NCBI GenBank assembly: GCA_024398365.1
Contig: JAKSJG010000003.1
Span: 20,960 to 84,959 of the forward strand
Reading direction: 5' to 3'
DNA: 64,000 bases
Source: Bacteroidales bacterium
GTDB lineage: Bacteria > Bacteroidota > Bacteroidia > Bacteroidales > UBA932
Part shown: in pieces, positions 1-64,000 of the stretch
Numbering within the stretch: position 1 is the stretch's first letter
Layout of the letters: each line of letters starts with the position of its first letter
Notes under the pieces: model-generated
Database searches by the model: none
Seen by the model: only the letters and a program-made list of their open reading frames with translations
Told to the model about the DNA's origin: nothing
Position numbers and translations under genes: made by a program

Positions 1-455
1 TAAGCCCAGAATCCGGCTGTTCCAGCCAGCAGGAGCACAAGGAAGATGATGCGGATGAGCATCGTGTCGATATTGAAATAAATGGCGAGTCCGCTGCAGA
101 CTCCGCCGATGAATTTGTTGTCGCTGTCGCGATAGAATTTTTTGTTTGCTGCGCTGTTCATGTTGTTTTCCTCCTTTGTTTCCTCCCGGGCTTCATCGCC
201 GTTCTGGTCCGGCATTCCGAGCTGTGAGATGATGTCCTCCACCATAGGCAGGGTGATCACTTCCTTGCTTGTATATACTTTTGCAGAAAGGAGTTCGCCT
301 ATGCGGGACTCTACGTCATCCATTACTTCGGAAGTCATATTGCCCATATCCACTCTGCGGCGGAACTCATCAATATAAGCCTGGAGCCTGTTGCAGGCGT
401 CTTCCTCAAAGGAAAAGCTTCTTCCACCGACCCCGGCTTCCACTATCTTTTTCAT
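1..455 (-). CDS. PspC domain-containing membrane protein (3' end runs off the window start)
   Basis: Manual minus-strand translation from the ATG (rc of 453-455): MKKIVEAGVGGRSFSFEEDACNRLQAYIDEFRRR...NKKFYRDSDNKFIGGVCSGLAIYFNIDTMLIRIIFLVLLLAGTAGFWA. The FYR..x..IGGVCxGLAxYFxID motif followed by a hydrophobic helix is the PspC-domain signature. It is absent from the ORF track because it is open at the window edge. Confidence 0.75.
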   Translation of the reverse strand, partial: MKKIVEAGVGGRSFSFEEDACNRLQAYIDEFRRRVDMGNMTSEVMDDVESRIGELLSAKVYTSKEVITLPMVEDIISQLGMPDQNGDEAREETKEENNMNSAANKKFYRDSDNKFIGGVCSGLAIYFNIDTMLIRIIFLVLLLAGTAGFWA

Positions 456-486
456 AGTTCTTGTTGTGATAAATTATTTGTTGGTG

Positions 487-494
487 CAAAGATA
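487..494 (-). promoter_or_regulatory. Bacteroidota -7 box (TATCTTTG on the minus strand) upstream of the PspC-domain gene
   Basis: The plus strand reads CAAAGATA, which is the reverse complement of TAnnTTTG. It lies about 32 nt upstream of the ATG at 455. Confidence 0.45.
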
Positions 495-548
495 TATAAA
501 AAAAACACTACCTTGTATCACAAAGTAGTAAAATTTTAAAAATAATTA

Positions 549-577
549 TAAAAAAAGGACAGCCACGGGGGCTGTCC
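549..577 (-). terminator. Intrinsic terminator downstream of secG
   Basis: An 8-bp GC-rich stem, ggacagcc (557-564) pairing with ggctgtcc (570-577), has a 5-nt loop. It is followed on the minus strand by a T-run (A-run at 550-556 on plus). Confidence 0.7.
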
Positions 578-603
578 TCAAACCTTAAACTTTAGAAAAA
601 GTG

Positions 604-972
604 TTAGTCAGCGTTCTCTGTTGCCTCTGCAGGGGCCTCAGCCTCAGCTGGTGCGAATGTGCCTGCTGGAATTTCAGGGTTGCCCTGATTTGCCTCTGTC
701 TTTTCAATCTGGCTCTTGACAGAAGACTTGTGGCTCACCTTTCGTGGAGTTACGAAAGTGGCGACAACGCAGAGGACCAGAATGGTTATTGCAAGGCCCC
801 ATGTGATCTTCTCAAGGAAGTCAGCTGTCTGGCGTACGCCGAATGTCTGGTTGCCTGCTGCAAAATTTGCTGCAAGTCCGCCGCCTTTGGAATTCTGAAC
901 GAGAACCACGAGGGTGAGAAGGATGCTTGCGATAACTATAATGATCGAAATTGTGATGTATGCTGCTTGCAT
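604..972 (-). CDS. secG: Preprotein translocase subunit SecG
   Basis: 122 aa with an N-terminal TM helix, the VLVQNSKGGGLA motif (SecG hallmark LLQxGKGGGL) and a second TM helix. The tail is low-complexity and Ala/Glu/Pro-rich. Confidence 0.85.
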   Translation of the reverse strand: MQAAYITISIIIVIASILLTLVVLVQNSKGGGLAANFAAGNQTFGVRQTADFLEKITWGLAITILVLCVVATFVTPRKVSHKSSVKSQIEKTEANQGNPEIPAGTFAPAEAEAPAEATENAD

Positions 973-973
973 G

Positions 974-1627
974 TTATTGTTGTTTTATATTTTTTATCTG
1001 TTCAATAAGAGTCGCAAAGTAAGCACTTTTTTTGGGATATAACAAAATTAGTTTTTCGTAAATATCTATCGCTCTTTGATAAAACTCCTGTTCGGTATAA
1101 ATTTTCGCCAATGTTTCGGTGCAGAAAGTGCCGTCTTCGGCCTCCGGAGCCCCTTCGCGGACAGGCTTTTCGCTTACCGTATTGCTCTGCAGGGCGGATA
1201 TCGCCGATACCACAGGATTGAAGGCGAGAGCCGAAGTGTCGAATGCAAGACCCTCATCCTCAAGCTGTTTGTAATCCTCCTTGTCAAAATAGTCACCGTT
1301 GACAACGTAATATCTCTGCTTCCCGGCTGCCGGCTGGCTCTGAACTTCGGCCTGAACCTTCGGCTGAACTGCTGCCGGTTCTTCGATTTTCGGCTTGCTG
1401 ACGCTTGTGCCTGAGGACTTTGACACGAATTTGCGACGTCCGTTGATCTGACGGTAGAATTCTTCCCTGGAGAGCAGATATATGCCGGCTTCGGCAGCTG
1501 CACGGCGCAGGGCGTCTTCACCCATTATACCCTGACGGCGCACGTATTCCTTGCGTGCGAGGGTGAACCAGGGGTACTCTTCGAGCAGATGCTCCAGTTC
1601 CTGAAGGGTGAGTGTCTTGACGTCCAT
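974..1627 (-). CDS. Hypothetical protein with a C-terminal TPR-like helix pair
   Basis: The ORF track gives 974..1654. I prefer the internal ATG at 1627 (MDVKTLTLQELE...), 4 nt after the upstream stop, because the 1654 start overlaps the upstream gene by 23 nt. The C-terminus reads FYQRAIDIYEKLILLYPKKSAYFATLIEQIK. No family is recognised. Confidence 0.6.
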   Translation of the reverse strand: MDVKTLTLQELEHLLEEYPWFTLARKEYVRRQGIMGEDALRRAAAEAGIYLLSREEFYRQINGRRKFVSKSSGTSVSKPKIEEPAAVQPKVQAEVQSQPAAGKQRYYVVNGDYFDKEDYKQLEDEGLAFDTSALAFNPVVSAISALQSNTVSEKPVREGAPEAEDGTFCTETLAKIYTEQEFYQRAIDIYEKLILLYPKKSAYFATLIEQIKNIKQQ

Positions 1628-1631
1628 AGGC

Positions 1632-2150
1632 TTACCAGTTGGCGACGGTGGCATTGAAGATATCTTCCACCAGTTTTTCTATTATGGTGTCGCAGAGGCC
1701 GGCTTCGACGGCGTCAAGGGAGTTCGTCGAATCGTAGTCCTCGTATGCCGCGAAACTCTTCTCGAAGTTGTCCTCCGGATGCTTTTCGTTGGTGAATTTC
1801 ACCTTGACGGTCACGGTGAGCCTGTTGAGCGCAGCAACTTCGTTGGCTGTCACGGCAGCGGCCGATACCTGATATGACTCTATGGTGGCCAGTACATACA
1901 GGTCACCTTCATCCTCCACCTGCTCGAGCTTTGTGAGTTTCTTGTATTTGTCGCACATGGACTCGAAGAGGCTGTTGGCGAGGCTCGGGTTGACCTTCAT
2001 GGCCTTGTTTTCCACCGGCTCTATGCAGATGGACTTGACGTCAGGCTGTATGGATGTTCCGCTGAAGGAATAGATTCCGCAGCCGCCGGCAAGCAGTGCC
2101 ACCGCGGCTGTCAGGATGACGGTCAGCAGATATGATTTCATCTTTCTCAT
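1632..2150 (-). CDS. LptE-like LPS-assembly lipoprotein
   Basis: The start is trimmed to MRKMKSYLLTVILTAAVALLAGGCGIYSF (lipobox LAGGC). The ATG overlaps the upstream stop in an ATGA junction. Size (~172 aa) and position between a sigma-54 activator and secG match the conserved Bacteroidota arrangement. The family call is from memory of that synteny. Confidence 0.6.
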   Translation of the reverse strand: MRKMKSYLLTVILTAAVALLAGGCGIYSFSGTSIQPDVKSICIEPVENKAMKVNPSLANSLFESMCDKYKKLTKLEQVEDEGDLYVLATIESYQVSAAAVTANEVAALNRLTVTVKVKFTNEKHPEDNFEKSFAAYEDYDSTNSLDAVEAGLCDTIIEKLVEDIFNATVANW

Positions 2151-3307
2151 AATCCAAGTTCTTTGATTTTGCGATACAGCGTCCTTTCGGATATGCCGAG
2201 CTCGGCTGCGGCTTCCTTGCGGTTGCCCTTGTGGCGTTCCAGGGCGAGGCGTATCATGTCCGAACTTCTTTCGTATATGGAGAGGCTTTCCTTTTCCGCG
2301 GGCCATTCCGTACTCGGGGATGTGCGCACGTCCTCCGGCCTGATGATGATCTGGTTGGTCGGAACTATGCTTTCGTGGTCCAGGTCCTCCGGCTTGATCA
2401 TTCCTGACTTCAGGGCATCGACTTCCTGCCTCAGCTGGAAGAGTATCTTGAATATCAGGTCGCGGTCAGCCTGGTAGTCAGCATTGGTCTGGCTGTCGGA
2501 TATCCTGACGGGCAGGGATTCCGCACCGTTGTTCGGCAGGTATCTGCGCAGCGTGTCCGCAGAAATCTCCCTGTTGTGCTCAAGTATGGAAATCTGCTCC
2601 GCAACGCTCTTGAGCTGGCGGATGTTGCCCGGCCAGCGGTAATTCTCGAGTACCTCGCGCGCTTCGGGAGTCAGCTTTACGGCCGGCATCATGTAGCGGT
2701 CCGCGAAGTCCAGGGCGAATTTGCGGAAGAGCTGATGTATGTCCCCCTTCCTTGCCCTGAGCGCGGGGATGGTGATAGGCACGGTGTTGAGGCGGTAATA
2801 CAGGTCTTCGCGGAAGCGGCCCTGCTGAATGGCCTTTGTCAGGTTGACGTTGGTGGCCGCAATGACGCGCACGTCGGTCTTCTGCACCTTTGAAGAGCCT
2901 ACTTTGAGGAATTCACCGCTCTGCAGCACGCGGAGCAGTCTCACCTGGGTGGACATAGGCAGCTCAGCCACCTCGTCAAGGAAGAGGGTGCCGCCGTCAG
3001 CCTCCTCGAAATAGCCCTTGCGGGCTTCGGTGGCGCCGGTGAAGGAACCCTTCTCATGGCCGAACAGTTCGGAGTCTATGGTGCCCTCCGGGATGGCTCC
3101 GCAGTTGACCGCGATATATACTTCGTGCTTGCGCGGGCTGTTGTTATGGATAATCTTGGGTATGACCTCCTTGCCGACTCCGCTCTCTCCGGTCACAAGT
3201 ACCGAGAGGTCGGTGCCGGCCACCTGCTGTGCTATGCTGATGGCGCGGTCCAGTTCCGGGTCGTTGCCGATAATTCCGAAACGCTGTTTTATCTGATCCA
3301 AGTCCAT
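2147..3307 (-). CDS. Sigma-54-dependent Fis-family transcriptional activator (AAA+ plus HTH, no N-terminal sensor domain)
   Basis: Walker A is GESGVGKE and Walker B is GGTLFLDE. The sigma-54 contact loop reads GSFTGA (a GAFTGA variant). The ESELFGHEKG-type motif appears as DSELFGHEKG, and the C-terminal Fis HTH is AAAELGISERTLYRKIKELGL. Confidence 0.9.
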   Translation of the reverse strand: MDLDQIKQRFGIIGNDPELDRAISIAQQVAGTDLSVLVTGESGVGKEVIPKIIHNNSPRKHEVYIAVNCGAIPEGTIDSELFGHEKGSFTGATEARKGYFEEADGGTLFLDEVAELPMSTQVRLLRVLQSGEFLKVGSSKVQKTDVRVIAATNVNLTKAIQQGRFREDLYYRLNTVPITIPALRARKGDIHQLFRKFALDFADRYMMPAVKLTPEAREVLENYRWPGNIRQLKSVAEQISILEHNREISADTLRRYLPNNGAESLPVRISDSQTNADYQADRDLIFKILFQLRQEVDALKSGMIKPEDLDHESIVPTNQIIIRPEDVRTSPSTEWPAEKESLSIYERSSDMIRLALERHKGNRKEAAAELGISERTLYRKIKELGL

Positions 3308-3348
3308 AAATGCAAAGGTATAAAAATATACTTAATCACGGACATTCT

Positions 3349-4668
3349 CTATCGTGCTCCGCCTCCAAGAGCTTTGTAGAGGGATATCATTCCGTCGAGA
3401 GTGTCATACTGGTCGGATATCTGAAGCAGTCTTGCGGAAAGGAGGGATTGCTGCGCGGTGAGAACTTCCAGATAGGTGGCTCCGCTGTTGTGCATCAGCA
3501 GTTCGGTACTGTTGACCGCGCTTCTCAGGTTTTCAATCTGGCGTATGCGTATATCTGTCTTGCTTTCCGCAGCGCGGCATTTGCCTATGGCATCGTTGAC
3601 TTCCGCACCGGCTTCGAGAAGAGTCTGCTCGAATGCCAGCAGCGCCTCCTCCTGACGGGCCTTCGCTATCTTGAGATTCGCCCTGTTGCGGCCTGCGTTG
3701 AATATCGGCTGGGCGAGGGATGCGCCGAGGCTGACGATGAAATCGCTCAGTACGGGCAGTCCCGCCATTCCGTTGAGAGTCAGCTGGGGATAGAAGCTGG
3801 ATCTTGCGGCTGCGGTGTTGTAGAATGCCTTGCGCAGCTCAAGTTCGGCGCTCATCACATCCGGACGTCTTGAGAGCAGCTGCGCCGGTATTCCGGTAGC
3901 GGTGTCCATTGCGATGGCGGATTTGTCAAATGTCCCGCGTTCGATGTGCTGCGGCTTGAGTCCGGCGAGCAGGCAGATGGTGTTTTCCATCTGCTGTATC
4001 TGGTATTCCAGGTCGAAGAGTGACGCTTCTATGGAGCAGCTGTTGGCCTCGGTCTGTGCCACGGAGGCTTCGTTTGTCATGCCGGCCTCCTTCATTGCCT
4101 TCATTATGCGTACGTTCTCCTTCCAGCTTGCGGCAGTCTGCCGTGATATGGCGAGTTTGCTGTCCAGCATCTCCAGGGTGTAATATGCTCTGGCGATGGA
4201 TGCGATCAGCTCGGTCTCAACGCTCTGCCTGTACACGAGGCTCTGCTCGTATCCGGCCATGGCGCTGCGTCTGGCATTGGTCAGGCTGCCACGGAGGTCG
4301 ATTTCCCAGGAGGCGTTGACAGGAAGGTTCAGTGTGTTTCCGGTCAGGGAGAATGTAGGGTTGAATGATGCGGTGGGGAGCATCGAAAGACGGGCAACGC
4401 TCAGCGATGCTTCAGCCTCGACTACTTTCTGAGCAGCAATGGCGAGATTGCGGTTATTGTCGAGGGCGCATTCGATCAGGTGCTGGAGCGTTGTGTCCTT
4501 GAAGAAATCTCTCCATCCGAGTTCGGCGACGGATGTCGTGTCCGTGACGGCGAAGCCGTACAGGCCGTCGGTGTCTATGTTTTCCGGACGTGAATATTCC
4601 CTGTAAACGGAGCATCCTCCGAGAGTCAGGGCTGCAGCGGCTGCAAATATGGCGAGTCTTGTTTTCAT
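3349..4668 (-). CDS. Efflux transporter outer-membrane factor (TolC/NodT family) lipoprotein
   Basis: The start is trimmed to MKTRLAIFAAAAALTLGGCSVY (lipobox). It makes an ATGA-type overlap with the RND pump stop. Two repeated alpha-barrel halves are typical of OMF proteins, and the gene is last in an MFP-RND-OMF operon. Confidence 0.85.
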   Translation of the reverse strand: MKTRLAIFAAAAALTLGGCSVYREYSRPENIDTDGLYGFAVTDTTSVAELGWRDFFKDTTLQHLIECALDNNRNLAIAAQKVVEAEASLSVARLSMLPTASFNPTFSLTGNTLNLPVNASWEIDLRGSLTNARRSAMAGYEQSLVYRQSVETELIASIARAYYTLEMLDSKLAISRQTAASWKENVRIMKAMKEAGMTNEASVAQTEANSCSIEASLFDLEYQIQQMENTICLLAGLKPQHIERGTFDKSAIAMDTATGIPAQLLSRRPDVMSAELELRKAFYNTAAARSSFYPQLTLNGMAGLPVLSDFIVSLGASLAQPIFNAGRNRANLKIAKARQEEALLAFEQTLLEAGAEVNDAIGKCRAAESKTDIRIRQIENLRSAVNSTELLMHNSGATYLEVLTAQQSLLSARLLQISDQYDTLDGMISLYKALGGGAR

Positions 4669-7600
4669 TCTGTCTCCTCTGTCCTTAAAGGTTTGATCTT
4701 TTCTTCCAGCCACTCGAGTACCACGTACAGGCAAGGAGTGAGGAACAGCAGTCCTATGGTTCCAAGTGTCATACCTCCGATGACACCGGCTCCGATGGTG
4801 TTGTTGCCAATCGCTCCCACTCCGGATGACACCAGGAGAGGGAACAGACCTATGATCATCGTCATCACGGTCATGATGATAGGGCGGAATCTCTCCTTCA
4901 CGGCTGCAATGGCGGAGTGTGCTATGGTATAGCCCTGACGCCTCTTGGTGACGGCATATTCGGTGATGAGGATTGCGGTCTTCGACACAAGTCCTATGAG
5001 CATGATGAGACCGGTCTGCAGGTAGATATTGTTTTCAAGTCCCATAGCCCTGATCAGCAGGAAGCTTCCGAGCAGACCGGTAGGTACTGCGAGCAGTACG
5101 GCCAGAGGCAGCAGGTAGCTCTCGTACAGGGCGCTCAGTATGAGGTATATCAGGACGAAGCAGATGGCGAATATGATGACTGTGTTGTTGGTGTTGGCTG
5201 CTTCCTCCCTGGTGATGCCGCCGAATTCATAAGAGTAGCCTATCGGCAGGGTTTCAGCGGCGACTTCGCTGATGGCATTGATGGCATCGCCGGAAGAATA
5301 TCCTTCGGCGGCGCGGCCGTTGACAGCAATGCTCGGGAACATATTGAAGCGCGAGAGGCTTTCAGGTGCATATATCTTGGTCAGGGTGACAAACTGTGTG
5401 ACAGGAGCCATATCAGAGCCTATCCTGACGAATACGTTGTTGAGTGACTGCATATCCACACGTGACTCCGGTTCTGCCTGGACAATGACATTGTAAAGCT
5501 TGGTGAAGCGGTTGAATTTGGTGGATATTGTACCTCCGAAATATCCGTTCAGCACACTCAGCACCTCTTTCGGGGAGATTCCGGCGCGTTTGCATTTCGC
5601 AGCGTCAAGGTCGATGCGGTACTGAGGGAAGTTAGGATTGAAAGAGGTGTTGGCTGATCCTATCTCAGGTCTTTCCTTGAGATTGTTGAGGAATGCCGAA
5701 GTGATCTGGAACAAGTCTTCCACGCTGCCTCCCTTGGTGTCCTGGACGAACAGCTGGAAGCCGTTGGTGGCTCCGTATCCAGGGATCATCGCCTGTGTGG
5801 AGGTGAAGATGCTGGCATTGTTGATGGAGAGTGTCTGTTCCTTGACCCTGTCCATAATGGCATTCACGCTGTGGCTCTTGCCATGACGTTCGGACCAGTC
5901 CTTGAGACGCAGTGTGAAAGAGCCGTGGGACGCGCCCTGTCCTGCGATGACGCCGAATCCGGCGGTATTGTCATAGTCCCTGCATTCAGGAATCTTCTTG
6001 ATGACATCCTCTTCGATGCGGTCCATTACGCCCTTGGTGTATGCCAGCGAGCTTCCGGCAGGGGTTGTGACATCGATTCTGACGACGCCCATATCCTCCT
6101 GCGGCACGAGACCGGTCTTGGTGGTTATCAGATTGTAGGCCAACAGGCCTATGCTGACGACAATCAGAGCCGGCGCCACCCATTTGTGCCGGATGAAGAA
6201 GGCTGCACCGCTGATATACTTTTCCTTGACGGCATTGAAACCGCTTTCGAAGGCGGTGCTGAAACGTTTGCCGAAGCCCTGCTTTTCATTTTCCTCATTT
6301 TTCGGCTTGAGCAGTATTGCGCAGAGCGCAGGGCTGAGCGTCAGGGCGTTGATGGCAGACAATCCTACGGAGAATGCCATCGTGAGACCGAACTGAGTAT
6401 AGAATGTGCCCGATGTGCCGCCGATCAGCGATACCGGAAGGAACACGGCCATGAAAACGAGCGTACTGGTGATGAGCGCCGCGGTGACATCGTGCATGGC
6501 GTCGGTGGCAGCCTTGCGGCCGTTGGTATAGCCGCTGTCAAATTTGGCGTGCACCGCCTCCACCACGATGATGGAGTCGTCCACGACGACACCGATGGAG
6601 AGCACCAGCGCGAACAGTGTGAGGAGGTTGATGCTGAATCCTGCGAAATAGAGCAGCATGAATGTACCTATGACGGACACCAGTGTGCTGATGAGCGGTA
6701 TGATGGTGGACCTGAATGACTGCAGGAACACGAATACGATGAGAATCACCAGCAGGATGGCCTCGATGAGGGTGCGGACCACTTTTTTGATGGAAGCGTA
6801 GAGGAAGTCGTTGGCATTTGACAGCACGGTGTAGGTGATGTCCGCAGGGAAGTCCTCGGCTGCCTTGGCCATGATCTTGTCGATCTGCTTTATGACTTCC
6901 GTGGCATTGGTTCCAGGTGTCTGGTATATTGAGAAGTTGGCTCCTGGACTCTGGTTGACCTGACCTATGAACTGGTAGGACTGAGTGCCGAGTTCCACTC
7001 TTGCCACGTCCTTCAGGCGGAGGATTTCGCCGTTGGGAAGGGCTTTGATGACGATGTTTTCAAATTCTTCCGGCTTTTCGAGACGGCCCTTGTATCGGAG
7101 GGCGTATTCGAACGTCATATCGGCGTTCTCGCCGAATGAACCGGTGGCGGCCTCGATATTCTGCTCGTTGAGGGCTGCCGTGATGTCGGAAGGTATGAGC
7201 TTGTACTGGGCCATCACGTCAGGCTTCAGCCAGATGCGCATACCGTAGTCGCCTCCACGTACGTCAATGTCACCTACGCCCGGGATTCTTGAGATGGCCG
7301 GAACGAGGTTGATCTTGATATAATTGGCTATGAATACTCTGTCGTATGTGCCGTTCGGGCTGTAGAGCGCAATCTGCTCCAGCACGTTGGTCTGACGCTT
7401 CTTGACGGTGACACCGATCTCGGTCACTTCGGAAGGCAGCTGTCTGGTGGCTCTGGAGACACAGTTCTGGACGTTGACTGCCGCCATGTCCACATTGGTC
7501 CCCTGCTTGAAATAGATTCTGATGCTGGCGCTGCCGCTGTTGGTGGCCGTGGATTCCATGTAGGTCATGTTCTCCACGCCGTTGATGGCCTCCTCAAGAG

Positions 7601-7793
7601 GGACGATTACGCATTTCTGTACGGTCTCGGCACTCGCTCCGGTATAGTTGGTCGAAACCATCACCGTCGGAGGGGCGATGTTCGGATAGCGTTCGATAGG
7701 AAGTGAGACAAGTCCTATGATGCCGCCCAAAACGATGAAGATCGATATTACCGATGAAAGGACCGGCCTGTCGATGAATGTTCTGATGTTCAT
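4665..7793 (-). CDS. RND efflux permease (HAE1, AcrB/MexB-like)
   Basis: 1042 aa. The N-terminus MNIRTFIDRPVLSSVISIFIVLGGI and a 12-TM layout with two large periplasmic loops are typical of AcrB-family pumps. Confidence 0.95.
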   Translation of the reverse strand: MNIRTFIDRPVLSSVISIFIVLGGIIGLVSLPIERYPNIAPPTVMVSTNYTGASAETVQKCVIVPLEEAINGVENMTYMESTATNSGSASIRIYFKQGTNVDMAAVNVQNCVSRATRQLPSEVTEIGVTVKKRQTNVLEQIALYSPNGTYDRVFIANYIKINLVPAISRIPGVGDIDVRGGDYGMRIWLKPDVMAQYKLIPSDITAALNEQNIEAATGSFGENADMTFEYALRYKGRLEKPEEFENIVIKALPNGEILRLKDVARVELGTQSYQFIGQVNQSPGANFSIYQTPGTNATEVIKQIDKIMAKAAEDFPADITYTVLSNANDFLYASIKKVVRTLIEAILLVILIVFVFLQSFRSTIIPLISTLVSVIGTFMLLYFAGFSINLLTLFALVLSIGVVVDDSIIVVEAVHAKFDSGYTNGRKAATDAMHDVTAALITSTLVFMAVFLPVSLIGGTSGTFYTQFGLTMAFSVGLSAINALTLSPALCAILLKPKNEENEKQGFGKRFSTAFESGFNAVKEKYISGAAFFIRHKWVAPALIVVSIGLLAYNLITTKTGLVPQEDMGVVRIDVTTPAGSSLAYTKGVMDRIEEDVIKKIPECRDYDNTAGFGVIAGQGASHGSFTLRLKDWSERHGKSHSVNAIMDRVKEQTLSINNASIFTSTQAMIPGYGATNGFQLFVQDTKGGSVEDLFQITSAFLNNLKERPEIGSANTSFNPNFPQYRIDLDAAKCKRAGISPKEVLSVLNGYFGGTISTKFNRFTKLYNVIVQAEPESRVDMQSLNNVFVRIGSDMAPVTQFVTLTKIYAPESLSRFNMFPSIAVNGRAAEGYSSGDAINAISEVAAETLPIGYSYEFGGITREEAANTNNTVIIFAICFVLIYLILSALYESYLLPLAVLLAVPTGLLGSFLLIRAMGLENNIYLQTGLIMLIGLVSKTAILITEYAVTKRRQGYTIAHSAIAAVKERFRPIIMTVMTMIIGLFPLLVSSGVGAIGNNTIGAGVIGGMTLGTIGLLFLTPCLYVVLEWLEEKIKPLRTEETE

Positions 7794-8923
7794 TGTGCGT
7801 CTCCCGAAATGATATTCTTGATCTCGATGGATGATCCGTCCCTGAGCAGGCCCACGCCTTCGGCGACAATGGTGTCACCGGGTGCAATGCCTGATTCGAC
7901 CACGTATTCCTTGCCGTTGCTTATAGGGAAGACGTCGATCATTGTGGACTTGGCCGCACCGTTCTCAACGGTGAATACGAAGACCTTGTCCTGTATCTCG
8001 TAGGTTGCGGACTGCGGGATGACTATGCAGTCGGAGTGATGGTATGGCATGATGACATTGCCGGAGCCTCCGGAAAGGAGGAGACGGCTCCTGTTGGGAA
8101 ATTTGGCTCTGACGGTAATGGCGCCTGTGTTCGGGTCAATGATGCCGCTGATGGCCTCGATGCGGCCCTGCTCCGGGAATATGGTTCCGTCATTGAGTTC
8201 CAGTTCAATGGACGGAAGGTTCTGCAGGGCGTTCTCGAGTGAGCCGAACTGCCTTGTGAGGGAGAGTACCTGGCTCTCGGTCATGGAAAAATATACATAC
8301 ATCTCGGAGTTGTCCGAAACGCTTGTAAGAGGGGTGGCGTCATTCGGGCCGACAAGGGTTCCCACCCTGAACGGCAGGGTTCCCACGACACCGTCAGCAG
8401 GACTCTTGACCACGGTGTATGCGAGGTTGTTCCGGGCATTGGTCTCGTTGGCCTTTGCAAGGGCGAGCTGTGCCTTCTCCTTTTCAAGCGTGGTTCTGGC
8501 CAGCTGGTATTCGTAGTTGGATATGATGTTCTGGTTGAACAGCTTTTCCTTGCTTTCGAGGGTCAGGGATGCTGCATCCACAGCGGCCTTTGCGACATTT
8601 ACGTTGGCGATGGCTGTCTGGAGAGCGGCCTGATACTGGTCCTGGTCGATGATGAACATGGCTTTACCCTTGCTCACGTAGGAGCCTTCCTTCACGAAAA
8701 TGTCAGTGATGTAACCGCTGACTTTCGGACGTATGTCTATGTCCTGTTTTCCGCGGATAGTGGCTGAGTAAGTCGTACTGAGTTCACGGGATGTCTGTTC
8801 AAGGACGAGTACGTCGTAGGATCGGGTTTTTCCGTCTTCTTTTTTTTCTTTGCATCCGGACATTGTCAGGGCTATTCCGGAAGCCGCCAGGAGGCAGAGG
8901 TGTAACTTTATGCCTGTTTTCAT
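7790..8923 (-). CDS. RND efflux periplasmic adaptor (membrane fusion protein) lipoprotein
   Basis: The ORF-track start at 8935 is a TTG. The ATG at 8923 gives MKTGIKLHLCLLAASGIALTMSGC (lipobox). Motifs of the HlyD/AcrA family are present (IRPKVSGYITDIFVKEGSYVSKG lipoyl-like hairpin, coiled-coil region). Confidence 0.9.
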   Translation of the reverse strand: MKTGIKLHLCLLAASGIALTMSGCKEKKEDGKTRSYDVLVLEQTSRELSTTYSATIRGKQDIDIRPKVSGYITDIFVKEGSYVSKGKAMFIIDQDQYQAALQTAIANVNVAKAAVDAASLTLESKEKLFNQNIISNYEYQLARTTLEKEKAQLALAKANETNARNNLAYTVVKSPADGVVGTLPFRVGTLVGPNDATPLTSVSDNSEMYVYFSMTESQVLSLTRQFGSLENALQNLPSIELELNDGTIFPEQGRIEAISGIIDPNTGAITVRAKFPNRSRLLLSGGSGNVIMPYHHSDCIVIPQSATYEIQDKVFVFTVENGAAKSTMIDVFPISNGKEYVVESGIAPGDTIVAEGVGLLRDGSSIEIKNIISGDAQ

Positions 8924-9016
8924 CTCTATGTGCAATATTTTGAAAATGTAAAGTTACACATAATACACGAATATAAGAAATAGACTGTCCCTGGCAGGAT
9001 ATCGTTGAAAAAATCA

Positions 9017-9024
9017 TATCTTTG
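9017..9024 (+). promoter_or_regulatory. Bacteroidota -7 box TATCTTTG
   Basis: It matches TAnnTTTG and lies 22 nt upstream of the ATG at 9047. Confidence 0.45.
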
Positions 9025-9046
9025 AAAAAAATTCAAATTGACAGAT

Positions 9047-11113
9047 ATGCGACACAATCTCTTAACGTCCCTGACGGCAGTCCTTTTCATTTCTTCCTGC
9101 GCATTCGAGGGAGAAGAACTTATTCCAGTTGAACAGAAGGAAGCTATTACATTAAAGGCTTCCCTGGAATTGCCGGCGGACTTGTCCAGAACTTCGTTGA
9201 ACGATGACGGAAAAGTACTCTGGAGCAAAGGCGATGCCTTCTCACTGCTTTCCTCCACATCCAATGACCGCTTCGACATTGTAGATGGAGCAGGGACGGA
9301 CAATGCCGATTTCAAGGGAACGGTGTCCGGTCCGGCGCCATATTATGCATTATACCCATATTCAGAAAGCTGCAAGGTGGAGGACGGATCCCTGAAATTT
9401 TCCTTGCCGCAGGAGCAGACATTCGTAAACGGCAGCTTCTCCAGCGGAGCGTCACCGGCAGTGGCCGTGCTTCCGTCTTTGAATGACGGTTTGCATTTCA
9501 AGAATCTCTGCGGCATACTGCAGATCAACCTCTGCGGGTCCGGGAAGGTGGCCGGCCTCGAAATTATCAACCTGGACGGCAAGCCGCTCTGGGGCGACTG
9601 CGCGCTCAAGCTCGACGGCAAGCAGGGAACGGACGAACAGACTGTGACCATCAGCGGCGGCAGCAATGTCATCAGGGTGAACTTTGACAAAGTGGTGTCA
9701 CTTCTGAATACGAGTCCCAAGGTCGCCAATATCGTGGTTCCCGCAGGGTCTTTTGACAAAGGATTCTCCGTTAGGATATTTGATGAGAAAGGTGCTGTCA
9801 GGAGCTTCCTGACCGCCCAGAACTCTGCCGTCAAGACAGTAAGGTCGCAGATTAGCATCATGGAAAAGCTCAAGATTCCGGAAAACGGAGAGCCGAAGGA
9901 AGTCCTTGCAAGGGGATATTACGGCGATGTCTTCATGGACGGTTCGGTGGGCGTTTCATCACGCACGACACTGCCTGCCTGCCCTTATACCGGCCTTTCG
10001 CTCGAATATATCGCATCCAGCTCCAGCAACAGTTCAACAGATACCACGATGACCCGCAATATCTTCGGCGGATATGACGATGATCCGAACGGAGTGCTGC
10101 TCTATCCTGACGGAAAGCCGCGTTTCCGCTGCGTATATGTCAACGGCGGCAATGCCCGCAACCATGGCTCCGCTCTGGGTGAAACAGCCCGCAGCCGCTT
10201 CAAGACATACGTTGCCAACGGCGGCAGCTATGTCGGTTCCTGCGCAGGAGCTTATCTTGCCTGCACCGGCACCCACAGCGCCCTCTACAGTGTTTATCTC
10301 GGCATCTATCCCGGCATCTGCACAAATTGCAGCCTCCAGGATTCCTACACTGATATTTTCATCGAGCCGGATTCACCTCTTCTGGATTATTATGATTTCG
10401 GCGGAGATCTCCATGTGGAGCATGTCTATCACAATGGCGGATGCTTTATGTCCGACGACGATCTGATACCGGGCGCGGAAATCCTCTGCCGCTATGATTA
10501 TACCGACCCGGCCCGTCCGGCCAACGGCAAGCCTGTCATCCACCAGCAGGGATGCGCCTGGGCGTACAAGAAAAACGCTACTACCGGCCGCGTCATCCCT
10601 CTCGGATCACACCCTGAAGGTATTGATGAAGGCGAGAGGCGCGATCTGATGGCATCCATCCTGCTTTACGCCATAGATGGCAACGGCGAAGCCAAGTCCA
10701 AGGCAAACCTTTCCAATGGCACTACAAGAAAGCAGACAAACCCATCTTCAACCACACTTGCCGGTATCGGAGACGGTCAGTATCATCATTTCAAAGTGTC
10801 AATCCCTGCAGGCGCGAAGAATTTCAAGCTTGAGATCGCCAGCGAGCTCGCTGATTATGACCTTCATCTTTCCATGCGCAAGGGCGACTTCGCCTGGAGG
10901 AGCGAGGCTGATTTCTGCCTCACACAGAAAGGTTCCACCAAAACACTCGAACTTGACTCAATCGAGGAGGGAGAATGGTATGTCAGCGTATATTGTGCAA
11001 CCCTTCCTACATCCAAGCTTACGGATACCAAGGGCTGCAAATACTATGCATACGAAGGCCTCAATGCCGGTATCAAGGGCGTTCCTTACACTATCAAGGC
11101 AAGCTGGGAATAA
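9047..11113 (+). CDS. Surface lipoprotein: N-terminal beta-sandwich region, GATase1/BPL_N-like Cys-His-Glu domain and PPC-like C-terminal domain (paralog 1)
   Basis: The ORF-track start at 9038 is a TTG. The ATG at 9047 gives MRHNLLTSLTAVLFISSC (lipobox). The core LLYPDGKPRFRCVYVNGG...GGSYVGSCAGAYLA...GSHPEG aligns by eye with the two ORFs at 43513 and 45598. The C-terminus (GDGQYHHFKVSIPAGAKNFKLEI...GEWYVSVYC...GVPYTIKASWE) resembles a pre-peptidase C-terminal domain. Confidence 0.8.
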   Translation: MRHNLLTSLTAVLFISSCAFEGEELIPVEQKEAITLKASLELPADLSRTSLNDDGKVLWSKGDAFSLLSSTSNDRFDIVDGAGTDNADFKGTVSGPAPYYALYPYSESCKVEDGSLKFSLPQEQTFVNGSFSSGASPAVAVLPSLNDGLHFKNLCGILQINLCGSGKVAGLEIINLDGKPLWGDCALKLDGKQGTDEQTVTISGGSNVIRVNFDKVVSLLNTSPKVANIVVPAGSFDKGFSVRIFDEKGAVRSFLTAQNSAVKTVRSQISIMEKLKIPENGEPKEVLARGYYGDVFMDGSVGVSSRTTLPACPYTGLSLEYIASSSSNSSTDTTMTRNIFGGYDDDPNGVLLYPDGKPRFRCVYVNGGNARNHGSALGETARSRFKTYVANGGSYVGSCAGAYLACTGTHSALYSVYLGIYPGICTNCSLQDSYTDIFIEPDSPLLDYYDFGGDLHVEHVYHNGGCFMSDDDLIPGAEILCRYDYTDPARPANGKPVIHQQGCAWAYKKNATTGRVIPLGSHPEGIDEGERRDLMASILLYAIDGNGEAKSKANLSNGTTRKQTNPSSTTLAGIGDGQYHHFKVSIPAGAKNFKLEIASELADYDLHLSMRKGDFAWRSEADFCLTQKGSTKTLELDSIEEGEWYVSVYCATLPTSKLTDTKGCKYYAYEGLNAGIKGVPYTIKASWE

Positions 11114-11145
11114 GCTTGCAGTTGTCCTGAGATAACATTTTTGAT

Positions 11146-12078
11146 ATGAAATACAGATTAGCTCTTTACCTTTTCACTATTATGCTTATTGTTTCCTGCG
11201 GACCCGGCAGGTCGGTGCCTGGAAACAATGGCCGGTCGGCGCTTCGGGCGAATACCGAATGGCCCTACGTTCTCTTTGACGGCGACTTTCCCGATCCGAC
11301 GATTCTGGTTGACGGCAAGGACTATTATATGACTTTCACGTCTCAGAGAGCCGTGCCCGGACTTCCAATCTATCATTCTACGGACATGGTCCACTGGGAG
11401 CAGATCGGCAATGCCTTGAACAGGGAAGTGGGGCAGGTCTGGGCTCCGGATCTCCAGAAGATCAACGGAAAGTACTATATCTATTTCCCTGCAAGTTTCC
11501 AATTATATGTGGTCTATGCCGACAGTATGGAGGGCCCTTGGAGCGAACCGATAGACCTCGGAGTGCGGGCGATCGACCCGGGCTATGCCTCTGACGGCAA
11601 TGGAAAGCAGATTCTCTACGCGAACAATGGAAGGTCGGTTCCGCTTGCCCCTGACGGTCTTTCCGTTGAAGGCCAGCTGAAGCATGCCTACGATGCATGG
11701 CCGATTCCGAAGGATTGGGTCATTGAATGCCGCTGCCTTGAAAGCCCCAAGATATTCAAGCGTGGCGAGTGGTTCTACCTTGTCTCCGCCGAGGGCGGGA
11801 CAAGCGGTCCTGCGACAAGCCATATGGCTGTCGTGCACCGCAGCAGTTCTGTCGAAGGTCCTTGGGAACTTTCCCCATATAATCCGCTCGTCCATACATA
11901 CTCTGCGGACGAGCCATGGTGGTCAAAGGGTCATGGTACAATCTTCCAGGATCATTTCGGAGACTGGTGGATAGTATATCACGCCTATCGCAACGGCCGC
12001 CACGATCTCGGTCGCCATACCCTGATAGAGCCAGTCACCTGGACAAAAGATGGCTGGCCCGTAATAGGAGGAAGATAG
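11146..12078 (+). CDS. Glycoside hydrolase family 43 lipoprotein
   Basis: The lipobox is LIVSCG. The motifs DGDFPDPTILVDGKDYYMTFTS and VWAPDLQKINGKYYIYF match the GH43 five-bladed propeller, including the catalytic Asp region. Confidence 0.85.
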   Translation: MKYRLALYLFTIMLIVSCGPGRSVPGNNGRSALRANTEWPYVLFDGDFPDPTILVDGKDYYMTFTSQRAVPGLPIYHSTDMVHWEQIGNALNREVGQVWAPDLQKINGKYYIYFPASFQLYVVYADSMEGPWSEPIDLGVRAIDPGYASDGNGKQILYANNGRSVPLAPDGLSVEGQLKHAYDAWPIPKDWVIECRCLESPKIFKRGEWFYLVSAEGGTSGPATSHMAVVHRSSSVEGPWELSPYNPLVHTYSADEPWWSKGHGTIFQDHFGDWWIVYHAYRNGRHDLGRHTLIEPVTWTKDGWPVIGGR

Positions 12079-12086
12079 ATACCGGC

Positions 12087-15000
12087 TTATCTGCCGAGCT
12101 GCTCCAGAACTTCCTTGATTGCGGCATCAAGCTGAGGGTCAGCATTTGATACCCTGTCCTTGAAGGTATTCTTCACATATATGTCAGGCTTGACTCCGAT
12201 TGATTCGAGGTCTTCTCCCTGATTGTTGTAGCAGCCCCATGCAGGCAGGCGGCATGAAGAACCGTCAATCATGCTTGCAGCTGATGTGAAGATGATCCAT
12301 CTGTATGTTTCAGTACCCACAATCTTGGCTATTCCAAGGGTCTTTATACCATTGGAAGTCACTTCCGCGTCGCTGAGGCTGTGTTCGTTCACCAGAACGA
12401 CAACAGGCTTGTTGGCAGGCAGGACGTTAGGATGTGTCGTCTTCGGGAAGTCACGGTAGCTCCATTGGAAATGCTGCTGATGACGCAGGAAGTCTATCAC
12501 CTCCTGGTGTACATTGCCGCCGTTGTTGTAACGCAGGTCGAGAATCAGGGCGTCCTTGTTGACGGCATAGGTATGCATGGCTTTCAGGAATTCATCGAGA
12601 TCAGAGGTTCCCATGGCCTTCATGTGCACGTAGGCGATGCGTCCCTTTCCCTTTTCCTCCACTCGTGCCTTGCAGTCCTGTTCCCACTGCTTGTAGCAGA
12701 GTGCCTTGATTGCCTGGAAAGGAGCGGTATGCAGCTTGACGGAATATTCCTTGCCGCCGCGCTCGAAGGTCAGTCTGACTTCCTTCCTGTTGAGAGGAGT
12801 TGAGAAATACATCTCGCGGTTGGCCTTCTTGTCCACCTTGATGCCATCTACGGCAACAAGTACGTCACCCTTGCGTATGTCGATACCGACCTTGTCCGCA
12901 GGGGAGTCCGGCAGAATGGAAGCCACCTTGTAAGGTGAATCATTTTCAAAGTTCACTCCGGTGAGGATGGAACGCATCCTGGTCTCGGTCTTCTCCTCGC
13001 TACCTTCGCTGCTGAAGCCGAGATGCGATGAGTTGAGTTCTCCGAGCATGTCGGAAATGAGGGTGCGCAGCTGCGAGCGGTTGCGTACATACGGAAGCAG
13101 AGATGAATAATAATCGTGGACCGCATTCCAGTCTGTGCCGTGGAATTTGACATCATAGAAATTCTGGTCGAGCACAGCCCAGACCTCGTGGAACATCTGG
13201 CTGAATTCGTCCGAGAGGGACTTGTTGACGTCAGCTGTCACATTGATCGGGGTGGCCGTCAAGGAGTTCGGATCGACCTTGTTGATACCTGACCTGCCTA
13301 TATGATAGAGGTCTGTCTTGGAGCAGAAGAAACTTCCTCCGCTAAGGACTTTGACAGGCTTCGGTTTAGCTTCAGGGTCATTGATATCAAGTGCCATGAC
13401 CTGAATTCCGGCATCTCCGTAAGAGCTGTAGAAGAGCAGTGTCTTGCCCTTGGATTCGAAGATGAAAAGTCCTGACTGGTTGCCGTTGCGCTCCACTTTC
13501 ACGGCTCTGTCAAGGATGTTGTCGTAATCGATCCTGACTAATGAATCCTTCTTTTCCTTCTCCTTTGTGAAGAGTTTGTCATATTCGTCGGAAGCGAATT
13601 TGCTGTCATATTTCCTGAGAGGAAGCTTATAGAGCTGCAGGCTGTTCCCCTTAGGGAATGACGACGAGGTGAGAACGCCTGCGAAGTACATGTATCGGCC
13701 GTCAGGTGAGAATACCATGTCCATTTCGGTGGATGCCGAATGGGTGAGGTTGGTCAGTTTGTCATCCTTGAATGAATATACGTAAATATCAGGCTCGAAG
13801 CGGTCCATGGCGGTGAAGGCCAGGCAACTGTCATCCCATGAGAATGTCATGTCCGAACCACGGAATGACCAGAATTCGGCGTTTGCGAGCTTTGTGACCT
13901 CGTCATTTGCAGTATTGCAGACGGAAACCTTGTCCGTACCGTCCACAAATGCGAGCTTGTCGCCCTTGTGGGACATTGTGAGTGTCCTGATGTTGCAGGA
14001 AGGCTGGTAGATTGCCTTCTCGGAACCGGCATCGGAAGCGTCGATCTTGTACAGGCCGACATATCCGCGGTTGGTCCTGGTATAATAGACAGTCTTGTTG
14101 TCGCCGGCCCATTCCACTTCCTTGACACGTTCGTCGGAAGGGGTTCCGAGCAGCTGGAGATATTTGCCCTTTGCGTCGGAGACGTAGAGGAGGCCGCGTA
14201 TGACGAAAGCCATCTTCTTGCCGTCTGGTGAGACAGCCGCAGCAGTCGGTTTCTGCTTCTCGAAGGAACGGCGCACGTTGTTGTCACCGCAGGCTACGGT
14301 GATGTCAGGCACCGCATCCTTTCCGGTTTTCAGGTTGAGGTAGTGGATCTGATATTCGAGCAGGTAAACAATTGCCGAACCATCCGCAGCAATGCTTGGA
14401 TATTGTACTGACTTGTTGAATTGCGTCAGTTGCTCCGGCTTGCCGGAGGCATTGTATCTTACGATGTTGGATTCCTTGTTGAATTGGTCGGTGACATAGT
14501 AGAGCTTGCCGTTGCGGTCAACCATAGGCCAGGTGTCCTTGCCTTCGTAGTCCGTCAGTTCGCGATACTTTCTGCCCTTTGGATTCCATGCCTTTATATC
14601 AGGGTTGTGGTCGCCCACATATCTCTTTCTTGTCGGGAAATTGATGCTTTCCGCAGATTCGTTGAAATAATACTCTCCCGTCTTTGGATTCTCAACGAGG
14701 TTGACGACGGTTGTGAAGTATCCGTCAAACAATTTTATCGGAGTTCCGCCGTCCACCGATACCTTGAATGTGGTGCGGGTGGCGCTGGCACGGCGTGACT
14801 CGAAGTAGATGTACCTGGAGTCTGCTGACCAGCTTACCGGGAAGTCGCCCGCTTCGTGATATGTGAGCTGACGTGCCTGTCCGCCCTTGACGGGTATGAC
14901 ATACACATCCTGATTGCCGTTTATATCGGATGAGAAGGCGAGATACTTGCCGTCCGGTGACGGAACCGGGTGGTTCTCCTCACCTTTCAGGGAAATGAAG

Positions 15001-15173
15001 CTCATGGCAAGTCCGCCCGTGGACGGGACAGTGAAGATATCGCCGTCATATGCAAAATATATCGTACTGCCATCCGGTGAGAGAGCCGGATGAGCCGCAA
15101 ACCTCAGCGGTTCGGCGGAAAGCGCGCCGGAGAGGACTGTTGCAGAAAGGATAGAGAGGAGAATACGTTTCAT
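12087..15173 (-). CDS. Tricorn-like S41 peptidase (PD40 beta-propellers, PDZ and S41 domains)
   Basis: 1028 aa with a signal peptide and many PD40-type repeats (PDGSTIYFAYDGDIF, SPDGKYLAFSS, SPDGKKMAFV). It has a tricorn C1-like segment (FHEVWAVLDQNFYDVKFHGTDW...MLGELNSSHLGF), a PDZ domain (GIDIRKGDVLVAVDG) and an S41 core (LDLRYNNGGN...VNEHSLSDAE). Confidence 0.85.
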   Translation of the reverse strand: MKRILLSILSATVLSGALSAEPLRFAAHPALSPDGSTIYFAYDGDIFTVPSTGGLAMSFISLKGEENHPVPSPDGKYLAFSSDINGNQDVYVIPVKGGQARQLTYHEAGDFPVSWSADSRYIYFESRRASATRTTFKVSVDGGTPIKLFDGYFTTVVNLVENPKTGEYYFNESAESINFPTRKRYVGDHNPDIKAWNPKGRKYRELTDYEGKDTWPMVDRNGKLYYVTDQFNKESNIVRYNASGKPEQLTQFNKSVQYPSIAADGSAIVYLLEYQIHYLNLKTGKDAVPDITVACGDNNVRRSFEKQKPTAAAVSPDGKKMAFVIRGLLYVSDAKGKYLQLLGTPSDERVKEVEWAGDNKTVYYTRTNRGYVGLYKIDASDAGSEKAIYQPSCNIRTLTMSHKGDKLAFVDGTDKVSVCNTANDEVTKLANAEFWSFRGSDMTFSWDDSCLAFTAMDRFEPDIYVYSFKDDKLTNLTHSASTEMDMVFSPDGRYMYFAGVLTSSSFPKGNSLQLYKLPLRKYDSKFASDEYDKLFTKEKEKKDSLVRIDYDNILDRAVKVERNGNQSGLFIFESKGKTLLFYSSYGDAGIQVMALDINDPEAKPKPVKVLSGGSFFCSKTDLYHIGRSGINKVDPNSLTATPINVTADVNKSLSDEFSQMFHEVWAVLDQNFYDVKFHGTDWNAVHDYYSSLLPYVRNRSQLRTLISDMLGELNSSHLGFSSEGSEEKTETRMRSILTGVNFENDSPYKVASILPDSPADKVGIDIRKGDVLVAVDGIKVDKKANREMYFSTPLNRKEVRLTFERGGKEYSVKLHTAPFQAIKALCYKQWEQDCKARVEEKGKGRIAYVHMKAMGTSDLDEFLKAMHTYAVNKDALILDLRYNNGGNVHQEVIDFLRHQQHFQWSYRDFPKTTHPNVLPANKPVVVLVNEHSLSDAEVTSNGIKTLGIAKIVGTETYRWIIFTSAASMIDGSSCRLPAWGCYNNQGEDLESIGVKPDIYVKNTFKDRVSNADPQLDAAIKEVLEQLGR

Positions 15174-16199
15174 TTATGATGGTTTTTGAATGACTACTAA
15201 TGTTGAATACCATACCTGGCAGGCCTTCAGGGTTTCCTCGCCTGCATAGTATCTGTCCATACCCTTGCGGGTCATGTCAAGATATGTCTTGCCGAGGGAC
15301 CACGGGTCATAGACTTCGAAGTACAGCTTGCTGTCGGTCTGGACAAAACCCTTCACGACAAGGTAATGGCCGCTGCCGGTGCCGGAGGACTGATAGTATT
15401 TGTTGACACGCTGCGTGTTGTTTGAATTGTAAGTGAAATAATACATATCAGGGTTGAGGATGGCTATATTGCCATTGGCGATCTCATTCTTCAGTGTCTC
15501 GGCAGTTGCGAACTGCACCTTCCTGTAGCTGATCTTGTGGGCGGTGAGGAATGCGTCGATATCTTTCGCATACCACCAGCCTCCGGTTGGACTGTATTCC
15601 TCGCGTGCGGCTTCCGCACCTGCCAGATATTCTGGATTGAACCATTTTGCGCACATCGTGGCTGAAGATGGTCCGCAGTTCACGCTGGAATACGTTCCCG
15701 TATCACCCTGGTCAATGTACCAGTTGTATGGTCTGTCATTGCTGACGGTCTGTACAACAGACCCTTCCAGTCCCCATTCGGCAAAGAAATCCTGCTTTGC
15801 CGCGGCGGATTGGGATATGGTTATCTTTTTGGAGGAATCGGGACCGTATTTGAATTCGACAAGGGCTGAGCGGTCCTTTCCTGTGGTGTTGGCGGATATG
15901 TCGAAATTGACATATCCTGATTTGTCATTATGGAGGGTTGAGGTGGAAATCCAGCCTGCGGTTTCAGGGATGACGACGTCATAGGACATGCCGTCCTCTA
16001 TGGACACGTGGACTGCCACCTGACATTCAGGTGAATACCTGTAGAAAAGAGAATTGTCAAGGGTGAAGCCCTTTATGACGGCAGTTGGGGTATTGTCACT
16101 GCCACCCGGGGTATATGGGCTCGGTTTCGGCTCATATGGATCCGCGCAGGAGCACACTGTCAGTGCGATTGCGAGGAAGAGGAGATGAAGGCGTCGCAT
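15174..16199 (-). CDS. Lipoprotein with a BACON-like N-terminal domain and a C39-like cysteine peptidase domain
   Basis: The lipobox is LTVCSC. The BACON-like segment ends ...GKDRSALVEFKYGPDSSKKITISQSA. The papain-like C39_2-type motifs are SVNCGPSSATMCAKW (Cys) and GSGHYLVVKGF (His). The stop abuts the start of the tricorn-like gene. Confidence 0.7.
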   Translation of the reverse strand: MRRLHLLFLAIALTVCSCADPYEPKPSPYTPGGSDNTPTAVIKGFTLDNSLFYRYSPECQVAVHVSIEDGMSYDVVIPETAGWISTSTLHNDKSGYVNFDISANTTGKDRSALVEFKYGPDSSKKITISQSAAAKQDFFAEWGLEGSVVQTVSNDRPYNWYIDQGDTGTYSSVNCGPSSATMCAKWFNPEYLAGAEAAREEYSPTGGWWYAKDIDAFLTAHKISYRKVQFATAETLKNEIANGNIAILNPDMYYFTYNSNNTQRVNKYYQSSGTGSGHYLVVKGFVQTDSKLYFEVYDPWSLGKTYLDMTRKGMDRYYAGEETLKACQVWYSTLVVIQKPS

Positions 16200-16215
16200 A
16201 GTGTTATATTAAAAT

Positions 16216-16246
16216 AACAGGGCCACAGCATCCCTGTGGCCCTGTT
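16216..16246 (-). terminator. 13-bp perfect hairpin between susD-like and the downstream peptidase gene (intra-operon attenuator or terminator)
   Basis: aacagggccacag (16216-16228) pairs with ctgtggccctgtt (16234-16246) around a 5-nt loop. On the minus strand it is followed by the A/T-rich ATTTTAAT. Confidence 0.6.
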
Positions 16247-16257
16247 GAGTTTAGGTA

Positions 16258-17682
16258 CTAGTCGCGGGAATAACCCGGATTCTGCTGCATGTCAGGATTG
16301 AGCTTGAACTGATCCACCGGGATAGGAAGTACGCACTTCTCGTAATTCCAGTCGATGCCGGTCGGTGCACCCACGAGGTGAACGCCGCCTTCACGGTAAA
16401 TTGTCAATCCGTTGCGCAGAGCGTCGAAGTATCTGTGGCCTTCGCCGACGAGTTCCTTCCTTCGCTCCGTAAGTACTCTGTCAAGGTTGAATTCGCTTGC
16501 AGAAACGGTCTTTGCAGGGTTTGCCCTGTTGACGATTGCATTAAGGTATTCCAGACCCTTGGTCTTGTCTCCGCCACCCTTCACTGCAGCCTCTGCTGCG
16601 ATGAGGTAGAGTTCGGAAACTCTGATGACAGGATAGTTGTTGTAAACGGCAGCCTGGTTGTGTGCAGGGCCAGGGTATTTCATGAGCCACCACTGCTGTC
16701 CGCGCTCGTTGGAGATGAGCTTCAGGCGGACATCATTCGGATCCTGCTTGAGCAGATTGACGAAATCGAGGGTGACGATCATGTCTGCATAGCCCCACCA
16801 GTGGTAGAGATATGAGAGGGCGTCCCAGCTTCCGTTGTCACTCTGGCTGTTTGCGATCTCGAAGAGAGATTCTGCGCGGAAAGTGTTGTTAAGGTTGAAC
16901 TGAGCTATGTACTCTGCATTGCCTGCGAGCTTGTAGGAAGTGCCCTTGAGCTCTTCTATGAGCTTGCTTGCCGTGTTATAGGCATCCGTATTCCTGTCAC
17001 AGTACAGATATATCCTTGACAGGAGCGCGCGGGCTGCATACTGGTTGATGCGGCCGTTGTTCTTTGCTGTTGAAAGGAGAGGGATGGCCTTGTTGAACTG
17101 GTCGATGATGAAATCGTAGCACTCGGCAACGGTATTTCTGATCGGGTTTTCGTCAACAGGGAGAACTCGGTCCACGATAGGAACGCCCCAGCTTGCACCC
17201 TTGTCCTTGGAATATGGATAGCCGAAGCATCTTGTCATATCGAAGTGGGCGAGTGCGCGTACGGCATAAGCCTGTCCGAGATAATCGTTCAGGACTTCCT
17301 TCGAGCCGGTGATCTTGCCTGATTCTATGGCGTTGATGATATGGCTTGCCTGACGGATTACATACCATGGACGGCCCCACAATGAACCTGCGTGAAGTCC
17401 GTTGGAGGTGTGAGAGAACATATAGCAGTAGTAAACGTCACGTCCTGACTGATAGAGGCTCTGAACGTCGTCTCCCTTTACGTCACCGTAATAGAAGATG
17501 GCACCGCTGTAGTATCCCGTTGAGGACAGCAGGTCATACAATCCGTTGACAGCATACTGAATGTCTCCTTCAGTATTGAGAGCCGTGTCGGATGTTATGG
17601 AAGTATGAGGATACTCTACAAGGAAGTCCTCGCATGAAGCTGCCATGAAGGCTGCAAAAAGTAATAATGCTATTTTTTTCAT
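16258..17682 (-). CDS. RagB/SusD-family nutrient-binding outer-membrane lipoprotein
   Basis: The start is trimmed to MKKIALLLFAAFMAASCEDF (lipobox). The TPR-like SusD body includes RALLSRIYLY, YLIAAEA, ERRKELVGEGHRYFDALR and LPIP near the C-terminus. It lies directly downstream of SusC. Confidence 0.9.
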   Translation of the reverse strand: MKKIALLLFAAFMAASCEDFLVEYPHTSITSDTALNTEGDIQYAVNGLYDLLSSTGYYSGAIFYYGDVKGDDVQSLYQSGRDVYYCYMFSHTSNGLHAGSLWGRPWYVIRQASHIINAIESGKITGSKEVLNDYLGQAYAVRALAHFDMTRCFGYPYSKDKGASWGVPIVDRVLPVDENPIRNTVAECYDFIIDQFNKAIPLLSTAKNNGRINQYAARALLSRIYLYCDRNTDAYNTASKLIEELKGTSYKLAGNAEYIAQFNLNNTFRAESLFEIANSQSDNGSWDALSYLYHWWGYADMIVTLDFVNLLKQDPNDVRLKLISNERGQQWWLMKYPGPAHNQAAVYNNYPVIRVSELYLIAAEAAVKGGGDKTKGLEYLNAIVNRANPAKTVSASEFNLDRVLTERRKELVGEGHRYFDALRNGLTIYREGGVHLVGAPTGIDWNYEKCVLPIPVDQFKLNPDMQQNPGYSRD

Positions 17683-17698
17683 AGTATGATCCTCCAAA

Positions 17699-20600
17699 TT
17701 ACAATCCGATTTCAAGACCGAGGGAAATGGTCTTCAATGGTGGAATATTCAAGTAGTGCACACCCTGGAATTCAGGGTCGTAGAGTTTGTATTTCGCAAA
17801 AGTGAGGAGGTTTGTACCTGAGAGGTAAACCTTGGTGGAGCGCATATGGACGGCATCCATCCACTTCTGTGGCAGGCTGTAGCTGAGGATGAGATTCTTC
17901 AGACGTATGTGGTCGGTGCTGTGCACACCTCTTGAAGAGTTCCACCATCCGCCGTATTCCTGTCCGTAGATGTAGCGTGGGATGTCTGTGACATCACCAG
18001 GGTTCTGCCATCTGTTCCTCAAAGCGATGCTCTTGTTGGTGGATGCGCTGTAACCGTCATCCTCGAGACCGTACATCATATTGTCATATGAGTGACCGCC
18101 GAGTGAGAATGTGAAGTTGAATGAGAGTGCGAGTCCCTTGTATCCGAAAGTGTTCTGCAGTGAGCCTGTGAGGTAAGGGAAGATGTCACAGCAGATGATG
18201 CGGTATGCGTTGTTAGGGTCGTAAACCTTCTCCCTAGAGAGAGAACCGTCTTCCTGAGGCTCGTTGGAGTAGTACATAGGAAGTCCGTTTTCAGGATCCA
18301 CACCGGCATATTCCCTGAGGTAGATTGAACCGAAGGATTCGCCGACTCTTCTGATGTAACGGCCGTCGGTATATTCATCCACGTCATTGAGCTTGAGGAT
18401 CTTGTTCTTGTTGTGAGCAAGGTTGAGGGCGGTTGTCCAGTAGAAATCCTTCTTGTCGATGTTGCGGCTGTTGATCTCAAATTCGAAGCCCTTGTTTTCC
18501 ATCTCACCGATATTGCCGGTAACTGAACCGAAGCCGGAGATATTGTTGACTGTCATGCTCATCAGCAGGCCTGTGGTATGCCTTCTGTATGCATCGAATG
18601 TCACGTTCACTCTCTTGAAGAGACCGAAGTCCAAACCTATGTTGGTTGCGTAGTTGCGCTCCCAGGAGAGGTTAGGGTTTTCGAGGGTGTTCTCGACGAG
18701 AGTAGGCATGTTGTTGTATGAACCGGCTGTAGAATATGTGCCGTAGAAGCCGTAAAGTGAGCTTGGGAGGTTACCGTTGACACCGTAGGAAGCCCTGATC
18801 TTGAGATCTGAGAGGACGTCCTTCACATTTGCCATGAAATCCTCATTGATGATCTTCCAGGAACCTGAAACCGCCCAGAAGTTATCCCACTTGTTGCCAG
18901 GTGCGAGTCGTGACGAACCGTCACGGCGGAAGCTGGCGCTGAAGAGGTACTTGGTGGCGTAGTCATAATTGAATCGCGCCACGATGGATTCCATTGTCTC
19001 GTGGGTTGAATAACCGCTGGCTTCACGAGGTGTGGAACCGTTGCTGAGGTCGGTGTTGATGGCATTTCCGTATTCAACCGCACGGGCATATACGAAATCA
19101 TAGTTCTTCTTGATGGCCTCAAACGCCGCCGCTGCATCGAAGGTGTGCTTTCCGACAACCTTGTAGTAGCTCAGCATTGTGTTGCTGTCCCAGTTGAAGT
19201 TCTGATAGAATGCGTTGTAACCGTTACCGTTGGTTGATCGGCCGTCACCGCTGGCAGGAGACCAGAAACGATATTCCTTGGTGTATGCCATATCGGTGTT
19301 GTATGTGGTCTGAAGCTTGAGGCCCGGGATGAAGGTGTATCCTATGTGGGCGGAAGCGAAAGCTCTGGCCGCCTGGGTGGAGTACTTGTTGACCTCAGCC
19401 TCCTCTATAGGGTTGTAGTTGCCGTTCTGCGAAAAAGCATGGTTGTATGAGCCATCCTCGAGATAGATAGGGTCTGAAGGAGTGATGGCGAATCTGGAAG
19501 CCCAGAGAGGGCTGCAGTAATAGTCGCTTTCAGGAGTGGCCTTGCTCTCAGTGAGGGAGAGGAGGACATTTGCTCCGAAATCGAGTTTCTTGTGCACGTT
19601 CTCTATACCGAGTCTTCCGCTGTAGCGCTTCAGGAAGGAGTCGAATGACATACCGTCCTGGTCAGTATAGTTGAAGCTGGCAGTGAACTTCGAGTTGTCA
19701 TTTCCGCCCATTGCGGAGAAGTCGTAGTTCTGCTGGTATCCCTTGTGGAACATCTCCTTGGCCCAGTCAACGTATCCTCCAGCAGGAACTGCTGCAACTG
19801 CGTCGATCTGGCTGTCGGCCCATGCCTTGGCGGCATTGAGCTCGAGACCCTTGTCAAGCTGGTAGTTCACGTAACCTTCATAAAGGAGTTCGCGTCTTTC
19901 CTCGCCGCCCATGATAGGACGGTAATCCATGGCGAAATCGGAGATACCGCCGCTGACCTTGATGTTGTAAACGGTCTTGCCCTGCTGTGCGGATTTGGTC
20001 TTGATGAGGATGACACCGTTGGCGCCGCGTGCACCGTAGAGGGAAGCGGAAGCCGCGTCCTTGAGGACTGTGATGCTTTCGATGTCAGAAGGGTTGATGG
20101 TGGCGAGCACGCCGAGACCTCCGGCATTGTTGCTGTCCGCGCTGTAGTTGCCTGAGCTTACAGGGATACCGTCCAGCACGTAGAGAGGTTCTGTGGAAGC
20201 GTTGATTGATCCACGGCCACGTACGAGAGTCGAGGTTCCGGAACCAGGCTGACCTGAAGTTGTGAAGATCTGTACACCCGGAAGGTTACCTTCCATCATC
20301 TGTGTCATTGAAACTACTGGGAGTTCCTTGAGCTTTTCCGTATTGACGGTTGATGCGGAACCCGTATATGTGGACTTCTTGAAGGTACCGTAACCGGTGA
20401 CGATGACTTCGTCGAGAATGTCAATGTCCTGCTCCATGGTGATATTGTACCATGATTCGCTGGTTACGACAACTTCCTTGTCCTTCATGCCAAGGAAGAT
20501 GAACTGGAGAATGTCCTGTGGCTTCGCCTTGACACTGAATGCGCCTGCGGCTGATGTCACGGCATTCGCTCCTGTACCCTTGACAATGATGGCGACACCC

Positions 20601-20737
20601 GGAAGGGGTTCGCCTGTCTGATCCACGACGACACCGGTGACATAACCCGGTGCTGCCGTTGTTTTCTGGGCTGATGCCATTGCCGGCATCAGCAGCATTC
20701 CAAGAAGGAATGCCATAAAGAATCGAAATTGTTTCAT
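17699..20737 (-). CDS. SusC/RagA-family TonB-dependent outer-membrane transporter
   Basis: 1012 aa with a signal peptide and a carboxypeptidase-regulatory-like domain (VTGVVVDQTGEPLPGVAIIVKGT). The plug region shows IESITVLKDAASASLYGARGANGVILIKTK, and the C-terminal beta-barrel ends in ...SLGLEIGL. Confidence 0.95.
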   Translation of the reverse strand: MKQFRFFMAFLLGMLLMPAMASAQKTTAAPGYVTGVVVDQTGEPLPGVAIIVKGTGANAVTSAAGAFSVKAKPQDILQFIFLGMKDKEVVVTSESWYNITMEQDIDILDEVIVTGYGTFKKSTYTGSASTVNTEKLKELPVVSMTQMMEGNLPGVQIFTTSGQPGSGTSTLVRGRGSINASTEPLYVLDGIPVSSGNYSADSNNAGGLGVLATINPSDIESITVLKDAASASLYGARGANGVILIKTKSAQQGKTVYNIKVSGGISDFAMDYRPIMGGEERRELLYEGYVNYQLDKGLELNAAKAWADSQIDAVAAVPAGGYVDWAKEMFHKGYQQNYDFSAMGGNDNSKFTASFNYTDQDGMSFDSFLKRYSGRLGIENVHKKLDFGANVLLSLTESKATPESDYYCSPLWASRFAITPSDPIYLEDGSYNHAFSQNGNYNPIEEAEVNKYSTQAARAFASAHIGYTFIPGLKLQTTYNTDMAYTKEYRFWSPASGDGRSTNGNGYNAFYQNFNWDSNTMLSYYKVVGKHTFDAAAAFEAIKKNYDFVYARAVEYGNAINTDLSNGSTPREASGYSTHETMESIVARFNYDYATKYLFSASFRRDGSSRLAPGNKWDNFWAVSGSWKIINEDFMANVKDVLSDLKIRASYGVNGNLPSSLYGFYGTYSTAGSYNNMPTLVENTLENPNLSWERNYATNIGLDFGLFKRVNVTFDAYRRHTTGLLMSMTVNNISGFGSVTGNIGEMENKGFEFEINSRNIDKKDFYWTTALNLAHNKNKILKLNDVDEYTDGRYIRRVGESFGSIYLREYAGVDPENGLPMYYSNEPQEDGSLSREKVYDPNNAYRIICCDIFPYLTGSLQNTFGYKGLALSFNFTFSLGGHSYDNMMYGLEDDGYSASTNKSIALRNRWQNPGDVTDIPRYIYGQEYGGWWNSSRGVHSTDHIRLKNLILSYSLPQKWMDAVHMRSTKVYLSGTNLLTFAKYKLYDPEFQGVHYLNIPPLKTISLGLEIGL

Positions 20738-20819
20738 AGGCCTTAATAGATTTGTTGTTGGCGAATTTAGTGATAAAAAATCACATAAACAACATAAGAC
20801 CCAGTGTTTTTAGAGAAGA

Positions 20820-20832
20820 GTACCCGGAGCCG
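20820..20832 (+). repeat. 13-bp direct repeat gtacccggagccg (distal att-like copy of the tRNA-Leu 3' end)
   Basis: It is identical to 23936-23948, which covers the 3' acceptor and T-arm end of tRNA-Leu(CAA). Both copies are in the same orientation. Confidence 0.6.
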
Positions 20833-21015
20833 TAATACTACAATTGGTGGCAATTTGGATAATCTGCTTCTTACTGTATAATAGACTGAATCAGTAATAC
20901 ACCCCAGTATGACACTGTTTGAAGTGGGTTTTGTGTCCAACTTGTGTCCAAGTATTCAGCCTTTGAAAATAGACCTACTTCTCTCACAAATATAGTGATT
21001 ATTTTCTTCTCTATT

Positions 21016-21107
21016 GGGTTAAGTGCCGCTAGCGCTCAATGGGTAACGCTCGTAGCGGAGCAAAGGGTACCGGCGTAGCGCGCAATAGGATACCGGCCCG
21101 GAAGGCC
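21016..21107 (-). repeat. Three to four degenerate 23-25 bp tandem repeats (GGGTAnCG..CGTAGCG..GCAAn), probably the terminal multi-repeat end of an IS21-family element
   Basis: The units start at 21016, 21041, 21065 and 21088. They sit immediately downstream (in the minus sense) of the IstB remnant stop at 21134. Confidence 0.45.
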
Positions 21108-21133
21108 TGCGTTTCAGTTCCACAAAGGTAGTT

Positions 21134-21236
21134 TTATTTTCTGTTTTTCCTACGCATGGACTCGCCCTTGAGTTCGATATGCACGGCGTTGCTGACGAGG
21201 CGGTCCATTATGGCGTCTGCAAGTGTCGGCTCCGCG
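21134..21236 (-). pseudogene. IS21-family IstB helper ATPase, C-terminal ~34 codons only
   Basis: Minus-strand translation gives [35 protein letters not shown]. This matches the conserved IstB C-terminus (..DxTxADAIxDRLv.na..ieLkGeSxR..). There is no upstream IstB or IstA sequence. Confidence 0.65.
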
Positions 21237-21371
21237 AAATGCTACGGCGGTGATATCACCCGTAAGCGCAAGCTTCTTGAGAAGCAGAAGCAGGGCAAGA
21301 AGAGGATGAGGCAGATCGGACAGGTCGAAGTGCCTCAGTCCGCTTTCATGGCCGTCCTCAAGATCGACTGA
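21234..21371 (+). pseudogene. lepA: lepA (elongation factor 4) 3'-terminal fragment, last ~45 codons only
   Basis: The translation [45 protein letters not shown] matches the LepA C-terminus (E. coli ...[42 protein letters not shown]...). The preceding codons of the ORF-track entry 21156..21371 are the antisense of the IstB remnant. Confidence 0.8.
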
Positions 21372-21418
21372 TTTTTCTTTTTTTTGCACGATTGATATTT
21401 TTTTGCGACATTTACCGT

Positions 21419-21603
21419 CGCAATGGTTCTCTGTGTGAGGGATCTGCCCTCACTTGAGATTAAAAGGGAATCAGGTGAAAGACCTGAACAGTTCCCGCTG
21501 CTGTAAGTCAAGCGTCCGTACGGACTCGTCAGACATTCCTGCCACTGGCCGCCAAGGCCGGGAAGGCGTCTGCCGATGACAAGTCAGAAGACCTGCCACT
21601 GCG
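21419..21603 (+). promoter_or_regulatory. Cobalamin (B12) riboswitch
   Basis: It carries the conserved AAAAGGGAAtcaGGTGAAAgaCC core, CCCGCtGCTGTAA, GCCACTGgcc...GGGAAGGC and the B12 box AGTCAGAAGACCTGCC (21582-21597). A P1 helix is possible between cgcaatgg (21419-21426) and ccactgcg (21596-21603). Confidence 0.85.
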
Positions 21604-21968
21604 GTTTATTATTCAAACCTGCGGGTGACAGGTTTAGATGATGAGGATACGGACATCAATCAATCAGACAATCGGCGCCTCAGTGCGCTGCAGGGCAATG
21701 GAGTCGAAGCCACTGCCTTTGCCGGTATTATCTCCTGTACCGGTTGCCTCCGCATGCCCCTATGCGGCCGGTGTCGCCACTTACGGTACACTTGCCGCTC
21801 TTCCAACGGCCATTCAAAAAATAGATTCAGATATGAAAAATGTTTATTCGGCTCCTGAGAGCCGGGTTGTCCTCCTGTTTGAGGATGCTGTCATTGCCGC
21901 CAGCGGAAACAGCGGCTGTTCCAACTGGGAGTATTTCTGATATTCACAAACCAACCAAATAATCAATT

Positions 21969-23630
21969 ATGAAAACAAAATCATTATTGTCAGCAGCGGC
22001 TCTGTCCTTGCTGCTGGTCAGCTGTTCGGTCAACGACATCGACAGCGCCATTCCACAGTCTGAAGGAAACGGATTCACCCTTATCGGCGAGTGTTCACTG
22101 GGAACACGTACTGCATTCGGAACTCCGGGCCCATCATCAATACCGTTCACCTGGGCGGGCGGAGACTATGTATATTGCGGCACGCAGAAGAGTGCCGCGA
22201 TTGCAGAAGCTGCTTCCGTTGCCGAATTCAGGTTCAGCAAAGGCTCTGCAACCGACGGTACCGCCGTCATCTACAATATGACGGGAGAAAGCGCCACAGA
22301 GGCCAGGGTGCTTTCGGAGCAGGACGGTGAAAACCTCGGTGCAAGCGGTGACTTCGGTTACACTACCATCTCAAAAGGCTCATTCACCCTCAGCCATTAT
22401 ACCACATACCTCTGGCTCAATCCCTACTGCTCTGCGGGCGACATCACCGCGAAAGTGAAGTCTGTCAGCATTTCTGCAGATGCGGCGATTGCCGGCACGG
22501 CTGAATTCTTCACAGAAAACAAATGTTTCGGTGAAATCACAGGCGGGTCGAAGAGTGTCGATATCGTATTCTCCGAACCGAAAGCTCTCGGCAGTGCCGA
22601 ACCTCAGGGCGTATGGGCTGCCGCCGTCATTCTTCCTTCTACGGTCAGGAATATGGAAATCAGCTATTATTTCGATGACGCATCCGTTGCGGTAGTCAAG
22701 GTGGCTCGCGCGAACGGCCGTGTCCTTGAGGCCGGAAGGACCTATATGGTATCGTCCGACATTGCTTCAGGCGATATGATGGATGTGCTTACATTCGAGG
22801 ATGCCGACTACAGGGGTGACGGCAATTATGTATGTGCAGATGACTGGTCCTCTCTGATCGACGATCCGCAGTACGGCGGTCTTCTTCTCTATGGTGACGG
22901 CGGAATGGGTGTTTACGATATCAACGACGCTTATTGCTGGTACGACAAGGGAAATACCGAACTCTTCTCGAGACTCTCAGAAGGCTGGGGCGCCTGGGCA
23001 TTCTGGTCCGGCGGACACGCAGTCTCCAACTATGTCTCCGCTGACGTTGAGAGATACTGCGACTACGGTTCGCAGCTTACTGTCTACAAAGAGGGCGTAA
23101 CAGGCCTTCAGCGCGCAAAGGGTGGCCATAACGGTTCGGACAACTTCTGCATCCACTATGGTTATGCCGACAATTCCGGATACAGTCTTACTGAGGAAAC
23201 CCTTCCTTTCATCGAGTTCCACGATGGCATAAGCCGTGTCATTGACCATATGTACATCAACAACACCACCTATCTCCTCAAGTGCTGTGTCAGCGGCAAC
23301 GGTATGACAGCGTCCATCGGTGCTGACGACTGGATTAAAATCGTTGCAAAGGGTTACAATGCAAACGGTGAGTTCGTCAACAGCGCTGAATTCTATCTCT
23401 GTGCAGGTTCATCCATATCAGCCGACGGCAAGCTGACTCTTGTCAAGGAATGGACGAAGTGGGATCTCTCATCTCTCGGCAAGGTTGCCAGGGTGACATT
23501 CAATATGACAGGCTCTTCGGACAACGGATACGGTTTCAGCCAGCCTGCATACTTCGCATACGATGATGTCGCAGTACGTCGCGCAGCCACTTCCGCAAAT
23601 GCCGGCAGCAGCGAATTCGAAGTTCTGTAA
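21969..23630 (+). CDS. Surface lipoprotein downstream of the B12 riboswitch; C-terminal ~290 aa resemble the DUF4465-type domain of B12-locus (BtuH-like) proteins
   Basis: The lipobox is LLLVSCS. The C-terminal half (LTFEDADYRGDG...WSSLIDDPQYGGLLLYG...AFWSGGHAVSNY...GGHNGSDNFCIHYGY...MYINNTTY...DWIKIVAKGYNANGE...WTKWDLSSLGKV...FNMTGSSDNGYGFSQPAYFAYDDVAV) matches my recollection of DUF4465. The riboswitch context supports a corrinoid-related role. An HMM check is needed. Confidence 0.75.
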   Translation: MKTKSLLSAAALSLLLVSCSVNDIDSAIPQSEGNGFTLIGECSLGTRTAFGTPGPSSIPFTWAGGDYVYCGTQKSAAIAEAASVAEFRFSKGSATDGTAVIYNMTGESATEARVLSEQDGENLGASGDFGYTTISKGSFTLSHYTTYLWLNPYCSAGDITAKVKSVSISADAAIAGTAEFFTENKCFGEITGGSKSVDIVFSEPKALGSAEPQGVWAAAVILPSTVRNMEISYYFDDASVAVVKVARANGRVLEAGRTYMVSSDIASGDMMDVLTFEDADYRGDGNYVCADDWSSLIDDPQYGGLLLYGDGGMGVYDINDAYCWYDKGNTELFSRLSEGWGAWAFWSGGHAVSNYVSADVERYCDYGSQLTVYKEGVTGLQRAKGGHNGSDNFCIHYGYADNSGYSLTEETLPFIEFHDGISRVIDHMYINNTTYLLKCCVSGNGMTASIGADDWIKIVAKGYNANGEFVNSAEFYLCAGSSISADGKLTLVKEWTKWDLSSLGKVARVTFNMTGSSDNGYGFSQPAYFAYDDVAVRRAATSANAGSSEFEVL

Positions 23631-23674
23631 CATCCCTTTCAGGGCCCTTCCGGGTTCGTGAATCACAAAAAAAC

Positions 23675-23709
23675 AATGAGGCACTCCGGCTTTGCCGGGA
23701 TGCCTCATT
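23675..23709 (+). terminator. Hairpin downstream of the DUF4465-like gene
   Basis: aatgaggca (23675-23683) pairs with tgcctcatt (23701-23709), with a GC-rich inner stem. An A-run precedes it and the following T-tract is weak. Confidence 0.5.
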
Positions 23710-23791
23710 ACTGTTTCCGGACAGCCATCACAAACATGTTTCTAAGTAGAAAATATACCACAGGACAGATGATCAGTTGTTTTAACAAGAT

Positions 23792-23825
23792 AAGAAGAGA
23801 CCTCAAAAGGGTCTCTTCTTTGTTT
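23792..23825 (+). terminator. Intrinsic terminator-like hairpin
   Basis: aagaagagacc (23792-23802) pairs with ggtctcttctt (23810-23820) around a 7-nt loop, followed by tgttt. Confidence 0.55.
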
Positions 23826-23885
23826 GAGACCACCTGTTTTTGGCATTTTGTGCCCAAATGTGTCCAATTTTGTGGGATAGAACGA

Positions 23886-23931
23886 AAAGAAAAAATCCAT
23901 AAGTGTTGTAATCAACTACTTATGGATTTTT
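23886..23931. terminator. Bidirectional intrinsic terminator next to the tRNA-Leu 3' end
   Basis: A 14-bp stem (23895-23908 with 23913-23926) has a taat loop. It is flanked by an A-run on the left and a T-run on the right. Confidence 0.75.
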
Positions 23932-23935
23932 GTCT

Positions 23936-23948
23936 GTACCCGGAGCCG
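23936..23948 (+). repeat. 13-bp direct repeat gtacccggagccg (copy overlapping the tRNA-Leu 3' end)
   Basis: It is identical to 20820-20832. Twelve of its 13 nt lie inside the tRNA gene. Confidence 0.6.
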
Positions 23949-24020
23949 GGATCGAACCGGCACAGCCTTGCGGCCATTGGTGTTTGAGACCAACGCGTCT
24001 ACCGATTCCGCCATCCGGGC
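23937..24020 (-). tRNA. tRNA-Leu (anticodon CAA)
   Basis: The reverse complement is GCCCGGATGGCGGAATCGGTAGACGCGTTGGTCTCAAACACCAATGGCCGCAAGGCTGTGCCGGTTCGATCCCGGCTCCGGGTA. It has a 7-bp acceptor stem, anticodon stem TTGGT/ACCAA with loop CTCAAAC, a long class-II variable arm, T-loop TTCGATC and discriminator A. Confidence 0.9.
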
Positions 24021-24154
24021 TTTCGATAGCGATGGCAAAGGTAAATAAAGTTTCTTTTTTTCCAAAATGCCGCTGGAGATTAGTGAGGGCAAGAATGTTT
24101 ATAACTTGTTAAATTTTCTCCAAAGTCCCCTGCTTTTCGGTAGCTATTCCCAAT

Positions 24155-24162
24155 TAATTTTG
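24155..24162 (+). promoter_or_regulatory. Bacteroidota -7 box TAATTTTG upstream of nrdD
   Basis: It matches TAnnTTTG and lies 35 nt upstream of the ATG at 24198. Confidence 0.4.
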
Positions 24163-24197
24163 TTAACCCAAAACCGGAAAAACTAGCAACAAGACAC

Positions 24198-26300
24198 ATG
24201 GAAAACTCCGAGCTTTACATCGTAAAACGAGACGGAAAAAGCGCTGCGTTCGACATTAACAAGATCAAGAACGCCATCCGCAAGGCCTTCCTGGCCACAA
24301 ACAGCTATGCTACCGAAGAGGTCATCACAAGTATCCTGAGCCGTGTCAGCATCTCCAACGGCATGTCCGTGGAGGAGATTCAGAACCAGGTGGAGAACTC
24401 CCTGATGATCGAGAAGTACTACGCTGTGGCAAAGCATTACATGCTCTACCGCCAGAGACATACGGAAGACCGCGAGGTACGCGACCGTCTCAACTTCCTC
24501 ATTGATTACTGCTCAGCATCCAATCCTGCCACCGGCAGCAAGTACGACGCCAACGCAAACATCGAGAAGAAGAACATCGCAACCCTCATCGGCGAACTCC
24601 CGAAGCAGAGCTTCATCCGCCTCAACCGAAGGATGCTGACCGACCGCATCAAGGAGATGTACGGCAAGGAACTTTCCGACAAATATCTTGACCTGCTCAA
24701 CAAGCACTTTATCTACAAGAATGACGAGACCAGCCTCGCGAACTACTGCGCCAGCATCACCATGTACCCATGGCTCCTCCAGGGTACCATCCCTGTAGGA
24801 GGCAACAGCACGAGGCCTACCAACCTCAAGTCATTCTGCGGCGGCTTCGCCAACCTGGTATTCATCGTTTCCAGCATGTTGAGCGGCGCCTGCGCAACTC
24901 CTGAGTTCCTGATGTACATGAACTACTTCATCGAGATGGAGTACGGCGAGGACTATTACCTCCGTGCAGACGAGGTGGTGGATCTCTCCAAGAAGAAGCG
25001 CAGCATCGACAAGGTCATCACAGACTGCTTCGAGCAGATAGTATATACCATCAACCAGCCTACCGGAGCCCGCAACTTCCAGGCTGTGTTCTGGAACATA
25101 TCATATTATGACAAGTACTACTTCGAGAGCATCTTCGGAGAGTTCAGGTTCCCTGACGGCAGCCGCCCTCATTGGGATTCACTCAACTGGCTCCAGAAGC
25201 GCTTCATGAAGTGGTTCAACAAGGAGCGCACCAAGACCATCCTCACCTTCCCTGTGGAGACTATGGCTCTGCTGACAGAGAACGGCGACGCCAAGGATCC
25301 TGAGTACGCTGACTGGACAGCCCAGATGTATTCCGAAGGTCATTCATTCTTCACATACATGAGTGACAATGCCGACTCCCTCGCTTCCTGCTGCCGTCTG
25401 CGCAACGAGATCCAGGACAACGGCTTCAGCTACACCCTCGGCGCCGGCGGCGTTTCCACCGGTTCGAAGAGCGTGCTGACCATCAACCTCAACCGCTGCA
25501 TACAGTTCGCCGACAGGCAGGGCATACCTTACCTCGAGTATCTCGAAGAGGTCATCGACCTGATGCACAAGGTGCAGACCGCATACAACGAGAACCTGAA
25601 GTCCTTCTCTGAGAAGGGCATGCTGCCTCTCTTCGATTCAGGCTTCATCAATCTCAGCCGTCAGTACCTCACCATAGGTGTCAACGGTCTCGTGGAGGCT
25701 GCCGAATACCTCGGTATCCAGATCAATGACAATCCTCAGTACCTCAAGTTCGTCCAGGACGTGCTCGGCACCATCGAGAAATACAACAAGAAGTACCGCA
25801 GCAAGGAACTGATGTTCAACTGCGAAATGATCCCTGCGGAGAATGTGGGCGTGAAGCACGCCAAGTGGGACCGCGAAGACGGTTATGTCGTACCTCGCGA
25901 ATGCTACAACAGCTATTTCTATGTAGTTGAGGACGAATCCCTCAACATACTCGACAAGTTCCGCCTCCATGGCCGCGAATACATCGAGCATCTCACCGGC
26001 GGTTCGGCATTGCACATGAACCTTGAGGAGCACCTCAGCAAGGAGCAGTACCGCCAGCTGATCAGGGTGGCAGCCAAGGAAGGATGCAACTACTTCACCT
26101 TCAACATCCCTAACACCATCTGCAACGACTGCGGACACATAGACAAGCGCTACCTCCAGGAATGCCCTGAATGCCACAGCAGGAACATCGACTACGCCAC
26201 CCGTATCATCGGATACATGAAGCGTATCAGCTGCTTCTCACAGGCAAGACAGAAAGAGGCTGCAAGGCGCTACTATGCCAGCCAGCAGAGATTGAAATAA
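24198..26300 (+). CDS. nrdD: Anaerobic ribonucleoside-triphosphate reductase (class III RNR)
   Basis: 700 aa with an N-terminal ATP-cone (YIVKRDGKSAAFDINKIKNAIRKAF). The C-terminal zinc site is CNDCGH...CPECHS, and the glycyl-radical motif is ATRIIGYMKRI. Confidence 0.95.
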   Translation: MENSELYIVKRDGKSAAFDINKIKNAIRKAFLATNSYATEEVITSILSRVSISNGMSVEEIQNQVENSLMIEKYYAVAKHYMLYRQRHTEDREVRDRLNFLIDYCSASNPATGSKYDANANIEKKNIATLIGELPKQSFIRLNRRMLTDRIKEMYGKELSDKYLDLLNKHFIYKNDETSLANYCASITMYPWLLQGTIPVGGNSTRPTNLKSFCGGFANLVFIVSSMLSGACATPEFLMYMNYFIEMEYGEDYYLRADEVVDLSKKKRSIDKVITDCFEQIVYTINQPTGARNFQAVFWNISYYDKYYFESIFGEFRFPDGSRPHWDSLNWLQKRFMKWFNKERTKTILTFPVETMALLTENGDAKDPEYADWTAQMYSEGHSFFTYMSDNADSLASCCRLRNEIQDNGFSYTLGAGGVSTGSKSVLTINLNRCIQFADRQGIPYLEYLEEVIDLMHKVQTAYNENLKSFSEKGMLPLFDSGFINLSRQYLTIGVNGLVEAAEYLGIQINDNPQYLKFVQDVLGTIEKYNKKYRSKELMFNCEMIPAENVGVKHAKWDREDGYVVPRECYNSYFYVVEDESLNILDKFRLHGREYIEHLTGGSALHMNLEEHLSKEQYRQLIRVAAKEGCNYFTFNIPNTICNDCGHIDKRYLQECPECHSRNIDYATRIIGYMKRISCFSQARQKEAARRYYASQQRLK

Positions 26301-26776
26301 TGCTGAAATATTACAATTACGATATAGTATTCCAGGAAATACCTGACGAGACGACGCTTGCGGTCAACCTTACCGGATGTCCGTTTACCTGCGAAGGTTG
26401 CCACAGCCCTCATCTCCGTCAAGACATCGGAGAGCCTCTTACGCAAGAGGCTCTTCTTTCTGTTCTCGGCCGTTACAGAGGAGAGGTCACCTGCATCTGC
26501 CTGATGGGCGGCGATGCGCATCCTCTCGAAGTCCAGGAGATTGCCGGCTGGATACGCAGCGGCCTCAAGCTGAAGAGCGGCTGGTATTCGGGTGCGGCAA
26601 AGCTCGCGGAAGGCGTGGACACACGCCACTTCGACTATATCAAGATCGGTCCGTACATCGCCGCGAAGGGTGGCCTGAGCAGCGGGCAGACCAACCAGAG
26701 GCTCTACATGGTGGAGGCCGACGGCAGCCTGACGGACATCACATACAAGTTCGCGAAAAAGAACAAGCCACTTTAG
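26300..26776 (+). CDS. nrdG: Anaerobic RNR activating protein (radical SAM)
   Basis: The start is trimmed to the ATG at 26300 (TAATG overlap with the nrdD stop): MLKYYNYDIVFQEIPDETTLAVNLTGCPFTCEGCHSPHL. This is a CxxxCxxC radical-SAM cluster in the NrdG context. Confidence 0.9.
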   Translation: MLKYYNYDIVFQEIPDETTLAVNLTGCPFTCEGCHSPHLRQDIGEPLTQEALLSVLGRYRGEVTCICLMGGDAHPLEVQEIAGWIRSGLKLKSGWYSGAAKLAEGVDTRHFDYIKIGPYIAAKGGLSSGQTNQRLYMVEADGSLTDITYKFAKKNKPL

Positions 26777-26785
26777 ACTACGGCT

Positions 26786-27793
26786 ATGAGCGCAAGGACC
26801 AGGACTACGGCAATCACAGTGACCGCCATCGCGGTCATTCTGCTTTTTGCCGCCAATCTGGTATTCGGAGCGGTCAGGATACCGATCCGGGACGTGCTTG
26901 GCATACTTGCCGGATCTTTCGACGGCCGTCCATCCTGGTCGGAGATAGTGCTGCATTCGCGCCTGCCGCAGGCCGTGACGGCGCTGCTGGCCGGAGCATC
27001 CCTGGCCTGCGCCGGACTGATGCTGCAGACTCTCTTCCACAATCCTCTGGCAGGCCCGTCCATACTGGGTATCAGCGACGGCGCCAATCTGGGCGTCGCC
27101 ATAGTGATGATATACTTCGCATCCACCAGCTACATATCCTCCATACTGGCGGCATTTGTCGGTGCAGCCGCGATACTGGTGGTGATAATATGGTTCTCCC
27201 GCAAGCTGCGCAACAATGTGATGCTGCTGATTGTCGGCATAATGGTGGGCTATCTGGCATCCTCGCTCATCTCCATACTCAATTTCCGGGCATCGGCGGA
27301 CAAGGTGCATCAGTTCGTGATGTGGGGGATGGGTGATTTCAGCGCAGTATCGGTAGAGAAGCTGCCGGTCTATGCCGCAGTGGTGCTCGCGGGGCTTGTC
27401 CTTGCGCTGCTGCTGACCAAACCGCTGAACACACTGCTGCTGGGTGAATCCTATGCCTCCAACCTGGGCGTCAACGTGCGCCGCGCGAGGCTTCTCATAC
27501 TGCTGTGCACGGGCATACTGACCGCGGCCACCACGGCATTCTGCGGACCGGTGTCCTTCATCGGCCTTGCAGTGCCGCACATCGCGCGCCTGCTGCTCGG
27601 CTCCTCCAACCACAAGGCCCTGCTGCCGCTGACCATACTTTCCGGCGCGGGAATCGCCCTGCTGTGCAACCTCATCACGGTTCTGCCGGGACAGGGCGGA
27701 GTGCTGCCTCTGAGCGCCGTGACCCCTCTGGTGGGAGCTCCGGTGATAATATATGTGATAGTCAACCGCAGAAACATTCAATATTTCAACTGA
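26786..27793 (+). CDS. FecCD/BtuC-family ABC importer permease (iron-chelate, heme or corrinoid type)
   Basis: 335 aa and polytopic. FecCD-family motifs are present (LLAGASLACAGLMLQTLFHNPLAGPSILGIS..., GESYASNLGVNV, FIGLAVPHIARLL). Confidence 0.9.
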   Translation: MSARTRTTAITVTAIAVILLFAANLVFGAVRIPIRDVLGILAGSFDGRPSWSEIVLHSRLPQAVTALLAGASLACAGLMLQTLFHNPLAGPSILGISDGANLGVAIVMIYFASTSYISSILAAFVGAAAILVVIIWFSRKLRNNVMLLIVGIMVGYLASSLISILNFRASADKVHQFVMWGMGDFSAVSVEKLPVYAAVVLAGLVLALLLTKPLNTLLLGESYASNLGVNVRRARLLILLCTGILTAATTAFCGPVSFIGLAVPHIARLLLGSSNHKALLPLTILSGAGIALLCNLITVLPGQGGVLPLSAVTPLVGAPVIIYVIVNRRNIQYFN

Positions 27794-28581
27794 TGGGAAA
27801 TGCCGCCATACTTGAGACCTGCGCACTGGGCATAGGCTACCGCCTCGGGAAAAAGGGGGAGGTGGTGGTGCATCCCGGTCTGGACCTGCAGCTGCGCGAA
27901 GGGGAGCTGACCTGCCTGCTGGGCCTGAACGGAGCCGGCAAATCCACTCTCATCAGGACGCTCTGCGGCTTGATCCCACCACTTTCAGGGGAGATTACGC
28001 TCTGCGGAAAGGCCCTCGCAGAGTACTCCCAATCCGAATTCTCACGCACTGTAGGCGTGGTGCTGACGGACCCGACATCTGCCGGCGGCATCACGGTTCG
28101 CGAACTGGTGGCGCTGGGACGCTATCCGCATACCGGTTTCTTCGGCCGCCTCGGCGCGCATGACTACGAGGTGGTGGACAAGGCTCTGGAGTCGGTAGGC
28201 ATAGCGCACAAGGCCGCTTCATTCGTGGCCGACCTGAGTGACGGAGAGAGGCAGAAGGCCTTCGTGGCCAAGGCCCTGGCCCAGGAATGTCCGCTTGTCA
28301 TACTTGATGAACCCACCGCTTTTCTGGACGTGACAAGCCGTGTGGGGATGATGGCCCTGCTGCGCAGAATCGCCCACGAAGAAGGTCGCAGCATACTGCT
28401 GTCCACGCACGATCTGGATGCCGCACTGGATTTCGCGGACAATCTCTGGCTTCAGGACAAGTCATCGCCCATGCTCTGCGGCAGTCCTTCGGAGCTGCTT
28501 GAGGACGGTTCCCTCGAGCGTTTCTTCTCGCGGGACGGACTGCGTTTCGATGCGCAGCAGCGCAGGATAATCGCTATCTGA
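27793..28581 (+). CDS. ABC importer ATP-binding protein (FepC/BtuD-like)
   Basis: The start is trimmed to the ATG at 27793 (TGATG overlap with the permease stop). Walker A is GLNGAGKSTL, the signature is LSDGERQKAFVAKAL and Walker B is LVILDEPTAFLD. Confidence 0.9.
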   Translation: MGNAAILETCALGIGYRLGKKGEVVVHPGLDLQLREGELTCLLGLNGAGKSTLIRTLCGLIPPLSGEITLCGKALAEYSQSEFSRTVGVVLTDPTSAGGITVRELVALGRYPHTGFFGRLGAHDYEVVDKALESVGIAHKAASFVADLSDGERQKAFVAKALAQECPLVILDEPTAFLDVTSRVGMMALLRRIAHEEGRSILLSTHDLDAALDFADNLWLQDKSSPMLCGSPSELLEDGSLERFFSRDGLRFDAQQRRIIAI

Positions 28582-29734
28582 GCGGCTTGTAATATCTCGG
28601 TTCATAGTCCGGAAGAAGCTCCGGATGGTAGATGTGTATCAGGTCTTCCAGCAGCCAGTCCGGGTGGAAGGTGATATCGTCATAATAGCTGCAGTATGCG
28701 GAGTTGCAGGCGTAGATCTTTCTGTCGTGCCAGGCCGTGAAATTGGCGTACGGCTCGTATTCAAGCTTGAGGCTGGCGTATGTGTAATCGCTCGCTGCGT
28801 TGTACTTGAAGAGCCACAGATCGCAGTCCGCCGCCTTGTCATAGACCGTCTCATAGGAGAGCTGGGCCACGTTGCCCCTGCCGCTTATGTCAGCGAATAT
28901 GTAGTCCGCTCCCGCGTCGCGGTGAATGACACCAATGTAGCAGTCCCCCGACGGCACTGGCCAGGAAGGGCCGTATTTCTTCTCCAGAAGGACGGTCGGG
29001 CGCTCAGCCGCAGCGGCGGCGAGTGCCTTGAGATGGTTGTAACGCTCCTCCGTGGCCTTGAATGCCGCCACGGCCTCTTCATTGCGGCCGAAGAGCAGGC
29101 CGTAGAAGCGCAGCCATTCGCTGCGTCCCAGCGGATGGTCTTCCATATAGTCGGCGGCCTCCACTATGGGCACGCCTGTCTTTTCTGCGGCGCCGTAGCC
29201 GCTGTTCTCGAAGGGTGATGCTATGATGACATCAGCCCCGAGGTCAATGATCTTCTCAATGTCAGGGGCCGTGGAAGGGCCCAGGTCTGCGATGCGTCCG
29301 TCACTGATGCGGGAGAGCACCGCTTCGGAAGTGATGTACTGTTTCTCGCATACACCCACCACATGGTCGAGGCAGCCCAGCTGGTCAGCCATGGCCGCAT
29401 GCACGGTGGTATAAATGACCGCGCGCTGCACAGGCACACGTATCACGGTGCCTTCGGGAAGATTGTCGGGCAGGGCCTTGTCCCTGTCCACCAGCAGGTA
29501 GCTGCGGCGCACACGGGTGCTGTCCCACGGGTCGCGCAGGGTCACGGCCGTGTAGCCGTCCTCCTGCACGATGGCAAGGTTGGACGCGTATTTCAAGCCG
29601 CCCCGCTCAGCGGGAAATGCGGCCCCGCTGCCGCTCCTGCCGCCATTGCAGGCGCAGATGAGCAGGAGCAATATCGCAAAAGAGCCAATCCTGACAGACT
29701 GGCTCTTTGCTGATATTGTTGATTTAAGACTCAT
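28574..29734 (-). CDS. Periplasmic-binding-protein (BtuF/FecB-type) lipoprotein for the adjacent ABC importer
   Basis: It has a signal sequence and lipobox (LLLLICACNG) and PBP type-2 features (VVGVCE..., IIDLGADVIIASPFE). It is convergent with, and overlaps by 8 nt, the ATPase gene. Confidence 0.8.
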   Translation of the reverse strand: MSLKSTISAKSQSVRIGSFAILLLLICACNGGRSGSGAAFPAERGGLKYASNLAIVQEDGYTAVTLRDPWDSTRVRRSYLLVDRDKALPDNLPEGTVIRVPVQRAVIYTTVHAAMADQLGCLDHVVGVCEKQYITSEAVLSRISDGRIADLGPSTAPDIEKIIDLGADVIIASPFENSGYGAAEKTGVPIVEAADYMEDHPLGRSEWLRFYGLLFGRNEEAVAAFKATEERYNHLKALAAAAAERPTVLLEKKYGPSWPVPSGDCYIGVIHRDAGADYIFADISGRGNVAQLSYETVYDKAADCDLWLFKYNAASDYTYASLKLEYEPYANFTAWHDRKIYACNSAYCSYYDDITFHPDWLLEDLIHIYHPELLPDYEPRYYKPLR

Positions 29735-31386
29735 TATCTGAGAATCTTCGCGAACTCAACGTCCTTGGCTACGCGCTCTGCGAGCTGGGCGTTCTTCTTG
29801 ACCTTCTCAAGTTCAGCCTTTGCTGCTGCAGCGTCACCCTTGCGTGAAGCGATGATAGCCTTCAGGTAAGATGACTTAGGGCAGTCGCAGGTGATCTTCT
29901 TGGCAGCGCCGTCGAGGTTGTTGTTGAGGATGTCAGCGAGGGCTGCGTTGAAGCCCTTGGCGTCCTTGAGCTTGGCAGCTGCATCAGCGTACTTGCCGGT
30001 GAGCATGTCAACGATGGCTGCATTAGGCTTGGCGATCTCGCCGGCCTCGTTGAAGAGCTTTGCAGCTTCGTCAATCTTGTTGGCACGGAGAGCGATGACA
30101 CCCATGATGTTCTTGTATGCATCGGATGCCTTGTCCTTCATGGCTGCGAGGTAACCCTTGGCGTCCTTGTCATTGTTGTCGCGGAGAGCGCAGATGGCAG
30201 CGTTGTACTTTGCACGGTCGCTGTCAAATCTTGTGATGGCCTTCTTGTAAGCGGCAAGCTTTGCCTTGTTGTCCTTCACGAGGGTAGCGGCACGCAGGAG
30301 AGCCTCCTCATCGAGAGCTTCGCTGTTGTTGTCGAGGAGAGTTGTCAGCTCGTCAGCGGTGAAGTTTGCGTATTCAACGTTGGTGATGAAACGTGCACGG
30401 CGGAGTTCAGGGAGAACCTGGTCAGCGAGTGAAGTGTAAACTGATGACATGTTTCTGATCTCGCGTTCGCGAACCTCAGGGTCGCTGTACATTGAGAGCA
30501 CGCGGAGGATGAGTTCCTTGTCTTCAATGTTGGAGTTCTTCACGAGTTCCTGGAAGCCGTCCCAGTCCTCAGCGATGCTGCGGGTGGTGACATTGCCGGC
30601 GTCAACCTTCTTTGTAACCTGGTCGAATGCCTTCTTGGCTGACTTCTCGCGGTCAGATGAGAGTTTGTCGTTGATGCTGTATGAACCGTCAGGTGAAGCG
30701 TAAGCCACGATCTCGGTACCCTTCACGGTGCGGCGTGCATCGCTCTCGAGAGCCTTGAGGGCATCTACGAATCTCTTGATGTCATCGCTCTTGATCTCTG
30801 AATCACGAACCTCTGAGCGTCCGATCTTGTAAAGGATCTGAGCCTCTTCCTTCTGAGGGATGATCTCCTGGTAGTTGTCAGCCATCATAGGGAGGTTGCT
30901 GACGCCTGAAGCATCAACGAGAGTATAGGTGGTGTTCACACCGTCAGCGATCTTGATGTCAGCAGGGTAGGTGTATTCATTGCCCTTGTAGTAAACCTTT
31001 GCGCGTGCAACGAGTTCTGATTTCTCCATACCCGGAACGAAATCGAACTGTATCTTCTCACTGATGGTTGCACCGTCCTTTGATACTGACTTGTAGTTGT
31101 CAGTGATCTTCTCACCCTGATACATGAATGGCTTGCCGGCAACTTCGCCACCTACATAGATGATGACAGGAGTCACTTCGAGAGTAGCCTTAGGGAGGAA
31201 GTATTCCTCAGGGAAGGTGACGTCAACTGTAGCGTTGATCTTGCCGCCCACTGCCTCGAGCACTTCAGGATTGCATTTGATCTTGATCTTGTCGGCCGCT
31301 TCAGCCATCTTAGCTGCATTGTTGCAGGATGATGCAAGCAGCATCACACCCGCTGCGAGCAAAAGCGATTTGAAAATTCTTTTCAT
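29734..31386 (-). CDS. Lipoprotein of unknown function with C-terminal TPR-like helical repeats
   Basis: The lipobox is LLASSCN. A mid-region segment, EIVAYASPDGSYSINDKLSSDREKSAKKAF, is faintly OmpA_C-like. The Ala/Lys-rich helical C-terminal repeats look TPR-like. Its stop overlaps the start of the binding-protein gene by 1 nt (TAATG). Confidence 0.65.
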   Translation of the reverse strand: MKRIFKSLLLAAGVMLLASSCNNAAKMAEAADKIKIKCNPEVLEAVGGKINATVDVTFPEEYFLPKATLEVTPVIIYVGGEVAGKPFMYQGEKITDNYKSVSKDGATISEKIQFDFVPGMEKSELVARAKVYYKGNEYTYPADIKIADGVNTTYTLVDASGVSNLPMMADNYQEIIPQKEEAQILYKIGRSEVRDSEIKSDDIKRFVDALKALESDARRTVKGTEIVAYASPDGSYSINDKLSSDREKSAKKAFDQVTKKVDAGNVTTRSIAEDWDGFQELVKNSNIEDKELILRVLSMYSDPEVREREIRNMSSVYTSLADQVLPELRRARFITNVEYANFTADELTTLLDNNSEALDEEALLRAATLVKDNKAKLAAYKKAITRFDSDRAKYNAAICALRDNNDKDAKGYLAAMKDKASDAYKNIMGVIALRANKIDEAAKLFNEAGEIAKPNAAIVDMLTGKYADAAAKLKDAKGFNAALADILNNNLDGAAKKITCDCPKSSYLKAIIASRKGDAAAAKAELEKVKKNAQLAERVAKDVEFAKILR

Positions 31387-31471
31387 AATGTTATTTGAAG
31401 TAATAATTTCTTTGTGAAAATGGTAGTCTGCAAATATAATGTAATTTTTTGGACTGACATAGCGGCTCGGG

Positions 31472-32488
31472 CTATTTGGCTATCTTGCCGTCCTTGAAGG
31501 TGCATTTGTACTGAGTGCGGCCGCCGTCTTCGCGTATCCATGTGGTGAATGCGCGTTCCCCTTCCTTGACGGAAATGATCCTCGCGCCGTGAGGGAGGTG
31601 GTTATATACCGTGCCGTCGCCGCTGTAGCGTCCGTATGCGAGGGCTATACCGTAGTAAGGCACGATGTAGTCGCTGTCATGGTCATGGCCGCAGAATATG
31701 CCGATGATGTTGCCGGCCTCCAGCATTGCGGTGAACATTCCGGAATTGATCTTCGGGTGGCCGCCGTATTCGCCGCGCAGGCCAAGTCCGGCCTTCTTGC
31801 GGGAATCTTCAGTCAACTTCCAGGCATCGTAGAACTCCGGGAGCGGAATATGGAAAAATGCGAATGAAGGCACATGGTTGCCGCCGTTGGCCTCGGTTGC
31901 CGCGTTGCACCGGTCCCTCATCCAGATTATCTGGTCGAGGGTGAGCCAGGCGTAGCCACCCACCTGTTTCTTCTTCGAATATTGGTGCGAGTCGAAGAAA
32001 TACAGGTCCAGCGGGTCGCTGCCCGGGTTGACGGTGGATCCGACAGGGATGCGCACGTCGGCGAGCTCGCCCTTGCTGTCGAGGGTGTTGACGCTGTATC
32101 TGGCCGAGGCTATCATCTGCGACATCTCGGCGCGGCTCATGTCCTGCTCCGGATCGTGGTTGCCATATACTATGCAGAAAGGAAGCCTGTATGAATCGAG
32201 TTTGTCGAGTATGCTCTGCAGCAGAGCCTTCGAAGGCTTTTTGCCGTAGATGACATCGCCGGTGATGGCGATGAAATCTGGTTTCTCGGTTTCCACCATA
32301 TAGTCCATCCTTGCAAAGGTCTTCTCGGACTCTTCAGGTCTGTCGGCCACGAAATGCAGGTCTGTGAGATGGAGGATCCTGAATTCACCTTCCTGATTGA
32401 ATCTGACTTCAGGGCGGGCCTTCCCCCTGGCGCAGATGCATCCCGCCGTCAGGGCGAGAGCGAACAAAACAGTAAATAATTTCTTCAT
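31472..32488 (-). CDS. Calcineurin-like metallophosphoesterase (exported)
   Basis: It has a signal peptide and the motifs ILHLTDLHF, ITGDVIYG, VYGNHD, FFHIPL and GHDHDSDY, which are the canonical metallophosphoesterase metal ligands. Confidence 0.9.
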   Translation of the reverse strand: MKKLFTVLFALALTAGCICARGKARPEVRFNQEGEFRILHLTDLHFVADRPEESEKTFARMDYMVETEKPDFIAITGDVIYGKKPSKALLQSILDKLDSYRLPFCIVYGNHDPEQDMSRAEMSQMIASARYSVNTLDSKGELADVRIPVGSTVNPGSDPLDLYFFDSHQYSKKKQVGGYAWLTLDQIIWMRDRCNAATEANGGNHVPSFAFFHIPLPEFYDAWKLTEDSRKKAGLGLRGEYGGHPKINSGMFTAMLEAGNIIGIFCGHDHDSDYIVPYYGIALAYGRYSGDGTVYNHLPHGARIISVKEGERAFTTWIREDGGRTQYKCTFKDGKIAK

Positions 32489-32601
32489 ATTGCTTCAATC
32501 TATATTGCGAATTTAATGAAACTATAGGTAAGAGAGGCAATTTTTTTAGTACATTTGTTGGATATTAACGGAATATTATCCTTTAAAACAATAAATCCAT
32601 T

Positions 32602-33870
32602 ATGAAAAGACTCGTTAAAGCAGCTCTCGCACTGACACTTTTCCTCAGCGCGGGCATCTCGTACGTATCTAATGCGTGCACAAGTATCATCGTTTCCGGC
32701 AAGGCTACCGAAGACGGCCGCCCAATTATGTGGAAAAACCGTGATGCAGGCGGACAGAATATGATGTATTTCTTCAACAAGAAGGACGTGAAGGGTGCAA
32801 AGTACTCTTTCATCGGTGTTGTAGGTTCAGGTGCGACAAAGACTCCTGGTTCCCTCTGGGGCGGTACCAACGAGAAGGGTCTCTGCATCATGAATACAAT
32901 GTCCTACAATGTAGATATCAAGCCTATCGTAGGCAAGACAAGCTCAGGTAACGGTCCTATCCAGAAGGCTCTCCTTGCAAACTGCGCTACAGTTGACGAG
33001 GTTGAGGCATATCTCAAGGCCCTCCCTCAGCCTACAGGACTTACCACCAACCTCGGCGCAATCGACGCACAGGGCAACTGCGCATATTTCGAGTGCTACA
33101 GCTACGGTTTCAAGAAGTATGACGTCAATGACCCTGAAGTAGCTCCGGACGGATACATCGTACGCAGCAACTACTCCATCTCCAACAGGCCTGTCCTCGA
33201 AGGTCACGGCCAGATCCGCTATATGGAGGCTGAGCGTCAGATCCGTCACGCCATCGCAGACGGCAAGGTAAACGTTGACTACTTCTTCAACAATATCGCC
33301 CGTTCATTCTGCAACCCTTACCTCGGTGTTGACCTCAAGAGCGGCAATTTCAACAAGCCTAAGACCAATGGCTGGTATGTTGACGAAGACTTCATCACAC
33401 GCTACTCATCATTGAGCAGCATGATTTTCCAGGGCGTCCTCCCTACAGAGAAGCCTGAGCTCACCACCATGTGGACCATCATCGGCTACCCTGCAGCTAC
33501 AGTCTGCGTCCCTGTATGGGAAAAGGGCGGCGCTGAAGGCATCCCTGCACAGCTTGCTCCTAACGCTGACAGGAAGTCAACAATGGCCAACAATGCAAAG
33601 ATCCTCCGCGACAAGGTTTACTCCTTCGCAGTCGATACTTCAGACAAGAGACCTACCAAGTACTTCAACTGGGAAGAGCTCTTCAACCTCCAGGGCACAG
33701 GTATAATGCAGAAGTGTCTCGCCAAGGAAGCTGAGATACTCCCTCCTTACAAGGCAGCCCTCGAAGGCTGGCGCAAGGCCAACAAGGTGAACGCAAAGCA
33801 GATCATCGAACTCAACAAGGTTACCGACGAAGCCCTCGCAGCATTCTACAAAGAGGAATTCGGACTCTAA
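32602..33870 (+). CDS. Exported Ntn-hydrolase-type cysteine hydrolase (C45/C69-like)
   Basis: The signal peptide ends ...YVSNA, followed by CTSIIVSGKATEDGRPIMWKNRD. A Cys immediately after the cleavage site is the Ntn nucleophile pattern, and a GTNEKGLCIM motif is also present. The exact family was not resolved by eye. Confidence 0.65.
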   Translation: MKRLVKAALALTLFLSAGISYVSNACTSIIVSGKATEDGRPIMWKNRDAGGQNMMYFFNKKDVKGAKYSFIGVVGSGATKTPGSLWGGTNEKGLCIMNTMSYNVDIKPIVGKTSSGNGPIQKALLANCATVDEVEAYLKALPQPTGLTTNLGAIDAQGNCAYFECYSYGFKKYDVNDPEVAPDGYIVRSNYSISNRPVLEGHGQIRYMEAERQIRHAIADGKVNVDYFFNNIARSFCNPYLGVDLKSGNFNKPKTNGWYVDEDFITRYSSLSSMIFQGVLPTEKPELTTMWTIIGYPAATVCVPVWEKGGAEGIPAQLAPNADRKSTMANNAKILRDKVYSFAVDTSDKRPTKYFNWEELFNLQGTGIMQKCLAKEAEILPPYKAALEGWRKANKVNAKQIIELNKVTDEALAAFYKEEFGL

Positions 33871-33892
33871 TATTTAAAAACAACATATCCAG

Positions 33893-36409
33893 ATGAAGAA
33901 ATTTTTCTTTATCGCCGCAATGCTGTGCGCCGGCCTTCAGGCCAGCGCACAGCCTGGCATTAAGGCGGACGTGAAGCCTGCCAGTTCGCTTGAATACTTC
34001 TATTCCGCCAAGGGCGTGAGCTACAATCAGGCCATCCCTGACCCTCAGTCTTTCCTCGGTTACAACATCGGTGAAAGGTTTGTGGAGTACGGGGACGCCC
34101 TTCGCTATGTCATGGCTCTTGACAGGGCTTCAGACCGCGTCTCATTCAAGACCTTCGGAAAGACCTTCGAAAACCGTCCTTTCATCCAGGTGTACATCAC
34201 CTCTCCGGCCAATCAGGCTAAACTTGAGGACATACGTCTGGAGCACCTCAAGCTGACCGATCCCAAGACCGCAGCATCGATGGATGCGAAGAAGCTCCCT
34301 ATCGTCATTGACGTGATGGGTTCCATCCACGGCAACGAGGCTTCTGGCATCAACGCCATCGTGCCTCTCATGTATTTCTACGCAGCAGCTGAGGACCCGG
34401 CAGTCAAGGACCTCCTCGACAATGCCATCCTCATCTTCACCCCGGGCCAGAACCCGGACGGTCTCAACCGCTTCGCGACAAATGTCAATGTATATTCCAG
34501 CTACAATGCTGACATCCTCAACAACAGCATCAAGGAGCACAGCCTTCCGTGGCCTTCAGGCCGTTCCAACCACTATTGGATGGACGTCAACCGCGACTGG
34601 CTCACAGCCCAGATGCCGGAAGGTCAGAATCTGGTGAAGATGTACGAATACTGGATGCCTAACGTTGTCCTCGACCTCCACGAGCAGGGCAGCGGATCAT
34701 CCGGCGAATATTATTTCAGCCCGGGCGATGCTAACCGTACCCACTACTGCATCCCTCAGAAGAATCAGGACCTGACTCTCGAGATCTCCAAATACACTGA
34801 GCACGCCATCGACTCCTGCGGCATCACCTACTTCACAAGAAGGGGTTATGATGACTTCTTCATCGGCAAGGGAGCCTGCTACGGAGACGTACAGGGTTCG
34901 GTCTGCATTCTTCACGAGCAGTCAGGCACCTACGGTCACATGAGGGAATTCAAGAAGCGCAACGAGATAAGAAAATTCATCGAGACTGTGCGCAACCAGA
35001 GCGTCGCTTCAATGGCCGTAATCAACGGCGCATATGCCAACCGTGACGAGATCAGGGACTATCAGACAGAGTTCTACATCAATTCAGCCAAGGAGGCCGC
35101 TGCCGATGCCAACAAGGGCTACAGTTTCAGCACATCCAACAAGGGCATTGCATACCATTTCATCAATAATCTCCTCCTTCACGAGATAGACGTCTATCCA
35201 GTGGCGGACAAGGCTGACACCTGGTTCGTGCCATTCGAGCAGAGGCATTACAAGAAGCTCAAGACCATCTTCGACGATATCACCGAATATGGCAAGGGCA
35301 ACACCCGCTTCTATGATATTTCCACCTGGGGTCCGGTATATGCCTACAACCTCAAGCGCGAACTGCTGGCAGAAACGCCTGCCCTCGGCGAGAAGATTAC
35401 CGTCAACACATTCCCTCAGGGTGAGGTCGAAGGTGGCCAGAGCACCGTCGGATATGCATTCAGCCTTGCTGAATATTACACCCCGTATATGCTCAACGCT
35501 CTCCAGAAGGCCGGTGTAGCAGTGAAGGTCGCTCCTCAGGGCTTCGAATACAAGTACAAGGCGGGCAAAATCAAGAAGACCTTCCCTGCAGGTACCATCG
35601 TAATCCCTGCTGATGGCCAGGAGCTCGCCGCTGACGCTCTGTATGCTGTCATCTCTGAACAGGCTGCCAAGTGCGCCGTGACAGTTGAGGCTCTCAAGTC
35701 CGACAAGAGAAAGGGCTTCACCCTCTCTGACGTGGAACTCAGGGACGTGCGTTCACCGAAGACCATCATCGCTACGGATATGGGTTCACAGGGTGAAATA
35801 GGTGAAGACTGGTTCGTCCTCGATCACCGCTACGATTTGCAGCATTATATGATGGACTTCAAGAAGCTGAATAATGCGGACTTCAAGATTGAAGACTACA
35901 ACGTGCTTGTACTCTGCGGTTCGGTTCCTTCCAGGAAGGCTGCATCCATAGCCTACGGCAATATCGCGAAATGGGTTGAAAACGGCGGTACGCTCATCCT
36001 TCAGGGCAATGCGCTTCACGCTGCCGAGAACATCGGCCAGCCGAAGATAATTAACAATGAGGGTAAGGGAGTCCAGGGTCTCGTACTCAAGGCTGACGCC
36101 AAATTGTCCAGCCCTCTCCTCTGGGGCTATGACCAGCAGCAGATTCCTGTATTCAAGGGCGGAGCCGGGACCTACACTGTTCCGGAAAGCGCCGAGACAG
36201 TACTCTCCTGGAGCACTGAGGATCCATACCTCACAGGTTATGTGACCGAGGAAAACCTCAACCGCATCAAGGGTACACCTGTCGTATCGGTGATGAAGTT
36301 CGGCAAGGGAAGCATAGTCTTCATCGCCGAGGACCTCAACTTCCGTTCATACTGGTACGGTACCACCCACATCTTCACCAACGCCATCTACTTCGGCGAT
36401 ATGCTTTAG
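33893..36409 (+). CDS. M14-family zinc carboxypeptidase-like protein (large, exported)
   Basis: It has a signal peptide. The zinc-binding motifs are GSIHGNEASG (HxxE) and DLHEQG (second His), with FTPGQNPDG between them. A ~450 aa C-terminal extension is present. Confidence 0.85.
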   Translation: MKKFFFIAAMLCAGLQASAQPGIKADVKPASSLEYFYSAKGVSYNQAIPDPQSFLGYNIGERFVEYGDALRYVMALDRASDRVSFKTFGKTFENRPFIQVYITSPANQAKLEDIRLEHLKLTDPKTAASMDAKKLPIVIDVMGSIHGNEASGINAIVPLMYFYAAAEDPAVKDLLDNAILIFTPGQNPDGLNRFATNVNVYSSYNADILNNSIKEHSLPWPSGRSNHYWMDVNRDWLTAQMPEGQNLVKMYEYWMPNVVLDLHEQGSGSSGEYYFSPGDANRTHYCIPQKNQDLTLEISKYTEHAIDSCGITYFTRRGYDDFFIGKGACYGDVQGSVCILHEQSGTYGHMREFKKRNEIRKFIETVRNQSVASMAVINGAYANRDEIRDYQTEFYINSAKEAAADANKGYSFSTSNKGIAYHFINNLLLHEIDVYPVADKADTWFVPFEQRHYKKLKTIFDDITEYGKGNTRFYDISTWGPVYAYNLKRELLAETPALGEKITVNTFPQGEVEGGQSTVGYAFSLAEYYTPYMLNALQKAGVAVKVAPQGFEYKYKAGKIKKTFPAGTIVIPADGQELAADALYAVISEQAAKCAVTVEALKSDKRKGFTLSDVELRDVRSPKTIIATDMGSQGEIGEDWFVLDHRYDLQHYMMDFKKLNNADFKIEDYNVLVLCGSVPSRKAASIAYGNIAKWVENGGTLILQGNALHAAENIGQPKIINNEGKGVQGLVLKADAKLSSPLLWGYDQQQIPVFKGGAGTYTVPESAETVLSWSTEDPYLTGYVTEENLNRIKGTPVVSVMKFGKGSIVFIAEDLNFRSYWYGTTHIFTNAIYFGDML

Positions 36410-36454
36410 CCTATCCCTGGCACTCAAGTGCCTGACAATCAATAATAACACTGT

Positions 36455-36494
36455 ATGTCACCTGCGCAAAATCGCGCAGGTGACATATGTTTTA
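36455..36494. terminator. Bidirectional intrinsic terminator between the convergent M14 and ABC-exporter genes
   Basis: A 13-bp perfect stem, atgtcacctgcgc (36455-36467) with gcgcaggtgacat (36474-36486), has a 6-nt loop. A T-rich tract follows on plus (atgtttta) and on minus (ttattatt). Confidence 0.75.
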
Positions 36495-36529
36495 ATGGCT
36501 GGTAATCAGCGATTTAAGCGCTTTGCTGG

Positions 36530-38155
36530 CTAGCCGATGCGGAGAATCTCGTCAGCGGCGCAGGTGACAGCCTCGCGGTGGCTGATGAAGAGAATGGTCT
36601 TGCGGCCGCTGAAACGGGCCGTGAGATTGGCTAGAAGGGCCTTTTCGGTCTCGGCATCCACAGCCGAGGTCGCCTCGTCGAGAATCAGCACGCCACCCTT
36701 CTGCAGCAGGCTGCGCGCTATGGCGATACGCTGCGCCTGACCTTCGCTCAGGCCGCCGCCCTTCTCGCTGCACACCGTCTCCAGACCCTTTTCGAGATCA
36801 AAGACAAAATCGGCCACAGCGCAATGCAGGGCGTCACGCAGCTCCTCTTCGGTGGCATCGCTCTTGGCCAGCAGCAGATTCTCGCGAATGGTGCCGCTCA
36901 TCAGGCTGTTGCCCTGAGGCACATACATGAAATTGCATCGTGTGGCGGCGCAGACAGGCTTGCCGGCGAGGAGTATTTCGCCCTTCTGCGGAGTCAGCAG
37001 CGCGAGCACAAGCTTGGTCAGCGTGCTCTTGCCGGCTCCCGTGAGGCCTGCGATGGCAGTCATCCTGCCACCCTTGAAAGTATATGAGAAATCCTTGAAG
37101 ACAGGCTTCTCCTGCCCGTCATAGGCGAATGTGAGATCCTTCACTTCAATCTCCGGAGCCTCGCCTACCTCCAGCCTCTCGGACTGGCTCTCAAGCGGGA
37201 GATCCTGCAGCTCCATAAGACGCTCAACCGAAGTCAGTGCGTGAATGAATGCAGGTATATGACGTGAAATATCCGCGATAGGCCTCTGCACCTGACCGAC
37301 CAGTTGCAGGAATGCCGTCATCATACCGTAGGTCACAATTCCCTTGTTGATACCGAACACGCCCCAGAGGAATGCCGCACCGTAGCCTGCCATGAATCCG
37401 AAACTCATGAAAGTGCGGGCGACTGCATTGTAGTTGAGGCGGGTGATGGTATTGCCCAGCACGTCCTTCTGCAGCAAGCCCATCCTGCTCAGGACCTTCT
37501 CGGTGCCGATGAGAGTCAGCACCAGTATCCTGTTCTGCAGATTCTCCTGCATGTGACCCTGGATCTCACTGTCCTTGGCGCGTATTGCGTCTGTCAGCCT
37601 GCGGAGGGTGCGGAAAAACATCCTGCTGCCCACCACGGCGGCACACATCAGTATCAGCAGCACCCAGGCCAGGCCCGGTGCCATCGAAAGCAGGAAGATG
37701 GAGGCGGCCAGCAGCTGGCAGAGGGTCACTATGGCGTCCGGCAGCCTTGAGCAGAGCAGGTCCACGACCACGCGTATGTCCTCCTCGAGCCTGTTCACCA
37801 TATCACCGCTGTGGAATGCCTCGCGGCCGTTCCAGCGGCTCCGGATGACATGCGCGAAGGTGTCGTACCTCATTGCGTTCTGTGTCTTGACTATGCTCAG
37901 ACTCTCCCAGTATGAGGCCGCAATGCCGGTCAGCAGCTGCGCCAGCATTATGCCTACCATTATGCCGGCATTGGCGCTGAGACTGGCGTCAACGATATTG
38001 CCGGTGGCGATATCCACCAGCCTCTTGCATATCCAGACGAAGCTCAGGGAGGCGGCAATGCGCACAAGGCCTATGAGGATGCTCACCAGCACCCTCCATC
38101 TGACAGGCTTGAACATCCCGCAGAGTCCCTTCCAGCAGCTTCTGAAATCCTTCAT
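36530..38155 (-). CDS. ABC exporter, fused permease/ATPase (MsbA/bacteriocin-exporter type, no C39 domain)
   Basis: 541 aa with an N-terminal 6-TM domain. Walker A is GLTGAGKSTL, the signature is LSEGQAQRIAIARSLL and Walker B is VLILDEATSAVD. Confidence 0.9.
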   Translation of the reverse strand: MKDFRSCWKGLCGMFKPVRWRVLVSILIGLVRIAASLSFVWICKRLVDIATGNIVDASLSANAGIMVGIMLAQLLTGIAASYWESLSIVKTQNAMRYDTFAHVIRSRWNGREAFHSGDMVNRLEEDIRVVVDLLCSRLPDAIVTLCQLLAASIFLLSMAPGLAWVLLILMCAAVVGSRMFFRTLRRLTDAIRAKDSEIQGHMQENLQNRILVLTLIGTEKVLSRMGLLQKDVLGNTITRLNYNAVARTFMSFGFMAGYGAAFLWGVFGINKGIVTYGMMTAFLQLVGQVQRPIADISRHIPAFIHALTSVERLMELQDLPLESQSERLEVGEAPEIEVKDLTFAYDGQEKPVFKDFSYTFKGGRMTAIAGLTGAGKSTLTKLVLALLTPQKGEILLAGKPVCAATRCNFMYVPQGNSLMSGTIRENLLLAKSDATEEELRDALHCAVADFVFDLEKGLETVCSEKGGGLSEGQAQRIAIARSLLQKGGVLILDEATSAVDAETEKALLANLTARFSGRKTILFISHREAVTCAADEILRIG

Positions 38156-38164
38156 CAGTAAGAA

Positions 38165-38434
38165 TTATTCGGCTACAAGGCCGGCTTCAACCCATTTCTC
38201 GAGCAGGGCCTTTGCATCCCTGGCTGCCACTTCCTCTTCCACCTCGTACTTCTCGAGCAGGAGGTCCTTGAGGTCATCCGCATTGAAATCCTTGCCCTCA
38301 ACGCTTTCCCACAGATATGCAGCGGTGCCGTTGAGTGAGATCATCTTGTTGAAATTGGTCTGTGCGAGGCCTTCGCCCACGATGATGTACTCCTTGCCGA
38401 GAGTACGCATCTTGAATCCTTCTATTATTTTCAT
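38165..38434 (-). CDS. PqqD-family protein (RiPP recognition element-like)
   Basis: 89 aa. The sequence ...YIIVGEG......MISLNGTAAYLWESVEGKDFNADDLKDLLLEKYEVEEEVAARDAKALLEKWVEAGLV follows the PqqD pattern (LNxTaxxIWxxl.g..t.eel...l...Y.v....a..Dv..fl..L...gl). Confidence 0.8.
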   Translation of the reverse strand: MKIIEGFKMRTLGKEYIIVGEGLAQTNFNKMISLNGTAAYLWESVEGKDFNADDLKDLLLEKYEVEEEVAARDAKALLEKWVEAGLVAE

Positions 38435-38868
38435 ATCAGTCTTAATATTCTTCTGTAAACAGCTAAAATGTATCTTCTTACCGGAAGCAGGCGCTTCCAG
38501 ATGCGGCCCTTGCCCGGCTCGAATTCCCGGCCGGAGGCCTTGATGATGCGGACCACCGTGCCGCAGATGTCCGCCTTGGTGCAGTGCTCCGTGCCGCGGA
38601 TGTTGCCGTCACCCATAAGTGTGACCTTGTCGCCGTCCAGGGCGAATACGCGGTGCAGCACGTAGCGTCCTTCCTGAAGGTATGCCAGACAGATATCCCC
38701 GACTTCCACGTCATCCTTCTTGCGGAGGGCAACGCTGTCCCTCTCGCTGCGCAGATAAGGCAGCATGCTGGAGCCCTTGGCCATGATGATGACCTCCTGA
38801 TCGTTGTCCAGCAGTCTTCTCACCTCGGCGAGGAGGATCTCATTAGGTATGACCTTCTTCTCTATCAT
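38431..38868 (-). CDS. S24/S26-superfamily peptidase, ER/SipW-type (Ser-His) motif set, no TM anchor
   Basis: 145 aa. Box B is KGSSMLPYL, box C is VGDICLAY, box D is VLHRVFAL (His where bacterial P-type signal peptidases have Lys) and box E is LMGDGNIRG. There is no N-terminal hydrophobic helix, and the C-terminus is a basic amphipathic tail. Confidence 0.75.
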   Translation of the reverse strand: MIEKKVIPNEILLAEVRRLLDNDQEVIIMAKGSSMLPYLRSERDSVALRKKDDVEVGDICLAYLQEGRYVLHRVFALDGDKVTLMGDGNIRGTEHCTKADICGTVVRIIKASGREFEPGKGRIWKRLLPVRRYILAVYRRILRLI

Positions 38869-38871
38869 CTC

Positions 38872-39783
38872 TTATTCCGCTTCGGTAACGGCCTTGTGGC
38901 AGACGCGCGCCGCCTCTTCGTCAGGCAGGCAGTTGAGGGTGAAGCAAGGCACTCCGATGGCGACCTTCTCTATGGTGCTGTGCATGCCGTCCGCTATGCT
39001 GCGTATGGCGCGGAAGCCGGAGCAGGAAGGGTAAACGGCCGCATACGCCTCGACTATCGAGCTGCGCGTAATGATATTCTCCTTGAACTGGTTCAGGCGC
39101 ACGATGGCTCCCACCGGGGCGCAGTCATTCTTGTAGCAAGGTGTCTTGCCGCTCCACGGTGAGCCATAGACCCGTATCACGCCGTCCTCGTCAGCACGGA
39201 GTATCGGGTTGTCGTCATTGAGCAGCACACTGCCGTCAATGTACTTGAGCCAGAGGTTGCTGTGCGTGCTCTTGCCGGTGCCGCTCTTGCCGAGGAACAT
39301 ATAGCCCTTGCCGCCGTTCTTGATGACTGACGAATGCATCTCCAGAGTGCCGCGGGTGGCGGTGGTGAATGCGTAGAGTATCATCATCGCATTGTTGACG
39401 GCGAAATCGGCTATCCTGTCTGAAGCCACGGCCAGCTTGCCGCAGCTGAAATCCTCGCTGGCGAGCAGTCTGGCGCAGATAGGCATCTTCTGCACAGGGG
39501 CCATCTCGATGATCCACTGCACCTCTTCGCAAGCCTTGCCGTCCTCATCCGCCCTGCGGTAAATCTCTATGCGCGGCTGGTCCTCCTCTTCGGCCTTCTC
39601 CACATACACAGGCACCTTGTTCATCCTTTCCATCGAATCCACAAATTCGAGAGAGAAGACTGTCTCCGCATCGAAGACTTCCGTCTCGAACGGTGCGTAA
39701 TTGGTGAGGCGCTGCCAGAGCTCTTTGCCATCGTCCATTGTGAATGCGAACCGGTGTCCGGCTACTATGAAATGCTTTGTCAT
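38872..39783 (-). CDS. HPr-kinase-related / PEPCK-like P-loop protein
   Basis: 303 aa. The P-loop FLGKSGTGKSTHSNLW is followed by LLNDDNPIL and YGSPWSGKT. This pattern recurs in HprK-related kinases of peptide-modification clusters. The start ATG overlaps the PiT stop (ATGA). Confidence 0.6.
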   Translation of the reverse strand: MTKHFIVAGHRFAFTMDDGKELWQRLTNYAPFETEVFDAETVFSLEFVDSMERMNKVPVYVEKAEEEDQPRIEIYRRADEDGKACEEVQWIIEMAPVQKMPICARLLASEDFSCGKLAVASDRIADFAVNNAMMILYAFTTATRGTLEMHSSVIKNGGKGYMFLGKSGTGKSTHSNLWLKYIDGSVLLNDDNPILRADEDGVIRVYGSPWSGKTPCYKNDCAPVGAIVRLNQFKENIITRSSIVEAYAAVYPSCSGFRAIRSIADGMHSTIEKVAIGVPCFTLNCLPDEEAARVCHKAVTEAE

Positions 39784-40817
39784 AAGAAAAGTGCTATCAG
39801 TTTATAGAAAAGTCCGGAGATGACTATCGTCGCCGGGATGGTGAGCACCCAGGCCCAGACTATATTTTTGGCGGTCATCCACTTGACGCTCTTGACACCG
39901 TCCGTGAGGCCCGTGCCTATGATGGCACCGGTCACGGTGTGGGTAGTGGATACCGGGATGCCGAGGAATGCGGTGGTGATGAGGGTCAGGGAGCCGGAAA
40001 GTTCGGAGCAGAAGCCTGTCACAGGAGTGACCTTGGTCAGGCCGCTGCCCAGGGTCTTGATGACCTTCCATCCGCCGATTATGGTACCCATGGAGATCAG
40101 CAGGTATGAGACTATCATCAGCCAGTATGGCACGAACTGTCCTTCATCCACATTGTAGAGCAGCTGGAGCAGGCCGTTGTCCGGATTCTGCGCCAGCGCC
40201 GCTGAAAGCAGTATGGCTACAATGCCCATGGTCTTCTGTCCGTCGTTGAGGCCGAAGCTGAATGAGAACACTGCCGATGAGAAGAGCTGAAGCCTGCGGA
40301 AGGCATTTTCGGATTTCTTGTAATTGGAGTTCTTCAGCACCTTCATGAAGAAGCAGTGCATGAAGAATCCCAGCACCATGCCGATGAGAGGGGAGAGCAC
40401 GATGAAGAGCAGTATGTTGCCAATGCCGCTGGCGATGAGGTATTCGCTGCCGAAGCCGAACCACACCGGGCCGATGAGGCCGCCGATGAGGGCGTGTGAT
40501 GCCGAGATAGGCAGGCCGAACTTGGTGCAGACGAAGGTCCAGAAAGCGGCGCCGGTCAGTGCCGCCAGGATCACGAAGTGATCGATTTTGCCGGCATCCA
40601 CGATGCCCTTGCCCATGGTCTCAGCCACAGAAGGAGGGATGATGAAGAAGACGAAGCAGGATATGAATATCCAGAACCCCGCCCACCATACGGCCCTCTT
40701 CGGGGTGAGCGCCTTGGTGGCGACCACCGTGGCGATGGCGTTGGCCGCGTCGTTCATGCCGTTCATATAGCTGAACACCAGCGCAATGACGGCAGCTATG
40801 ATAACAACGGTCACCAT
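39780..40817 (-). CDS. Inorganic phosphate transporter, PiT family
   Basis: 345 aa and polytopic. Both halves carry the PiT signature, GMNDAANAIATVV at the N-terminus and VSTTHTVTGAIIG in the C-terminal half. Confidence 0.9.
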   Translation of the reverse strand: MVTVVIIAAVIALVFSYMNGMNDAANAIATVVATKALTPKRAVWWAGFWIFISCFVFFIIPPSVAETMGKGIVDAGKIDHFVILAALTGAAFWTFVCTKFGLPISASHALIGGLIGPVWFGFGSEYLIASGIGNILLFIVLSPLIGMVLGFFMHCFFMKVLKNSNYKKSENAFRRLQLFSSAVFSFSFGLNDGQKTMGIVAILLSAALAQNPDNGLLQLLYNVDEGQFVPYWLMIVSYLLISMGTIIGGWKVIKTLGSGLTKVTPVTGFCSELSGSLTLITTAFLGIPVSTTHTVTGAIIGTGLTDGVKSVKWMTAKNIVWAWVLTIPATIVISGLFYKLIALFL

Positions 40818-40820
40818 TGT

Positions 40821-41471
40821 TTATCCCATTTTTACGAGTATGCAGCGTACTGTGTCGGCAAAGTCCTTTGCGGCGTCAGTCACATCTTCGAGAGCCTGTA
40901 CGATACTCTTCTTCTTGATGAGTTCGATGGCGTCCTTCTCTTCCTTGAACAACTTGCTGAGGAATGAAGCGTATATCTCGTCAACGATGTGCTCTATCTC
41001 CTTCAGTTCATTGCAGAGCTTGTCAATCTCGCTGACATCCTTGCGTATGGTCTCGAACTTGTTGGTGATGGCAAGTATGGCGTGGGCTGCCTGATCTATG
41101 TATCCGGCCATCTCGGTGATTCTCTCATCAGTTCCGGCAGGCTGGTATATGGCAATCTTCTTGGCCGAGTCGCGGATGATATCCACCACCGTATCAATGT
41201 CCTGTGCGAGTTCGTGTATGTCATCGCGGTCAAAAGGGGTTACGAATGCCACCAGCAGTTCATCGGAAATCCTGGTGGTATAGGTATCACCGGTAGTCTC
41301 GCATTCCTTGATGCGGTGTGAGAGGATTTCACGATGGTCAGGGTTCTCTTCTCTGGCAAGTTCCATGAGGAGGCCTGAGGCTTTCACGAGATTTTCGGCA
41401 GCCTGTATGAAAAGAGGGAAGAATCTCTTCTCCTTGACTACGAAAAGTTGCAGGAAATTGTCAAGTTTCAT
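40821..41471 (-). CDS. DUF47-family (PhoU-like) phosphate transport regulator
   Basis: 216 aa and all-helical. It is the usual partner gene immediately upstream of pit (KEKRFFPLFIQAAENLVKASGLL..., ...DRDDIHELAQDIDTVVD..). Confidence 0.8.
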   Translation of the reverse strand: MKLDNFLQLFVVKEKRFFPLFIQAAENLVKASGLLMELAREENPDHREILSHRIKECETTGDTYTTRISDELLVAFVTPFDRDDIHELAQDIDTVVDIIRDSAKKIAIYQPAGTDERITEMAGYIDQAAHAILAITNKFETIRKDVSEIDKLCNELKEIEHIVDEIYASFLSKLFKEEKDAIELIKKKSIVQALEDVTDAAKDFADTVRCILVKMG

Positions 41472-41494
41472 ACTTCTTTATAAAGTTTAATCCG

Positions 41495-41502
41495 CAAATA
41501 TA
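41495..41502 (-). promoter_or_regulatory. Bacteroidota -7 box (TATATTTG on minus) for the DUF47-PiT-...-ABC operon
   Basis: The plus strand reads CAAATATA. It lies 24 nt upstream of the ATG at 41471. Confidence 0.45.
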
Positions 41503-41546
41503 CAAAAATAACGGAATTATTTGCAGTACTCCCGCCGGACATCGCT

Positions 41547-41640
41547 GCCGGAGGGGGTTGGAAGCGAAGGCGATTTGCGAGAGCGGATAATGGCGGAAGC
41601 CTGCATGGCGGTGATTAGCGCCATCCTTTGCCCGACGACC
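41547..41640 (+). repeat. Repeat module A, copy 1 (94 bp)
   Basis: The sequence gccggagggggttggaagcgaaggcgatttgcgagagcggataatggcggaagcctgcatggcggtgattagcgccatcctttgcccgacgacc is 92/94 identical to 42604-42697. It contains the hairpin atggcg-gtgattag-cgccat. Confidence 0.9.
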
Positions 41641-41808
41641 CCAAGAGGGCATTGCTGCCGCCAGGTGATTTTCAACATTGATGTAGCGCGGACTCCGCTC
41701 AAAAAGGAAAAAGCGCCATCAGGCGCTAGCGCAGGCCGCATTTGGGCCCCATTAATGGGGTAGCGGCCGAAGCGGCGGGGTGCGGGGCAGAGCCCTGCCT
41801 TATAACAA

Positions 41809-41893
41809 GGCCGCCGCCATGCGGTTGACGCCCCGCTCGAGACAATTTTCGCCTGAGTCCCAACCTCCTCCGGCGCAAGCCCGGCGGCGGGAT
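41809..41893 (+). repeat. Repeat module B, copy 1 (85 bp)
   Basis: The sequence ggccgccgccatgcgg..cccgctcgagacaa.tttcgcctgagtcccaacctcctccggcgcaagcccggcggcgggat is about 81/85 identical to 42753-42837. Its ends (ccgccgcc and ggcggcgg) are complementary. A third partial copy lies at 42435-42480. Confidence 0.9.
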
Positions 41894-41948
41894 TGAGGTT
41901 TGGGTGACAAGGTCCGTCCTCTGATGCCATTTTGAGAGGGGTTAGCAG

Positions 41949-42164
41949 CACCCAGGGCCTCAAATCGAGGCATGGGTGCCAGAGATGTGTCCTGAAGGAC
42001 CGTCAGAAGGGGGATGCCGGAACCCAAGGTCGCAAATCGAGGCTTGGGTGCCGGGTACCGGCCTCGGAGACTGGTCTGACGGGGTGGTCCGTCACCCAAA
42101 GGCCGAAATCAAGTTTTCGACCAGATTCGGTTCAGGAACGTAAAAGGTTCTGGGACGGACTTTT
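41949..42164 (+). repeat. Three units with exact 72-bp periodicity, each opening with a hairpin (c/a)acccaNgg..caaatc(g/a)ag..
   Basis: The units start at 41949, 42021 and 42093. Examples are cacccagggcctcaaatcgaggcatgggtg and aacccaaggtcgcaaatcgaggcttgggtg. Only the first ~30 nt of each unit is conserved. Confidence 0.7.
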
Positions 42165-42228
42165 CCGCTCAGCATGTGGTATCCGATTTGTGCTGTAATC
42201 GGCAATGTCTTGGTACATAGATATATGC

Positions 42229-42266
42229 AAAAAGACCCTCCTGCGAAATCCAGCGAGGGTCTTTTT
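42229..42266. terminator. Orphan bidirectional intrinsic terminator inside the non-coding repeat region
   Basis: aaaaagaccctc (42229-42240) pairs with gagggtcttttt (42255-42266), with additional ctg/cag pairing in the loop. It has an A5 run on the left and a T5 run on the right. No CDS lies within 750 nt on either side. Confidence 0.7.
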
Positions 42267-42494
42267 GTAAAGTCTTAAGTATCAGTATTTAGCGATTTGC
42301 GCTTGCGATTGACAAGCGGATTGGCGTATGAACTGATGGGTCGATGATAGTATATGGCAGAGCATTCCTCAGCCCAAGCCATGCTGAATTTACCCGCTTG
42401 AGTCCCGCAGCCATAATCCGGCTGAATTCACCCGTCTGAGCCCCAACTGCCTCCGGCGCAAGTCCGACGGCGGGATGCGAGCCGGGGCATCAAT

Positions 42495-42608
42495 GAGGTA
42501 CGGAGCCAGAAGGCCCTGGGAGGGCATTTTTGTCCGTACCTGTTGGTGATGGAAACTGCCGATGTGCCTCAGAAGGCTGTCTGGGGCAGGTCGGGATCGG
42601 GTAGCCGG
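42495..42608 (+). repeat. Isolated copy of the 116-bp unit (module C)
   Basis: The sequence is gaggtacggagccagaaggccctgggagggcatttttgtccgtacctgttggtgatggaaactgccgatgtgcctcagaaggctgtctggggcaggtcgggatcgggtagccgg. Confidence 0.9.
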
Positions 42609-42697
42609 AGGAGGTTGGAAGCGAAGGCGATTTGCGAGAGCGGATAACGGCGGAAGCCTGCATGGCGGTGATTAGCGCCATCCTTTGCCCGACGACC
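42604..42697 (+). repeat. Repeat module A, copy 2 (94 bp)
   Basis: It is 92/94 identical to 41547-41640 and in the same orientation. Confidence 0.9.
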
Positions 42698-42752
42698 GTT
42701 AGACATAGTCGAAGCGCAGCGGAGACTATGGCTAAAAGGGAGGAGTTGGATG

Positions 42753-42837
42753 GGCCGCCGCCATGCGGCTGGAGCCCCGCTCGAGACAACTTTCGCCTGA
42801 GTCCCAACCTCCTCCGGCGCAAGCCCGGCGGCGGGAT
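42753..42837 (+). repeat. Repeat module B, copy 2 (85 bp)
   Basis: See copy 1. It is followed by the same linker (gcgagccggggcatcaat) and a 116-bp unit, as is the partial copy at 42435. Confidence 0.9.
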
Positions 42838-42855
42838 GCGAGCCGGGGCATCAAT

Positions 42856-43260
42856 GAGGTACGGAGCCAGAAGGCCCTGGGAGGGCGATTTTGTCCGTAC
42901 CTGTCGGGGATGGAAACTGACGATGTGCCTCAGAGGGCTGTCTGGGGCAGGTCGGGATCGGGTAGCCGGGAGAGGTGCGGAGCCAGAAGGCCCTGGGAGG
43001 GCATTTTTGTCCGAACCTGTTGGTGATGGAAACTGCCGATGGGCCTCAGAAGGCTGTCTGGGGCTGGTCGGGATCGGGTAGCCGGAAGAGGTACGGAGCT
43101 GGAAGGCCCTGGGAGGGCATTTTTGTCCGTACCTGTCGGGGACGGAAACTGCCGACAGGCCTCAGAGGGCTGTCTGGTGCAGGTCGGGATCGGGTAGCCG
43201 GGAGAGGTACGGAGCTGGAAGGGCCTGGACGGGCGATTTTGTCCGTACCTGTCGGGATGG
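42856..43260 (+). repeat. Tandem array of ~3.5 copies of the 116-bp unit (module C)
   Basis: The units start at 42856, 42972, 43088 and 43204, an exact 116-bp period with about 90% identity between copies. Each unit contains ggtacgga...tccgtacc and ccag..ctgg inverted repeats. The last copy is truncated. Confidence 0.9.
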
Positions 43261-43479
43261 CAAGATGGAATGTGATCAAGCCCGGCCGAAGCGGCAGCCC
43301 CGTTTTTGCGCCTGCTATCCAAATACCTGTTATTCAGTGGCTTATGCGAACAGCCTTGCACCAAATGACTCAAGGCTATTGCTTGAATGCGCTGATAGCC
43401 AGCGATTTGGGTGGCAGCGCCTCCGCCATCCGGGCCACGCTATTTTTTCCGGGGCTGTACATAAATCTTAAAAAATGAG

Positions 43480-43487
43480 TAAATTTG
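43480..43487 (+). promoter_or_regulatory. Bacteroidota -7 box TAAATTTG upstream of paralog 2
   Basis: It matches TAnnTTTG and lies 25 nt upstream of the ATG at 43513. Confidence 0.5.
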
Positions 43488-43512
43488 CATAAAGTACATA
43501 TTATTGCCGAAA

Positions 43513-45576
43513 ATGACCGTAAAAGCATTTCATCCAAGCCTTGCCCTGACCGCAGCAGCGGTTATGATGGCGTGCGCAGCGGCCTGCTCACCGAAACAGG
43601 CTCCGCAGAACGACAGCGCCAAGGCGCAGAATACACAGAATACACTGACCGCAGCCGAAGAACCGGCTGTCATCCGCACCGACGTGCAGAACAAGGCATA
43701 TTTCAAGGATATCTTCATCGACGCAGGCATCGAGATCAACGGATTCCCGACGATGCCGGCAGTCACGATGCTCGGTATGTCCTACGAATGGATGCGCATC
43801 AGCAACGACACCCTGCCGAGCCAGGACCTCCAGCGCAGCATCGTCTGCGGCACGGCTGACGACACCAACGGACGTCTGCTCTATCCGGACGGCGAGCCGC
43901 GCTTCAGGATGATCTATGTCAACGGCGGTCTGGCCGAGAGCCACGGAGTGGCGCTTGAGATGCGCGGAAGGGATGCCATCAGGACCTTCCTCGCCAACGG
44001 TGGAAGCTATACCGGCAGCTGCGCGGGAGCATACGTCGCCACCAATGGCAGCCGCTTCCAGGGCGCCGGCTATCTCGGCATATGGCCTGCAGCCGGCCAG
44101 GCTGCCACCATCACGAAGATATATCCGAATTATATCATGCCGGAGGACAGCCCTCTGCTCAAGTATTACGACTTCGGCGGAGACCGCAAGGTCGATAGCG
44201 TGAAGCACTGGAACGGTCCGTACTTCGAGCAGTATCAGGACGTGCCTGGCACAGAGGTCCTGGCCTACAACGACTGGCCTTCCTACAAGTTCCACAACCT
44301 TCCTTCCATCATCGCCTACAAGCCTTCATATGTCACGGGCCGCGTCATTCTTCTCGGAGGACATCCGGAGCAGGTGGTGGACGGCGAACAGCGCGACCTG
44401 ATGGCTGCGGTGCTGCTTTATGCGAAGGACGGCAACGGCTGCGCCAAGGTCAAGGGACAGCTCCGCAACGGCGAGCTGCGCAGAATGACAAAAGCCACTG
44501 AGGACAACGATCCGGCATTCACGAAGATCGGCGACCGCCAGTGCCACCATTTCGTGATTGCCCTGCCGAAGAAGGCGCGCAACATCAAGGTCCGCCTCGA
44601 AGCGCTCGAGAACTACAACCTCAGCCTCCGCATGGCGAAGGAAACATACGCATTTGCCGAAGACGCGCAGTACAAGGTCGAGAACGGCAAGCTCGTCAAG
44701 GAATTCAACTTCCCTGAGCTCGAGGCCGGCACCTGGTACATCGGCGTGCAGTGCGAGGATACGGTGACTGCCACCGAGACCGAAGGTTGCGACACATACG
44801 AGAATACCGGCGTGCTCAACGGCGTGCCTTACACAATATCCGCATCCTGGGATATCGCAGAGACCGGCACCGCGCTGATGCGCAGGTCCGCCGATGTCAA
44901 TGAGACCATCAAGCTCATCAAGGCTCCGGTCACCCGCGTAACAGCTCTCGACAGCAGCGTGACCAAGGTGGTATTCGCCACCGGCTCAGCTTCCACCGAA
45001 GGCGTGCGCATTGACGCCGCCGGGTCCGAAGAGCCGATATACGCATCCCTCGCCGCTGACGGTGTCCTCACCATATCCACACCGGCAGCTGCCATCAAGC
45101 TCAACGAAGGCAGCTCAAGTCTCTTCGACGGCATGGCGGCCCTCAAGTCTGTGGAAAACTTCGGAGCGCTGGATTTCTCCAACGTCATCTCGCTCCTCGG
45201 CTGGTTCCGCAATTGCCACAGCCTGGAGATGGTTGACCTCTCCGAAGCCGCCATTGACGGCTCCCGTATACTCGGAATGAACTCATTGTTCCGCTATATG
45301 CCGAATCTCAAGGAGATCAACCTCGGCAACAAATGTTTCTCCGACCCTCTGGTGAAATCCCCGTCCACCTTCTTCACGGGCGCGTCCGACAAGGACGGCG
45401 AAAGGACCTGCTCCGTATCCGGCGAACTGACCATACGCTGCATCCCCGCCACTGCAGAGTGGCTTGCCGGCACCGGTCTCAAGCTTCTCCATGACGGCAA
45501 CAAGACCATCGAGCCGGTGAAGATAAAGTTCATCGACTGCCTCAGCGGCCAGGAGATCAACCCTGTCTGGAAATAA
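43513..45576 (+). CDS. Surface lipoprotein: GATase1/BPL_N-like Cys-His-Glu domain, PPC-like domain and BspA-type (DUF285-like) leucine-rich repeats (paralog 2)
   Basis: The ORF-track start at 43504 is a TTG. The ATG at 43513 gives MTVKAFHPSLALTAAAVMMACAAACS (lipobox). Domain motifs are LLYPDGEPRFRMIYVNGG...GGSYTGSCAGAYVA...GGHPEQ, then GDRQCHHFVIALPKKARNIKVRLE...GTWYIGVQC...GVPYTISASWD. The C-terminus (FGALDFSNVISLLGWFRNCHSLEMVDLSEA...MNSLFRYMPNLKEINLG) is BspA/DUF285-like. Confidence 0.8.
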   Translation: MTVKAFHPSLALTAAAVMMACAAACSPKQAPQNDSAKAQNTQNTLTAAEEPAVIRTDVQNKAYFKDIFIDAGIEINGFPTMPAVTMLGMSYEWMRISNDTLPSQDLQRSIVCGTADDTNGRLLYPDGEPRFRMIYVNGGLAESHGVALEMRGRDAIRTFLANGGSYTGSCAGAYVATNGSRFQGAGYLGIWPAAGQAATITKIYPNYIMPEDSPLLKYYDFGGDRKVDSVKHWNGPYFEQYQDVPGTEVLAYNDWPSYKFHNLPSIIAYKPSYVTGRVILLGGHPEQVVDGEQRDLMAAVLLYAKDGNGCAKVKGQLRNGELRRMTKATEDNDPAFTKIGDRQCHHFVIALPKKARNIKVRLEALENYNLSLRMAKETYAFAEDAQYKVENGKLVKEFNFPELEAGTWYIGVQCEDTVTATETEGCDTYENTGVLNGVPYTISASWDIAETGTALMRRSADVNETIKLIKAPVTRVTALDSSVTKVVFATGSASTEGVRIDAAGSEEPIYASLAADGVLTISTPAAAIKLNEGSSSLFDGMAALKSVENFGALDFSNVISLLGWFRNCHSLEMVDLSEAAIDGSRILGMNSLFRYMPNLKEINLGNKCFSDPLVKSPSTFFTGASDKDGERTCSVSGELTIRCIPATAEWLAGTGLKLLHDGNKTIEPVKIKFIDCLSGQEINPVWK

Positions 45577-45597
45577 TCTTCAAGAAACATCTTCGAT

Positions 45598-47646
45598 ATG
45601 AAAAAGCATAATATTCTCTCAAGTGCAGCCGGTCTGGCAGCAGTGGTCTGTCTGGCAGCCTGCACACCGAAGGCCGCTCCACAGAAGGCGGAAGCCGCCG
45701 AAAATCAAACTGCGGCAGTGGCAGAAGAGCCTGTGCTCGTCCGCACGGACGTGCCCAACAAGGCATTCTTCAAGGATCTGTTCATCGATTCCGGCATCAG
45801 GATCAACGCATTCCCTACGATGCCGACCACTTCCTACCTCGGCCTGTCCTACGAATGGATGCGCATAGGCAAGGACACACTGCCCAACCAGGACCTTCAG
45901 CGCGAGATCATCTGCGGCTCCGCCGATGACACCAACGGCCGCCTGCTCTATCCGGACGGCGAGCCTCGTTTCAAGGTGATCTATGTCAACGGCGGACTCT
46001 CCGACGGCCACGGCCTGACTATGGAGATGCAGGGCCGCGAGACCTACCGCAAATTCTTCGCCAACGGCGGAAGCTATACAGGCAGCTGCGCTGGCGGATA
46101 TTTGTGCACAGCAGGTTTCGACAGGTATTATCAGGGCCCTGGCTACCTCGGCATCTGGCCTGGAATGGCCGATGAGGCTGCCATAACCAAGATTTTCCCT
46201 AACTACATCATACCGGAGGACTCTCCTCTGCTCAAGTATTACGACTTCGGCGGAGACTTCAAGGTCGATAGCGTGAAGCACTGGAACGGTCCTTTCTATG
46301 CACACTGGCAGGATGTTCCGGGCACCGAAGTGCTCGCGCGCAACGAGATTCCTGGACGCATCCTGGACAGCCATCCTTCCATCATCGCATGGAAGAAGGA
46401 CGCTTTCACCGGACGTGCAGTGCCTTGCGGCGGCCATCCCGAGCAGGTGGTTGACGGTGAGAAGCGCGACCTGATGGCGGCCATACTCCGCTATGCGATG
46501 GACGGTGTCGGCTGCGCCAAGGTCAAGGGCCAGCTCCACAACGGCGAGCTGCGCAGGATGACGAAGGCCACTGAGGACAACGACCCGGCATTCACCAAGA
46601 TCGGCGACCGTCAGTGCCACCATTTCGTGATAAATGTCCCTAAGAAAGCCCGCAACATCAGGGTGCGTCTCGAGGCGCTGGACAATTACAGGCTCAGCCT
46701 GAGAATGGCTCAGGGCACCTTCGCCTTCAAGGAAGACGCTCAGTACAAGGTGGAGAACCGCGAGCTTGTCAAGGAACTCGTCTTCGACGAACTGCCTGCC
46801 GGCGTATGGTACATCGGCGTGCAGTGCGAGGACACGGTCAATGCCACCGAGACTGAAGGCTGCGACATCTACACCAATACAGGCGTGCTCAACGGCGTGC
46901 CTTACACGGTCTCCGCATCCTGGGAGACCGCCGATATGGGCAAGGCCATCCTCAGCCGCGGCGCCGACGTCAATGAGATGATCAAGCTCCTCGCCGCTCC
47001 TACGGCGCGCGCTTCATTCCTCGACAGCGCCATCACAAAGATTGTCTTCGTGACGGGCTCGGCTTCAAAGGAAGGCAGACGCATCGACGCTCCTGAATCC
47101 GAAGAACCTATCTACGCCTCAATGACCACCGACGGCGTTGTCACCATCAGCACCCCGGCTCCTTCCATCAAGGCAGGCAAGGCTACCTCCAACCTCTTCG
47201 CAGGCTTCACCAAACTCACTGAGATCGAGAATCTCGCCGCCCTTGACATGAGCGGAGCCATTTCGTTGATGTCCTTCTTCAAGGACTGCCGTTCCATCGA
47301 GAAACTTGACATCTCCTGCCTCAACACATCGAAGATCGTCGGCATGGACAACATGCTCAGGTATATGCCTAAGCTCCGCGAACTCAACATAGGCACATTG
47401 CGCTCCATTGACAAACTCACAGAGAAGCCTTCATACTTCTCCTGCGGCACGTCCGATGCCGATGACGTGAGGACATGCGCCGCTTCCGGCGAACTGACAA
47501 TCCGCTGCACGAAGGAAGCCGCCCAGTGGCTTGCCGGCACCACTCTCAGGCACATGCACAAGGGCAATGATACCATCGAAGCGGTCAAAATAAGATTCAT
47601 AGATTACCTCACCGGGGAAGAGTATTTCCCTGAGTGGCCAAAATAA
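45598..47646 (+). CDS. Tandem paralog of the preceding lipoprotein (paralog 3), same three-domain layout
   Basis: The lipobox is VCLAACT. It is collinear with 43513..45576 over the whole length, with long identical stretches (DDTNGRLLYPDGEPRF, ANGGSYTGSCAG, PEDSPLLKYYDFGGD, KVDSVKHWNGP, ELRRMTKATEDNDPAFTKIGDRQCHHFVI, GVQCEDTV.ATETEGCD, GVLNGVPYT.SASW). Confidence 0.85.
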   Translation: MKKHNILSSAAGLAAVVCLAACTPKAAPQKAEAAENQTAAVAEEPVLVRTDVPNKAFFKDLFIDSGIRINAFPTMPTTSYLGLSYEWMRIGKDTLPNQDLQREIICGSADDTNGRLLYPDGEPRFKVIYVNGGLSDGHGLTMEMQGRETYRKFFANGGSYTGSCAGGYLCTAGFDRYYQGPGYLGIWPGMADEAAITKIFPNYIIPEDSPLLKYYDFGGDFKVDSVKHWNGPFYAHWQDVPGTEVLARNEIPGRILDSHPSIIAWKKDAFTGRAVPCGGHPEQVVDGEKRDLMAAILRYAMDGVGCAKVKGQLHNGELRRMTKATEDNDPAFTKIGDRQCHHFVINVPKKARNIRVRLEALDNYRLSLRMAQGTFAFKEDAQYKVENRELVKELVFDELPAGVWYIGVQCEDTVNATETEGCDIYTNTGVLNGVPYTVSASWETADMGKAILSRGADVNEMIKLLAAPTARASFLDSAITKIVFVTGSASKEGRRIDAPESEEPIYASMTTDGVVTISTPAPSIKAGKATSNLFAGFTKLTEIENLAALDMSGAISLMSFFKDCRSIEKLDISCLNTSKIVGMDNMLRYMPKLRELNIGTLRSIDKLTEKPSYFSCGTSDADDVRTCAASGELTIRCTKEAAQWLAGTTLRHMHKGNDTIEAVKIRFIDYLTGEEYFPEWPK

Positions 47647-47655
47647 TCCCATACA

Positions 47656-48687
47656 ATGCTCTACAGAAGCAAGGCACCTTTCAGGCTCGGCATCGCCGGC
47701 GGTGGCACTGACGTATCACCTTACTCCGACATCTACGGAGGTGCGATACTCAACGTGACCATAGACCGCTTCGCGCATGCCACCATACGCCCGACAGAGG
47801 ACGGGAAGGTGACATTCATACACATCAACGACAATGTATGCAGGACGCTTGAGTCGCTTCCGGAGCTTCCGCTCGAACCTGGGCTGGAGCTGCAGTGCGG
47901 CATATACAATTCCATAGTGCGCAAGTACAACGGAGGCCGTCCGCTCTCCTTCGAGCTCACCACGCAGATGGACGTCCCTTCCGGCTCCGGCCTGGGCACC
48001 TCCTCCACGCTTGTGGTGGCCATCATCGGTGCATTCGCCGAATGGCTCAACCTGCCTCTCGGCAAATATGACATCGCGCAGTATGCCTATGAGATCGAGC
48101 GCATCGATCTGGGCATGGCGGGAGGCAAGCAGGACCAGTACGCCGCCACCTTCGGAGGCGTGAACTTCATGGAATTCCGCGATGCGGACAGGGTGATAGT
48201 CAACCCGCTGAGCATACCTGACAGTGTGCTCAACGAGTGGGCCATGAATACCGTGCTGCTCTTCACCAACCAGCGCCGCAAGAGCGCCCGCATCATAGAG
48301 GAGCAGATGTCCAACGTGAAGAAGAACAACAGCAGCTCCGTTGAGGCCATGCACCGCGTCAAGGAAGAGGCTTTCAGGATGAAAAGCGCGCTGCTGGAGG
48401 GCAATCTCGCCGCATTGGGCGACGCCCTCAACACCAGCTGGGTCAACAAGAAGAAAATGGCCGCAGACATCTCCAATGATTTCATAGACAGACTTTACGA
48501 TACAGCTCTGGCAGCAGGTGCCACGGGAGGCAAGATCTCCGGGGCGGGCGGAGGCGGATTCATGTTCTTCTACTGCCCGGGCAACACCCGCTACGCCGTT
48601 GAGGCCGCACTCTCGCAGCTTGAGGCCGGCGAGCTTTATGATTTTGAATTCTGCAAATACGGATTGACGACATGGACAGTTCAGTGA
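47656..48687 (+). CDS. hddA: GHMP-family sugar kinase, D-glycero-alpha-D-manno-heptose-7-phosphate kinase-like
   Basis: The N-terminus SKAPFRLGIAGGGTDVSPYSDIYGGAILNVTI and the GHMP motif PSGSGLGTSST are present. The context (gmhA, hddC/gmhB) supports the call. Confidence 0.8.
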   Translation: MLYRSKAPFRLGIAGGGTDVSPYSDIYGGAILNVTIDRFAHATIRPTEDGKVTFIHINDNVCRTLESLPELPLEPGLELQCGIYNSIVRKYNGGRPLSFELTTQMDVPSGSGLGTSSTLVVAIIGAFAEWLNLPLGKYDIAQYAYEIERIDLGMAGGKQDQYAATFGGVNFMEFRDADRVIVNPLSIPDSVLNEWAMNTVLLFTNQRRKSARIIEEQMSNVKKNNSSSVEAMHRVKEEAFRMKSALLEGNLAALGDALNTSWVNKKKMAADISNDFIDRLYDTALAAGATGGKISGAGGGGFMFFYCPGNTRYAVEAALSQLEAGELYDFEFCKYGLTTWTVQ

Positions 48688-49253
48688 TAACCGCCCGCCT
48701 CGAGGCGCATATCGGGATGATGAAGGAGTTTGAGAGCAATGAGGCTCTCAAGGCCAGCCTGCTTGCTGCGGCTGAGATGATAGAGTCCTGCTTCCGCGCG
48801 GGCGGCAAGGTCTATTTCTGCGGCAACGGCGGCAGCGCGGCGGATGCGCAGCATATTGCCGCCGAACTTTCCGGCAGATTCTATTTTGACCGTGAAAGCC
48901 TGCCTGCAGAGGCACTGCACTGCAATACCTCCTATCTGACGGCGGTGGCTAACGATTATTCCTTTGACATCATATACTCCCGTCTGATAGCCGGCCTGGG
49001 CCGTCCCGGTGACGTGCTTGTGGGACTTTCCACCTCCGGCAACTCCAAGAACATACTGATGGCCTTCGAGGAATGCCGTTCCAAGGGCATCAGAACCATA
49101 GCCTTCACAGGCGCAACGGGAGGCAGCATGAAGGAGCTGGCCGACGTGCTGGTCAACGTGCCTTCCAATGACACTCCGCGCATCCAGGAAGCTCACATCA
49201 CAGCCGGCCATATCGTCTGCGAGATGGTCGAGCAGGCAATATTCGGAAAGTAA
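48672..49253 (+). CDS. gmhA: D-sedoheptulose-7-phosphate isomerase (SIS domain)
   Basis: 193 aa with the GmhA signatures GGKVYFCGNGGSAADAQHIAAEL and LSTSGNSKNI. It overlaps hddA by 16 nt. Confidence 0.9.
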   Translation: MDSSVITARLEAHIGMMKEFESNEALKASLLAAAEMIESCFRAGGKVYFCGNGGSAADAQHIAAELSGRFYFDRESLPAEALHCNTSYLTAVANDYSFDIIYSRLIAGLGRPGDVLVGLSTSGNSKNILMAFEECRSKGIRTIAFTGATGGSMKELADVLVNVPSNDTPRIQEAHITAGHIVCEMVEQAIFGK

Positions 49254-50455
49254 TGGAGTGCGTCATCCTTGCCGGCGGCATGGGCACACGCCTTCGCAGC
49301 GTGGTCAGCGAACTGCCCAAATGCATGGCCCCGGTGGCCGGGAAGCCTTTTCTGCACTATATAGTCGAGACCCTCGGGGCCTTCGGCTTTGACCATATCA
49401 TCTTCTCTCTGGGCTACAAACACGAATGCATAGAGGAATGGATAGGGGAGCTTCAGGCTTCCGGCGCCTGCCGCGCTCTTCCGAAGCTGGATTACGTAGT
49501 TGAGACCGAGCCTCTGGGTACCGGCGGCGGAGTGCGCTATGCCTTCTCCAAGGCCCGCGAGGAGTCGGTATTCGTGCTCAACGGGGATACATTCTTCGAT
49601 GTGGATTTCATGGAGATGATGGAACTCCACAATGCCTCCCGCGCCATGGCGACGGTTGCACTCAAGCCCATGCGCGACTTCGAGCGTTACGGCACCGTAG
49701 GGCTGGGTGATGACGGCATACACGTCACTGAATTCCGCGAGAAGCAGCATTGCGAAGCGGGCCTGATCAATGGCGGCGTGTATCTGATACGCCGTTCGGC
49801 GCTTGACGCCCTGCCTCAGAAATTCTCCATGGAGAAGGACTTCTTCGAGAAGGTGGTGGGCGGCGGCCGGATTGCAGGATATGTGTCTGACGGCTATTTC
49901 ATCGACATTGGCATACCTGAGGATTATGCCAGGGCGCAGGAAGATTTCGCATCAGGCGTCTACAAGCGCTACGATACTCTCTTTCTCGACAGGGACGGAG
50001 TGATCAACGTGCAGATAGTCGGCGATTATGTGCGCAGGCCTGAGCAGCTGCGCTTCATTGACGGGGCGCTGGAGGCGCTCGCTCTGCTCGCGCCGCTTTT
50101 CGCCCGCATCGTGGTGGTGACCAACCAGAGGGGCGTCACCAAGGGCCTGATGAGCGAGGCTGACCTCGAGGATGTGCACAGCCACATGCTCTCAGCCGTT
50201 GAGGCCGCGGGAGGCCGCATAGACCGCATATATTGCTGTACCGGCATGGACTGCAGTGACCCGCGCCGCAAACCGAATATCGGAATGTTCGAGGAGGCTC
50301 GCGCCGACTGGCCGCAGATGGACCTGCCGCGCTGCTTCATGGTAGGCGATCAGCCTTCGGACATGGAGTTTGCCGAGCGTGCCGGTCTGGTCGGCATACC
50401 AGTCTCAAGCCGTTACACCCTGCTTGACTTCGCCCGCGAACTTATATCGCACTGA
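49253..50455 (+). CDS. Bifunctional heptose-1-phosphate nucleotidyltransferase (HddC-like) / D,D-heptose-1,7-bisphosphate phosphatase (GmhB-like HAD)
   Basis: The N-terminal NTP-transferase motif is ILAGGMGTRLRSVVSELPKCMAPVAGKPFL. The C-terminal HAD motifs are LFLDRDGVIN and VVVTNQRGV, plus MVGDQPSDMEFAERAG. It makes a TAATG overlap with gmhA. Confidence 0.8.
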   Translation: MECVILAGGMGTRLRSVVSELPKCMAPVAGKPFLHYIVETLGAFGFDHIIFSLGYKHECIEEWIGELQASGACRALPKLDYVVETEPLGTGGGVRYAFSKAREESVFVLNGDTFFDVDFMEMMELHNASRAMATVALKPMRDFERYGTVGLGDDGIHVTEFREKQHCEAGLINGGVYLIRRSALDALPQKFSMEKDFFEKVVGGGRIAGYVSDGYFIDIGIPEDYARAQEDFASGVYKRYDTLFLDRDGVINVQIVGDYVRRPEQLRFIDGALEALALLAPLFARIVVVTNQRGVTKGLMSEADLEDVHSHMLSAVEAAGGRIDRIYCCTGMDCSDPRRKPNIGMFEEARADWPQMDLPRCFMVGDQPSDMEFAERAGLVGIPVSSRYTLLDFARELISH

Positions 50456-51557
50456 TGATTGCCCGGGCGAGATTGTCCCAGGTAGCGCTGCGCTTGAGGG
50501 CGGCTATGGCCTCGTTCCAGCGTTCTGCCGGCCCGGCAAAATAGTCTGAGATGCCGTCTGCAATCGCTTCAGGCGAAGAATCCCTTGTCATAAGACCTAT
50601 TCCGGCCTCGCCTATGCTCTGCGGCAGTCCGCCCACCGGGGTGGCGATCAGCGGCAGGTCGAAATGCAGCGAGATGGCTGTGATGCCGCTCTGGGTGGCG
50701 CTGCGGTATGGCAGGACGCAGACATCCGCCGCCGAGAAGAAGGCAGGCACCTCCTCGTCGCCTATGTAGCGGTTGAAGACCTTGATGCGCGCGCGCCGGC
50801 TTTCCGGCAGGGCCGCGATCTGCTGCTCATATTTGTCGAAGCTGCCGTAGCTCTCGCCTGCAATGACAAGCTGATAGTCCTCGGGCAGTCTGCCGAATGC
50901 GTCTATGAGCAGGTCCAGTCCCTTGTAGTCCCTGATAAGTCCGAAATACAGCAGAGTCTTGAGATCCGCTTCGAGCCCGAGCTGAGCCTGAGCCTGCTGG
51001 CGGTCCATCTTCTCTCCGAAATGGTCGTAGAGAGGGTGCGGCTGGCTGATGTGCGGTACCTGCGGCGCCAGCGAGAGCATGTCCGCCAGCACGGACCCGC
51101 TCATCGCCACGCAGAGGTCATTCTGCTTCAGGAACCACTTTGAGAAGGGTTTGTCGAAGAATTTGGTCTCGTGAGGGATCACATTGTCGAGTATGGTCAC
51201 GACCTTGATGCCATTGCGGCGCAGGATGCGGGCGACGGTGCCCAGCGACGGTGCGAGGTAGCTCATCCAGTATTTCATCACCACCACGTCAGGTTGCCAG
51301 GCGGCAATCTTGCGGGCTGTGCTGAAGTAGGTCAGCGGATTGGCCGTGTTGAGCACGGCGGTGCTGTCGATCACCTTGGCCTTGTCCTGCTCAGTCACGT
51401 ATTGCGTCTTGCCCGGGAACAGGAAGGACGGATACTGGCAGGTGAAGGTGAACGCCTTCACTTCGTGTTCGCGGCCCATGGCCTCGTACAGATTGGCGTT
51501 GAACTGCGCTATGCCCCCGCGGAAGGGATAGAAAGTCGATAGAAAAGCTACTCTCAT
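50442..51557 (-). CDS. Glycosyltransferase, GT4-like (GT-B fold)
   Basis: 371 aa, beginning MRVAFLSTFYPFRGGIAQF. The C-terminal half carries an E-x7-E-like region (LPYRSATQSGITAISLHFDLPLIATPVGGLPQ). Confidence 0.8.
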   Translation of the reverse strand: MRVAFLSTFYPFRGGIAQFNANLYEAMGREHEVKAFTFTCQYPSFLFPGKTQYVTEQDKAKVIDSTAVLNTANPLTYFSTARKIAAWQPDVVVMKYWMSYLAPSLGTVARILRRNGIKVVTILDNVIPHETKFFDKPFSKWFLKQNDLCVAMSGSVLADMLSLAPQVPHISQPHPLYDHFGEKMDRQQAQAQLGLEADLKTLLYFGLIRDYKGLDLLIDAFGRLPEDYQLVIAGESYGSFDKYEQQIAALPESRRARIKVFNRYIGDEEVPAFFSAADVCVLPYRSATQSGITAISLHFDLPLIATPVGGLPQSIGEAGIGLMTRDSSPEAIADGISDYFAGPAERWNEAIAALKRSATWDNLARAIISAI

Positions 51558-51633
51558 TGCATTTTAGTTATGGATGGCAATTTAGCAAAGATTTTTGGGC
51601 CAGCCAAAAATGGCTTCCTTCGAGGGCGATGTG

Positions 51634-52827
51634 TCAAATCAACTCCTTTTCCTTGACGATGCGCACCAGTTCGGCTGAGTTGGAGGCATCGAAGAGGGCA
51701 AACAGTTTTCTCTTGTACCACTTGATGGTCTCCGGGCTCAGGCACAGGGCCTCGGCTATCTGCGGATTGGTGTAGCCCTTGGCGACGAGATCCAGAATCT
51801 CCTTCTCGCGAGGTTTAAGAATAATGTCACTTGGCTTAGGAGCATTGCTTAAAGTCTCCACGGTCTCATCCATCACTTCCGTCAGTTCTGCCTTTTCCTG
51901 TTTAGTCCTGCGCAATCCCTTTATTACGAAATAAGTGCTTGCAGCCAGAAGGATAAGAGTTGTAAACAGTATGATAATCAGCGTAAGGTGCTTTTTCTGT
52001 AACGCCAGCACCTGCCCAGTGTAATCAAGACTTTCCATCCTGAACTGCAGCTCCTCATCTTCGTGCTGCGCGAAGTATATGTTGGCATCATTCAGGTACC
52101 GCATGGCCTTCGCAGTCCTGCCCATATCCAGATACAGGCTGCCCAGCCCCTTGCAGGCAGTGGCGACGGCGAGTGAATCATCAGCCAGTCTGGCATATTT
52201 CAGGCTCTCATGGTAGTACTTTTCCGCCTCTTTCAAGGCATCTTCATTGCGCATAGTCTCACCCATATTGTAGTACAATGTGGCGCTGCTGTTGTGCCAT
52301 CCTTGTGCCTTGAAGATCTCTCCTGCCTTGATGTAATAGTCCATGGCAGTGTCTATGGAGTCCATCATACTGTAGAGATTGCCCAGGGTACCGTACATCG
52401 ATGAGAGGGAATTGTCCCTTTCTGTCGGCTCGGTTGCCGGAATTCTTTCCACGGCATCCATGGCGATTCTGTAGTAGAAGGCGGCGCTGTCAAATTGCTC
52501 CTTGTACCAGAAATGCTGACCTATGGTCTTGGCCGCAGCGCATTCCCATTCGGGCCAGGCCATGCGCTTTGCTATGCCCAGCATCATGCGCGCATAGTAT
52601 TCGCTCTTCACGGAATTTGTGTTCAGGCAGCCGTACATCAGTTCATCGAGGTCCTTGACCAGGTGCTTGAGTTCTTCCTCGCCGGCTTTCTCGATGTCCA
52701 TGGCGGTCCACCCTGCCATAACAGCCTCAAGAGAGTCCACATTGTGAAAACGGTGGTCAGTATAACTTGCTTTTACAGAAATATTTAGGCAAAGGATGCC
52801 CAAGAGTGCCAGTGATATCTTTCTCAT
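51634..52827 (-). CDS. Membrane-anchored LuxR-family regulator: exported TPR-like sensor region, one TM helix and a cytoplasmic LuxR HTH
   Basis: It has a signal peptide and about 260 aa of TPR-like repeats (YYNMGETMRNEDALKEAEKYYHESLKYA...). The TM helix is LTLIIILFTTLILLAASTYFVI, and the C-terminus is REKEILDLVAKGYTNPQIAEALCLSPETIKWYKRKLF. Confidence 0.8.
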   Translation of the reverse strand: MRKISLALLGILCLNISVKASYTDHRFHNVDSLEAVMAGWTAMDIEKAGEEELKHLVKDLDELMYGCLNTNSVKSEYYARMMLGIAKRMAWPEWECAAAKTIGQHFWYKEQFDSAAFYYRIAMDAVERIPATEPTERDNSLSSMYGTLGNLYSMMDSIDTAMDYYIKAGEIFKAQGWHNSSATLYYNMGETMRNEDALKEAEKYYHESLKYARLADDSLAVATACKGLGSLYLDMGRTAKAMRYLNDANIYFAQHEDEELQFRMESLDYTGQVLALQKKHLTLIIILFTTLILLAASTYFVIKGLRRTKQEKAELTEVMDETVETLSNAPKPSDIILKPREKEILDLVAKGYTNPQIAEALCLSPETIKWYKRKLFALFDASNSAELVRIVKEKELI

Positions 52828-52888
52828 ACGGCAAATTTAAGAAAATTGCCATTTTTTCATAATCGTGCAGGCTGTTCATGACCCATTT

Positions 52889-52915
52889 CCACCCGAACGG
52901 GTGGTGTTTTTCTTT
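52889..52915 (+). terminator. Terminator-like hairpin in the divergent intergenic region, 37 nt upstream of the small LuxR gene
   Basis: ccaccc-gaac-gggtgg (52889-52904) is followed by tgtttttcttt. There is no plus-strand CDS upstream of it. Confidence 0.4.
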
Positions 52916-52951
52916 GCCAAAATAAAGACATTTGCAATCTATATCAGGTAT

Positions 52952-53146
52952 ATGGAAGTTTTTAACGATAAAGAGTTGAGCATTGCCCGTTATGCCGCTA
53001 CCGGCATGACGGCGCAGGAGATTGCCGCTGCCATGTGCCTGAGTACAGAGACGGTCAGATGGTATCGCAAGAGAATGCTGCGCAAAGCGGAGGCAAGAAA
53101 TTTCGCGGAGCTGATCGCCAGGTTGAAGGATGAAAAAATAATTTAA
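52952..53146 (+). CDS. Stand-alone LuxR-type HTH protein (64 aa)
   Basis: The start is trimmed to the ATG at 52952: MEVFNDKELSIARYAATGMTAQEIAAAMCLSTETVRWYRKRMLRKAEARNFAELIARLKDEKII. It is paralogous to the C-terminus of the divergent 397-aa regulator (shared ET(I/V)(K/R)WY(K/R)KR motif). Confidence 0.7.
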   Translation: MEVFNDKELSIARYAATGMTAQEIAAAMCLSTETVRWYRKRMLRKAEARNFAELIARLKDEKII

Positions 53147-53161
53147 CATACACTTATCGAT

Positions 53162-54553
53162 ATGAATCAGAAAAGGATTTTATCAATGGCCGTCATCGCG
53201 CTTGTCGCATGCGGCAATGCGGATGCGCAGAATGTACTCGGCCGTCTGGCCGAGCGCGCCAAGAGTGCGGCAGAGAATGCCGTCAGCAACAAGATAGAGA
53301 ATGCCATCAGCGGTGCGATTGACAATGTGGGAAAGAAGAAGGGCAAGAAAGATAAGAACAACGACAACGCTGAAACGGCAACTGACAATACTTCAGCCAA
53401 GAGTTCAACTTGGGTATGCCCTGAGTGCGGCAAGGCCGGCAATACAGGGGATTTCTGCGGTGACTGCGGCGCGAAGAGGCCTGCCGGTGCGACAGCACAG
53501 GATCCGACGATAGCTACATCAACTGACTTCAAGCGTGGAAGCGTCATCCTCTTCCTGGACGATTTCGCGTCAGAGACTGTCGGCGAATTCCCATCGAAGT
53601 GGGAACTCAACAATGGCGGCAGTGTTGAAGTGAAGACTCTAGACGGAGTGAAAGCCGTGGAGATTACTAACGGAGGATACATCACTCCTCTCATCAAGCA
53701 GGAGGGCGCATATCTTACCGAGGAATTCACGGTGGAGTTCTCCTACTATTATTGGCCAAGCCAGGAGGACGCCGGATTGGATTACGTCGGAGCGAATGAC
53801 ATCAAGTTGTACTTGAACTCAGACACTGACCGTTCAAGAAGCGAAGAGTATGTAATAGCTGATGAAAAAAGAATTGCCTTCTCAATAGGTTTCCCTGTCT
53901 GCGATTCTCCTAATGTCAGTTATGCATACTACAACGGAAAAAAGCCTATAGACGGTAGCACCAAATATAAACTTACCAAAGGCTGGCACAACGTGCAGGT
54001 TTCGTTTAACAAGCGTGCGCTGAAAGTATATATTGACGGCAACCGCATCGTCAACCTGCCTCAGGTGGCACAGGCCACATGGATGGCCTTTCAAGTTCCT
54101 TACAATTATTCGAACCTGACCTTTATCAAGGATGTTGTCATAGCACAGGGTGCTGTGGAACTCTATGACCGCAATGCCCAGGACATTACAGCAGTCGAGA
54201 AATCGATGCAGGAGACCGGCAAGTTCGTGACCAACAACATCCTCTTCGATACCGGCAAGGCCACTCTCAAGCCTGAGTCAATGACCGACATCCGGATGGT
54301 GGCTGACTATATGAAGAAGAACCCTTCAGCCCGCTTTGAGGTACAGGGTCACTGCGACAACACCGGCTCCGCTGCAACCAATGACAAGCTCAGCCAGCAG
54401 CGTGCCGAGGCCATCGTGGCCGAGCTTGTGAAACTCGGTGTTGATGAATGGAACCTCCGCGCAGTGGGCAAGGGCTCCCACGAGCCTGTGGCTGACAACA
54501 GCACGGAGGCCGGCCGCGCAAAGAACCGCAGAGTGGAATTCATCAAGAAATAA
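53162..54553 (+). CDS. Exported OmpA_C-domain protein with a zinc-ribbon-like CxxC..CxxC insert and a jelly-roll-like middle domain
   Basis: The signal peptide ends ...GNADA-Q. It continues with an amphipathic helix, a Lys-rich linker, WVCPECGKAGNTGDFCGDCGAKRP and a beta-rich domain (FLDDFASETVGEFPSKWELNNGG...). The C-terminal OmpA-like domain reads NNILFDTGKATLKPES...VQGHCDNTGSAATNDKLSQQRAEAIVAELVKLGV...GKGSHEPVADNSTEAGRAKNRRVEF. Confidence 0.85.
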   Translation: MNQKRILSMAVIALVACGNADAQNVLGRLAERAKSAAENAVSNKIENAISGAIDNVGKKKGKKDKNNDNAETATDNTSAKSSTWVCPECGKAGNTGDFCGDCGAKRPAGATAQDPTIATSTDFKRGSVILFLDDFASETVGEFPSKWELNNGGSVEVKTLDGVKAVEITNGGYITPLIKQEGAYLTEEFTVEFSYYYWPSQEDAGLDYVGANDIKLYLNSDTDRSRSEEYVIADEKRIAFSIGFPVCDSPNVSYAYYNGKKPIDGSTKYKLTKGWHNVQVSFNKRALKVYIDGNRIVNLPQVAQATWMAFQVPYNYSNLTFIKDVVIAQGAVELYDRNAQDITAVEKSMQETGKFVTNNILFDTGKATLKPESMTDIRMVADYMKKNPSARFEVQGHCDNTGSAATNDKLSQQRAEAIVAELVKLGVDEWNLRAVGKGSHEPVADNSTEAGRAKNRRVEFIKK

Positions 54554-54562
54554 TTCAGAATA

Positions 54563-56464
54563 ATGAAAAAGATATTTGCAATTCTGGCAGCTGCCATGCT
54601 GCTTGGTGCTCCTGCCGCAAATGCGCAGGCGCTCTTGAACAAGCTCAAGGAGAAAGCCGGCGAAGCCGTGGGCAACGCCATCAACAGCAAACTTTCAGAG
54701 AAGGTGCAGAACGCCGCATCCAAGGTCGGCGAGAAGATAGGCGACAAGGTCGGCGAGATAACAGGTGTGGATGTCAATTCCGCAGCCAAGACTGCAAAGG
54801 ACGGCATCACTGTCGTAAGCGGTGACGAGATGATACAGCCTCGTCACGCCAGCTCATTCTGCTGGACAGAGGCCGTGACCCCGAGCACCGCCAAATTCCC
54901 TGCTCCGCTGCTCAAGGAACTCCCTGCAGTGCCTTCCGCAAGCGAACTTGCCAATCCGACAGAGGCTGCTCAGGCCGCTTATTACCGCGCCATCAAGGCT
55001 GTCACCCTCCGCGCCGAGGAACTCAACAGCAGCACCACCTGCGAAGATGACATGACAGAGCTCTGGAGAGCGGATTACGAGAATGCCCTCACCAAGAGCT
55101 TCGGTCTCACCAAGGCTGAACTCGAGGCCCTCGAATCAGGCAAGCTTACTCCTGAAGAGGAAGAAGCTCTCCGTGCCCGCATTGCCAAGAATCTTCTCGG
55201 CGGCACTTCTGTCGCCGACCTCGAAGCTGAGGCCAAGAGAGTCGAGGCAATGGGTGATGACGGTTTGATGGAGGTCACCTACAAGGCCACCAGCGCAGTA
55301 TATGACAAGCACAATGCCGAAATCAAGAAATATATGGGCGTCACAGCCGATGAACTCAAGGCTCAGATGCGCCTCAATATGCAGGACACCAAGAACACCG
55401 GAAAGAGCGAGAAGGAATTCGAGGCCAAGGTGAAGGCTTACCAGAAGAAGCAGGCCGCCCTGGACAAGAATTTCCAGAAGGAAGCGGATGCCTTCGGCAA
55501 TGCAATGCAGAAGGAGGTTCTCGCTGCCGTAAGGGCTGCCACTCCGGGTGTGGGCACCGCACTTGACATGATGGGCAATATAGGCAAGATGAAAGATGCT
55601 CTCTCACCTCTTATGGAGCGTCAGAAGAAGCTTGAGAAATATGCAAAGGACGTAATGGCCGCATGGCCTGAAACGGCAAGCAAGGCAAAGGAAATAGGTC
55701 TTGTTGATCGCAAGAAACTTGAGGACATCAAGGCGAAGATTCTGGCATCCGATGACCCGGCAGTCTATAATCCTCTTTATGTCCAGGCCGGTGAGATCAT
55801 TAAGAACCACCGTATGAAGACCGCCCAGGCGTGGGCCGCAGACGTGCAGAAGCGTTTCAACAAGATACAGGAAGCCATGCCGAACCTCGTCCAGATCCAG
55901 CGTCAGGCAGTTGAGGACAAGCTCATCCCTGAATGCGCCCTCTGGCGTACACCTCTCAATCTCGTGATCGAGGCTGGTGATATCCTTCAGGACGCATACG
56001 CAGACTTCCCTATCAGCTATCCTAAGATGTACGGCGAGGAAGTGGTACGCAAGGTGAAGCTCGCAGCGGGTGAAGAGCCTTGGTGGCCTGAATTCTACAT
56101 CGCATCCGACAATCTAGGTGAGGTCCTTGCCGGCAAGCTTATCTTCAAGGCTGACGACAAGTGCAATTACTATCAGTTCAACGCTGGCAAGTGGATACCT
56201 GTATCCAAGGATTTCGGTCTGACCAAGAAGGCCGGCAAGTCTGACGTGAAGAGTCAGAGCTGGACTTCCACCGACGGCAAGCGTACAGTGAAGCTTGACG
56301 CGCAGTACGGTCAGCAGATATTCCTTCCTGAAGGCGACATCATCACCGATTTCGCCGCTGTTGAGAAGCAGGGCAACAATATCGTATGGGCCCGCATCGA
56401 TACAGAGGAGGAGTCTGACGGTACTTTATACTATGTCATCACAAAGTGTACTTACAAGCTCTAA
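54563..56464 (+). CDS. Exported hypothetical protein (633 aa): long helical Lys/Glu/Ala-rich region plus a beta-rich C-terminal domain
   Basis: The signal peptide ends ...PAANA-Q. The N-terminal helix is similar to that of the preceding protein. No family is recognised. Confidence 0.7.
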   Translation: MKKIFAILAAAMLLGAPAANAQALLNKLKEKAGEAVGNAINSKLSEKVQNAASKVGEKIGDKVGEITGVDVNSAAKTAKDGITVVSGDEMIQPRHASSFCWTEAVTPSTAKFPAPLLKELPAVPSASELANPTEAAQAAYYRAIKAVTLRAEELNSSTTCEDDMTELWRADYENALTKSFGLTKAELEALESGKLTPEEEEALRARIAKNLLGGTSVADLEAEAKRVEAMGDDGLMEVTYKATSAVYDKHNAEIKKYMGVTADELKAQMRLNMQDTKNTGKSEKEFEAKVKAYQKKQAALDKNFQKEADAFGNAMQKEVLAAVRAATPGVGTALDMMGNIGKMKDALSPLMERQKKLEKYAKDVMAAWPETASKAKEIGLVDRKKLEDIKAKILASDDPAVYNPLYVQAGEIIKNHRMKTAQAWAADVQKRFNKIQEAMPNLVQIQRQAVEDKLIPECALWRTPLNLVIEAGDILQDAYADFPISYPKMYGEEVVRKVKLAAGEEPWWPEFYIASDNLGEVLAGKLIFKADDKCNYYQFNAGKWIPVSKDFGLTKKAGKSDVKSQSWTSTDGKRTVKLDAQYGQQIFLPEGDIITDFAAVEKQGNNIVWARIDTEEESDGTLYYVITKCTYKL

Positions 56465-57165
56465 TATCACTTGTAGCATTGCTATTTGCAGCACCCTCGC
56501 CTGACGGGAGTGCTGCAAATGCTTATTGTGACGCCCACCGCGCTCAGTGGCAGGAGGTCTGGCAGCAGTTCGACGTGCCCTGCGACATCGCCGAGGCTGT
56601 CGTGTTCCCGGAGCTGATACGCTATTCCACCCTGAAGGATGCTGTGGAGACAGCCTCCGTCAGCACTCTGTATCTCAACAAGGGTGCGGAGGCCTGCGAC
56701 TTCTCGATAGGCGTATTCCAGATGAAGCCCTCCTTCGTCGAGGAGCTGGAGAAACGCTGGATGCGAAGCGGCATGGCGCGTCAGTACAATCTATTCTTTG
56801 ACACGAAGGACAGCCGCATGGCCCGCAAGGTGCGCATCAACCGTATGGGTGAGGAACAGTGGCAGTGCGTGTATCTTGCCATTTTCCTGAAGATGCTCTA
56901 TCTGGACTACGGTTCCGTGAACAAGGACGGCGTGCATACTCAGGACGGGCTGGACAGACTTCCGCGCAAGGAGCAGGTACGGCTCGCCGCCACTGCCTAC
57001 AACCGCGGCTGCCGCTGGGTCAATCCCGGCTACGGACCGCTGGAAGAGCTCCGCGACAAATCCCGCGAGAAGCATTTTCACACTGCATTCGTGCCTGTGC
57101 GCGGCACACGCCGCTACGTCTATGCGGACATTGCTTTGAAACATTTCAAGGAAATAAACAGATAA
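56446..57165 (+). CDS. Exported hypothetical protein with SLT (lytic transglycosylase)-like motif spacing
   Basis: It has a GTG start overlapping the previous gene by 19 nt and an N-terminal hydrophobic segment. The motifs VVFPELIRYS, FSIGVFQMKPSF and TAYNRGC recall the E-S / GLMQ / AYNxG motifs of SLT domains. The assignment is tentative. Confidence 0.5.
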   Translation: MYLQALISLVALLFAAPSPDGSAANAYCDAHRAQWQEVWQQFDVPCDIAEAVVFPELIRYSTLKDAVETASVSTLYLNKGAEACDFSIGVFQMKPSFVEELEKRWMRSGMARQYNLFFDTKDSRMARKVRINRMGEEQWQCVYLAIFLKMLYLDYGSVNKDGVHTQDGLDRLPRKEQVRLAATAYNRGCRWVNPGYGPLEELRDKSREKHFHTAFVPVRGTRRYVYADIALKHFKEINR

Positions 57166-57196
57166 TCATAATCTTAACCCACAATCTTTACACACT

Positions 57197-57898
57197 ATGA
57201 AAAGACATCTTTTAATCCTCGCGGGCATTGCAACCGCACTCATGATGGTATCCTGCAAGGGAGGTAACAAGTCTGCTGCTGAAGGTGCAGAGGAAGCTGT
57301 TGAAGAAGCAACTGAATTCAATGGCGAAATGTTCTCCAAAGAGGCAGTGCAGTTCTATGTAAAGAACTTCAAGCTGAAATTCAAGGACATCGAGGCGGAT
57401 TACGCCTATGATGACTCCAACAAGTACAATTTTGCAGGCGAAGCCCGTCAGATAGCAGCCGGTTTCCCTGTAAAGGAAGGAGAAAGCTTCACTGACGAGC
57501 AGTACAACGCATTCGTCACCAAGATATATAACGCAACCAAGGCTGTTGCTGACAACGGTATCTGTGTCAATGGTTTCGAAAAGAAGGACAACAAGGATGA
57601 AGCTATGGCGGAATACACACTCGAAGAGGCTCTTGCCGGCACTACAGTCTTTGGTATCCGTATTGACGACGCAAGCTGGGCTTTCCTGCTTGACGGCAAG
57701 TTCAATGTCGCTTCAGTCAGCAAACTCTCAGCAGGCAACGGCTGTATGGTGAAGATCTACGAAGGCCTGCAGAAGAGCTTCAATGAGACTATGGAGGACG
57801 CAGAAAAGGTTCTCGAAGAGATTGACAAAGACCCGGCCAAGAAGGCTGCTGTCGAGAAGGAAGTCGACAAGGCCCTGAAGGAAGCAGGTCTCAAATAA
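57197..57898 (+). CDS. Lipoprotein, unknown function
   Basis: The start is MKRHLLILAGIATALMMVSCKGG (lipobox). 233 aa. No family is recognised. Confidence 0.7.
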   Translation: MKRHLLILAGIATALMMVSCKGGNKSAAEGAEEAVEEATEFNGEMFSKEAVQFYVKNFKLKFKDIEADYAYDDSNKYNFAGEARQIAAGFPVKEGESFTDEQYNAFVTKIYNATKAVADNGICVNGFEKKDNKDEAMAEYTLEEALAGTTVFGIRIDDASWAFLLDGKFNVASVSKLSAGNGCMVKIYEGLQKSFNETMEDAEKVLEEIDKDPAKKAAVEKEVDKALKEAGLK

Positions 57899-58929
57899 TG
57901 AAAAAACGTTTCCTATTATTGGCGGCAGCCCTGCTGGCGGTATGCTCTCCTGCGGCGAGAGCCCAGTACCCTATCGAGAAGGAGCTGCTCGCAGAGACCG
58001 ACAGGCTGTACGCCGAAGGCAATGCATGGTATGAGGCCGGCTACAAGCTGCAGGCCGACTGGTATTATGCCCAGGCCGTGGTGGCGGTGCAGTCATTCAA
58101 GTTCGCGGTGTCCAACATAGCGATCAAGGTCGTCCGGGCGCAGGAGGATTCGGTGGAGGCTGCCAACAGGGCGGCCCTCAAGGCGGAGATTGCCAAGGCT
58201 CCCGACACGGTGGATGACAGCATGAACGACATATTCGGATTCAATATCAACAGTGTCCTTTCCACTCTCAATTCCATTGCAAAGGCGGCGGACAAGATGG
58301 CCGACGACATCGACAAGGCCGCCGATGCGATTACGGCAAAGGGGGAGAAGCTGGGCATATCGATGGACGATGACAAGGAATCCCGCGCAGAGATGTGGAA
58401 TATTCTCGCTAACCAGAGCATAGTGTCACCATATCCGTATTTCTTCGAAGGACTGGTGGAGAATGCCTATGGATACAGGGATGATGCGGTCAAGGCATTG
58501 AGCTGCGCTTTCTCCAATCCATATCTGCTGCATACGGACCTCGATTTCAGATTCCTCAACGGCATCTCACTTGAGGATCTGCGAGCCCTCTATGCGCGTC
58601 TGGATGCCAGATACAGCGAGTATATGCAGGGCCTTTCGCTCAGCACAAGCACCTGTATCAGGGACTGGCGCAACTTCAACGACGACTGGCTGATATACGC
58701 CGGCACGAAGCTGCTCACTGAAAGCAAGAACGGCATAGTGGAAGCGGTGCCTTATTTTGACGCCGCAGTCAGCGCCAACCCGTTCAATGTCGAGAATTTC
58801 GTTGTGGCGGCAGCGGCACACATCGCCTCCGGCGACTATTCACGCGCCGCTGAAATGGTCAATGAAGGTCTGCTGCTCGATCCGTCCAACAGCGACCTCA
58901 AACAAATGGTATCCGATCTGAAGAAATGA
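57898..58929 (+). CDS. Exported helical/TPR-like protein, unknown function
   Basis: It has a signal peptide (LLAVCSPAARAQ) and helical repeats. The C-terminus is TPR-like (AVPYFDAAVSANPFNVENFVVAAAAHIASGDYSRAAEMVNEGLLLDPSN). It makes a TAATG overlap with the previous gene. Confidence 0.7.
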   Translation: MKKRFLLLAAALLAVCSPAARAQYPIEKELLAETDRLYAEGNAWYEAGYKLQADWYYAQAVVAVQSFKFAVSNIAIKVVRAQEDSVEAANRAALKAEIAKAPDTVDDSMNDIFGFNINSVLSTLNSIAKAADKMADDIDKAADAITAKGEKLGISMDDDKESRAEMWNILANQSIVSPYPYFFEGLVENAYGYRDDAVKALSCAFSNPYLLHTDLDFRFLNGISLEDLRALYARLDARYSEYMQGLSLSTSTCIRDWRNFNDDWLIYAGTKLLTESKNGIVEAVPYFDAAVSANPFNVENFVVAAAAHIASGDYSRAAEMVNEGLLLDPSNSDLKQMVSDLKK

Positions 58930-60491
58930 AAAAGCTGACAATATTATGCGCCATCCTGCTGATGGCCTGCCTTCCCGCCAGCGCGCAGTTCCCGCAGGTG
59001 GAAGGCGATCCGATAGACTATTCACGCATCAGGTACCCGCATTATCCGGGTTCGTTCCCCGCTACCTTCATGATGGAGATCGTGATGTTCAGAGAGTCCG
59101 TGTTCGAGGATTATCCGGAGATGCTCAAGGGCAACAATACCGAGGTGATCATGTTCAACGGCGAGCTGATCAAGACCAAGGAAATCAATTACAAGATGCT
59201 TCAGAATGCCATCAACTGGGGTTTCAACGAATCTGGCATACGCGACCGCAGGCATCTCCAGCAGCTGATCGACCAGGTCAACGCAGTCATCAGGGATGAT
59301 GCCCGCGACCAGTTCTGGGAAAATATGCAGAACAATGCATCCAATACTTTAAGCAACGTCGCCGGCGACATCACAGGAACATCTCACGCAGGCAACGGCT
59401 TGATGGCCGCCAAATATGCCCACAAAATAGTTGACTTGGCTACCGGCCGCAATAATTTCTCCCAGGCTTTCCTCAATAGCGGAACCGCTTCCGATGCGGC
59501 TTCCATAGGTCTGCAGCTTGCCGGAGCGGCCGCTGAGACGGCGGAGGCCACTAACGGTCTGTTCTTCCTGTTCGATTTCTGGAAGACCTTCTTCGACGAA
59601 TACTATGAAGCCACCTCCGTGAAGCCGGCGCGTACTGCTGCCATGCTTGCAGCCAAGATGATAAACAAGTTCTACGACAGTGTGAACAAAAATCTCAGGG
59701 ACATTGCACAGAGTATTGACGGTGAGAAGTGGATGATTTATTTCAAGGGAAAGCAGTCCTGCCCTTTCGTTTATTATGATGAGAAATGCTCGATGTCCCT
59801 GTCCATGGTATGTTCGCTTGACAAGCTCTGGCCTGTCGATGATGACCGTCCTGATGCCGAACAAAGGTTTCACGACAGCTTCGAGGGCAGTTATTTCGGA
59901 TACATCGAGGCCGACCAGACCTGCGACATGCAGAACTTCGACAAAAATTACATAATAACGGACAAGGGTATGGTGACTGAGAACTCCAATATAAGCGACT
60001 TAGGGGCAATCAGCGCGGACAGTCCTCTTCACATGCGTCAGAACGCGAATATGTGGTATCAATTGGCAGTGAGGCACAATGCTGAAGGCGAAAGGGTGAC
60101 CTTCAAGCACGAGACCAAGGCCGGCACCGCTTTCTCGGCACATTACAGCATGCCGGTACTGCTGACCCTCAAGTCACCTTCCTCATATCAGAACAAGGCC
60201 TATACCACTTACTCCACTCTCGACGGCGAGGAGGAGATAGGTGGAGATTATCCGAAGATGGAGGTCACATACATGCGCCAGACATACGACCACATATTCA
60301 CCGTCAGTGACAAGACGATGAATATCAAGGAGGAGGAGACTATGAAGGATGGCAAGATGGTCATCTACTCCGGCGGCAAGGTGATAAAGGAGGATGAAGC
60401 CGAGGCCTGTCTTATCGGCCCTCCTCGTGGAACAATGTGCGTCAACCTTCAGCAATCCATCGCTGACGGTACGTTCAGCAAAACAAAATAG
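58926..60491 (+). CDS. Exported hypothetical protein (521 aa)
   Basis: The signal peptide is MKKLTILCAILLMACLPASAQ. It makes an ATGA overlap with the previous gene. No family is recognised. Confidence 0.7.
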   Translation: MKKLTILCAILLMACLPASAQFPQVEGDPIDYSRIRYPHYPGSFPATFMMEIVMFRESVFEDYPEMLKGNNTEVIMFNGELIKTKEINYKMLQNAINWGFNESGIRDRRHLQQLIDQVNAVIRDDARDQFWENMQNNASNTLSNVAGDITGTSHAGNGLMAAKYAHKIVDLATGRNNFSQAFLNSGTASDAASIGLQLAGAAAETAEATNGLFFLFDFWKTFFDEYYEATSVKPARTAAMLAAKMINKFYDSVNKNLRDIAQSIDGEKWMIYFKGKQSCPFVYYDEKCSMSLSMVCSLDKLWPVDDDRPDAEQRFHDSFEGSYFGYIEADQTCDMQNFDKNYIITDKGMVTENSNISDLGAISADSPLHMRQNANMWYQLAVRHNAEGERVTFKHETKAGTAFSAHYSMPVLLTLKSPSSYQNKAYTTYSTLDGEEEIGGDYPKMEVTYMRQTYDHIFTVSDKTMNIKEEETMKDGKMVIYSGGKVIKEDEAEACLIGPPRGTMCVNLQQSIADGTFSKTK

Positions 60492-60497
60492 AGAATT

Positions 60498-60944
60498 ATG
60501 ATACTCAAAAGATACGTTTCACTGGCACTTGTGTGCTTCGCTTATCTCTGCGGGACTGCCTGCAGTGCGGGCAAGACTCCAGCGCTCAACCCAATGGAGT
60601 CCATTGTCTGCCAGATGGGAAAGAACTGGTGCATAGTGCGTGACGATCAGACACGCCGCAACCCGTTCAGCCTGCGTGACCGCAAGACACTCGAACCGGC
60701 ATTTGACGCGAAGTTCGAGAAATATCTGGATACTTTTGAATTTGGCGGCAAGCCATTCATCGCCGCGGCAAACTGGAACCCGGCATTCGAATACCTCTGG
60801 AACGCCTGGATTTATGACGGGCATCAGTGGCTTCAGCTGATGCAGAAGCCTTGCGTCGAACTCAAGCTGATAGAGGAGGACGGCAAACCTGTCCGTCTGG
60901 AGGGTACGGACATTGACGGACAGCCGGTCAGCTGGATGCCTTAG
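60498..60944 (+). CDS. Small exported protein or lipoprotein (148 aa), unknown function
   Basis: The N-terminus MILKRYVSLALVCFAYLCGTACSAGK is a possible lipobox. It is the last gene of the plus-strand operon and is convergent with aroC. Confidence 0.6.
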   Translation: MILKRYVSLALVCFAYLCGTACSAGKTPALNPMESIVCQMGKNWCIVRDDQTRRNPFSLRDRKTLEPAFDAKFEKYLDTFEFGGKPFIAAANWNPAFEYLWNAWIYDGHQWLQLMQKPCVELKLIEEDGKPVRLEGTDIDGQPVSWMP

Positions 60945-61882
60945 AGTTCCGCCAGCACGCAGGCGGTGAGGGCCTCGACGACAGGCGGGACGCGCAGGGC
61001 GAAGCAGCAGTCGTGGCGGCCGGGGATTGAGAAGTCCGCCATTGCGCCTGCGGCGAAATCGTAGCTGCGCTGCGCTCTGGCTATGCTGGAGGTCGGCTTG
61101 ACCGCGATGCGGAACACTATAGGGTTGCCGTTGGTCAGGCCGCCGTTGATGCCTCCGCAGCCGTTCTTTGCGGTACGGCCGGTGGCGTCGATGATTGGGT
61201 CGTTGTGCTCTGAACCCTTCATTGCTGCTGCGGCGAAACCGTCGCCGAATTCTATGCCGCGCACGCCTGGTATGGAGAACATCGCATGCGATATGAGTGA
61301 TTCGACGGAGTCGAAGAACGGCTCTCCCAGACCCACCGGAATGCCGGTGCAGCGGCACTCGATGATGCCTCCCACCGAATCGCCTTCCTGAGCGGCCTGT
61401 TCGATGTCGCCGTGGCTGATGAGCTCAGCCTTGATCTCTATCGGCGCAATCATCTTCCTGGCAATGACTCCCGCGGCTACCAGCGGCAGGGTCATCCTGC
61501 CTGAGAAGAATCCGTCCAGCAGGGAGCCGTAGCGCGAGTATGCCACAAAGTCGGCGTGGCCGGGACGCGGCCTGTCGCGGAAGCTCTCATAGTCCTGCGG
61601 GCGTATGTTTTTGTTGGCAAAAGAGATGCGTATCTGTCCGCCGTCAGTGACCATGCTGCCGTCGTCACGGAGTGAGACGCCACCCTCGAACTGCGGTATG
61701 TCGTCCTCTATGCGCGGAGTCGTGCCGGGCGCTCCGCTCTTGCGGCGCAGGATATCGCGCATGAAGTCATCCGCCTCGAGGGTGATGCCCTGCGGCACGC
61801 CGTCTATTGCCACAGCTACGTTTTCAGCGTGCGACCCGCCGCTGAGTGTGATGCGGAATCTGTTTCCGAATGAATTGTTCAT
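60941..61882 (-). CDS. aroC: Chorismate synthase (short, divergent form)
   Basis: 313 aa. The N-terminus FGNRFRITLSGGSHAENVAVAIDGVPQG has GGSHAE where GESHG is usual. RPGHADF and PGRHDCCFALRVPPVVEALTACVLAEL match AroC motifs. The context (aroB, aroD-aroA) supports the call. Confidence 0.8.
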   Translation of the reverse strand: MNNSFGNRFRITLSGGSHAENVAVAIDGVPQGITLEADDFMRDILRRKSGAPGTTPRIEDDIPQFEGGVSLRDDGSMVTDGGQIRISFANKNIRPQDYESFRDRPRPGHADFVAYSRYGSLLDGFFSGRMTLPLVAAGVIARKMIAPIEIKAELISHGDIEQAAQEGDSVGGIIECRCTGIPVGLGEPFFDSVESLISHAMFSIPGVRGIEFGDGFAAAAMKGSEHNDPIIDATGRTAKNGCGGINGGLTNGNPIVFRIAVKPTSSIARAQRSYDFAAGAMADFSIPGRHDCCFALRVPPVVEALTACVLAEL

Positions 61883-63810
61883 CTCTTTTTCTTCAATTTG
61901 TCCAGAGTGTCCATGAAGCCCGGGAATGATTTGGCTATGCAGCCGATATCGTCTATCTCGACAGGATTCTCGCTTATGAGTGAGGCTATCTCGAGCGCCA
62001 TCGCGAGACGGTGGTCACCGTGGGAGGAGCATTTGCCGCCGCGAAGCATCAGATGCTCATTGCCTTCTATGTAGAGCGCTCCATCGACCACGAACATGTC
62101 GGCGCCGAGGGCGCGGAATTCCTTGACGAAGGTCCTGGCGCGGTTGCTTTCCTTGTTCTTGAGGCGGTCCAGTCCGTAGATGCAGCATTCGCCGCAGGCG
62201 CGGAGGCCGAGCAGCACCAGAGGCGCGAAGAGATCAGGTGCGTCGATCAGGTCAAAGGTGAACGGGCAGATGATGGACTTGCGCACGTTCACGTCACCCT
62301 TGTCGTTGTCAACAATGTCCACGTTGCACTGGTCTAGGAAGTCGTATATGGTCTCGTCCGCCTGGTCCGTGCCGAATTTGAGCCCGCGTATGGTGACGCT
62401 GCCCATCATGGCGCCGGCCACCAGGAAGAATGCGGCGGAGCTCCAGTCCTTCTCGAGCTTCATTCCGCCCACCGGCCTGATCTGCTGCATGCCGTCTATG
62501 ATGATGTCACATTCGTCATTCTCCGTAATGAAATCAGGAGTCACGGTATCCTTCAGCCCGAAATATGCGCCGACGGTGGATGTCATGCCTATATATGGGA
62601 CGCTGGTGGGATGGTCGACGTGCAGATGGCTCACTCTGTCGCACTGTGACAGGGCCAGGGTCAGTCCTGATATCATCTGTGAACCGTGTATGCCGTTGAG
62701 CCTGATGTTGCCGCCCTTGAGCTTTCCGCACACCTTGACCGGCAGGTAATCCCTGTCAGTGTATTCGATGTTGAGGCCGAGGCGCTTGAGAGCGCCCCTG
62801 TGCTCGCTGACCTTGCGCTCCAGCAGGGTCTTCTCGCCGGTGATGGTCACCGGTTCGCGGGAAAGGCCTGCAAGCGGGATGCAGAGACGCGCCATAAGGC
62901 CGGATTCGCCCACGAAAAGCGTGTTGTCCTTGACCCGGAGGCCATCCTTGCGTATGTTCTGGTGGCCGACTATGGTCACCGTGCCGTCCTCCACCGTCAC
63001 TTCCGCGTACAGGCTTTCGGCCACGCTGAGGGCCGCGCGGCTGTCGTCGCAGAATGAGAAATTGTAGAGCTTCGTCTGACCTTCGGTCAATGCGGCGAGC
63101 AGTATTGCCCGCTGAGCCATGCTCTTGGAGCAAGGTATCTCGGCTACGCCCTTGAGTATCTTGTTGCAGGGTTTGATGAAATCGTAGTAGCAGAACTGTC
63201 CCGGAGCGGTCTCATAGCCGCGGCGGGGCGACAGGTAGAAGAGTGGAGCGCCCTGATAATAGGATTCGAGCCGGGACTCGATGCCTTCCTTGCCCATGGC
63301 GAAGGCTATCAGGGTCTGTGGCTTGTATATCTTGTAGAGGGAGCATATTGTATCGTTGTCCTCATCGCAATGCGCCGTGGTGACTATCTTGACTATGTCC
63401 GCGCCTTCGCAGAATGCTGCGTCGGCCACGCTGCGGAGCTGTTCGGCCGCCGGCGTGTTGCTGTAATTGTGATAGGAGATGATGATGCGGCAGCCCTTGT
63501 TGAGCGCCAGGCTGATGAGCCACTGACGCGAGGCCTTGTCCAGGTCCAGGGAGATGTCCACGAAGTCCGCTCCCGCGAGAATGGCCGCCGAGAGCTGCCT
63601 GAGGGCGGTCTGCCTGTCATAGTCCTTGCCTATGTGCGCTGTCGCCACCAGATCCGAATCCCTGGTGGTGGAGAATATGTCCTTTATCTGCTCCTCGTCG
63701 AAATGGCACAGGTCCAGGCGTACTTCCACGGCGCTGCCGGGTCTGCGCTGCGCCATGAATTTGCAGTAGAAGCTTTCCACCTTACCCACGCTGTAGCATA
63801 TCAGTCCCAT
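61879..63810 (-). CDS. aroA: Fusion protein: type I 3-dehydroquinate dehydratase (AroD) N-terminal and EPSP synthase (AroA) C-terminal
   Basis: The N-terminal ~215 aa are AroD-like (VEVRLDL..., ISYHNYSNTP, ADIVKIVTTA). The remainder is AroA-like (IPCSKSMAQRAILLAALTEGQTKL, ...GDHRLAMALEIASL...). Confidence 0.85.
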   Translation of the reverse strand: MGLICYSVGKVESFYCKFMAQRRPGSAVEVRLDLCHFDEEQIKDIFSTTRDSDLVATAHIGKDYDRQTALRQLSAAILAGADFVDISLDLDKASRQWLISLALNKGCRIIISYHNYSNTPAAEQLRSVADAAFCEGADIVKIVTTAHCDEDNDTICSLYKIYKPQTLIAFAMGKEGIESRLESYYQGAPLFYLSPRRGYETAPGQFCYYDFIKPCNKILKGVAEIPCSKSMAQRAILLAALTEGQTKLYNFSFCDDSRAALSVAESLYAEVTVEDGTVTIVGHQNIRKDGLRVKDNTLFVGESGLMARLCIPLAGLSREPVTITGEKTLLERKVSEHRGALKRLGLNIEYTDRDYLPVKVCGKLKGGNIRLNGIHGSQMISGLTLALSQCDRVSHLHVDHPTSVPYIGMTSTVGAYFGLKDTVTPDFITENDECDIIIDGMQQIRPVGGMKLEKDWSSAAFFLVAGAMMGSVTIRGLKFGTDQADETIYDFLDQCNVDIVDNDKGDVNVRKSIICPFTFDLIDAPDLFAPLVLLGLRACGECCIYGLDRLKNKESNRARTFVKEFRALGADMFVVDGALYIEGNEHLMLRGGKCSSHGDHRLAMALEIASLISENPVEIDDIGCIAKSFPGFMDTLDKLKKKR

Positions 63811-64000
63811 GCCTTTCCTCCGATGATATCTTTCATTTCTTCAGGATTCATGACCTTGATTACCGCCGAGCTGTCTGTCGGCAGCACGAAGCGCACGGCC
63901 TCGCCGCTCTTTTTCTTGTCATTCCTCATCGCTTCGATGAGTTCGTCCGGGGCTATGTCTGTGCCGGTCGGCAGGCCGAGGGCCTGGAAATCCCTTCTGA
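63801..64000 (-). CDS. aroB: 3-dehydroquinate synthase, C-terminal end (5' part outside the window)
   Basis: Manual minus-strand translation gives ...RRDFQALGLPTGTDIAPDELIEAMRNDKKKSGEAVRFVLPTDSSAVIKVMNPEEMKDIIGGKAWD*. The M..DKK..G..RFVL pattern is the AroB C-terminus. The stop overlaps the next start. Confidence 0.7.
   Translation of the reverse strand, partial: RRDFQALGLPTGTDIAPDELIEAMRNDKKKSGEAVRFVLPTDSSAVIKVMNPEEMKDIIGGKAWD

Follow-up and report, generated by a model that had tools for sequence, protein, structure and literature searches.

What substrate would an operon act on that encodes a P-loop kinase, a peptidase, an RRE and an ABC exporter? Four such tightly packed genes lie on the minus strand (39783-36530) of a 64-kb stretch of Bacteroidales DNA, the whole of which we call the window. 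An ORF check returned exactly the positions given in the initial annotation, with gaps of +3, -4 and +9 nt between the kinase, peptidase, RRE and ABC genes. The terminator it had placed on the 3' flank is a bidirectional hairpin at the operon end (36452-36489, both strands, stem of 15-16 bp with 8 G-C pairs), and, as it had also reported, the operon and its immediate flanks contain no precursor-like ORF, cyclase, B2 protease or rSAM/YcaO gene. An NTP_transf_5 gene is absent from the window. We observed here the gene content, the folds, the catalytic and recognition residues, the co-conservation of the genes, and a peptide family and its architecture; in our judgement the four genes probably act in trans, as a machine that matures and exports LPP-type ribosomal peptides.

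The LPP ("linear polyphosphorylated peptide") pathway, shown experimentally in Paenibacillus alginolyticus, phosphorylates a small gene-encoded peptide, trims it and sends it out of the cell (Popov et al., Nat Commun 2026, PMC13381572). The genes, lppA-K-B-S-D-N, include those for an HprK-like LppK, the RRE LppB, a SipW-like LppS, an MsbA-like LppD and, in some cases, LppN (PMC13381572). The initial annotation had proposed RRE-guided phosphorylation, leader removal and export, and experiments with the same gene set in P. alginolyticus demonstrated these same steps, which by analogy argues for the proposal; its description of the route as uncharacterised does not stand, the LPP route having been published in May 2026 for the Bacillota (PMC13381572).

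The first gene (38872-39783, minus strand) encodes a 303-aa putative LppK-like peptide kinase, assigned to the ScmC/HprK-related, PEPCK-fold P-loop proteins from its motifs, AF2 model and Foldseek matches. Pfam and NCBIfam profiles gave weak matches to PEPCK_ATP, ScmC and HprK_rel_A. Its homologs number more than 7738 and belong to the precomputed Pfam family PF27840 'ScmC'. The Walker A motif GKSGTGKST(H) (165-174) and the segments NDDNP (189-193) and PWSGKTPCY (209-217) are invariant in 17 homologs. The AF2 model has a pLDDT of 93, and Foldseek matched it to ATP-PEPCK (E 5e-7) and to HprK/P (1knx, 1jb1, 1kkl; E 1e-5 to 1e-4). On this model the protein is confirmed as a PEPCK/HprK-fold kinase, and not as a member of a non-kinase family.

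The peptidase gene (38431-38868, minus strand) encodes 145 aa that match Pfam Peptidase_S24 at 26.9 bits, over the cutoff. No TM segment is present, and the C-terminal helix is basic and amphipathic. BLASTP aligned the protein with LppS (24% identity over 84 aa, E 9e-5), pairing S34 with S29, H72 with H68, and GDGN with GDTN. Across 44 sequences S34, M35, P37, H72, R73, G86, D87 and N89 are invariant and E94 is kept in 98%. In the family alignment the general-base position has no Lys and is occupied by His. The S29A, H68A and D93A mutants of LppS are inactive (PMC13381572); LppS D93 pairs with a variable Thr in the Bacteroidales peptidases, the conserved acid being the next residue, E94. Judged by these residues, the peptidase is of the Ser/His/Asp archaeal/ER (SipW-like, S26B-like) type, like LppS, and appears to be an LppS-like leader peptidase with a SipW/archaeal-type signal-peptidase fold. 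The Ser/Lys S24 or S26A class was rejected, given the Ser/His/Asp set and the missing general-base Lys. Thus the TM-less signal-peptidase fold of the initial annotation was borne out, and its S24/S26 class was replaced by an S26B-like one.

The third gene (38165-38434, minus strand) encodes an 89-aa discrete RRE of the PqqD family (Pfam PqqD, 60.7 bits) and of lasso-B1/LppB type. Its two top PDB sequence matches are TfuB1 (6jx3_B) and LppB (9x8z_B), while the family profile matches only TfuB1 (E 2e-5). N35, Y63 and D73 are invariant in the family alignment and pair with N33, Y60 and D70 of LppB, which hold the Pro kink and the Tyr of the leader, the Asp hydrogen-bonding the Tyr and the Asn fixing the kink. 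By alignment, the YxxP-binding residues are retained in the RRE.

The first-ranked NCBIfam matches of the kinase and the PqqD protein invite a reading as a SynChlorMet (Scm) or HPr-rel-A type cassette, a peptide system that depends on radical SAM or differs in some other way. The top NCBIfam match of the 303-aa protein is ScmC (TIGR04249), followed by HprK_rel_A, its homologs carry the 'ScmC' Pfam name, and the PqqD protein matches best the GeoRSP PqqD family; membership of the broad HprK-related superfamily and a PqqD-family partner are common to ScmC (TIGR04249 / PF27840) and HPr-rel-A (TIGR04352-04355). However, the scores lie far under the family cutoffs (23 versus 125 bits for ScmC, 16 versus 200 for HprK_rel_A and 24 versus 100 for GeoRSP PqqD), and a radical SAM/SPASM partner gene recurs in no locus. 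To our knowledge, a serine peptidase and an ABC exporter are not among the members of Scm/HPr-rel-A cassettes. We regard this reading as highly implausible.

The last gene (36530-38155, minus strand) encodes a 541-aa LppD-like ABC half-transporter exporter of TMD-NBD architecture (ABC_membrane 23-292, ABC_tran 354-497); Pfam profiles detected no C39 peptidase domain, and the top NCBIfam match was MsbA at 221 bits, under the family cutoff. In these searches the kinase, PqqD and ABC exporter calls of the initial annotation held, that of the kinase by model and Foldseek.

The kinase is carried by at least 596 Bacteroidales species. The neighbourhood comparison across Bacteroidales that the initial annotation had called for found the genes strongly co-conserved: among 58 complete species-level loci with enough flank, the kinase, peptidase and RRE genes are adjacent in 54, the ABC exporter gene follows the RRE gene in 40, and an NTP_transf_5 (LppN type) gene is present in 16 (about 28%). 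Such an arrangement lies far above chance. The region first noted (36530-41471) takes in two further genes. A PiT-family phosphate transporter gene (39780-40817, minus strand; PHO4, 283 bits) is co-oriented with the kinase gene and overlaps it by 4 nt, and a PhoU_div (DUF47) gene (40821-41471, minus strand; PF01865, 80.6 bits), also co-oriented with the cassette, opens the six-gene run just 3' of a Bacteroides-type -7 box, TATATTTG, at about 41490-41497. PiT lies next to the cassette only in the window and related loci L004-L009, and both genes adjoin it in the closest relatives only; they are lineage-specific upstream neighbours, outside the core cassette.

Could the genes instead form a regulatory or housekeeping module, for example one in which a kinase and a self-cleaving protein of the LexA/UmuD kind target a protein, beside an unrelated lipid or drug exporter? 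The peptidase profile gives weak matches to LexA C-terminal domains, the ABC protein resembles MsbA, and the very widespread cassette sits amid housekeeping genes such as FtsK, LolA-like, Lnt and PiT. Yet the peptidase has its His in place of the general-base Lys and contains no DNA-binding domain or self-cleavage-site domain, a discrete RRE whose YxxP pocket is intact accompanies it in every case, the genes on either side change freely from locus to locus (433 neighbour genes fall into 272 clusters), and the cassette matches no known defence or other system. Such a module seems to us scarcely credible.

A paeninodin-type lasso BGC in decay, deprived of its former cyclase and B2 protease and left with no function or only a residual one, would account for the RRE, HprK-like kinase, NTP_transf_5 and ABC exporter, which form the paeninodin-type accessory set, and for a lasso B1 protein being the closest solved relative of the RRE. 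Against decay, at least 54 of the 58 loci retain the same three or four genes intact and side by side, with protein identities of 42-78% and invariant catalytic residues, and a dedicated serine peptidase always takes the place of B2. Related loci show no recurrent cyclase, B2 protease or rSAM gene; a lasso cyclase or B2 protease, whose constant presence there had been named as a sign of decay, was found in none of them, and an Asn-synthetase-like cyclase occurs in 0 of roughly 90 loci. The sole PP-loop ORFs encode proteins of about 440 aa in an FtsK neighbourhood, which, from their size and PP-loop motif, are probably TilS. Peptides with a YxxP leader (described below) have leaders that resemble lasso leaders, their sole curated-family hint being the paeninodin lasso precursor leader, but their cores show no consistent ring-forming Asp/Glu at position 7-9. 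We therefore hold decay to be very improbable and prefer an LPP-type machine.

The YxxP-leader peptides, 33-88 aa long, make up a family that comprises at least 2067 clusters. Leader and one Ser are conserved, whereas the core is hypervariable, acidic, rich in Gly/Ser and almost without Lys/Arg. Relative to the Tyr, the leader has V+7, V+8, a hydrophobic residue at +15/+16, A+17 and S+19, the Ser being present at +19 in 71-88% of the peptides, and the junction motif is [I/L/F]-[C/M/A]-x-S. The YxxP motif was counted 14 times against 1.45 expected from shuffles. A peptide gene adjoins the cassette in three arrangements: as K-S-B-N-peptide in a Limimorpha-type clade, whose cassettes have no adjacent ABC gene; divergent from the kinase gene in related locus L023; and directly 3' of the ABC gene in related locus L027. 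The YxxP peptides are probably the missing precursors of the cassette, and this adjacency in a minority of loci, with the leader motif, makes the link likely.

In the window the family has a single match, a 35-aa candidate LPP-type precursor, MKNVYSAPESRVVLLFEDAVIAASGNSGCSNWEYF (21833-21940, plus strand), with the family's leader spacing, about 14.6 kb from the operon. The initial annotation's view that the substrate is encoded elsewhere stands as regards the operon; the candidate nonetheless lies inside the window, and family members lie beside the cassette in some relatives. The peptide is orthologous to P0251, MEKKNYVQPEIEVLQIEIEKGFAASGDAGKSAWDEY (35% identity over 34 aa, E 2e-6), and P0251-type peptides lie upstream of DUF4465 genes in related loci L087 and L094. 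It would be expressed under a cobalamin riboswitch (21407-21614, plus strand; RF00174, 107 bits), and 28 nt past its stop codon starts a BtuH-like (DUF4465) surface lipoprotein gene (21969-23630, plus strand; DUF4465, 144 bits; lipobox LLLVSCS); L094 has the same order of riboswitch, peptide and DUF4465. DUF4465 is a B12-binding domain (PMC8941943, PMC13398666).

This setting raises the question of whether the cassette is LPP-like with another true precursor, the YxxP ORFs being, for example, uORFs or leader peptides that control lipoprotein genes. All 24 of 24 distinct peptide ORFs lie 25-200 nt upstream of a signal-peptide gene, the riboswitch of one subfamily fits a cis-regulatory role, and most of the peptide genes examined are far from any cassette. 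A conserved leader with a hypervariable core, however, is a RiPP signature unexpected for a regulatory uORF, the leader motif is the one recognised by lasso/LPP-type RREs, the three gene orders beside the cassette are independent, and Ser is kept at the LPP phospho-acceptor position. We consider regulatory uORFs unlikely.

With the YxxP peptides as precursors, the RRE would bind the YxxP of the leader as an added beta-strand, and the kinase would use ATP to add a phosphate, or possibly several, to the conserved Ser that directly follows the leader, 19 residues past the Tyr (Ser24 in the 21833-21940 candidate). The soluble SipW-like Ser/His/Asp peptidase may dock via its N-terminal helix on the RRE-leader complex and remove the leader near the [I/L/F]-[C/M/A]-x-S junction, and the ABC half-transporter would move the core across the inner membrane. 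Precursors would be dispersed in the genome, each directly upstream of a lipoprotein or secreted-protein gene. We infer the phosphorylation, cleavage site, export and pairing of the 21833-21940 peptide with the operon by homology to Paenibacillus.

Paeninodin-type lasso clusters (PadeK, PsmK/PsmN, Bsf) have in common with this cassette RRE recognition of a [Y/W]xxP leader, an ABC exporter, an HprK-like kinase that phosphorylates a precursor Ser, and an NTP_transf_5 partner. They have an Asn-synthetase-like cyclase and a transglutaminase-like B2 protease, whereas the cassette in the window has neither and a serine peptidase would remove the leader; linear products are therefore expected. Bacillus subtilis SipW and the eukaryotic/archaeal Sec11-type signal peptidases (S26B) share the Ser/His(/Asp) arrangement and GDxN motif with the peptidase, which, unlike them, has no TM anchor and is predicted to be cytoplasmic, RRE-dependent and directed at a RiPP leader, not a Sec signal peptide.

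The LPP systems of the Bacillota share an HprK-like kinase, a discrete lasso-type RRE, an MsbA-like ABC exporter, a SipW-like Ser/His/Asp peptidase of about 145-150 aa with a C-terminal helix, an optional NTP_transf_5 gene, the lack of a macrolactam cyclase and a similar gene order, as well as precursors with an N-terminal YxxP leader, a Ser near the leader/core junction and a hypervariable core. The window and its relatives differ in belonging to the Bacteroidota, in having the precursors outside the cluster in most loci, the window included, in having an NTP transferase in only about 28% of loci, and in not lying within capsule loci. Their junction has Ser at +19 from Tyr, the counterpart of the phospho-acceptor Ser3 of LppA, in contrast to F-E-T|x-x-S with Ser at +18 in LPP; their cores are acidic and Gly/Ser-rich, those of LppA Gly/Asn/Lys-rich; and in a Gram-negative host export would end in the periplasm. 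With LppS and LppB identities of only 24-26% and an RRE profile that fits lasso B1 better than LppB, the cassette may share an ancestor with the Bacillota LPP clade or may have been put together in parallel from lasso-type parts. The closest among the sequences compared are Paludibacter propionicigenes WP_013444635.1 and WP_013444633.1, also Bacteroidales, from SSN cluster 8 of the LPP paper, in which Bacteroidales SpI-ABC fusions with 'other' RRE are listed, neither analysed nor assigned to LPP (PMC13381572). Their peptidase domain (27% identity over 113 aa, E 3e-7) is fused to the ABC exporter N-terminus, whereas the window has separate genes; the RREs are 27% identical over 79 aa (E 1e-9). 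An LPP-like system in gut or rumen Bacteroidales would stand against the wording "restricted to the Bacillota" of that paper (PMC13381572).

The four minus-strand genes of the operon agree exactly with their description in the initial annotation. ORF calls together with Pfam and NCBIfam searches identify a 303-aa kinase gene (38872-39783), followed by genes for a 145-aa peptidase (38431-38868, Pfam Peptidase_S24), an 89-aa RRE protein (38165-38434, Pfam PqqD) and a 541-aa ABC exporter (36530-38155, ABC_membrane plus ABC_tran), with spacings of +3, -4 and +9 nt between the successive ORFs. The gene run ends at a bidirectional hairpin with a 16-bp stem (36452-36489, both strands). On its 5' side, also on the minus strand, are a PiT gene (39780-40817), with a 4-nt overlap into the kinase gene, and then a PhoU_div gene (40821-41471), which has a Bacteroides-type -7 box, TATATTTG, directly 5' of it. 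These two genes share an operon with a putatively polyphosphorylating kinase only in the window and its closest relatives (L004-L009), an arrangement that may be fortuitous or may relate to the supply of phosphate. We considered PiT and PhoU_div as core parts supplying phosphate to such a kinase and dropped them because their contact with the cassette is limited to these closest relatives. The roughly 2 kb 5' of the operon (41500-43500) is non-coding, GC-rich, G-skewed DNA with nested repeats: a unit of about 116 nt in five tandem copies (42495-43256), whose 53-nt core is 89-100% identical, a 94-nt repeat in two copies (41547-41640 and 42604-42697, 98%) and an 85-nt repeat in two copies (41809-41893 and 42753-42837, 95%).

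A counterpart of this cassette has been described in Bacillota, the linear polyphosphorylated peptide (LPP) pathway of Paenibacillus alginolyticus (Popov et al. 2026, PMC13381572), whose core genes encode an HprK-like kinase LppK, a discrete RRE LppB, a SipW-like archaeal-type peptidase LppS, an MsbA-like exporter LppD and an NTP transferase LppN, acting on a precursor LppA. For direct comparison we took the sequences of LppS, LppB and SSN cluster 8 from Supplementary Data 1 of that paper (PMC13381572), in which cluster 8 (Paludibacter, Bacteroidales), with a peptidase-ABC fusion, is given without analysis.

Pfam and NCBIfam searches with the 303-aa protein returned weak ScmC, HprK_rel_A and PEPCK matches, and more than 7738 homologs carry the precomputed Pfam assignment PF27840 'ScmC'. 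An AF2 model (pLDDT 93) matched ATP-dependent PEPCK (E 5e-7) and HprK/P (1knx, 1jb1, 1kkl), and the motifs Walker A GKSGTGKSTH, NDDNP and PWSGKTPCY are unchanged across 17 homologs of 52-77% identity. Because of these model matches and invariant motifs, we place the protein, by its predicted fold and its nucleotide-binding motifs, among the P-loop kinases of PEPCK/HprK fold. The ScmC and HprK_rel_A matches raise the alternative that the cassette is of the Scm or HPr-rel-A type, but the family scores are far below the cutoffs (for the ScmC equivalog TIGR04249, 23 bits vs 125) and, whereas SynChlorMet has the radical SAM/SPASM partners ScmE and ScmF, no rSAM partner was present at any cassette locus inspected. 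A search of the ScmC/SynChlorMet literature turned up only unrelated acronyms. The 541-aa exporter is most like MsbA (NCBIfam) and has no C39 domain, and PADLOC gave generic ABC ATPase matches only.

The 89-aa protein matches PqqD with 60.7 bits, and its best two PDB sequence matches are the lasso RRE TfuB1 and LppB. When the family profile was searched against the PDB, TfuB1 was the sole match (E 2e-5), LppB not being matched at E<=1; in pairwise comparison the protein is 26% identical to LppB over 57 aa (E 4e-5) and closer to the Bacteroidales 'other RRE' of SSN cluster 8 (Paludibacter, E 1e-9). N35, Y63 and D73 are invariant in the RRE family and align with N33, Y60 and D70 of LppB; in the crystal structure of LppB with its leader, D70 hydrogen-bonds the leader Tyr and N33 fixes the Pro kink (PMC13381572).

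The 145-aa peptidase scores 26.9 bits against Peptidase_S24, above the Pfam cutoff; it lacks TM segments, and its C-terminus forms just a basic amphipathic helix. Across 42 Bacteroidales sequences S34 (G-x-S-M-x-P), H72 (L-H-R) and G86-D87-x-N89 are invariant or nearly so, and E94 is conserved in 98%. BLASTP aligned 84 aa of it with LppS (24% identity, E 9e-5), pairing S34 with S29, H72 with H68 and GDGN with GDTN, while LppS D93 falls opposite a variable Thr and the conserved acid is the neighbouring E94; the LppS variants S29A, H68A and D93A are inactive (PMC13381572). The Ser/Lys dyad of S24 (LexA/UmuD) and S26A (bacterial SPase I) enzymes was not found in the peptidase, which has an invariant His at the base position. 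Because its general base would be His and not Lys, the sequence groups the peptidase among enzymes of the archaeal/ER/SipW type, apart from LexA-like S24 and bacterial S26A peptidases, and the Pfam S24 match reflects a common fold only. Its earlier description as a TM-less S24/S26-like peptidase stands for topology and fold, with a Ser/His set taking the place of Ser/Lys. The single-sequence AF2 model was of low confidence (pLDDT 60) and its fold search returned noise, and therefore the LppS sequence alignment was used as the basis instead; a PDB search with the sequence alone gave nothing useful and one with the family profile gave weak LexA and SpsB matches only. The Paludibacter cluster 8 peptidase is closer (E 3e-7) than LppS. 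In some Bacteroidales the SipW-like peptidase forms the N-terminal part of an ABC exporter of 743-747 aa (Paludibacter propionicigenes WP_013444635.1 and Porphyromonadaceae OIP81682.1; Supplementary Data 1, PMC13381572), an arrangement that can be likened to C39 peptidase-containing ABC transporters. This fusion speaks for a functional coupling of the separate peptidase and exporter genes in the cassette. A non-peptide function for the cassette is improbable given the catalytic His and the intact RRE.

To see how widely the cassette occurs, the kinase was surveyed in one genome per GTDB species, which confirmed relatives in at least 596 species; 80 loci were kept for inspection, and all 80 belong to Bacteroidales or to unclassified gut/rumen MAGs. 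Adjacency counts were restricted to the 58 loci having enough flank. The peptidase gene is adjacent in 57 of these and the RRE gene in 55; kinase, peptidase and RRE genes occur together in 54/58, and all four window genes in 37/58. Otherwise the flanks are unrelated: clustering of the 433 neighbour genes gave 272 clusters, and the neighbours seen repeatedly are housekeeping genes, among them FtsK, DUF4290, Lnt and ApbE. One clade, which we call Limimorpha-type (L020, L034, L035, L038, L040-L042, L045, L049, L064, L090, L092), has kinase, peptidase, RRE, NTP_transf_5 and peptide genes, with the ABC exporter gene not adjacent; Lnt (apolipoprotein N-acyltransferase) lies upstream of this cassette and, at sufficiently long loci, genes for a lipoprotein, a FadL-like OMP and a TPR protein lie downstream. 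As the initial annotation had reported, there is no Asn-synthetase-like cyclase C or B2 protease in the operon or the examined parts of the window, and neither these nor a radical-SAM gene is recurrent in about 90 related loci. When lasso cyclases were sought by their PP-loop (SGGxDS), the only ORFs to match were about 440 aa long and are probably TilS. A decayed lasso cluster, another way to account for such a gene set, is at odds with a cassette that is conserved and intact and has its own serine peptidase, and with the lack of a recurrent cyclase across the related loci. The cassette is not mentioned in a Bacteroidales RiPP-mining paper.

Candidate precursors came from a clustering of every small ORF at the related loci, followed by a motif search. 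Ten loci of one clade have a 40-50-aa peptide, MKKMNKxYEAPxAEvIEMQMPxVLMxS plus a hypervariable tail, directly 3' of NTP_transf_5, which was confirmed on independent contigs. Peptides of the same architecture occur divergent from the kinase gene (L023), directly 3' of the ABC gene (L027) and 2-9 kb from the cassette (L016, L032, L033, L070, L076), and the motif was observed 14 times vs 1.45 expected in shuffles. Profile searches gave 481 plus 75 small proteins, and an exhaustive search at least 2067 clusters (50% identity, E<=1e-3). They make up a large family of small proteins for which neither Pfam nor NCBIfam has a model; one leader gave a faint match (14.5 bits) to the paeninodin lasso precursor family. 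The peptides have a short basic N-terminus, Y-x-x-P and E-V-(I/V)-E-(I/V/M/L), followed, counted from the leader Tyr, by hydrophobics at +15/+16, C/M/A at +17 and, in 71-88% of members, Ser at +19. Cores have a median of 18 residues and are 23% Gly, 13% Ser, 11% Asp and 8% Glu, with Lys, Arg and His together about 1%. In the family member P0318 the leader-core module is duplicated internally (...APSTTVVELKTQGIICVSGNVNATM, twice), which suggests multi-core precursors.

The initial annotation had expected the substrate to be encoded elsewhere; ORF calls indeed found no precursor ORF inside or adjoining the operon, and a candidate lies about 14.6 kb away within the window. This 35-aa ORF, MKNVYSAPESRVVLLFEDAVIAASGNSGCSNWEYF (21833-21937, plus strand, stop ending at 21940), is the one YxxP-family member in the window and has the conserved Ser and the exact family spacing. 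It stands between a cobalamin riboswitch (21407-21614, plus strand, 107 bits) and a gene for a lipoprotein with DUF4465, the BtuH-type B12-binding domain (21969-23630, plus strand), which follows it directly. Beyond this BtuH-like gene, the stretch 23937-26776 holds a tRNA gene (23937-24020, minus strand) and then an NrdD anaerobic ribonucleotide reductase gene (24198-26300). An exact look-up of the candidate peptide in the assembly collection found no called gene on record. Over 34 aa the candidate shares 35% identity (E 2e-6) with the family peptide P0251 (MEKKNYVQPEIEVLQIEIEKGFAASGDAGKSAWDEY). At locus L087 (3-1652) a P0251-type peptide lies 5' of a DUF4465 gene 39% identical to that of the window, and at L094 riboswitch, peptide and DUF4465 (9606-11962; 21407-23630 in the window) run on in unbroken order to DUF5074 and TonB-dependent receptor. 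A scan of metagenomes with the DUF4465 protein as query gave just three loci; the orthologous peptide is present in one of them, L087. Because peptides of the same type hold the same position in L087 and L094, we conclude that the candidate sORF is a conserved gene; in this DUF4465-linked subfamily the cores have a conserved C-terminal W-[D/E]-x-[Y/F] motif. The assignment of the candidate peptide to the window operon is the least certain step of our proposal.

The coupling to a secreted protein extends beyond DUF4465. All 24 distinct peptide ORFs have a signal-peptide gene within 200 nt downstream on the same strand (loci L016, L020, L023, L027, L032-L035, L038, L040-L042, L045, L049, L064, L070, L076, L087, L090, L092, L094 and L095, and window 21833-23630), and contig L095 has two such pairs. 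A crude lipobox test was positive for 20 of the 24 downstream genes, with two more accepted on inspection, vs about 10% of background genes. The downstream proteins are mutually unrelated (DUF4465, Fib_succ_major/Lcl_C, BspA-LRR with a ubiquitin-like domain, and several without a known domain), and the pairings amount to about nine independent ones. In the Limimorpha-type loci the link might be shared synteny only, but other lineages have the same pairing in independent arrangements. That the YxxP sORFs, placed as they are, would be regulatory uORFs unrelated to the cassette we consider quite improbable. No comparable peptide-lipoprotein pairing was reported in the Bacillota LPP study (PMC13381572).

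Our own, tentative reading, which we hold possible rather than probable, is that the Bacteroidales LPP-type operon is a widespread trans-acting service machinery for many dispersed YxxP peptides, each co-transcribed with, functionally tied to and acting together with one surface or secreted protein. Partners would include BtuH-like cobalamin-capture proteins under B12-riboswitch control, and the machinery would not be a classical self-contained antibiotic cluster. If the operon does serve such peptides, the exported phosphorylated acidic peptide would serve, for instance, as a partner subunit, as a factor for escort or sorting, or as a cofactor that handles ligands or metals, and the arrangement would add to the cell-surface biology of Bacteroidales a layer not recognised before. 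The precursor-lipoprotein pairing and the cobalamin riboswitch, which point to nutrient capture or cell-surface assembly over antibiosis, are a first concrete, testable lead to phosphopeptide function.

In the Paenibacillus pathway, LppK adds several phosphates to Ser3 of the LppA core, and removal of the leader by LppS requires LppB and is poor without prior phosphorylation (PMC13381572). By analogy, the RRE would bind the YxxP leader and the kinase would phosphorylate the conserved junction Ser, probably repeatedly. The Ser/His peptidase, whose N-terminal helix (residues ~9-21, NEILLAEVRRLLD) would correspond to the LppB-contacting helix of LppS, would cut the leader off while docked on the RRE-leader complex, and the ABC exporter would carry the acidic core into the periplasm. 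We infer all four steps from homology, starting from the folds, key residues, co-conservation and peptide family that we observe directly. The route of RRE-guided phosphorylation, leader removal and export proposed in the initial annotation thus agrees with the LPP pathway, while its description as uncharacterised is out of date because systems of this kind became known in May 2026 (Nat Commun; PMC13381572). LPP was reported by its authors as restricted to Bacillota (PMC13381572), though a counterpart occurs widely among Bacteroidales of gut and rumen. New here are the phylum, the scale and a trans arrangement in which a single maturation operon has many remote precursors, these being invariably coupled to lipoprotein genes and, in one subfamily, under a B12 riboswitch.

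Compared part by part, the HprK-like kinase of LPP (Popov et al.) is also present in the window, the likeness being one of fold and invariant Walker A/DD motifs, and so is the MsbA-like ABC exporter, whose gene is adjacent in 40/58 related loci. LPP RREs form a monophyletic clade (Popov et al.). The discrete LPP RRE, with its Tyr-bonding Asp and Pro-fixing Asn for the YxxP leader, has predicted equivalents of these residues in the window RRE, and the window peptidase appears to match the SipW/archaeal-type leader peptidase with its Ser-His-Asp set. The NTP transferase LppN differs, as an NTP_transf_5 gene is absent from the 64-kb window and adjoins the cassette in 16/58 related loci; in Paenibacillus, deletion of lppN left all detectable products unchanged (PMC13381572). 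The Bacillota precursor is encoded in its cluster, as are candidate precursors in some relatives of the window, in contrast to the window operon. The LppA leader, YxxPxVLxHQxIxFETxxS, is followed by a variable core (PMC13381572), and its motif after YxxP differs from that of the Bacteroidales peptides, whose conserved Ser lies at +19 from the leader Tyr vs +18 for the phospho-acceptor Ser3 of LppA.

Follow-up and report, generated by a model that had tools for sequence, protein, structure and literature searches.

Among the described systems closest to the locus studied here, the BOX elements of Streptococcus pneumoniae and S. suis have the composition boxA-boxB(n)-boxC with a variable tandem number of boxB; they are predicted to form stem-loops, and they cluster and insert into one another (PMC3049150). 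Their length varies between strains, and large copies give spurious ORFs (PMC3049150). REPINs are hairpins with compensatory changes that form tandem clusters and persist vertically over long periods (PMC3116915). In Porphyromonas gingivalis, a member of the Bacteroidales, the BrickBuilt MITE consists of a leader, a tandem minisatellite and a tail (PMC4596501), and Correia elements can invert (PMC10969869). The 2-kb island described here lies in a stretch of 64,000 nucleotides (the window) from a Bacteroidales bacterium, and is rather more probably than otherwise a local cluster of lineage-restricted, modular, hairpin-dependent interspersed repeats that has been reshaped locally by recombination. 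The repeat family is rare and previously undescribed, and comes from an uncultured lineage of gut Bacteroidales.

The island covers positions 41472-43512 of the window, between a divergent DUF47/PhoU_div-PiT operon and lipoprotein genes. At the left border, a motif scan recognized two overlapping Bacteroidetes-type -7 boxes, TATATTTG and TATTTTTG (41495..41510, minus strand); these boxes of the operon sit outside the repeats, and the likeness to a sister species (contig L004) and to strain L003 stops at about 41529. At the right border, the same kind of scan found the -7 box of the lipoprotein gene, TAAATTTG (43480..43487, plus strand), ahead of a start codon at 43504 or 43513, and the likeness to the sister species picks up again from 43457. 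An exact database look-up of the lipoprotein (ATG start) returned no record. The 2-kb gene-free island is confirmed as a genuine feature, with repeats above chance. An earlier sequence-only reading had described its GC content as clearly higher than that of the flanks; the excess is present but modest (0.595, against 0.541 for the 64-kb window), with 0.61-0.635 in the repeat parts and 0.47 in a central spacer (42165..42432). The excess of G over C on the plus strand is a stronger signal than this, the GC skew being +0.15 to +0.24. The island is laid out as two tandem super-units, with an AT-richer relic carrying a bidirectional terminator in between. Each super-unit comprises a long imperfect hairpin (A, a variable tip, B), optional 72-nt hairpin units (H72) and a solo B' piece, and one to four C units with a half unit at the end. 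The duplication of the block B'-linker-C, also reported earlier, was found again: 42433-42622 recurs at 42794-42983 with 91% identity. A blastn search found none of the modules elsewhere in the 64-kb window, in agreement with nhmmer.

The A and B modules, which had been taken for separate elements, together make up one long conserved hairpin, each of them forming one arm; in the folds and the alignments, A pairs with B along its whole length (about 52-64 bp). The A-tip-B hairpin is imperfect and 215-365 nt long, with an A arm of about 94 nt and a B arm of about 85 nt. Long hairpin 1 (41529..41893, plus strand; recognized by RNA folding and as repeat families D3 and D4) is made up of an extended base (41529-41546), arm A1 (41547-41640), the branched, 168-nt tip L1 (41641-41808) and arm B1 (41809-41893). 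Its predicted RNA fold has an energy of -195 kcal/mol (z -7.0), in which A1 pairs with B1, and 41529-46 with 41875-93. Long hairpin 2 (42604..42837, plus strand), composed of arm A2 (42604-42697), tip L2 (42698-42752) and arm B2 (42753-42837), folds with -134.5 kcal/mol (z -8.3) on the plus strand and -122.1 kcal/mol (z -7.0) on the minus strand, and is identical at 234 of 234 positions to strain contig L072. As reported from the sequence alone, the two 94-bp A modules agree at 92 of 94 positions, and there are two full B modules and a partial one (B', 42433..42476, plus strand). The full B modules proved to be 95% identical, and the partial one 86%; the latter corresponds to the 3' part of a B arm and stands alone, with an A arm on neither side.

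Covariation in aligned homologues, proposed earlier as a check, was found in the A-B helix. In an alignment of nine units, nine of the 64 predicted pairs show double (compensatory) changes; in a second alignment, of 10 units and 52 pairs, 96.5% of the cells are paired, against 34-44% in slid controls, and 22 cells are compensated. The covariation value of the latter alignment is 0.168, against 0.098 in shuffles (reached in 0 of 500). These comparisons of aligned units show that the predicted hairpin has been conserved through compensatory changes. Its bulges and internal loops are nearly invariant across units, and its tip varies in length while retaining a hairpin of its own. The plus strand folds better by 9-19 kcal/mol in all nine units, and 27 G-U cells stand against four A-C cells.

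The stability of the plus strand and the invariant bulges, together with the divergent gene on the A side of the element (in all four readable contexts), would fit a dedicated RNA as well. It is conceivable, though doubtful, that the super-unit is a structured non-coding RNA gene of about 0.4-0.9 kb on the plus strand, present in several paralogous and tandem copies, which would act in trans (as a protein-binding scaffold or sponge, say) or in cis on its neighbors. The covariation-supported hairpin with its conserved loops, the tip that keeps its hairpin at varying length, the marked preference for G-U over A-C and the G-richness of the plus strand are all consistent with such a gene; however, a G-rich strand folds better as RNA whatever its function. 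The Bacteroidetes promoter box TAnnTTTG also argues against it, since none occurs inside the island on either strand, nor at the conserved start of the element; a promoter search of the plus strand gave weak near-matches only, ATTATTTG at 41516-41523 and CACATTTG at the boundary of the element in contig L076. Further points against an RNA gene are that what lies upstream of the element varies from locus to locus, that the sister species manages without the element, and that truncated, nested or flipped copies (L001, L077, B' and solo A arms) would be unusual for one. The Rfam search that had been suggested gave no match to any known family in the island even at E<=10; in eight related contigs it gave a single match, to SAM-IV, which at 28.7 bits (E 0.14) stays below the gathering score of 38.

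The short GC-rich inverted repeats had previously been treated as local features, and the long A-B helix had been missed. The 15-mer GCCGGAGGNGGTTGG occurs five times at up to two mismatches, all within the island, where 0.57 occurrences were expected by chance, and a count of five was reached in none of 100 shuffles; the orientations of the five sites are +, -, -, + and -. Bacteroidales are known for invertons, and such sites could be read as a programmed DNA-inversion switch (inverton or shufflon), in which a site-specific recombinase would flip segments between them and vary the expression of the DUF47 operon or of the lipoproteins. In addition to the number of sites, the arrangement in L001 equals that of the window after one or more inversions between such sites (its hairpin is flipped between the same flanks), and strain L003 has an inverted, diverged copy of the island's tail at the same breakpoint, adjoining the DUF47 promoter. 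Nevertheless, we regard a switch as very unlikely. The 15-nt sites are merely the base of the 52-64-bp helix, internal to an element whose conserved sequence runs on past both sides, and they co-vary across lineages (GGAGGAGGTTGG/CCAACCTCCTCC versus GGGGCGATTGG/CCAATCGCCTCC) as the strands of a stem do, and not as a protein-recognized core. No promoter box lies in any invertible segment, the promoters of the flanking genes are outside the island, and there is no recombinase among the large ORFs of the 64 kb. The two orientations were compared between samples (window and L001), not within one population, and the flipped segment of L001 carries tip L2 where the window has L1, which points to an old rearrangement and not to switching.

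Downstream of hairpin 1 lie the H72 units (41938..42153, plus strand; repeat family D6, fold z -4.6). Of the three 72-bp periodic hairpin units claimed previously, two are clearly related in pairwise alignments (51 of 74 positions identical in units 1 and 2), whereas the third is degenerate and its relationship weak (44-46 of 80). At the bipA locus (contigs L074 and L075), homologues of H72 are located upstream of the hairpin. The AT-richer spacer that follows is, by composition and local alignments, unique to this genome; 42213-42232 is similar to the 5' UTR that precedes the lipoprotein gene in the sister species (aligned to the intergenic region of L004), and 42389-42432 carries degenerate B-like repeats. 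The terminator seen earlier at 42229..42266 is a true inverted repeat (I1; stem AGACCCTC/GAGGGTCT), preceded by an A-run and followed by a T-run, which gives it a T-run on both strands; this bidirectional, intrinsic-terminator-like hairpin forms in the MFE fold. Its position after hairpin 1 and the 72-mers speaks in favor of an RNA gene. A B'-like piece ahead of a half C unit is present in L079 and L080.

The 116-nt C units were likewise found as reported. C1 (42495..42603, plus strand) shares its last bases with the start of A2, and three full tandem units, C2-C4 (42856..43203, plus strand; TRF, alignment and consensus fold), are followed by the half unit C5' (43204..43256, plus strand), which consists of the 46-nt hairpin only; half a C unit is the usual 3' end of the arrays at all loci. 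TRF scored the tandem array 42856-43260 at 635 (3.5 copies, 89% matches). According to a consensus fold from an alignment of 15 units, each C unit opens with a conserved 46-nt hairpin, GGTACGGA...TCCGTACC, which encloses a small GC hairpin and then a T-run, and is terminator-like on the plus strand only, another feature in favor of an RNA gene; for the second half of the unit, several alternative small helices are conceivable, with weak covariation. The tail (43257..43456, plus strand) contains linker-like sequence, a degenerate start of an A arm and a hairpin AGCCTTG...CAAGGCT, and is 91% conserved in L072.

No credible ORF exists in the island, as had been stated. The 10 shadow ORFs, which reach 167 aa, have no Pfam match at E<=0.1, and in the databases they are related solely to shadow ORFs from other copies of these repeats (about 10 among 1.84 billion representative proteins). 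The concatenated stop-free pieces of the six frames (2416 aa, as a protein query) matched nothing, the known relatives being missed too. The length of the shadow ORFs, and the fact that short-read contigs break within the island, might suggest a decayed protein-coding gene or an assembly artefact. Either is hardly credible: substitutions in A and B preserve base pairs and not codons, the ORFs lead only to copies of the repeats themselves, and the junctions recur in independent assemblies from other samples (L001, L002 and L072), so that the artefact which the sequence-only reading had wished to see excluded does not account for them. The number of C units differs between these three assemblies.

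The modules of the island were found in 14 short ENA metagenome contigs, in at least four further genomic contexts. Copies at the DUF47 locus exist in the window, L001, L002 and L072; others lie upstream of bipA (L074, L075), adjoin Rpn/PDDEXK_2 nuclease genes (L074, L077, L078), a fimbrillin-like gene with glnA (L076) or an XRE gene (L079), or occur as arrays only or in other contexts (L073, L080, L081). The module order [leader/H72]-A-L-B-[H72/B']-C(n)-C' recurs in the 14 contigs with n = 0-4, and the copies vary by the number of C units, solo arms, A-X-A-L-B nesting, half elements and truncations. Both ends of one element, in L076 (2374-3060), could be delimited by comparing loci, its left end being shared with L078; for this one element, the comparison revealed no inverted repeat at the outer ends (2374...3060). 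No direct repeat that could be a target-site duplication was found at its borders or around the segments of the window bounded by inverted repeats. The sister species has a 255-bp intergenic region at this position, with only about 90 nt of B-like and U-like relics; a clean empty site is missing because L004 keeps these relics. In L074, L077 and L081, remnants of the IS30 family directly adjoin the C' end.

An nhmmer search with hairpin and C-unit models, which covered the window plus 67 genome loci with DUF47 relatives, found no further copies, and one unit compared with plasmids and phages by blastn (distant) matched nothing. The exact pattern GCCGGAGGNGGTTGGRASYSARGSSR, which is over-specific to this strain, had no match in genome contigs or in viral contigs, and in JGI metagenomes one chance match, which falls within an amidase gene from an organism of high GC content; the invariant 26-mer CGAAGGCGATTTGCGAGAGCGGATAA had no match in viral contigs. 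The large ORFs of the 64-kb window include neither a transposase nor a recombinase, which agrees with the earlier view that the island is not an IS, and no RAYT (Y1 transposase) gene was seen in the window or in the related contigs retrieved. Nor is it a CRISPR array, since the units abut without spacers and no cas domains were found. Retrons, DGRs, group II introns, a riboswitch, a ToxI-like antitoxin array and integron attC sites were rejected for want of a reverse transcriptase, an Rfam match and a consistent neighboring gene, and because of how the core motifs are arranged. Integron attC sites are hairpins of 57-141 nt with a 5' RYYYAAC ... GTTRRRY 3' core, all in one orientation; the hairpin here has 215-365 nt, its base, 5' ..GGTTGG ... 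CCAACC.. 3', is the reverse of this arrangement, and there is no integrase.

With regard to the repeat family, the absence of terminal inverted repeats and of a target-site duplication at the ends of the L076 element, the lack of a transposase or recombinase in the 64 kb and the low number of copies speak against our preferred reading. The single cluster in 64 kb and the roughly 10 shadow ORFs in the protein collection indicate a copy number far below that of REP or BOX. On the interspersed-repeat reading, the family would persist because its plus-strand hairpin is recognized or copied, as a REPIN- or BOX-like repeat would if the enzyme acting on it had its gene in another part of the genome. 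The cluster would grow, shrink and flip as its own repeats, direct and inverted, recombine or undergo replication slippage. When transcribed, the modules would fold as very stable stem-loops, and the C units, placed between the lipoprotein genes and the divergent DUF47 operon, may serve there as plus-strand terminators or as insulators. It is unlikely that the A-tip-B and C hairpins of these gut Bacteroidales represent a large structured nucleic acid of a new class; such a class could be either a plus-strand non-coding RNA with a cellular function, or a single-stranded DNA substrate of an unrecognized mobilization system. Candidates for the latter would be the IS30 remnants and the Rpn/PD-(D/E)XK 'putative transposase' genes that adjoin other copies.

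If these are indeed interspersed repeats, a well-delimited and structurally unusual family, marked by GC-rich sequence, tandem units of 116 nt and a hairpin that is very long and covaries, joins the few described in Bacteroidales. It would account for the breaks at these loci in short-read assemblies of the lineage, and would mark a strain-level rearrangement hotspot between a phosphate-transport operon and a surface lipoprotein gene pair. Should the hairpin be a functional RNA, it would offer an entry point to RNA biology in a phylum without Hfq and ProQ, and if an enzyme, of the Rpn type or another, uses it as substrate, it may inform the long-unclear role of the 'putative transposase' PD-(D/E)XK proteins.

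The sequence-only reading held that this architecture fits none of the standard classes, which overstates the case, because A-Bn-C mosaics, nested clusters and covarying hairpin repeats are documented; its alternative, structured RNAs or REP/MITE-like elements, named the correct neighborhood, with modules that recur at loci of related genomes and a structure that covaries. MITEs are non-coding, multi-copy, highly base-paired and polymorphic for presence, all of which is true of the island family, whereas neither terminal inverted repeats nor a target-site duplication were found at the L076 ends, and no target-site duplication around the window segments. ERIC- and Correia-type MITEs resemble it in being, over their full length, imperfect palindromes that fold in transcripts, and differ by their size (100-200 bp), defined TIRs and TSDs, and high copy number. 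Invertons share short inverted repeats flanking a 185-300-bp segment found in both orientations among strains; the segment here, however, has no promoter and no recombinase nearby, and its inverted repeats co-vary as a stem. Like BrickBuilt, the family belongs to the Bacteroidales, is strictly intergenic and species-restricted, and varies in the number of its internal repeats (PMC4596501), but BrickBuilt has a 23-nt unit, small inverted-repeat ends and promoter activity, whereas the island has a 116-nt unit, which a long hairpin precedes, and yielded no promoter motif. With the REP/REPIN-RAYT and BIME repeats it shares GC-rich extragenic hairpins with conserved arms and a less conserved tip, clusters of fixed spacing and mosaic arrangements; as in REPINs, two inverted conserved arms around a variable spacer are kept by compensatory changes. 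REPs, however, are 20-60 nt and REPINs about 100 nt long, with tens to hundreds per genome and a RAYT gene, whereas the hairpin here is two to three times longer than a REPIN, forms one cluster in 64 kb and has no Y1 transposase there or in the contigs retrieved. BOX modules measure about 45-60 nt (about 115-133 nt in S. suis) and have IS-like terminal inverted repeats, which is different from the GC-rich island family with its 215-365-nt hairpin, 116-nt tandem unit, far fewer copies seen and no TIR found; sequence homology to BOX is not to be expected, because the host phylum and the GC content differ. Both are modular, intergenic, multi-locus composites of one lineage that are predicted to fold into stem-loops, and what characterizes BOX, namely a fixed order of modules, one of them repeated in tandem to a varying extent, at many intergenic loci, was found in the island family. 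In short, by analogy with these systems the family appears closer to the bacterial mosaic repeats (BOX, REPIN/BIME and BrickBuilt) than to a new kind of system.

Between the DUF47/PhoU_div gene (40821-41471, - strand), with a PiT/PHO4 phosphate transporter gene following it, and two tandem paralogous lipoprotein genes (43504-45576 and 45598-47646, + strand), every repeat family that the sequence-only reading had listed was recovered in its place. The A modules begin at 41547 and 42604 (92/94 identical), the B modules at 41809 and 42753 (95% identical) and the partial B' at 42433; the 116-nt C unit occurs singly at 42495 and again in a tandem array of 3.5 copies (42856-43260), a duplicated block spans 42433-42622 and 42794-42983 (91% identical), and the terminator-like hairpin at 42229-42266 is bidirectional. 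The 72-nt hairpin units are present, although the third of the three is weak. The reported rise in GC content is real for the island (0.595) and its repeat parts (0.61-0.635), but the excess is modest, the window as a whole having 0.541 and the central spacer 0.47; the + strand of the island is clearly G-rich. No further copies of the modules exist elsewhere in the 64-kb window. The claim that no credible ORF is present was upheld, as ten shadow ORFs had no Pfam match at E<=0.1; no Rfam family was matched at E<=10, and one repeat unit gave no match in plasmid and phage collections. Gene decay and misassembly are both all but excluded as explanations. Bacteroidetes -7 boxes lie just beyond the repeats, TATATTTG/TATTTTTG on the DUF47 side (41495-41510, - strand) and TAAATTTG on the lipoprotein side (43480-43487, + strand), and none was found within the island when both strands were scanned.

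The nearest GTDB genome is a Bacteroidales MAG of a sister species (L004), with a 94% identical DUF47, followed at about 60% by Candidatus Cryptobacteroides and further gut/rumen MAGs. The sister species likewise has the two lipoprotein genes that adjoin the island, and a third paralogue is encoded at window 9038-11113 (+); all three proteins are about 690 aa long with a weak BPL_N-like domain. Elsewhere in the window, a Cobalamin riboswitch (21407-21614, +; RF00174, 107 bits) precedes a DUF4465 protein gene (21969-23630), further downstream of which come a gene for an anaerobic ribonucleotide reductase and a transporter cluster of the FecCD/ABC/periplasmic-binding type, and a tRNA gene (RF00005, 54.8 bits) occupies 23937-24020 (-).

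The A and B modules are the two arms of one hairpin. When nine units taken from different contigs are folded to a consensus, A pairs with B over 64 base pairs, with the linker at the tip. When 52 pairs were tested on a ten-unit alignment, 96.5% of the cells were standard pairs, compared with 34-44% in a control with the 3' partners slid by 1-3 columns. Two-sided changes affect nine pairs (22 cells) of this alignment, and its covariation score is 0.168 against 0.098 +/- 0.010 after shuffling, with 0/500 shuffles as high. The subfamily of L075b, L079, L080 and L077 shows several matched double substitutions relative to the window type, such as GG replaced by AA in the A arm together with CC replaced by TT in the B arm. 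Single-sequence folds of 42600-42840 (-134.5 kcal/mol, z -8.3) and 41525-41900 (-195 kcal/mol, z -7.0) gave the predicted structure, and in the latter the 18 nt left of A1 were also paired, with the end of B1. Tips differ in sequence and in size, being 55 nt, 77 nt or, in a branched form, 168 nt long, yet each keeps a hairpin with a conserved base. Five 15-nt 'sites' (GCCGGAGGNGGTTGG) are the most perfect stretch of the A-B stem and co-vary between lineages. Such co-variation as a stem argues against a phase-variation switch, which we consider very improbable, there being neither a promoter inside the island nor a recombinase nearby. The + strand folds better by 9-19 kcal/mol in every unit, and its structure contains 27 G-U cells versus 4 A-C cells; because of this energy gap and G-U excess, the + strand is the folding strand, as RNA or single-stranded DNA, although the bias is partly a consequence of G-richness alone.

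The C unit opens with a 46-nt hairpin that hardly varies among the 15 full and 8 half copies; the rare substitutions in it are one-sided and produce G-U. It encloses a small GC hairpin with a T-run behind it, which has a terminator-like score on the + strand only; the remainder of the unit has no settled structure. Against shuffles, the 72-mers fold with z -4.6 and the C array with z -5.3. In the central spacer, 42213-42232 (GTACATAGATATA...) is similar to the stretch of 5' UTR just ahead of the lipoprotein start codon in L004, and the 'orphan' terminator directly follows. Because of this resemblance, the terminator may be what is left of a lost gene, and the 42213-42232 region a collapsed gene-copy relic.

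DNA pattern scans for relatives recovered nothing useful, and the route that worked was to search translated shadow ORFs against a protein collection, giving 13 matches, all in ENA metagenome assemblies. Only about 10 true relatives came out of an exhaustive HMMER search of 1.84 billion representatives, which marks the family as rare and lineage-restricted. The recurring order in the fetched contigs is [leader or 72-mers]-A-tip-B-[72-mer-like hairpin + B'-like piece]-C(n)-half C-linker, in tandem in some (L073, L075 and L080). On that reading, the window holds two super-units, A1-L1-B1-72mers-(spacer)-B'-C1 and A2-L2-B2-C2-C3-C4-C5'-tail, where L1 and L2 are tips and C5' is a half C unit. Copies are found at the DUF47 locus (window, L001, L002 and L072), upstream of bipA (L074 and L075), adjoining Rpn-family PD-(D/E)XK genes (TIGR01784; L074, L077 and L078), flanked by a fimbrillin-like gene and glnA (L076), ahead of an XRE regulator (L079) and adjoining a beta-lactamase-fold gene (L081). 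Incomplete copies include solo A arms and solo B halves. In L079 (179-283), L078 (1371-1477) and L073 (1280-1384), a solo A arm and an 'X' module precede a complete hairpin; this A-X-A-tip-B order suggests elements nested in the tips of others, or an A arm with alternative partners (B or distal B'). The 'X' module between the arrays of L073 (293-383) has a sub-threshold SAM-IV riboswitch match (28.7 bits versus a gathering score of 38, E 0.14), which is probably chance. The many broken copies, like the lack of a promoter, weigh against the main rival, a true + strand RNA gene, which we regard as less likely despite its conserved internal loops, strand bias toward +, terminators and an upstream gene that is divergent in 4/4 readable contexts.

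The DUF47 locus itself varies. L072 comes from another sample; it runs colinear with 42424-43921 but carries fewer C units. Its hairpin 2 matches at 234/234 positions, its C units and tail at 83-95%, and because the flanking coding DNA is already 98.5% identical, this is only mild evidence of constraint. L002 agrees with the window in having A beside the DUF47 promoter, and in L001 the hairpin has the opposite orientation within the same flanks, with tip L2 in place of L1. L003 encodes an identical DUF47 protein, yet from the shared breakpoint (window about 41529) upstream its DNA (1-317) is quite different: it holds other relics, among them the island's tail hairpin in a diverged, inverted form, and a further small gene begins there. 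In L004, the same gene pair is only 255 bp apart, and the apparently 'empty' site (5806-5944) still holds two relics, 47 nt resembling a B arm and 41 nt resembling window 42392-42432 in the central spacer, which places the repeats at the locus as early as the common ancestor. The family has evidently long been resident at this DUF47-lipoprotein intergenic site, with fast turnover.

We lean towards lineage-restricted modular interspersed repeats, with the + strand hairpin as the conserved unit and the pile-up arising as units duplicated in tandem, nested in one another and recombined through inverted repeats, because the copies are multi-locus in unrelated contexts, mosaic or truncated, variable in tandem number and sometimes flipped, leave relics in relatives, and have no promoter and no consistent partner gene. 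The sequence-only observation is confirmed and sharpened, and its interpretation supported in part. No TIRs, TSDs or transposase were found. The Rpn-family 'recombination-promoting nuclease/putative transposase' genes (L074 1334-2221, L077 2-718 and L078 241-1092), 91-93% identical mutually, directly adjoin repeat copies, an association biased by ascertainment, since the contigs were themselves found via the repeats. The long hairpin tip shares a 13-nt identity (CTTGCTTCCGATT) with a hairpin upstream of the Rpn genes, and in L077 a half element is joined to the Rpn upstream region exactly at this microhomology. An internally deleted IS30-family transposase gene remnant (L077 1312-1620; NCBIfam NF033563, E 4e-21) is fused to the terminal half C unit at the identical point in three different contexts (L077, L074 about 1240 and L081 about 395). 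As to the way of spreading, we infer that a mobilising enzyme would be encoded elsewhere, the IS30 and Rpn genes being mere neighbours of some copies.

The island family is set apart from MITEs in that no TIR or TSD was found, and from REP/REPIN by its size and copy number; no RAYT gene was seen in the window or the fetched contigs. However, multi-locus, mosaic and variable-number features are hallmarks of BOX, REPIN/BIME clusters and BrickBuilt (PMC3049150, PMC3116915, PMC4596501, PMC10969869), which it resembles as interspersed mosaic repeats. In short, the island repeats form a new family, working like the known mosaic hairpin repeats.

Follow-up and report, generated by a model that had tools for sequence, protein, structure and literature searches.

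The regulators BguR and SusR are membrane-spanning GerE one-component regulators (bioRxiv 10.64898/2026.01.10.698779), and they are the closest described relatives in architecture of the regulator at the locus that we describe here. Three further kinds of system resemble its other parts: the OmpA_C peptidoglycan anchors, represented by Pal, YiaD, T9SS PorE, T6SS TagL/TssL and MotB; the Family 1 lytic transglycosylases and GH23 enzymes, such as E. coli MltE, MltC and Slt70 and goose-type lysozyme; and the LuxR-type activators (lux box, GerE), which use a palindromic box next to the -35 element. We analyzed a 64,000-nucleotide stretch of a Bacteroidales genome (contig JAKSJG010000003.1; the window), in which one locus combines features of all of these. 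We conclude that the locus is a composite of a conserved core, made up of g1-g3 and the regulators, and a rare, fast-changing add-on, g4-g7. Its features are:

51623 to 60950, unstranded: block common to the window and the closest GTDB genome (L001), with 90.7% nucleotide identity; neither flank matches
[quoted passage not shown]
52832 to 52839, minus strand: candidate -7 promoter box of R, TAAATTTG, 4 nt ahead of the start codon of R
52889 to 52904, unstranded: palindrome CCACCCGAACGGGTGG (16 bp), a candidate operator at which R, small LuxR or both may act
52927 to 52934, plus strand: candidate -7 box of the small-LuxR/g1-g7 operon, GACATTTG, assigned from the consensus
52952 to 53146, plus strand: small LuxR, a GerE-type HTH protein of 64 aa that stands alone and is encoded first in the operon
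53162 to 54553, plus strand: g1, 463 aa
54563 to 56464, plus strand: g2, 633 aa, of an unannotated conserved family
56446 to 57165, plus strand: g3, 239 aa, very divergent lysozyme-like (GH23/SLT-like) protein
57197 to 57898, plus strand: g4, a 233-aa lipoprotein
57898 to 58929, plus strand: g5, an exported protein of 343 aa that has two TPR motifs at its C-terminus
58926 to 60491, plus strand: g6, a 521-aa exported protein of a rare family
60498 to 60944, plus strand: g7, a 148-aa small exported protein or possible lipoprotein

The coordinates of all nine ORFs match the original prediction exactly, and its export signals, its pair of paralogous LuxR regulators and its junctions from g1 to g7 (+9, -19, +31, -1, -4 and +6 nt) are also as described. 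The small LuxR gene ends 15 nt upstream of g1, making eight co-directional genes. Its longest ORF runs from a GTG start (52865-53146); the 64-aa ATG form is the conserved product, preferred because the L001 orthologue is also 64 aa long (92% identical) and because the longer ORF contains candidate promoter elements. Compared with the closest relative, all nine genes show purifying selection (dN/dS 0.06-0.26), among them small LuxR (0.065) and also g7 (0.137), despite its overlap with a spurious antisense ORF.

We searched for core loci in GTDB species-representative genomes and took neighborhood counts from 80 related loci. The g1-g2-g3 core occurs in at least 482 loci, nearly all titled Bacteroidales, and is common to hundreds of gut and rumen members of the order; cultivable carriers include Parabacteroides goldsteinii DSM 19448 and Xylanibacter ruminicola. 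The only recurrent families among 1013 neighboring ORFs were g2 (71 loci), g3 (67), g1 (55) and R (28), with any other family in at most 8 loci; g2 lies directly upstream of g3 in 62/69 loci, and g1 is present in 39/53. By contrast g4-g7 are found only in a few related lineages: among the 80 loci the set occurs only in L001, with g5/g6 relatives also in L049, and a few metagenome contigs add further carriers. The g6 family has 23 representatives among 1.84 billion proteins, and g7 was not seen beyond the species of the window and its closest relatives. Co-occurrence outside this genome therefore holds for g1-g3 with the regulators and largely fails for g4-g7, and the proposal that the seven genes form one co-inherited system is not sustained.

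The same data bear on the proposal that all seven products and the regulators constitute one self-contained adhesion, secretion or vesiculation machine. The genes are closely spaced on one strand, no convincing terminator was found within the set, and g3, g4, g5 and g6 recur in that order in a second lineage (L088/L089); in L049, g3 is followed by g5/g6 pairs duplicated in tandem, and in L081 even the isolated g6 derives from this block, as a decayed remnant. All seven products are exported, as originally stated, on visual inspection and from hydropathy: g1, g2, g5 and g6, like R, have clear type I signals that end in A-x-A↓Q; g4 has the lipobox MVSC and g7 a non-canonical one, GTAC; and g3 has a hydrophobic N-terminus but no basic n-region, with ordinary signal peptides in its distant orthologues. 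Against a single machine, g4-g7 are missing from nearly all 80 core loci, and g5 and g6 diverge far faster than the core (35% and 26% identity where g3 is 72%). In addition, hydropathy gave no internal membrane helix in g1-g7, and their products had no ATPase, channel or β-barrel match in Pfam or NCBIfam, so that a secretion machine is unlikely; nor did Pfam, NCBIfam or PADLOC match any component family of secretion or adhesion machines (T9SS, fimbriae, T6SS and others). We consider the single machine quite improbable.

The add-on itself evolves fast and recombines. Identity along the block is mosaic (78-100%), the GC content of the block is below that of its flanks, and operons whose g2 and g5 are only 54% and 35% identical have the same g4 protein (100% identity). 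The original description of g5 as TPR-like was correct: TPR_19 matches its C-terminus at the Pfam cut-off (25.0 bits), and residues 277-342 form two canonical TPRs that match consensus TPR designs, with no match found for the remainder of the protein. g5 is the fast-evolving partner of g6, for which neither a known domain nor a significant solved-structure match was found. Such exchange, the sharp block borders in different genomic contexts with unrelated flanks, and the tandem g5/g6 duplication would suit a conflict locus, in which g4-g7 are diversifying periplasmic immunity-like or decoy proteins, g3 is a restrained wall degrader, and the whole is exchanged horizontally as an island. We think this very improbable, as no PADLOC, toxin or immunity family was matched, no secretion apparatus, recombinase or terminal repeat was found at the locus, Sec export takes g3 to the periplasm of the producer itself, and the core is vertically widespread.

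Most of the products fall outside described families. g2, g3, g4, g6 and g7 matched no Pfam, NCBIfam, PHROG or PADLOC family, and T9SS, fimbrial, PUL and defense profiles all fail on the unknowns among g2-g7, in agreement with the original view that these lie outside established systems. Structure searches agree, with no significant solved-structure match for g2 or g6 and only weak lysozyme-like similarity for g3.

The first core protein, g1, is a cell-wall anchor. It comprises a signal peptide, an amphipathic motif (QNVLGRLAERAK...), a Lys-rich linker, an optional zinc ribbon (about aa 97-118), a β-sandwich with a detectable LamG-like signature (about aa 120-340), and an OmpA_C peptidoglycan-binding domain (aa 361-456; PF00691, 81.6 bits against a gathering cut-off of 27.2). 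This C-terminal domain is canonical, with the DAP-binding Asp and Arg of known OmpA_C anchors, and carries NDxLSxxRA and NRRVEF motifs; the peptidoglycan-contact motifs TNDKLSQQRAEAIV and NRRVEF are conserved across 44 g1 orthologues. Pairing such an anchor with a dedicated glycan-strand cleaving enzyme, cleavage being predicted here, is reminiscent of flagellar, T6SS and T4SS assemblies. However, what precedes the OmpA_C domain in g1 (amphipathic motif, optional zinc ribbon and LamG-like domain) matches none of the known anchors, and the locus lacks membrane-embedded or energy-coupling partners. We rejected g1 as an equivalog of T9SS PorE, Pal, YiaD, TssL or MotB, as the NCBIfam models cover only the OmpA_C part and score far below their cut-offs (PorE, 69.7 against 600).

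The amphipathic motif is shared with g2, occurring in 39/57 g1 and 58/71 g2 members, and was found neither in the other ORFs nor elsewhere in the window. In both proteins the N-terminal region is amphipathic and apolipoprotein-like. Members of the g2 family are 530-650 aa long and unannotated; ours has a signal peptide, the amphipathic motif QALLNKLKEKA, a low-confidence Lys/Glu-rich region to about aa 88 (model residues 1-88 fall below pLDDT 50), and, in the model, a helical bundle (about aa 113-480) followed by a β domain (aa 490-633). Three Cys residues (160, 458 and 629) are near-invariant, the C-terminus is CTYKL, and no fold or sequence match was found in the PDB. g2 is the most conserved partner and gives no clue to function.

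The third core protein, g3, had been read as SLT-like from its motif spacing, and this reading is borne out, weakly but consistently, by fold matches and profile-profile alignment. The AF2 model is confident (pLDDT 88.8), and g3 is predicted to be mostly α-helical. Among proteins with a name, the best matches to its fold are MltC, MltE and g-type lysozymes, along with phage lysins or LT_GEWL proteins. PDB matches to MltC, MltE and g-type lysozyme are weak (E about 1-5, TM 0.4-0.54); in BFVD the top match has E=8e-3 (probability 1.0), with lysins and LT_GEWL proteins ranking next. In a single pre-planned test, hhalign against five E. coli SLT domains gave P=0.003, pairing E56 of g3 with the catalytic Glu, SIGxFQM with GLMQ, and AYNRG with AYNxG. 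The g3 motifs (invariant E56, SIGxFQMKPSF, AATAYNRG and TRRYxY) are collinear with those of GH23 enzymes, namely a Glu ending the first motif, G-x-[MF]-Q, A-Y-N-x-G and a C-terminal Tyr, and the corresponding residues (E56, G89-x-F-Q92, A184-Y-N-x-G188 and Y226) are invariant in a 22-sequence g3 alignment. UniRef names a Xylanibacter orthologue “Transglycosylase SLT domain-containing protein.” The assignment is nevertheless statistically weak: Foldseek E-values are no lower than 0.008, hhalign probability is about 10%, and identity to GH23 proteins is about 10-19%. Pfam PF01464 did not match the window g3 or 21 homologues at E<=10, and Pfam SLT did not match the Prevotellaceae and Parabacteroides orthologues. 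g3 also differs from GH23 enzymes in having P-E-L in place of E-S, and in two insertions, one that separates motifs I and II (about 18 aa) and a larger one ahead of motif III.

g3 could be a non-catalytic binder instead of an enzyme. If so, g1-g3 might serve as a scaffold without enzymatic activity, joining peptidoglycan to a membrane or stabilizing the envelope, with g3 a catalytically dead lysozyme-fold binding protein. The missing Ser after the catalytic Glu and the long insertions would fit such a role, as would the OmpA_C anchor, the apolipoprotein-like regions of g1 and g2, and a periplasmic TPR sensor in R that might respond to envelope stress. But none of the four SLT-type motif positions, the Glu among them, varies between g3 orthologues at 35-98% identity, which argues for retained catalysis, and we regard a purely structural role as unlikely.

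R consists of a signal peptide, a periplasmic TPR sensor (about aa 140-260), a single TM helix by hydropathy (aa 284-302, nt 51922-51978) and a cytoplasmic GerE/LuxR HTH (aa 337-390, nt 51658-51819). It matches Pfam TPR_12 (E=4.7e-13) and GerE (E=2.6e-12), as small LuxR matches GerE (E=1.2e-11); the PF00196 scores are 46.6 bits for R and 44.5 bits for small LuxR, against a gathering cut-off of 23.5. Pfam and NCBIfam gave no phosphorelay domain (HisKA, HATPase or receiver) in R. This is the architecture of SusR and BguR, and R resembles them further in lying beside the genes under its presumed control. It differs from them in its sensor, a short TPR array instead of tandem β-propellers and a Y_Y_Y domain, in its length (397 against 940 aa), in having targets that are not a PUL, and in being paired with a paralogous, sensor-less HTH protein. 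We rejected membership of the SusR family proper (NCBIfam NF058541, 19.1 bits against a cut-off of 480), and R scores 18.5 against the Pfam cut-off of 36.7 for DUF6377.

These similarities raise the alternative of a PUL-like system, in which R senses a periplasmic oligosaccharide that g1 binds and g3 degrades for nutrition or recycling; environmental muropeptides or chito-oligosaccharides are candidate ligands. SusR and BguR regulate glycan utilization, DUF6377-type regulators lie in or beside carbohydrate-utilization gene clusters, and g1 has a LamG-like domain. GH23 includes enzymes acting on GlcNAc polymers. Yet only g1-g3 and R recur in the 80 loci, and transporter or sugar-catabolic families do not; PUL enzymes do not characteristically carry an OmpA_C anchor, and the match of R to SusR is weak. 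We consider this explanation rather unlikely.

The two regulators are paralogous, as predicted, with 35-37% identity over 62 aa, a 46-nt inverted repeat (76%) between their HTH-coding stretches, and nearly identical recognition helices (STETVRWYRKRM in small LuxR, SPETIKWYKRKL in R). Both HTHs belong to the GerE family, and small LuxR, like GerE, is a stand-alone HTH. They depart from LuxR-type activators in lacking autoinducer-binding and receiver domains, in an unusual W-Y pair in the recognition helix, and in the membrane tethering of one of the two proteins, R.

The palindrome between them, with consensus CCACCC-N4-GGGTGG, is likely their operator, judging from its conservation and position. 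The window holds a single perfect copy. With at most one mismatch it lies upstream of g1 in 21/40 loci, at a density of 1.33 per kb against 0.003 per kb elsewhere (about 400-440-fold enriched), and it co-occurs with R, being present in 17/18 loci with R against 4/16 without (p=4.5e-5, Fisher test ignoring kinship). No compensatory changes were found in its arms across loci, and it is conserved as sequence. It stands a fixed 26 nt from the TTTG promoter box, just upstream of the promoter elements like the boxes of LuxR-type activators, although binding is predicted here. The operon box aligns as (G/T)AnnTTTG in most palindrome-bearing loci; the R-side box is conserved as CAAAnnTA in intergenic regions of related loci, and we take it to correspond to the Bacteroides TAnnTTTG consensus. 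R-family genes adjoin g1 in 22/45 loci, and R is present in about half of core loci, often with a stand-alone LuxR protein alongside. The regulators are dedicated to the locus, as originally proposed, and the conserved candidate operator connects them to the operon. About half of core loci lack both R and the palindrome, indicating that regulation differs between lineages.

We suggest, at about even odds, that the locus encodes a signal-induced, peptidoglycan-tethered periplasmic wall-remodeling core with a lineage-specific g4-g7 extension. On sensing a signal in the envelope through its TPR domain, R would switch on the operon, R and small LuxR acting on the palindrome about 45 nt upstream of the presumed transcription start. 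The OmpA_C domain of g1 would tether the products to peptidoglycan, its LamG-like domain may bind glycan, and g1 and g2 may come together, or attach to a membrane surface, via their shared amphipathic motif. g3, having kept its catalytic Glu, would cleave glycan strands locally, and the net effect would be regulated, localized remodeling or turnover of the periplasmic cell wall. g4-g7 would share the core promoter and, without belonging to the conserved mechanism, probably modulate the core or take advantage of it.

We found no experimental work on these protein families in the literature, and the core is, as far as we could find, an apparently undescribed, widespread envelope module of the Bacteroidales. 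More tentatively, R, its operator and g1-g2-g3 may represent a Bacteroidales-wide envelope system new to description, with a new fold family in g2, a cryptic tethered GH23-like enzyme in g3, and a 3' slot through which fast-evolving g4-g7 would be exchanged between species by recombination.

An ORF map of the locus reproduced exactly the gene coordinates and junctions of the original prediction:

51634-52827, minus strand: R, a membrane-spanning regulator with a TPR sensor and a GerE HTH
52952-53146, plus strand: the small LuxR gene, a stand-alone HTH protein in its conserved 64-aa form
53162-60944, plus strand: g1 to g7, the exported-protein genes, with gaps of +9, -19, +31, -1, -4 and +6 nt

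The small LuxR stop codon lies 15 nt from g1, giving eight co-directional genes in all, and a consensus scan found no convincing terminator between them. All genes of the locus, the small g7 included, are real coding genes, as dN/dS against the closest relative, locus L001, is 0.06-0.26 for every gene and no frame is disrupted. We rejected a 93-aa form of the small LuxR protein starting at GTG, which is not conserved and would enclose the operator and promoter boxes upstream of the gene.

The proposal that all seven genes form a single system held for g1-g2-g3 (and R), which recur across loci, but not for g4-g7. Scanning one genome per GTDB species revealed at least 482 related loci with record titles nearly all from Bacteroidales: Cryptobacteroides-like MAGs (from horse, chicken and ruminant guts), Prevotella, Xylanibacter ruminicola and Parabacteroides goldsteinii. 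The g3 protein alone has 707 homologue clusters, none of them named. We assessed recurrence in the best 80 of these at least 482 loci by tblastn and all-against-all clustering of 1013 ORFs. Only four families recurred, g2 (71 loci), g3 (67), g1 (55) and R-type regulators (28); any other ORF family was present in at most eight loci. Gene order was also retained. Of 69 loci that offer sufficient sequence, 62 have g2 directly 5' of g3; g1 precedes them in 39 of 53 loci, and 22 of 45 have an R-like gene. The region 3' of g3 is variable, often holding housekeeping genes or genes on the opposite strand, and one or two unrelated exported ORFs follow g3 in 16 of 54 loci. Among these 80 loci g4-g7 were seen only in L001, with g5 and g6 relatives additionally in L049. 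Some genomes have two g1-g2-g3 copies (contig pairs L014/L021 and L048/L057, each pair from one MAG); downstream of g3, L042 has a second OmpA-like gene, and L057 encodes a 1901-aa exported protein and a g3-like fragment. Two short g2-g3 contigs (L027 and L030) are titled as Oscillospiraceae MAGs, probably reflecting binning contamination rather than presence in Firmicutes.

The add-on genes have a different history from the core. A second lineage, represented by L088/L089, shares the g3-g4-g5-g6 order, and its identity to the window proteins is 54% for g2, 72% for g3, 100% for g4, 35% for g5 and 26% for g6; g4 is embedded in a tract (56980-57899) of 97.9% nucleotide identity. By these figures the core evolves far more slowly than g5 and g6; they also point to recent exchange of g4 by recombination, with 56980-57899 as the putative tract. 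This shared tract, comprising the 3' end of g3 and g4, runs up to the g4 stop codon and no further. At least 23 metagenome contigs encode a g4 protein identical to that of the window, and each of them has the order g3-g4-g5-g6. The g6 family is very small, with three word-level matches and 23 proteins in an exhaustive HMMER search of 1.84 billion representatives; no Pfam domain was found in the family, 24 g6 relatives had no recurrent Pfam family, and PDB sequence and profile searches gave no meaningful match. Other loci hold rearranged or decayed versions of the tail. L049 (10705-16214) has two tandem g5-like/g6-like pairs after g3, with 62% identity between the two g5-like copies, and two further exported ORFs of about 340 aa behind them. 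L013 retains a 132-aa g5-tail remnant after g3. In L081 (3054-5672) a truncated R homologue without signal peptide or HTH, which shares 49% identity with R residues 53-312, abuts the last g5 codons and is followed by an intact g6 relative; we therefore rejected g6 as an independent gene elsewhere, as this sole apparent case is a decayed copy of the block. From this decayed block and the L013 remnant, g5 and g6 are always tied to the block, yet sporadic within its phylogeny.

The block itself, the stretch from R to g7 shared with L001, sits in different surroundings in the two genomes. The window holds these features beside and beyond it:

21407-21614, plus strand: cobalamin riboswitch (107 bits), upstream of an ORF at 21969-23630
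23936-24020, minus strand: tRNA-Leu (CAA) gene, near the riboswitch
45598-47646, plus strand: 682-aa exported protein without NCBIfam match, directly 5' of the heptose genes
47656-51557, directly 5' of the block: GDP-D-glycero-alpha-D-manno-heptose cluster (HddA-like kinase, GmhA, HddC-GmhB fusion) and a GT4 glycosyltransferase
51623-60950: the block, 90.7% identical to L001 (5179-14503), with unmatched flanks on both sides
61879-63810, minus strand: 643-aa fused AroD (type I dehydroquinase)-AroA (EPSP synthase), adjoining aroC

In the window the block thus lies between the GDP-heptose and GT4 genes and aroC with the aroD-aroA fusion, the aroC stop codon and the g7 3' end overlapping by a few nucleotides. 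In L001 it lies between what we take, from reading ORF translations, to be engB, xseA, xseB and ribF-like genes and unrelated genes. Exact-match queries with aroC and g6 of the window added no useful wider context. Block GC is 0.50-0.54 against about 0.575 in the flanks, and identity between window and L001 is a mosaic ranging from 78% to 100%. Differing contexts, lower GC and mosaic identity together suggest that recombination relocates or exchanges the block as a whole. Despite the differing contexts we rejected a mobile element, as the borders have no terminal repeats, integrase or tRNA. No RNA family was found inside the block in Rfam. A conflict or immunity island is a rival reading of an exchanged block with a fast-evolving tail; the core recurs far beyond the loci with that tail, and searches of Pfam, NCBIfam, PHROGs and PADLOC, run on all nine proteins, returned no match for g2, g3, g4, g6 or g7; the original prediction likewise assigned no family to proteins 2, 4, 6 and 7. 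The same family searches bore out OmpA_C in g1 and the two LuxR-type regulators (TPR and GerE in R, GerE in the small LuxR protein); the proposed TPR-like character of g5 received a TPR_19 match, but a borderline one.

The domain architecture of g1 comprises a signal peptide ending in A-x-A|Q, an amphipathic helix, a Lys-rich linker, a zinc ribbon, a beta-sandwich and a canonical OmpA_C domain. A Cys4 ribbon is unusual within an exported protein; it is present in Cryptobacteroides-type proteins, doubled in L029 (g1 at 6591-8060), and absent from the Xylanibacter, Parabacteroides and Prevotellaceae-MAG orthologues among those aligned. The beta-sandwich bears a LamG signature, W-x-H-x-A-x-SF...K-x-Y-x-NG, with weak matches to Pfam Laminin_G_3 (E=0.03) and PDB 5HON (E=0.018). 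The g2 protein has a signal peptide, a g1-type amphipathic motif, a low-confidence Lys/Glu-rich stretch, a long helical bundle and a C-terminal beta domain of about 140 aa. Near-invariant in 66 orthologues are Cys 160, 458 and 629, several Arg, Glu and Asn residues, and a C-terminal CTYKL. Neither the g2 model (pLDDT 76) nor its profile matched a solved structure: Foldseek gave nothing with probability above 0.63 or TM above 0.2, START/Bet v 1-like matches were rejected as noise, and the only PDB profile match, to ApoLp-III (E=0.02), is probably compositional. That g1 and g2 act together is suggested most strongly by a shared motif directly after the signal peptide, Q-x-[FL]-L-x-[KR]-[LA]-x-x-[KR]-A, found in 58 of 71 g2 and 39 of 57 g1 proteins and absent from every other ORF of 81 loci and the window.

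The SLT-like motif spacing originally noticed in g3 was weakly upheld by profile comparison, but not by standard domain models. PDB sequence and profile searches gave no meaningful match, and Pfam found no recurrent family in 22 homologues. UniRef names the Xylanibacter orthologue "Transglycosylase SLT domain-containing protein", and Pfam SLT does not match it. The confident g3 model (pLDDT 88.8) has MltC, MltE, g-type lysozymes, MltF, phage lysins and LT_GEWL proteins as best named neighbours, all matches being weak (PDB E at least 1; best viral match E=8e-3). In a profile-profile comparison planned beforehand and done once, g3 matched the SLT domains of E. coli MltE, Slt70, MltC, MltD and MltF with P=0.003 over 108 columns. 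AEAVVFPE aligned to the helix ending in the catalytic Glu, SIGxFQMKPS to GLMQ, AATAYNRG to AYNxG and, under relaxed settings only, TRRYVY to the C-terminal Y motif; the g3 residues aligned to SLT motifs are invariant in the 22-sequence family alignment. We consider g3 likely to be a very divergent GH23-like protein with a lysozyme fold and, less surely, predict that it probably keeps catalysis. The rival here is a non-catalytic scaffold, a reading that the invariant motif residues speak against.

The regulators resemble a known class. BguR, and earlier SusR, combine a signal peptide, periplasmic sensor, TM helix and GerE HTH without a phosphorelay (bioRxiv 10.64898/2026.01.10.698779). R is built likewise, with a single TM helix (aa 284-302), no phosphorelay, and a TPR array as its own sensor. 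As originally proposed, the small LuxR protein and the HTH of R are paralogous; their recognition helices are nearly alike (STETVRWYRKRM in small LuxR, SPETIKWYKRKL in R), so the two should recognise the same DNA. Aligned R/g1 intergenic regions revealed a palindrome, CCACCC-N4-GGGTGG, at 52889-52904, its one copy in the whole window. Allowing one mismatch at most, 21 of 40 loci have it in the 450 nt preceding g1, Prevotella/Prevotellaceae MAG loci at about 40% g3 identity included; its density there is 1.33 per kb, compared with 0.003 per kb in other sequence. Its presence goes together with that of an R-family gene (17 of 18 versus 4 of 16 loci; Fisher p=4.5e-5, phylogeny ignored). Both R and palindrome are missing from roughly half of the core loci, including those of X. 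ruminicola and P. goldsteinii. In most Cryptobacteroides-type loci the palindrome is exactly 26 nt from a (G/T)AnnTTTG box, which we take to resemble the Bacteroides -7 element, and several loci have two tandem copies. An RNA hairpin, terminator or attenuator was rejected, given the tandem copies, the fixed phasing to the promoter box, and no compensatory pairs against seven uncompensated breaks in 19 sequences. Together with the density and R co-occurrence, these features are better read as a candidate protein-binding operator beside a promoter.

The best-supported reading is that g1-g2-g3 constitute a regulated periplasmic module, tethered to peptidoglycan, that would locally remodel or turn over the wall. 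R and the small LuxR protein would induce it by acting at the palindrome, and the accessory g4-g7 tail, fast-evolving and present in a few lineages, would be co-transcribed with the core. Of the functions originally proposed, secretion or adhesion by a trans-envelope machine is unlikely, since no product of g1-g7 spans a membrane or supplies energy; by hydropathy the N-terminal signal is the sole hydrophobic segment in each. A glycan-sensing or nutritional module is a further rival, to which the SusR/BguR-like layout of R and the LamG signature of g1 would be suited, and the OmpA_C domain less so.

The domain types of this wall-remodelling module (OmpA_C, LamG-like, GH23-like, GerE one-component regulator) are already known; the g2, g4, g6 and g7 families, the three-gene unit, the operator, and a SusR/BguR-type regulator outside PULs are undescribed in the literature searched. 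Bacteroidales are dominant in gut and rumen communities, and to our knowledge their envelope maintenance and cell-wall remodelling are poorly known. The three-gene module, with at least 482 loci in the species-representative genomes scanned, includes two families without annotation, g2 and g3, the latter a putative cryptic lysozyme-like family missed by standard domain models. It would place a SusR/BguR-type membrane-spanning regulator outside polysaccharide utilisation and offers, in the palindrome, a concrete candidate operator sequence open to testing, and its variable g4-g7 tail shows how such operons may gain lineage-specific exported partners. Because cultivable carriers exist (P. goldsteinii and X. 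ruminicola), the function of the module is open to direct test.
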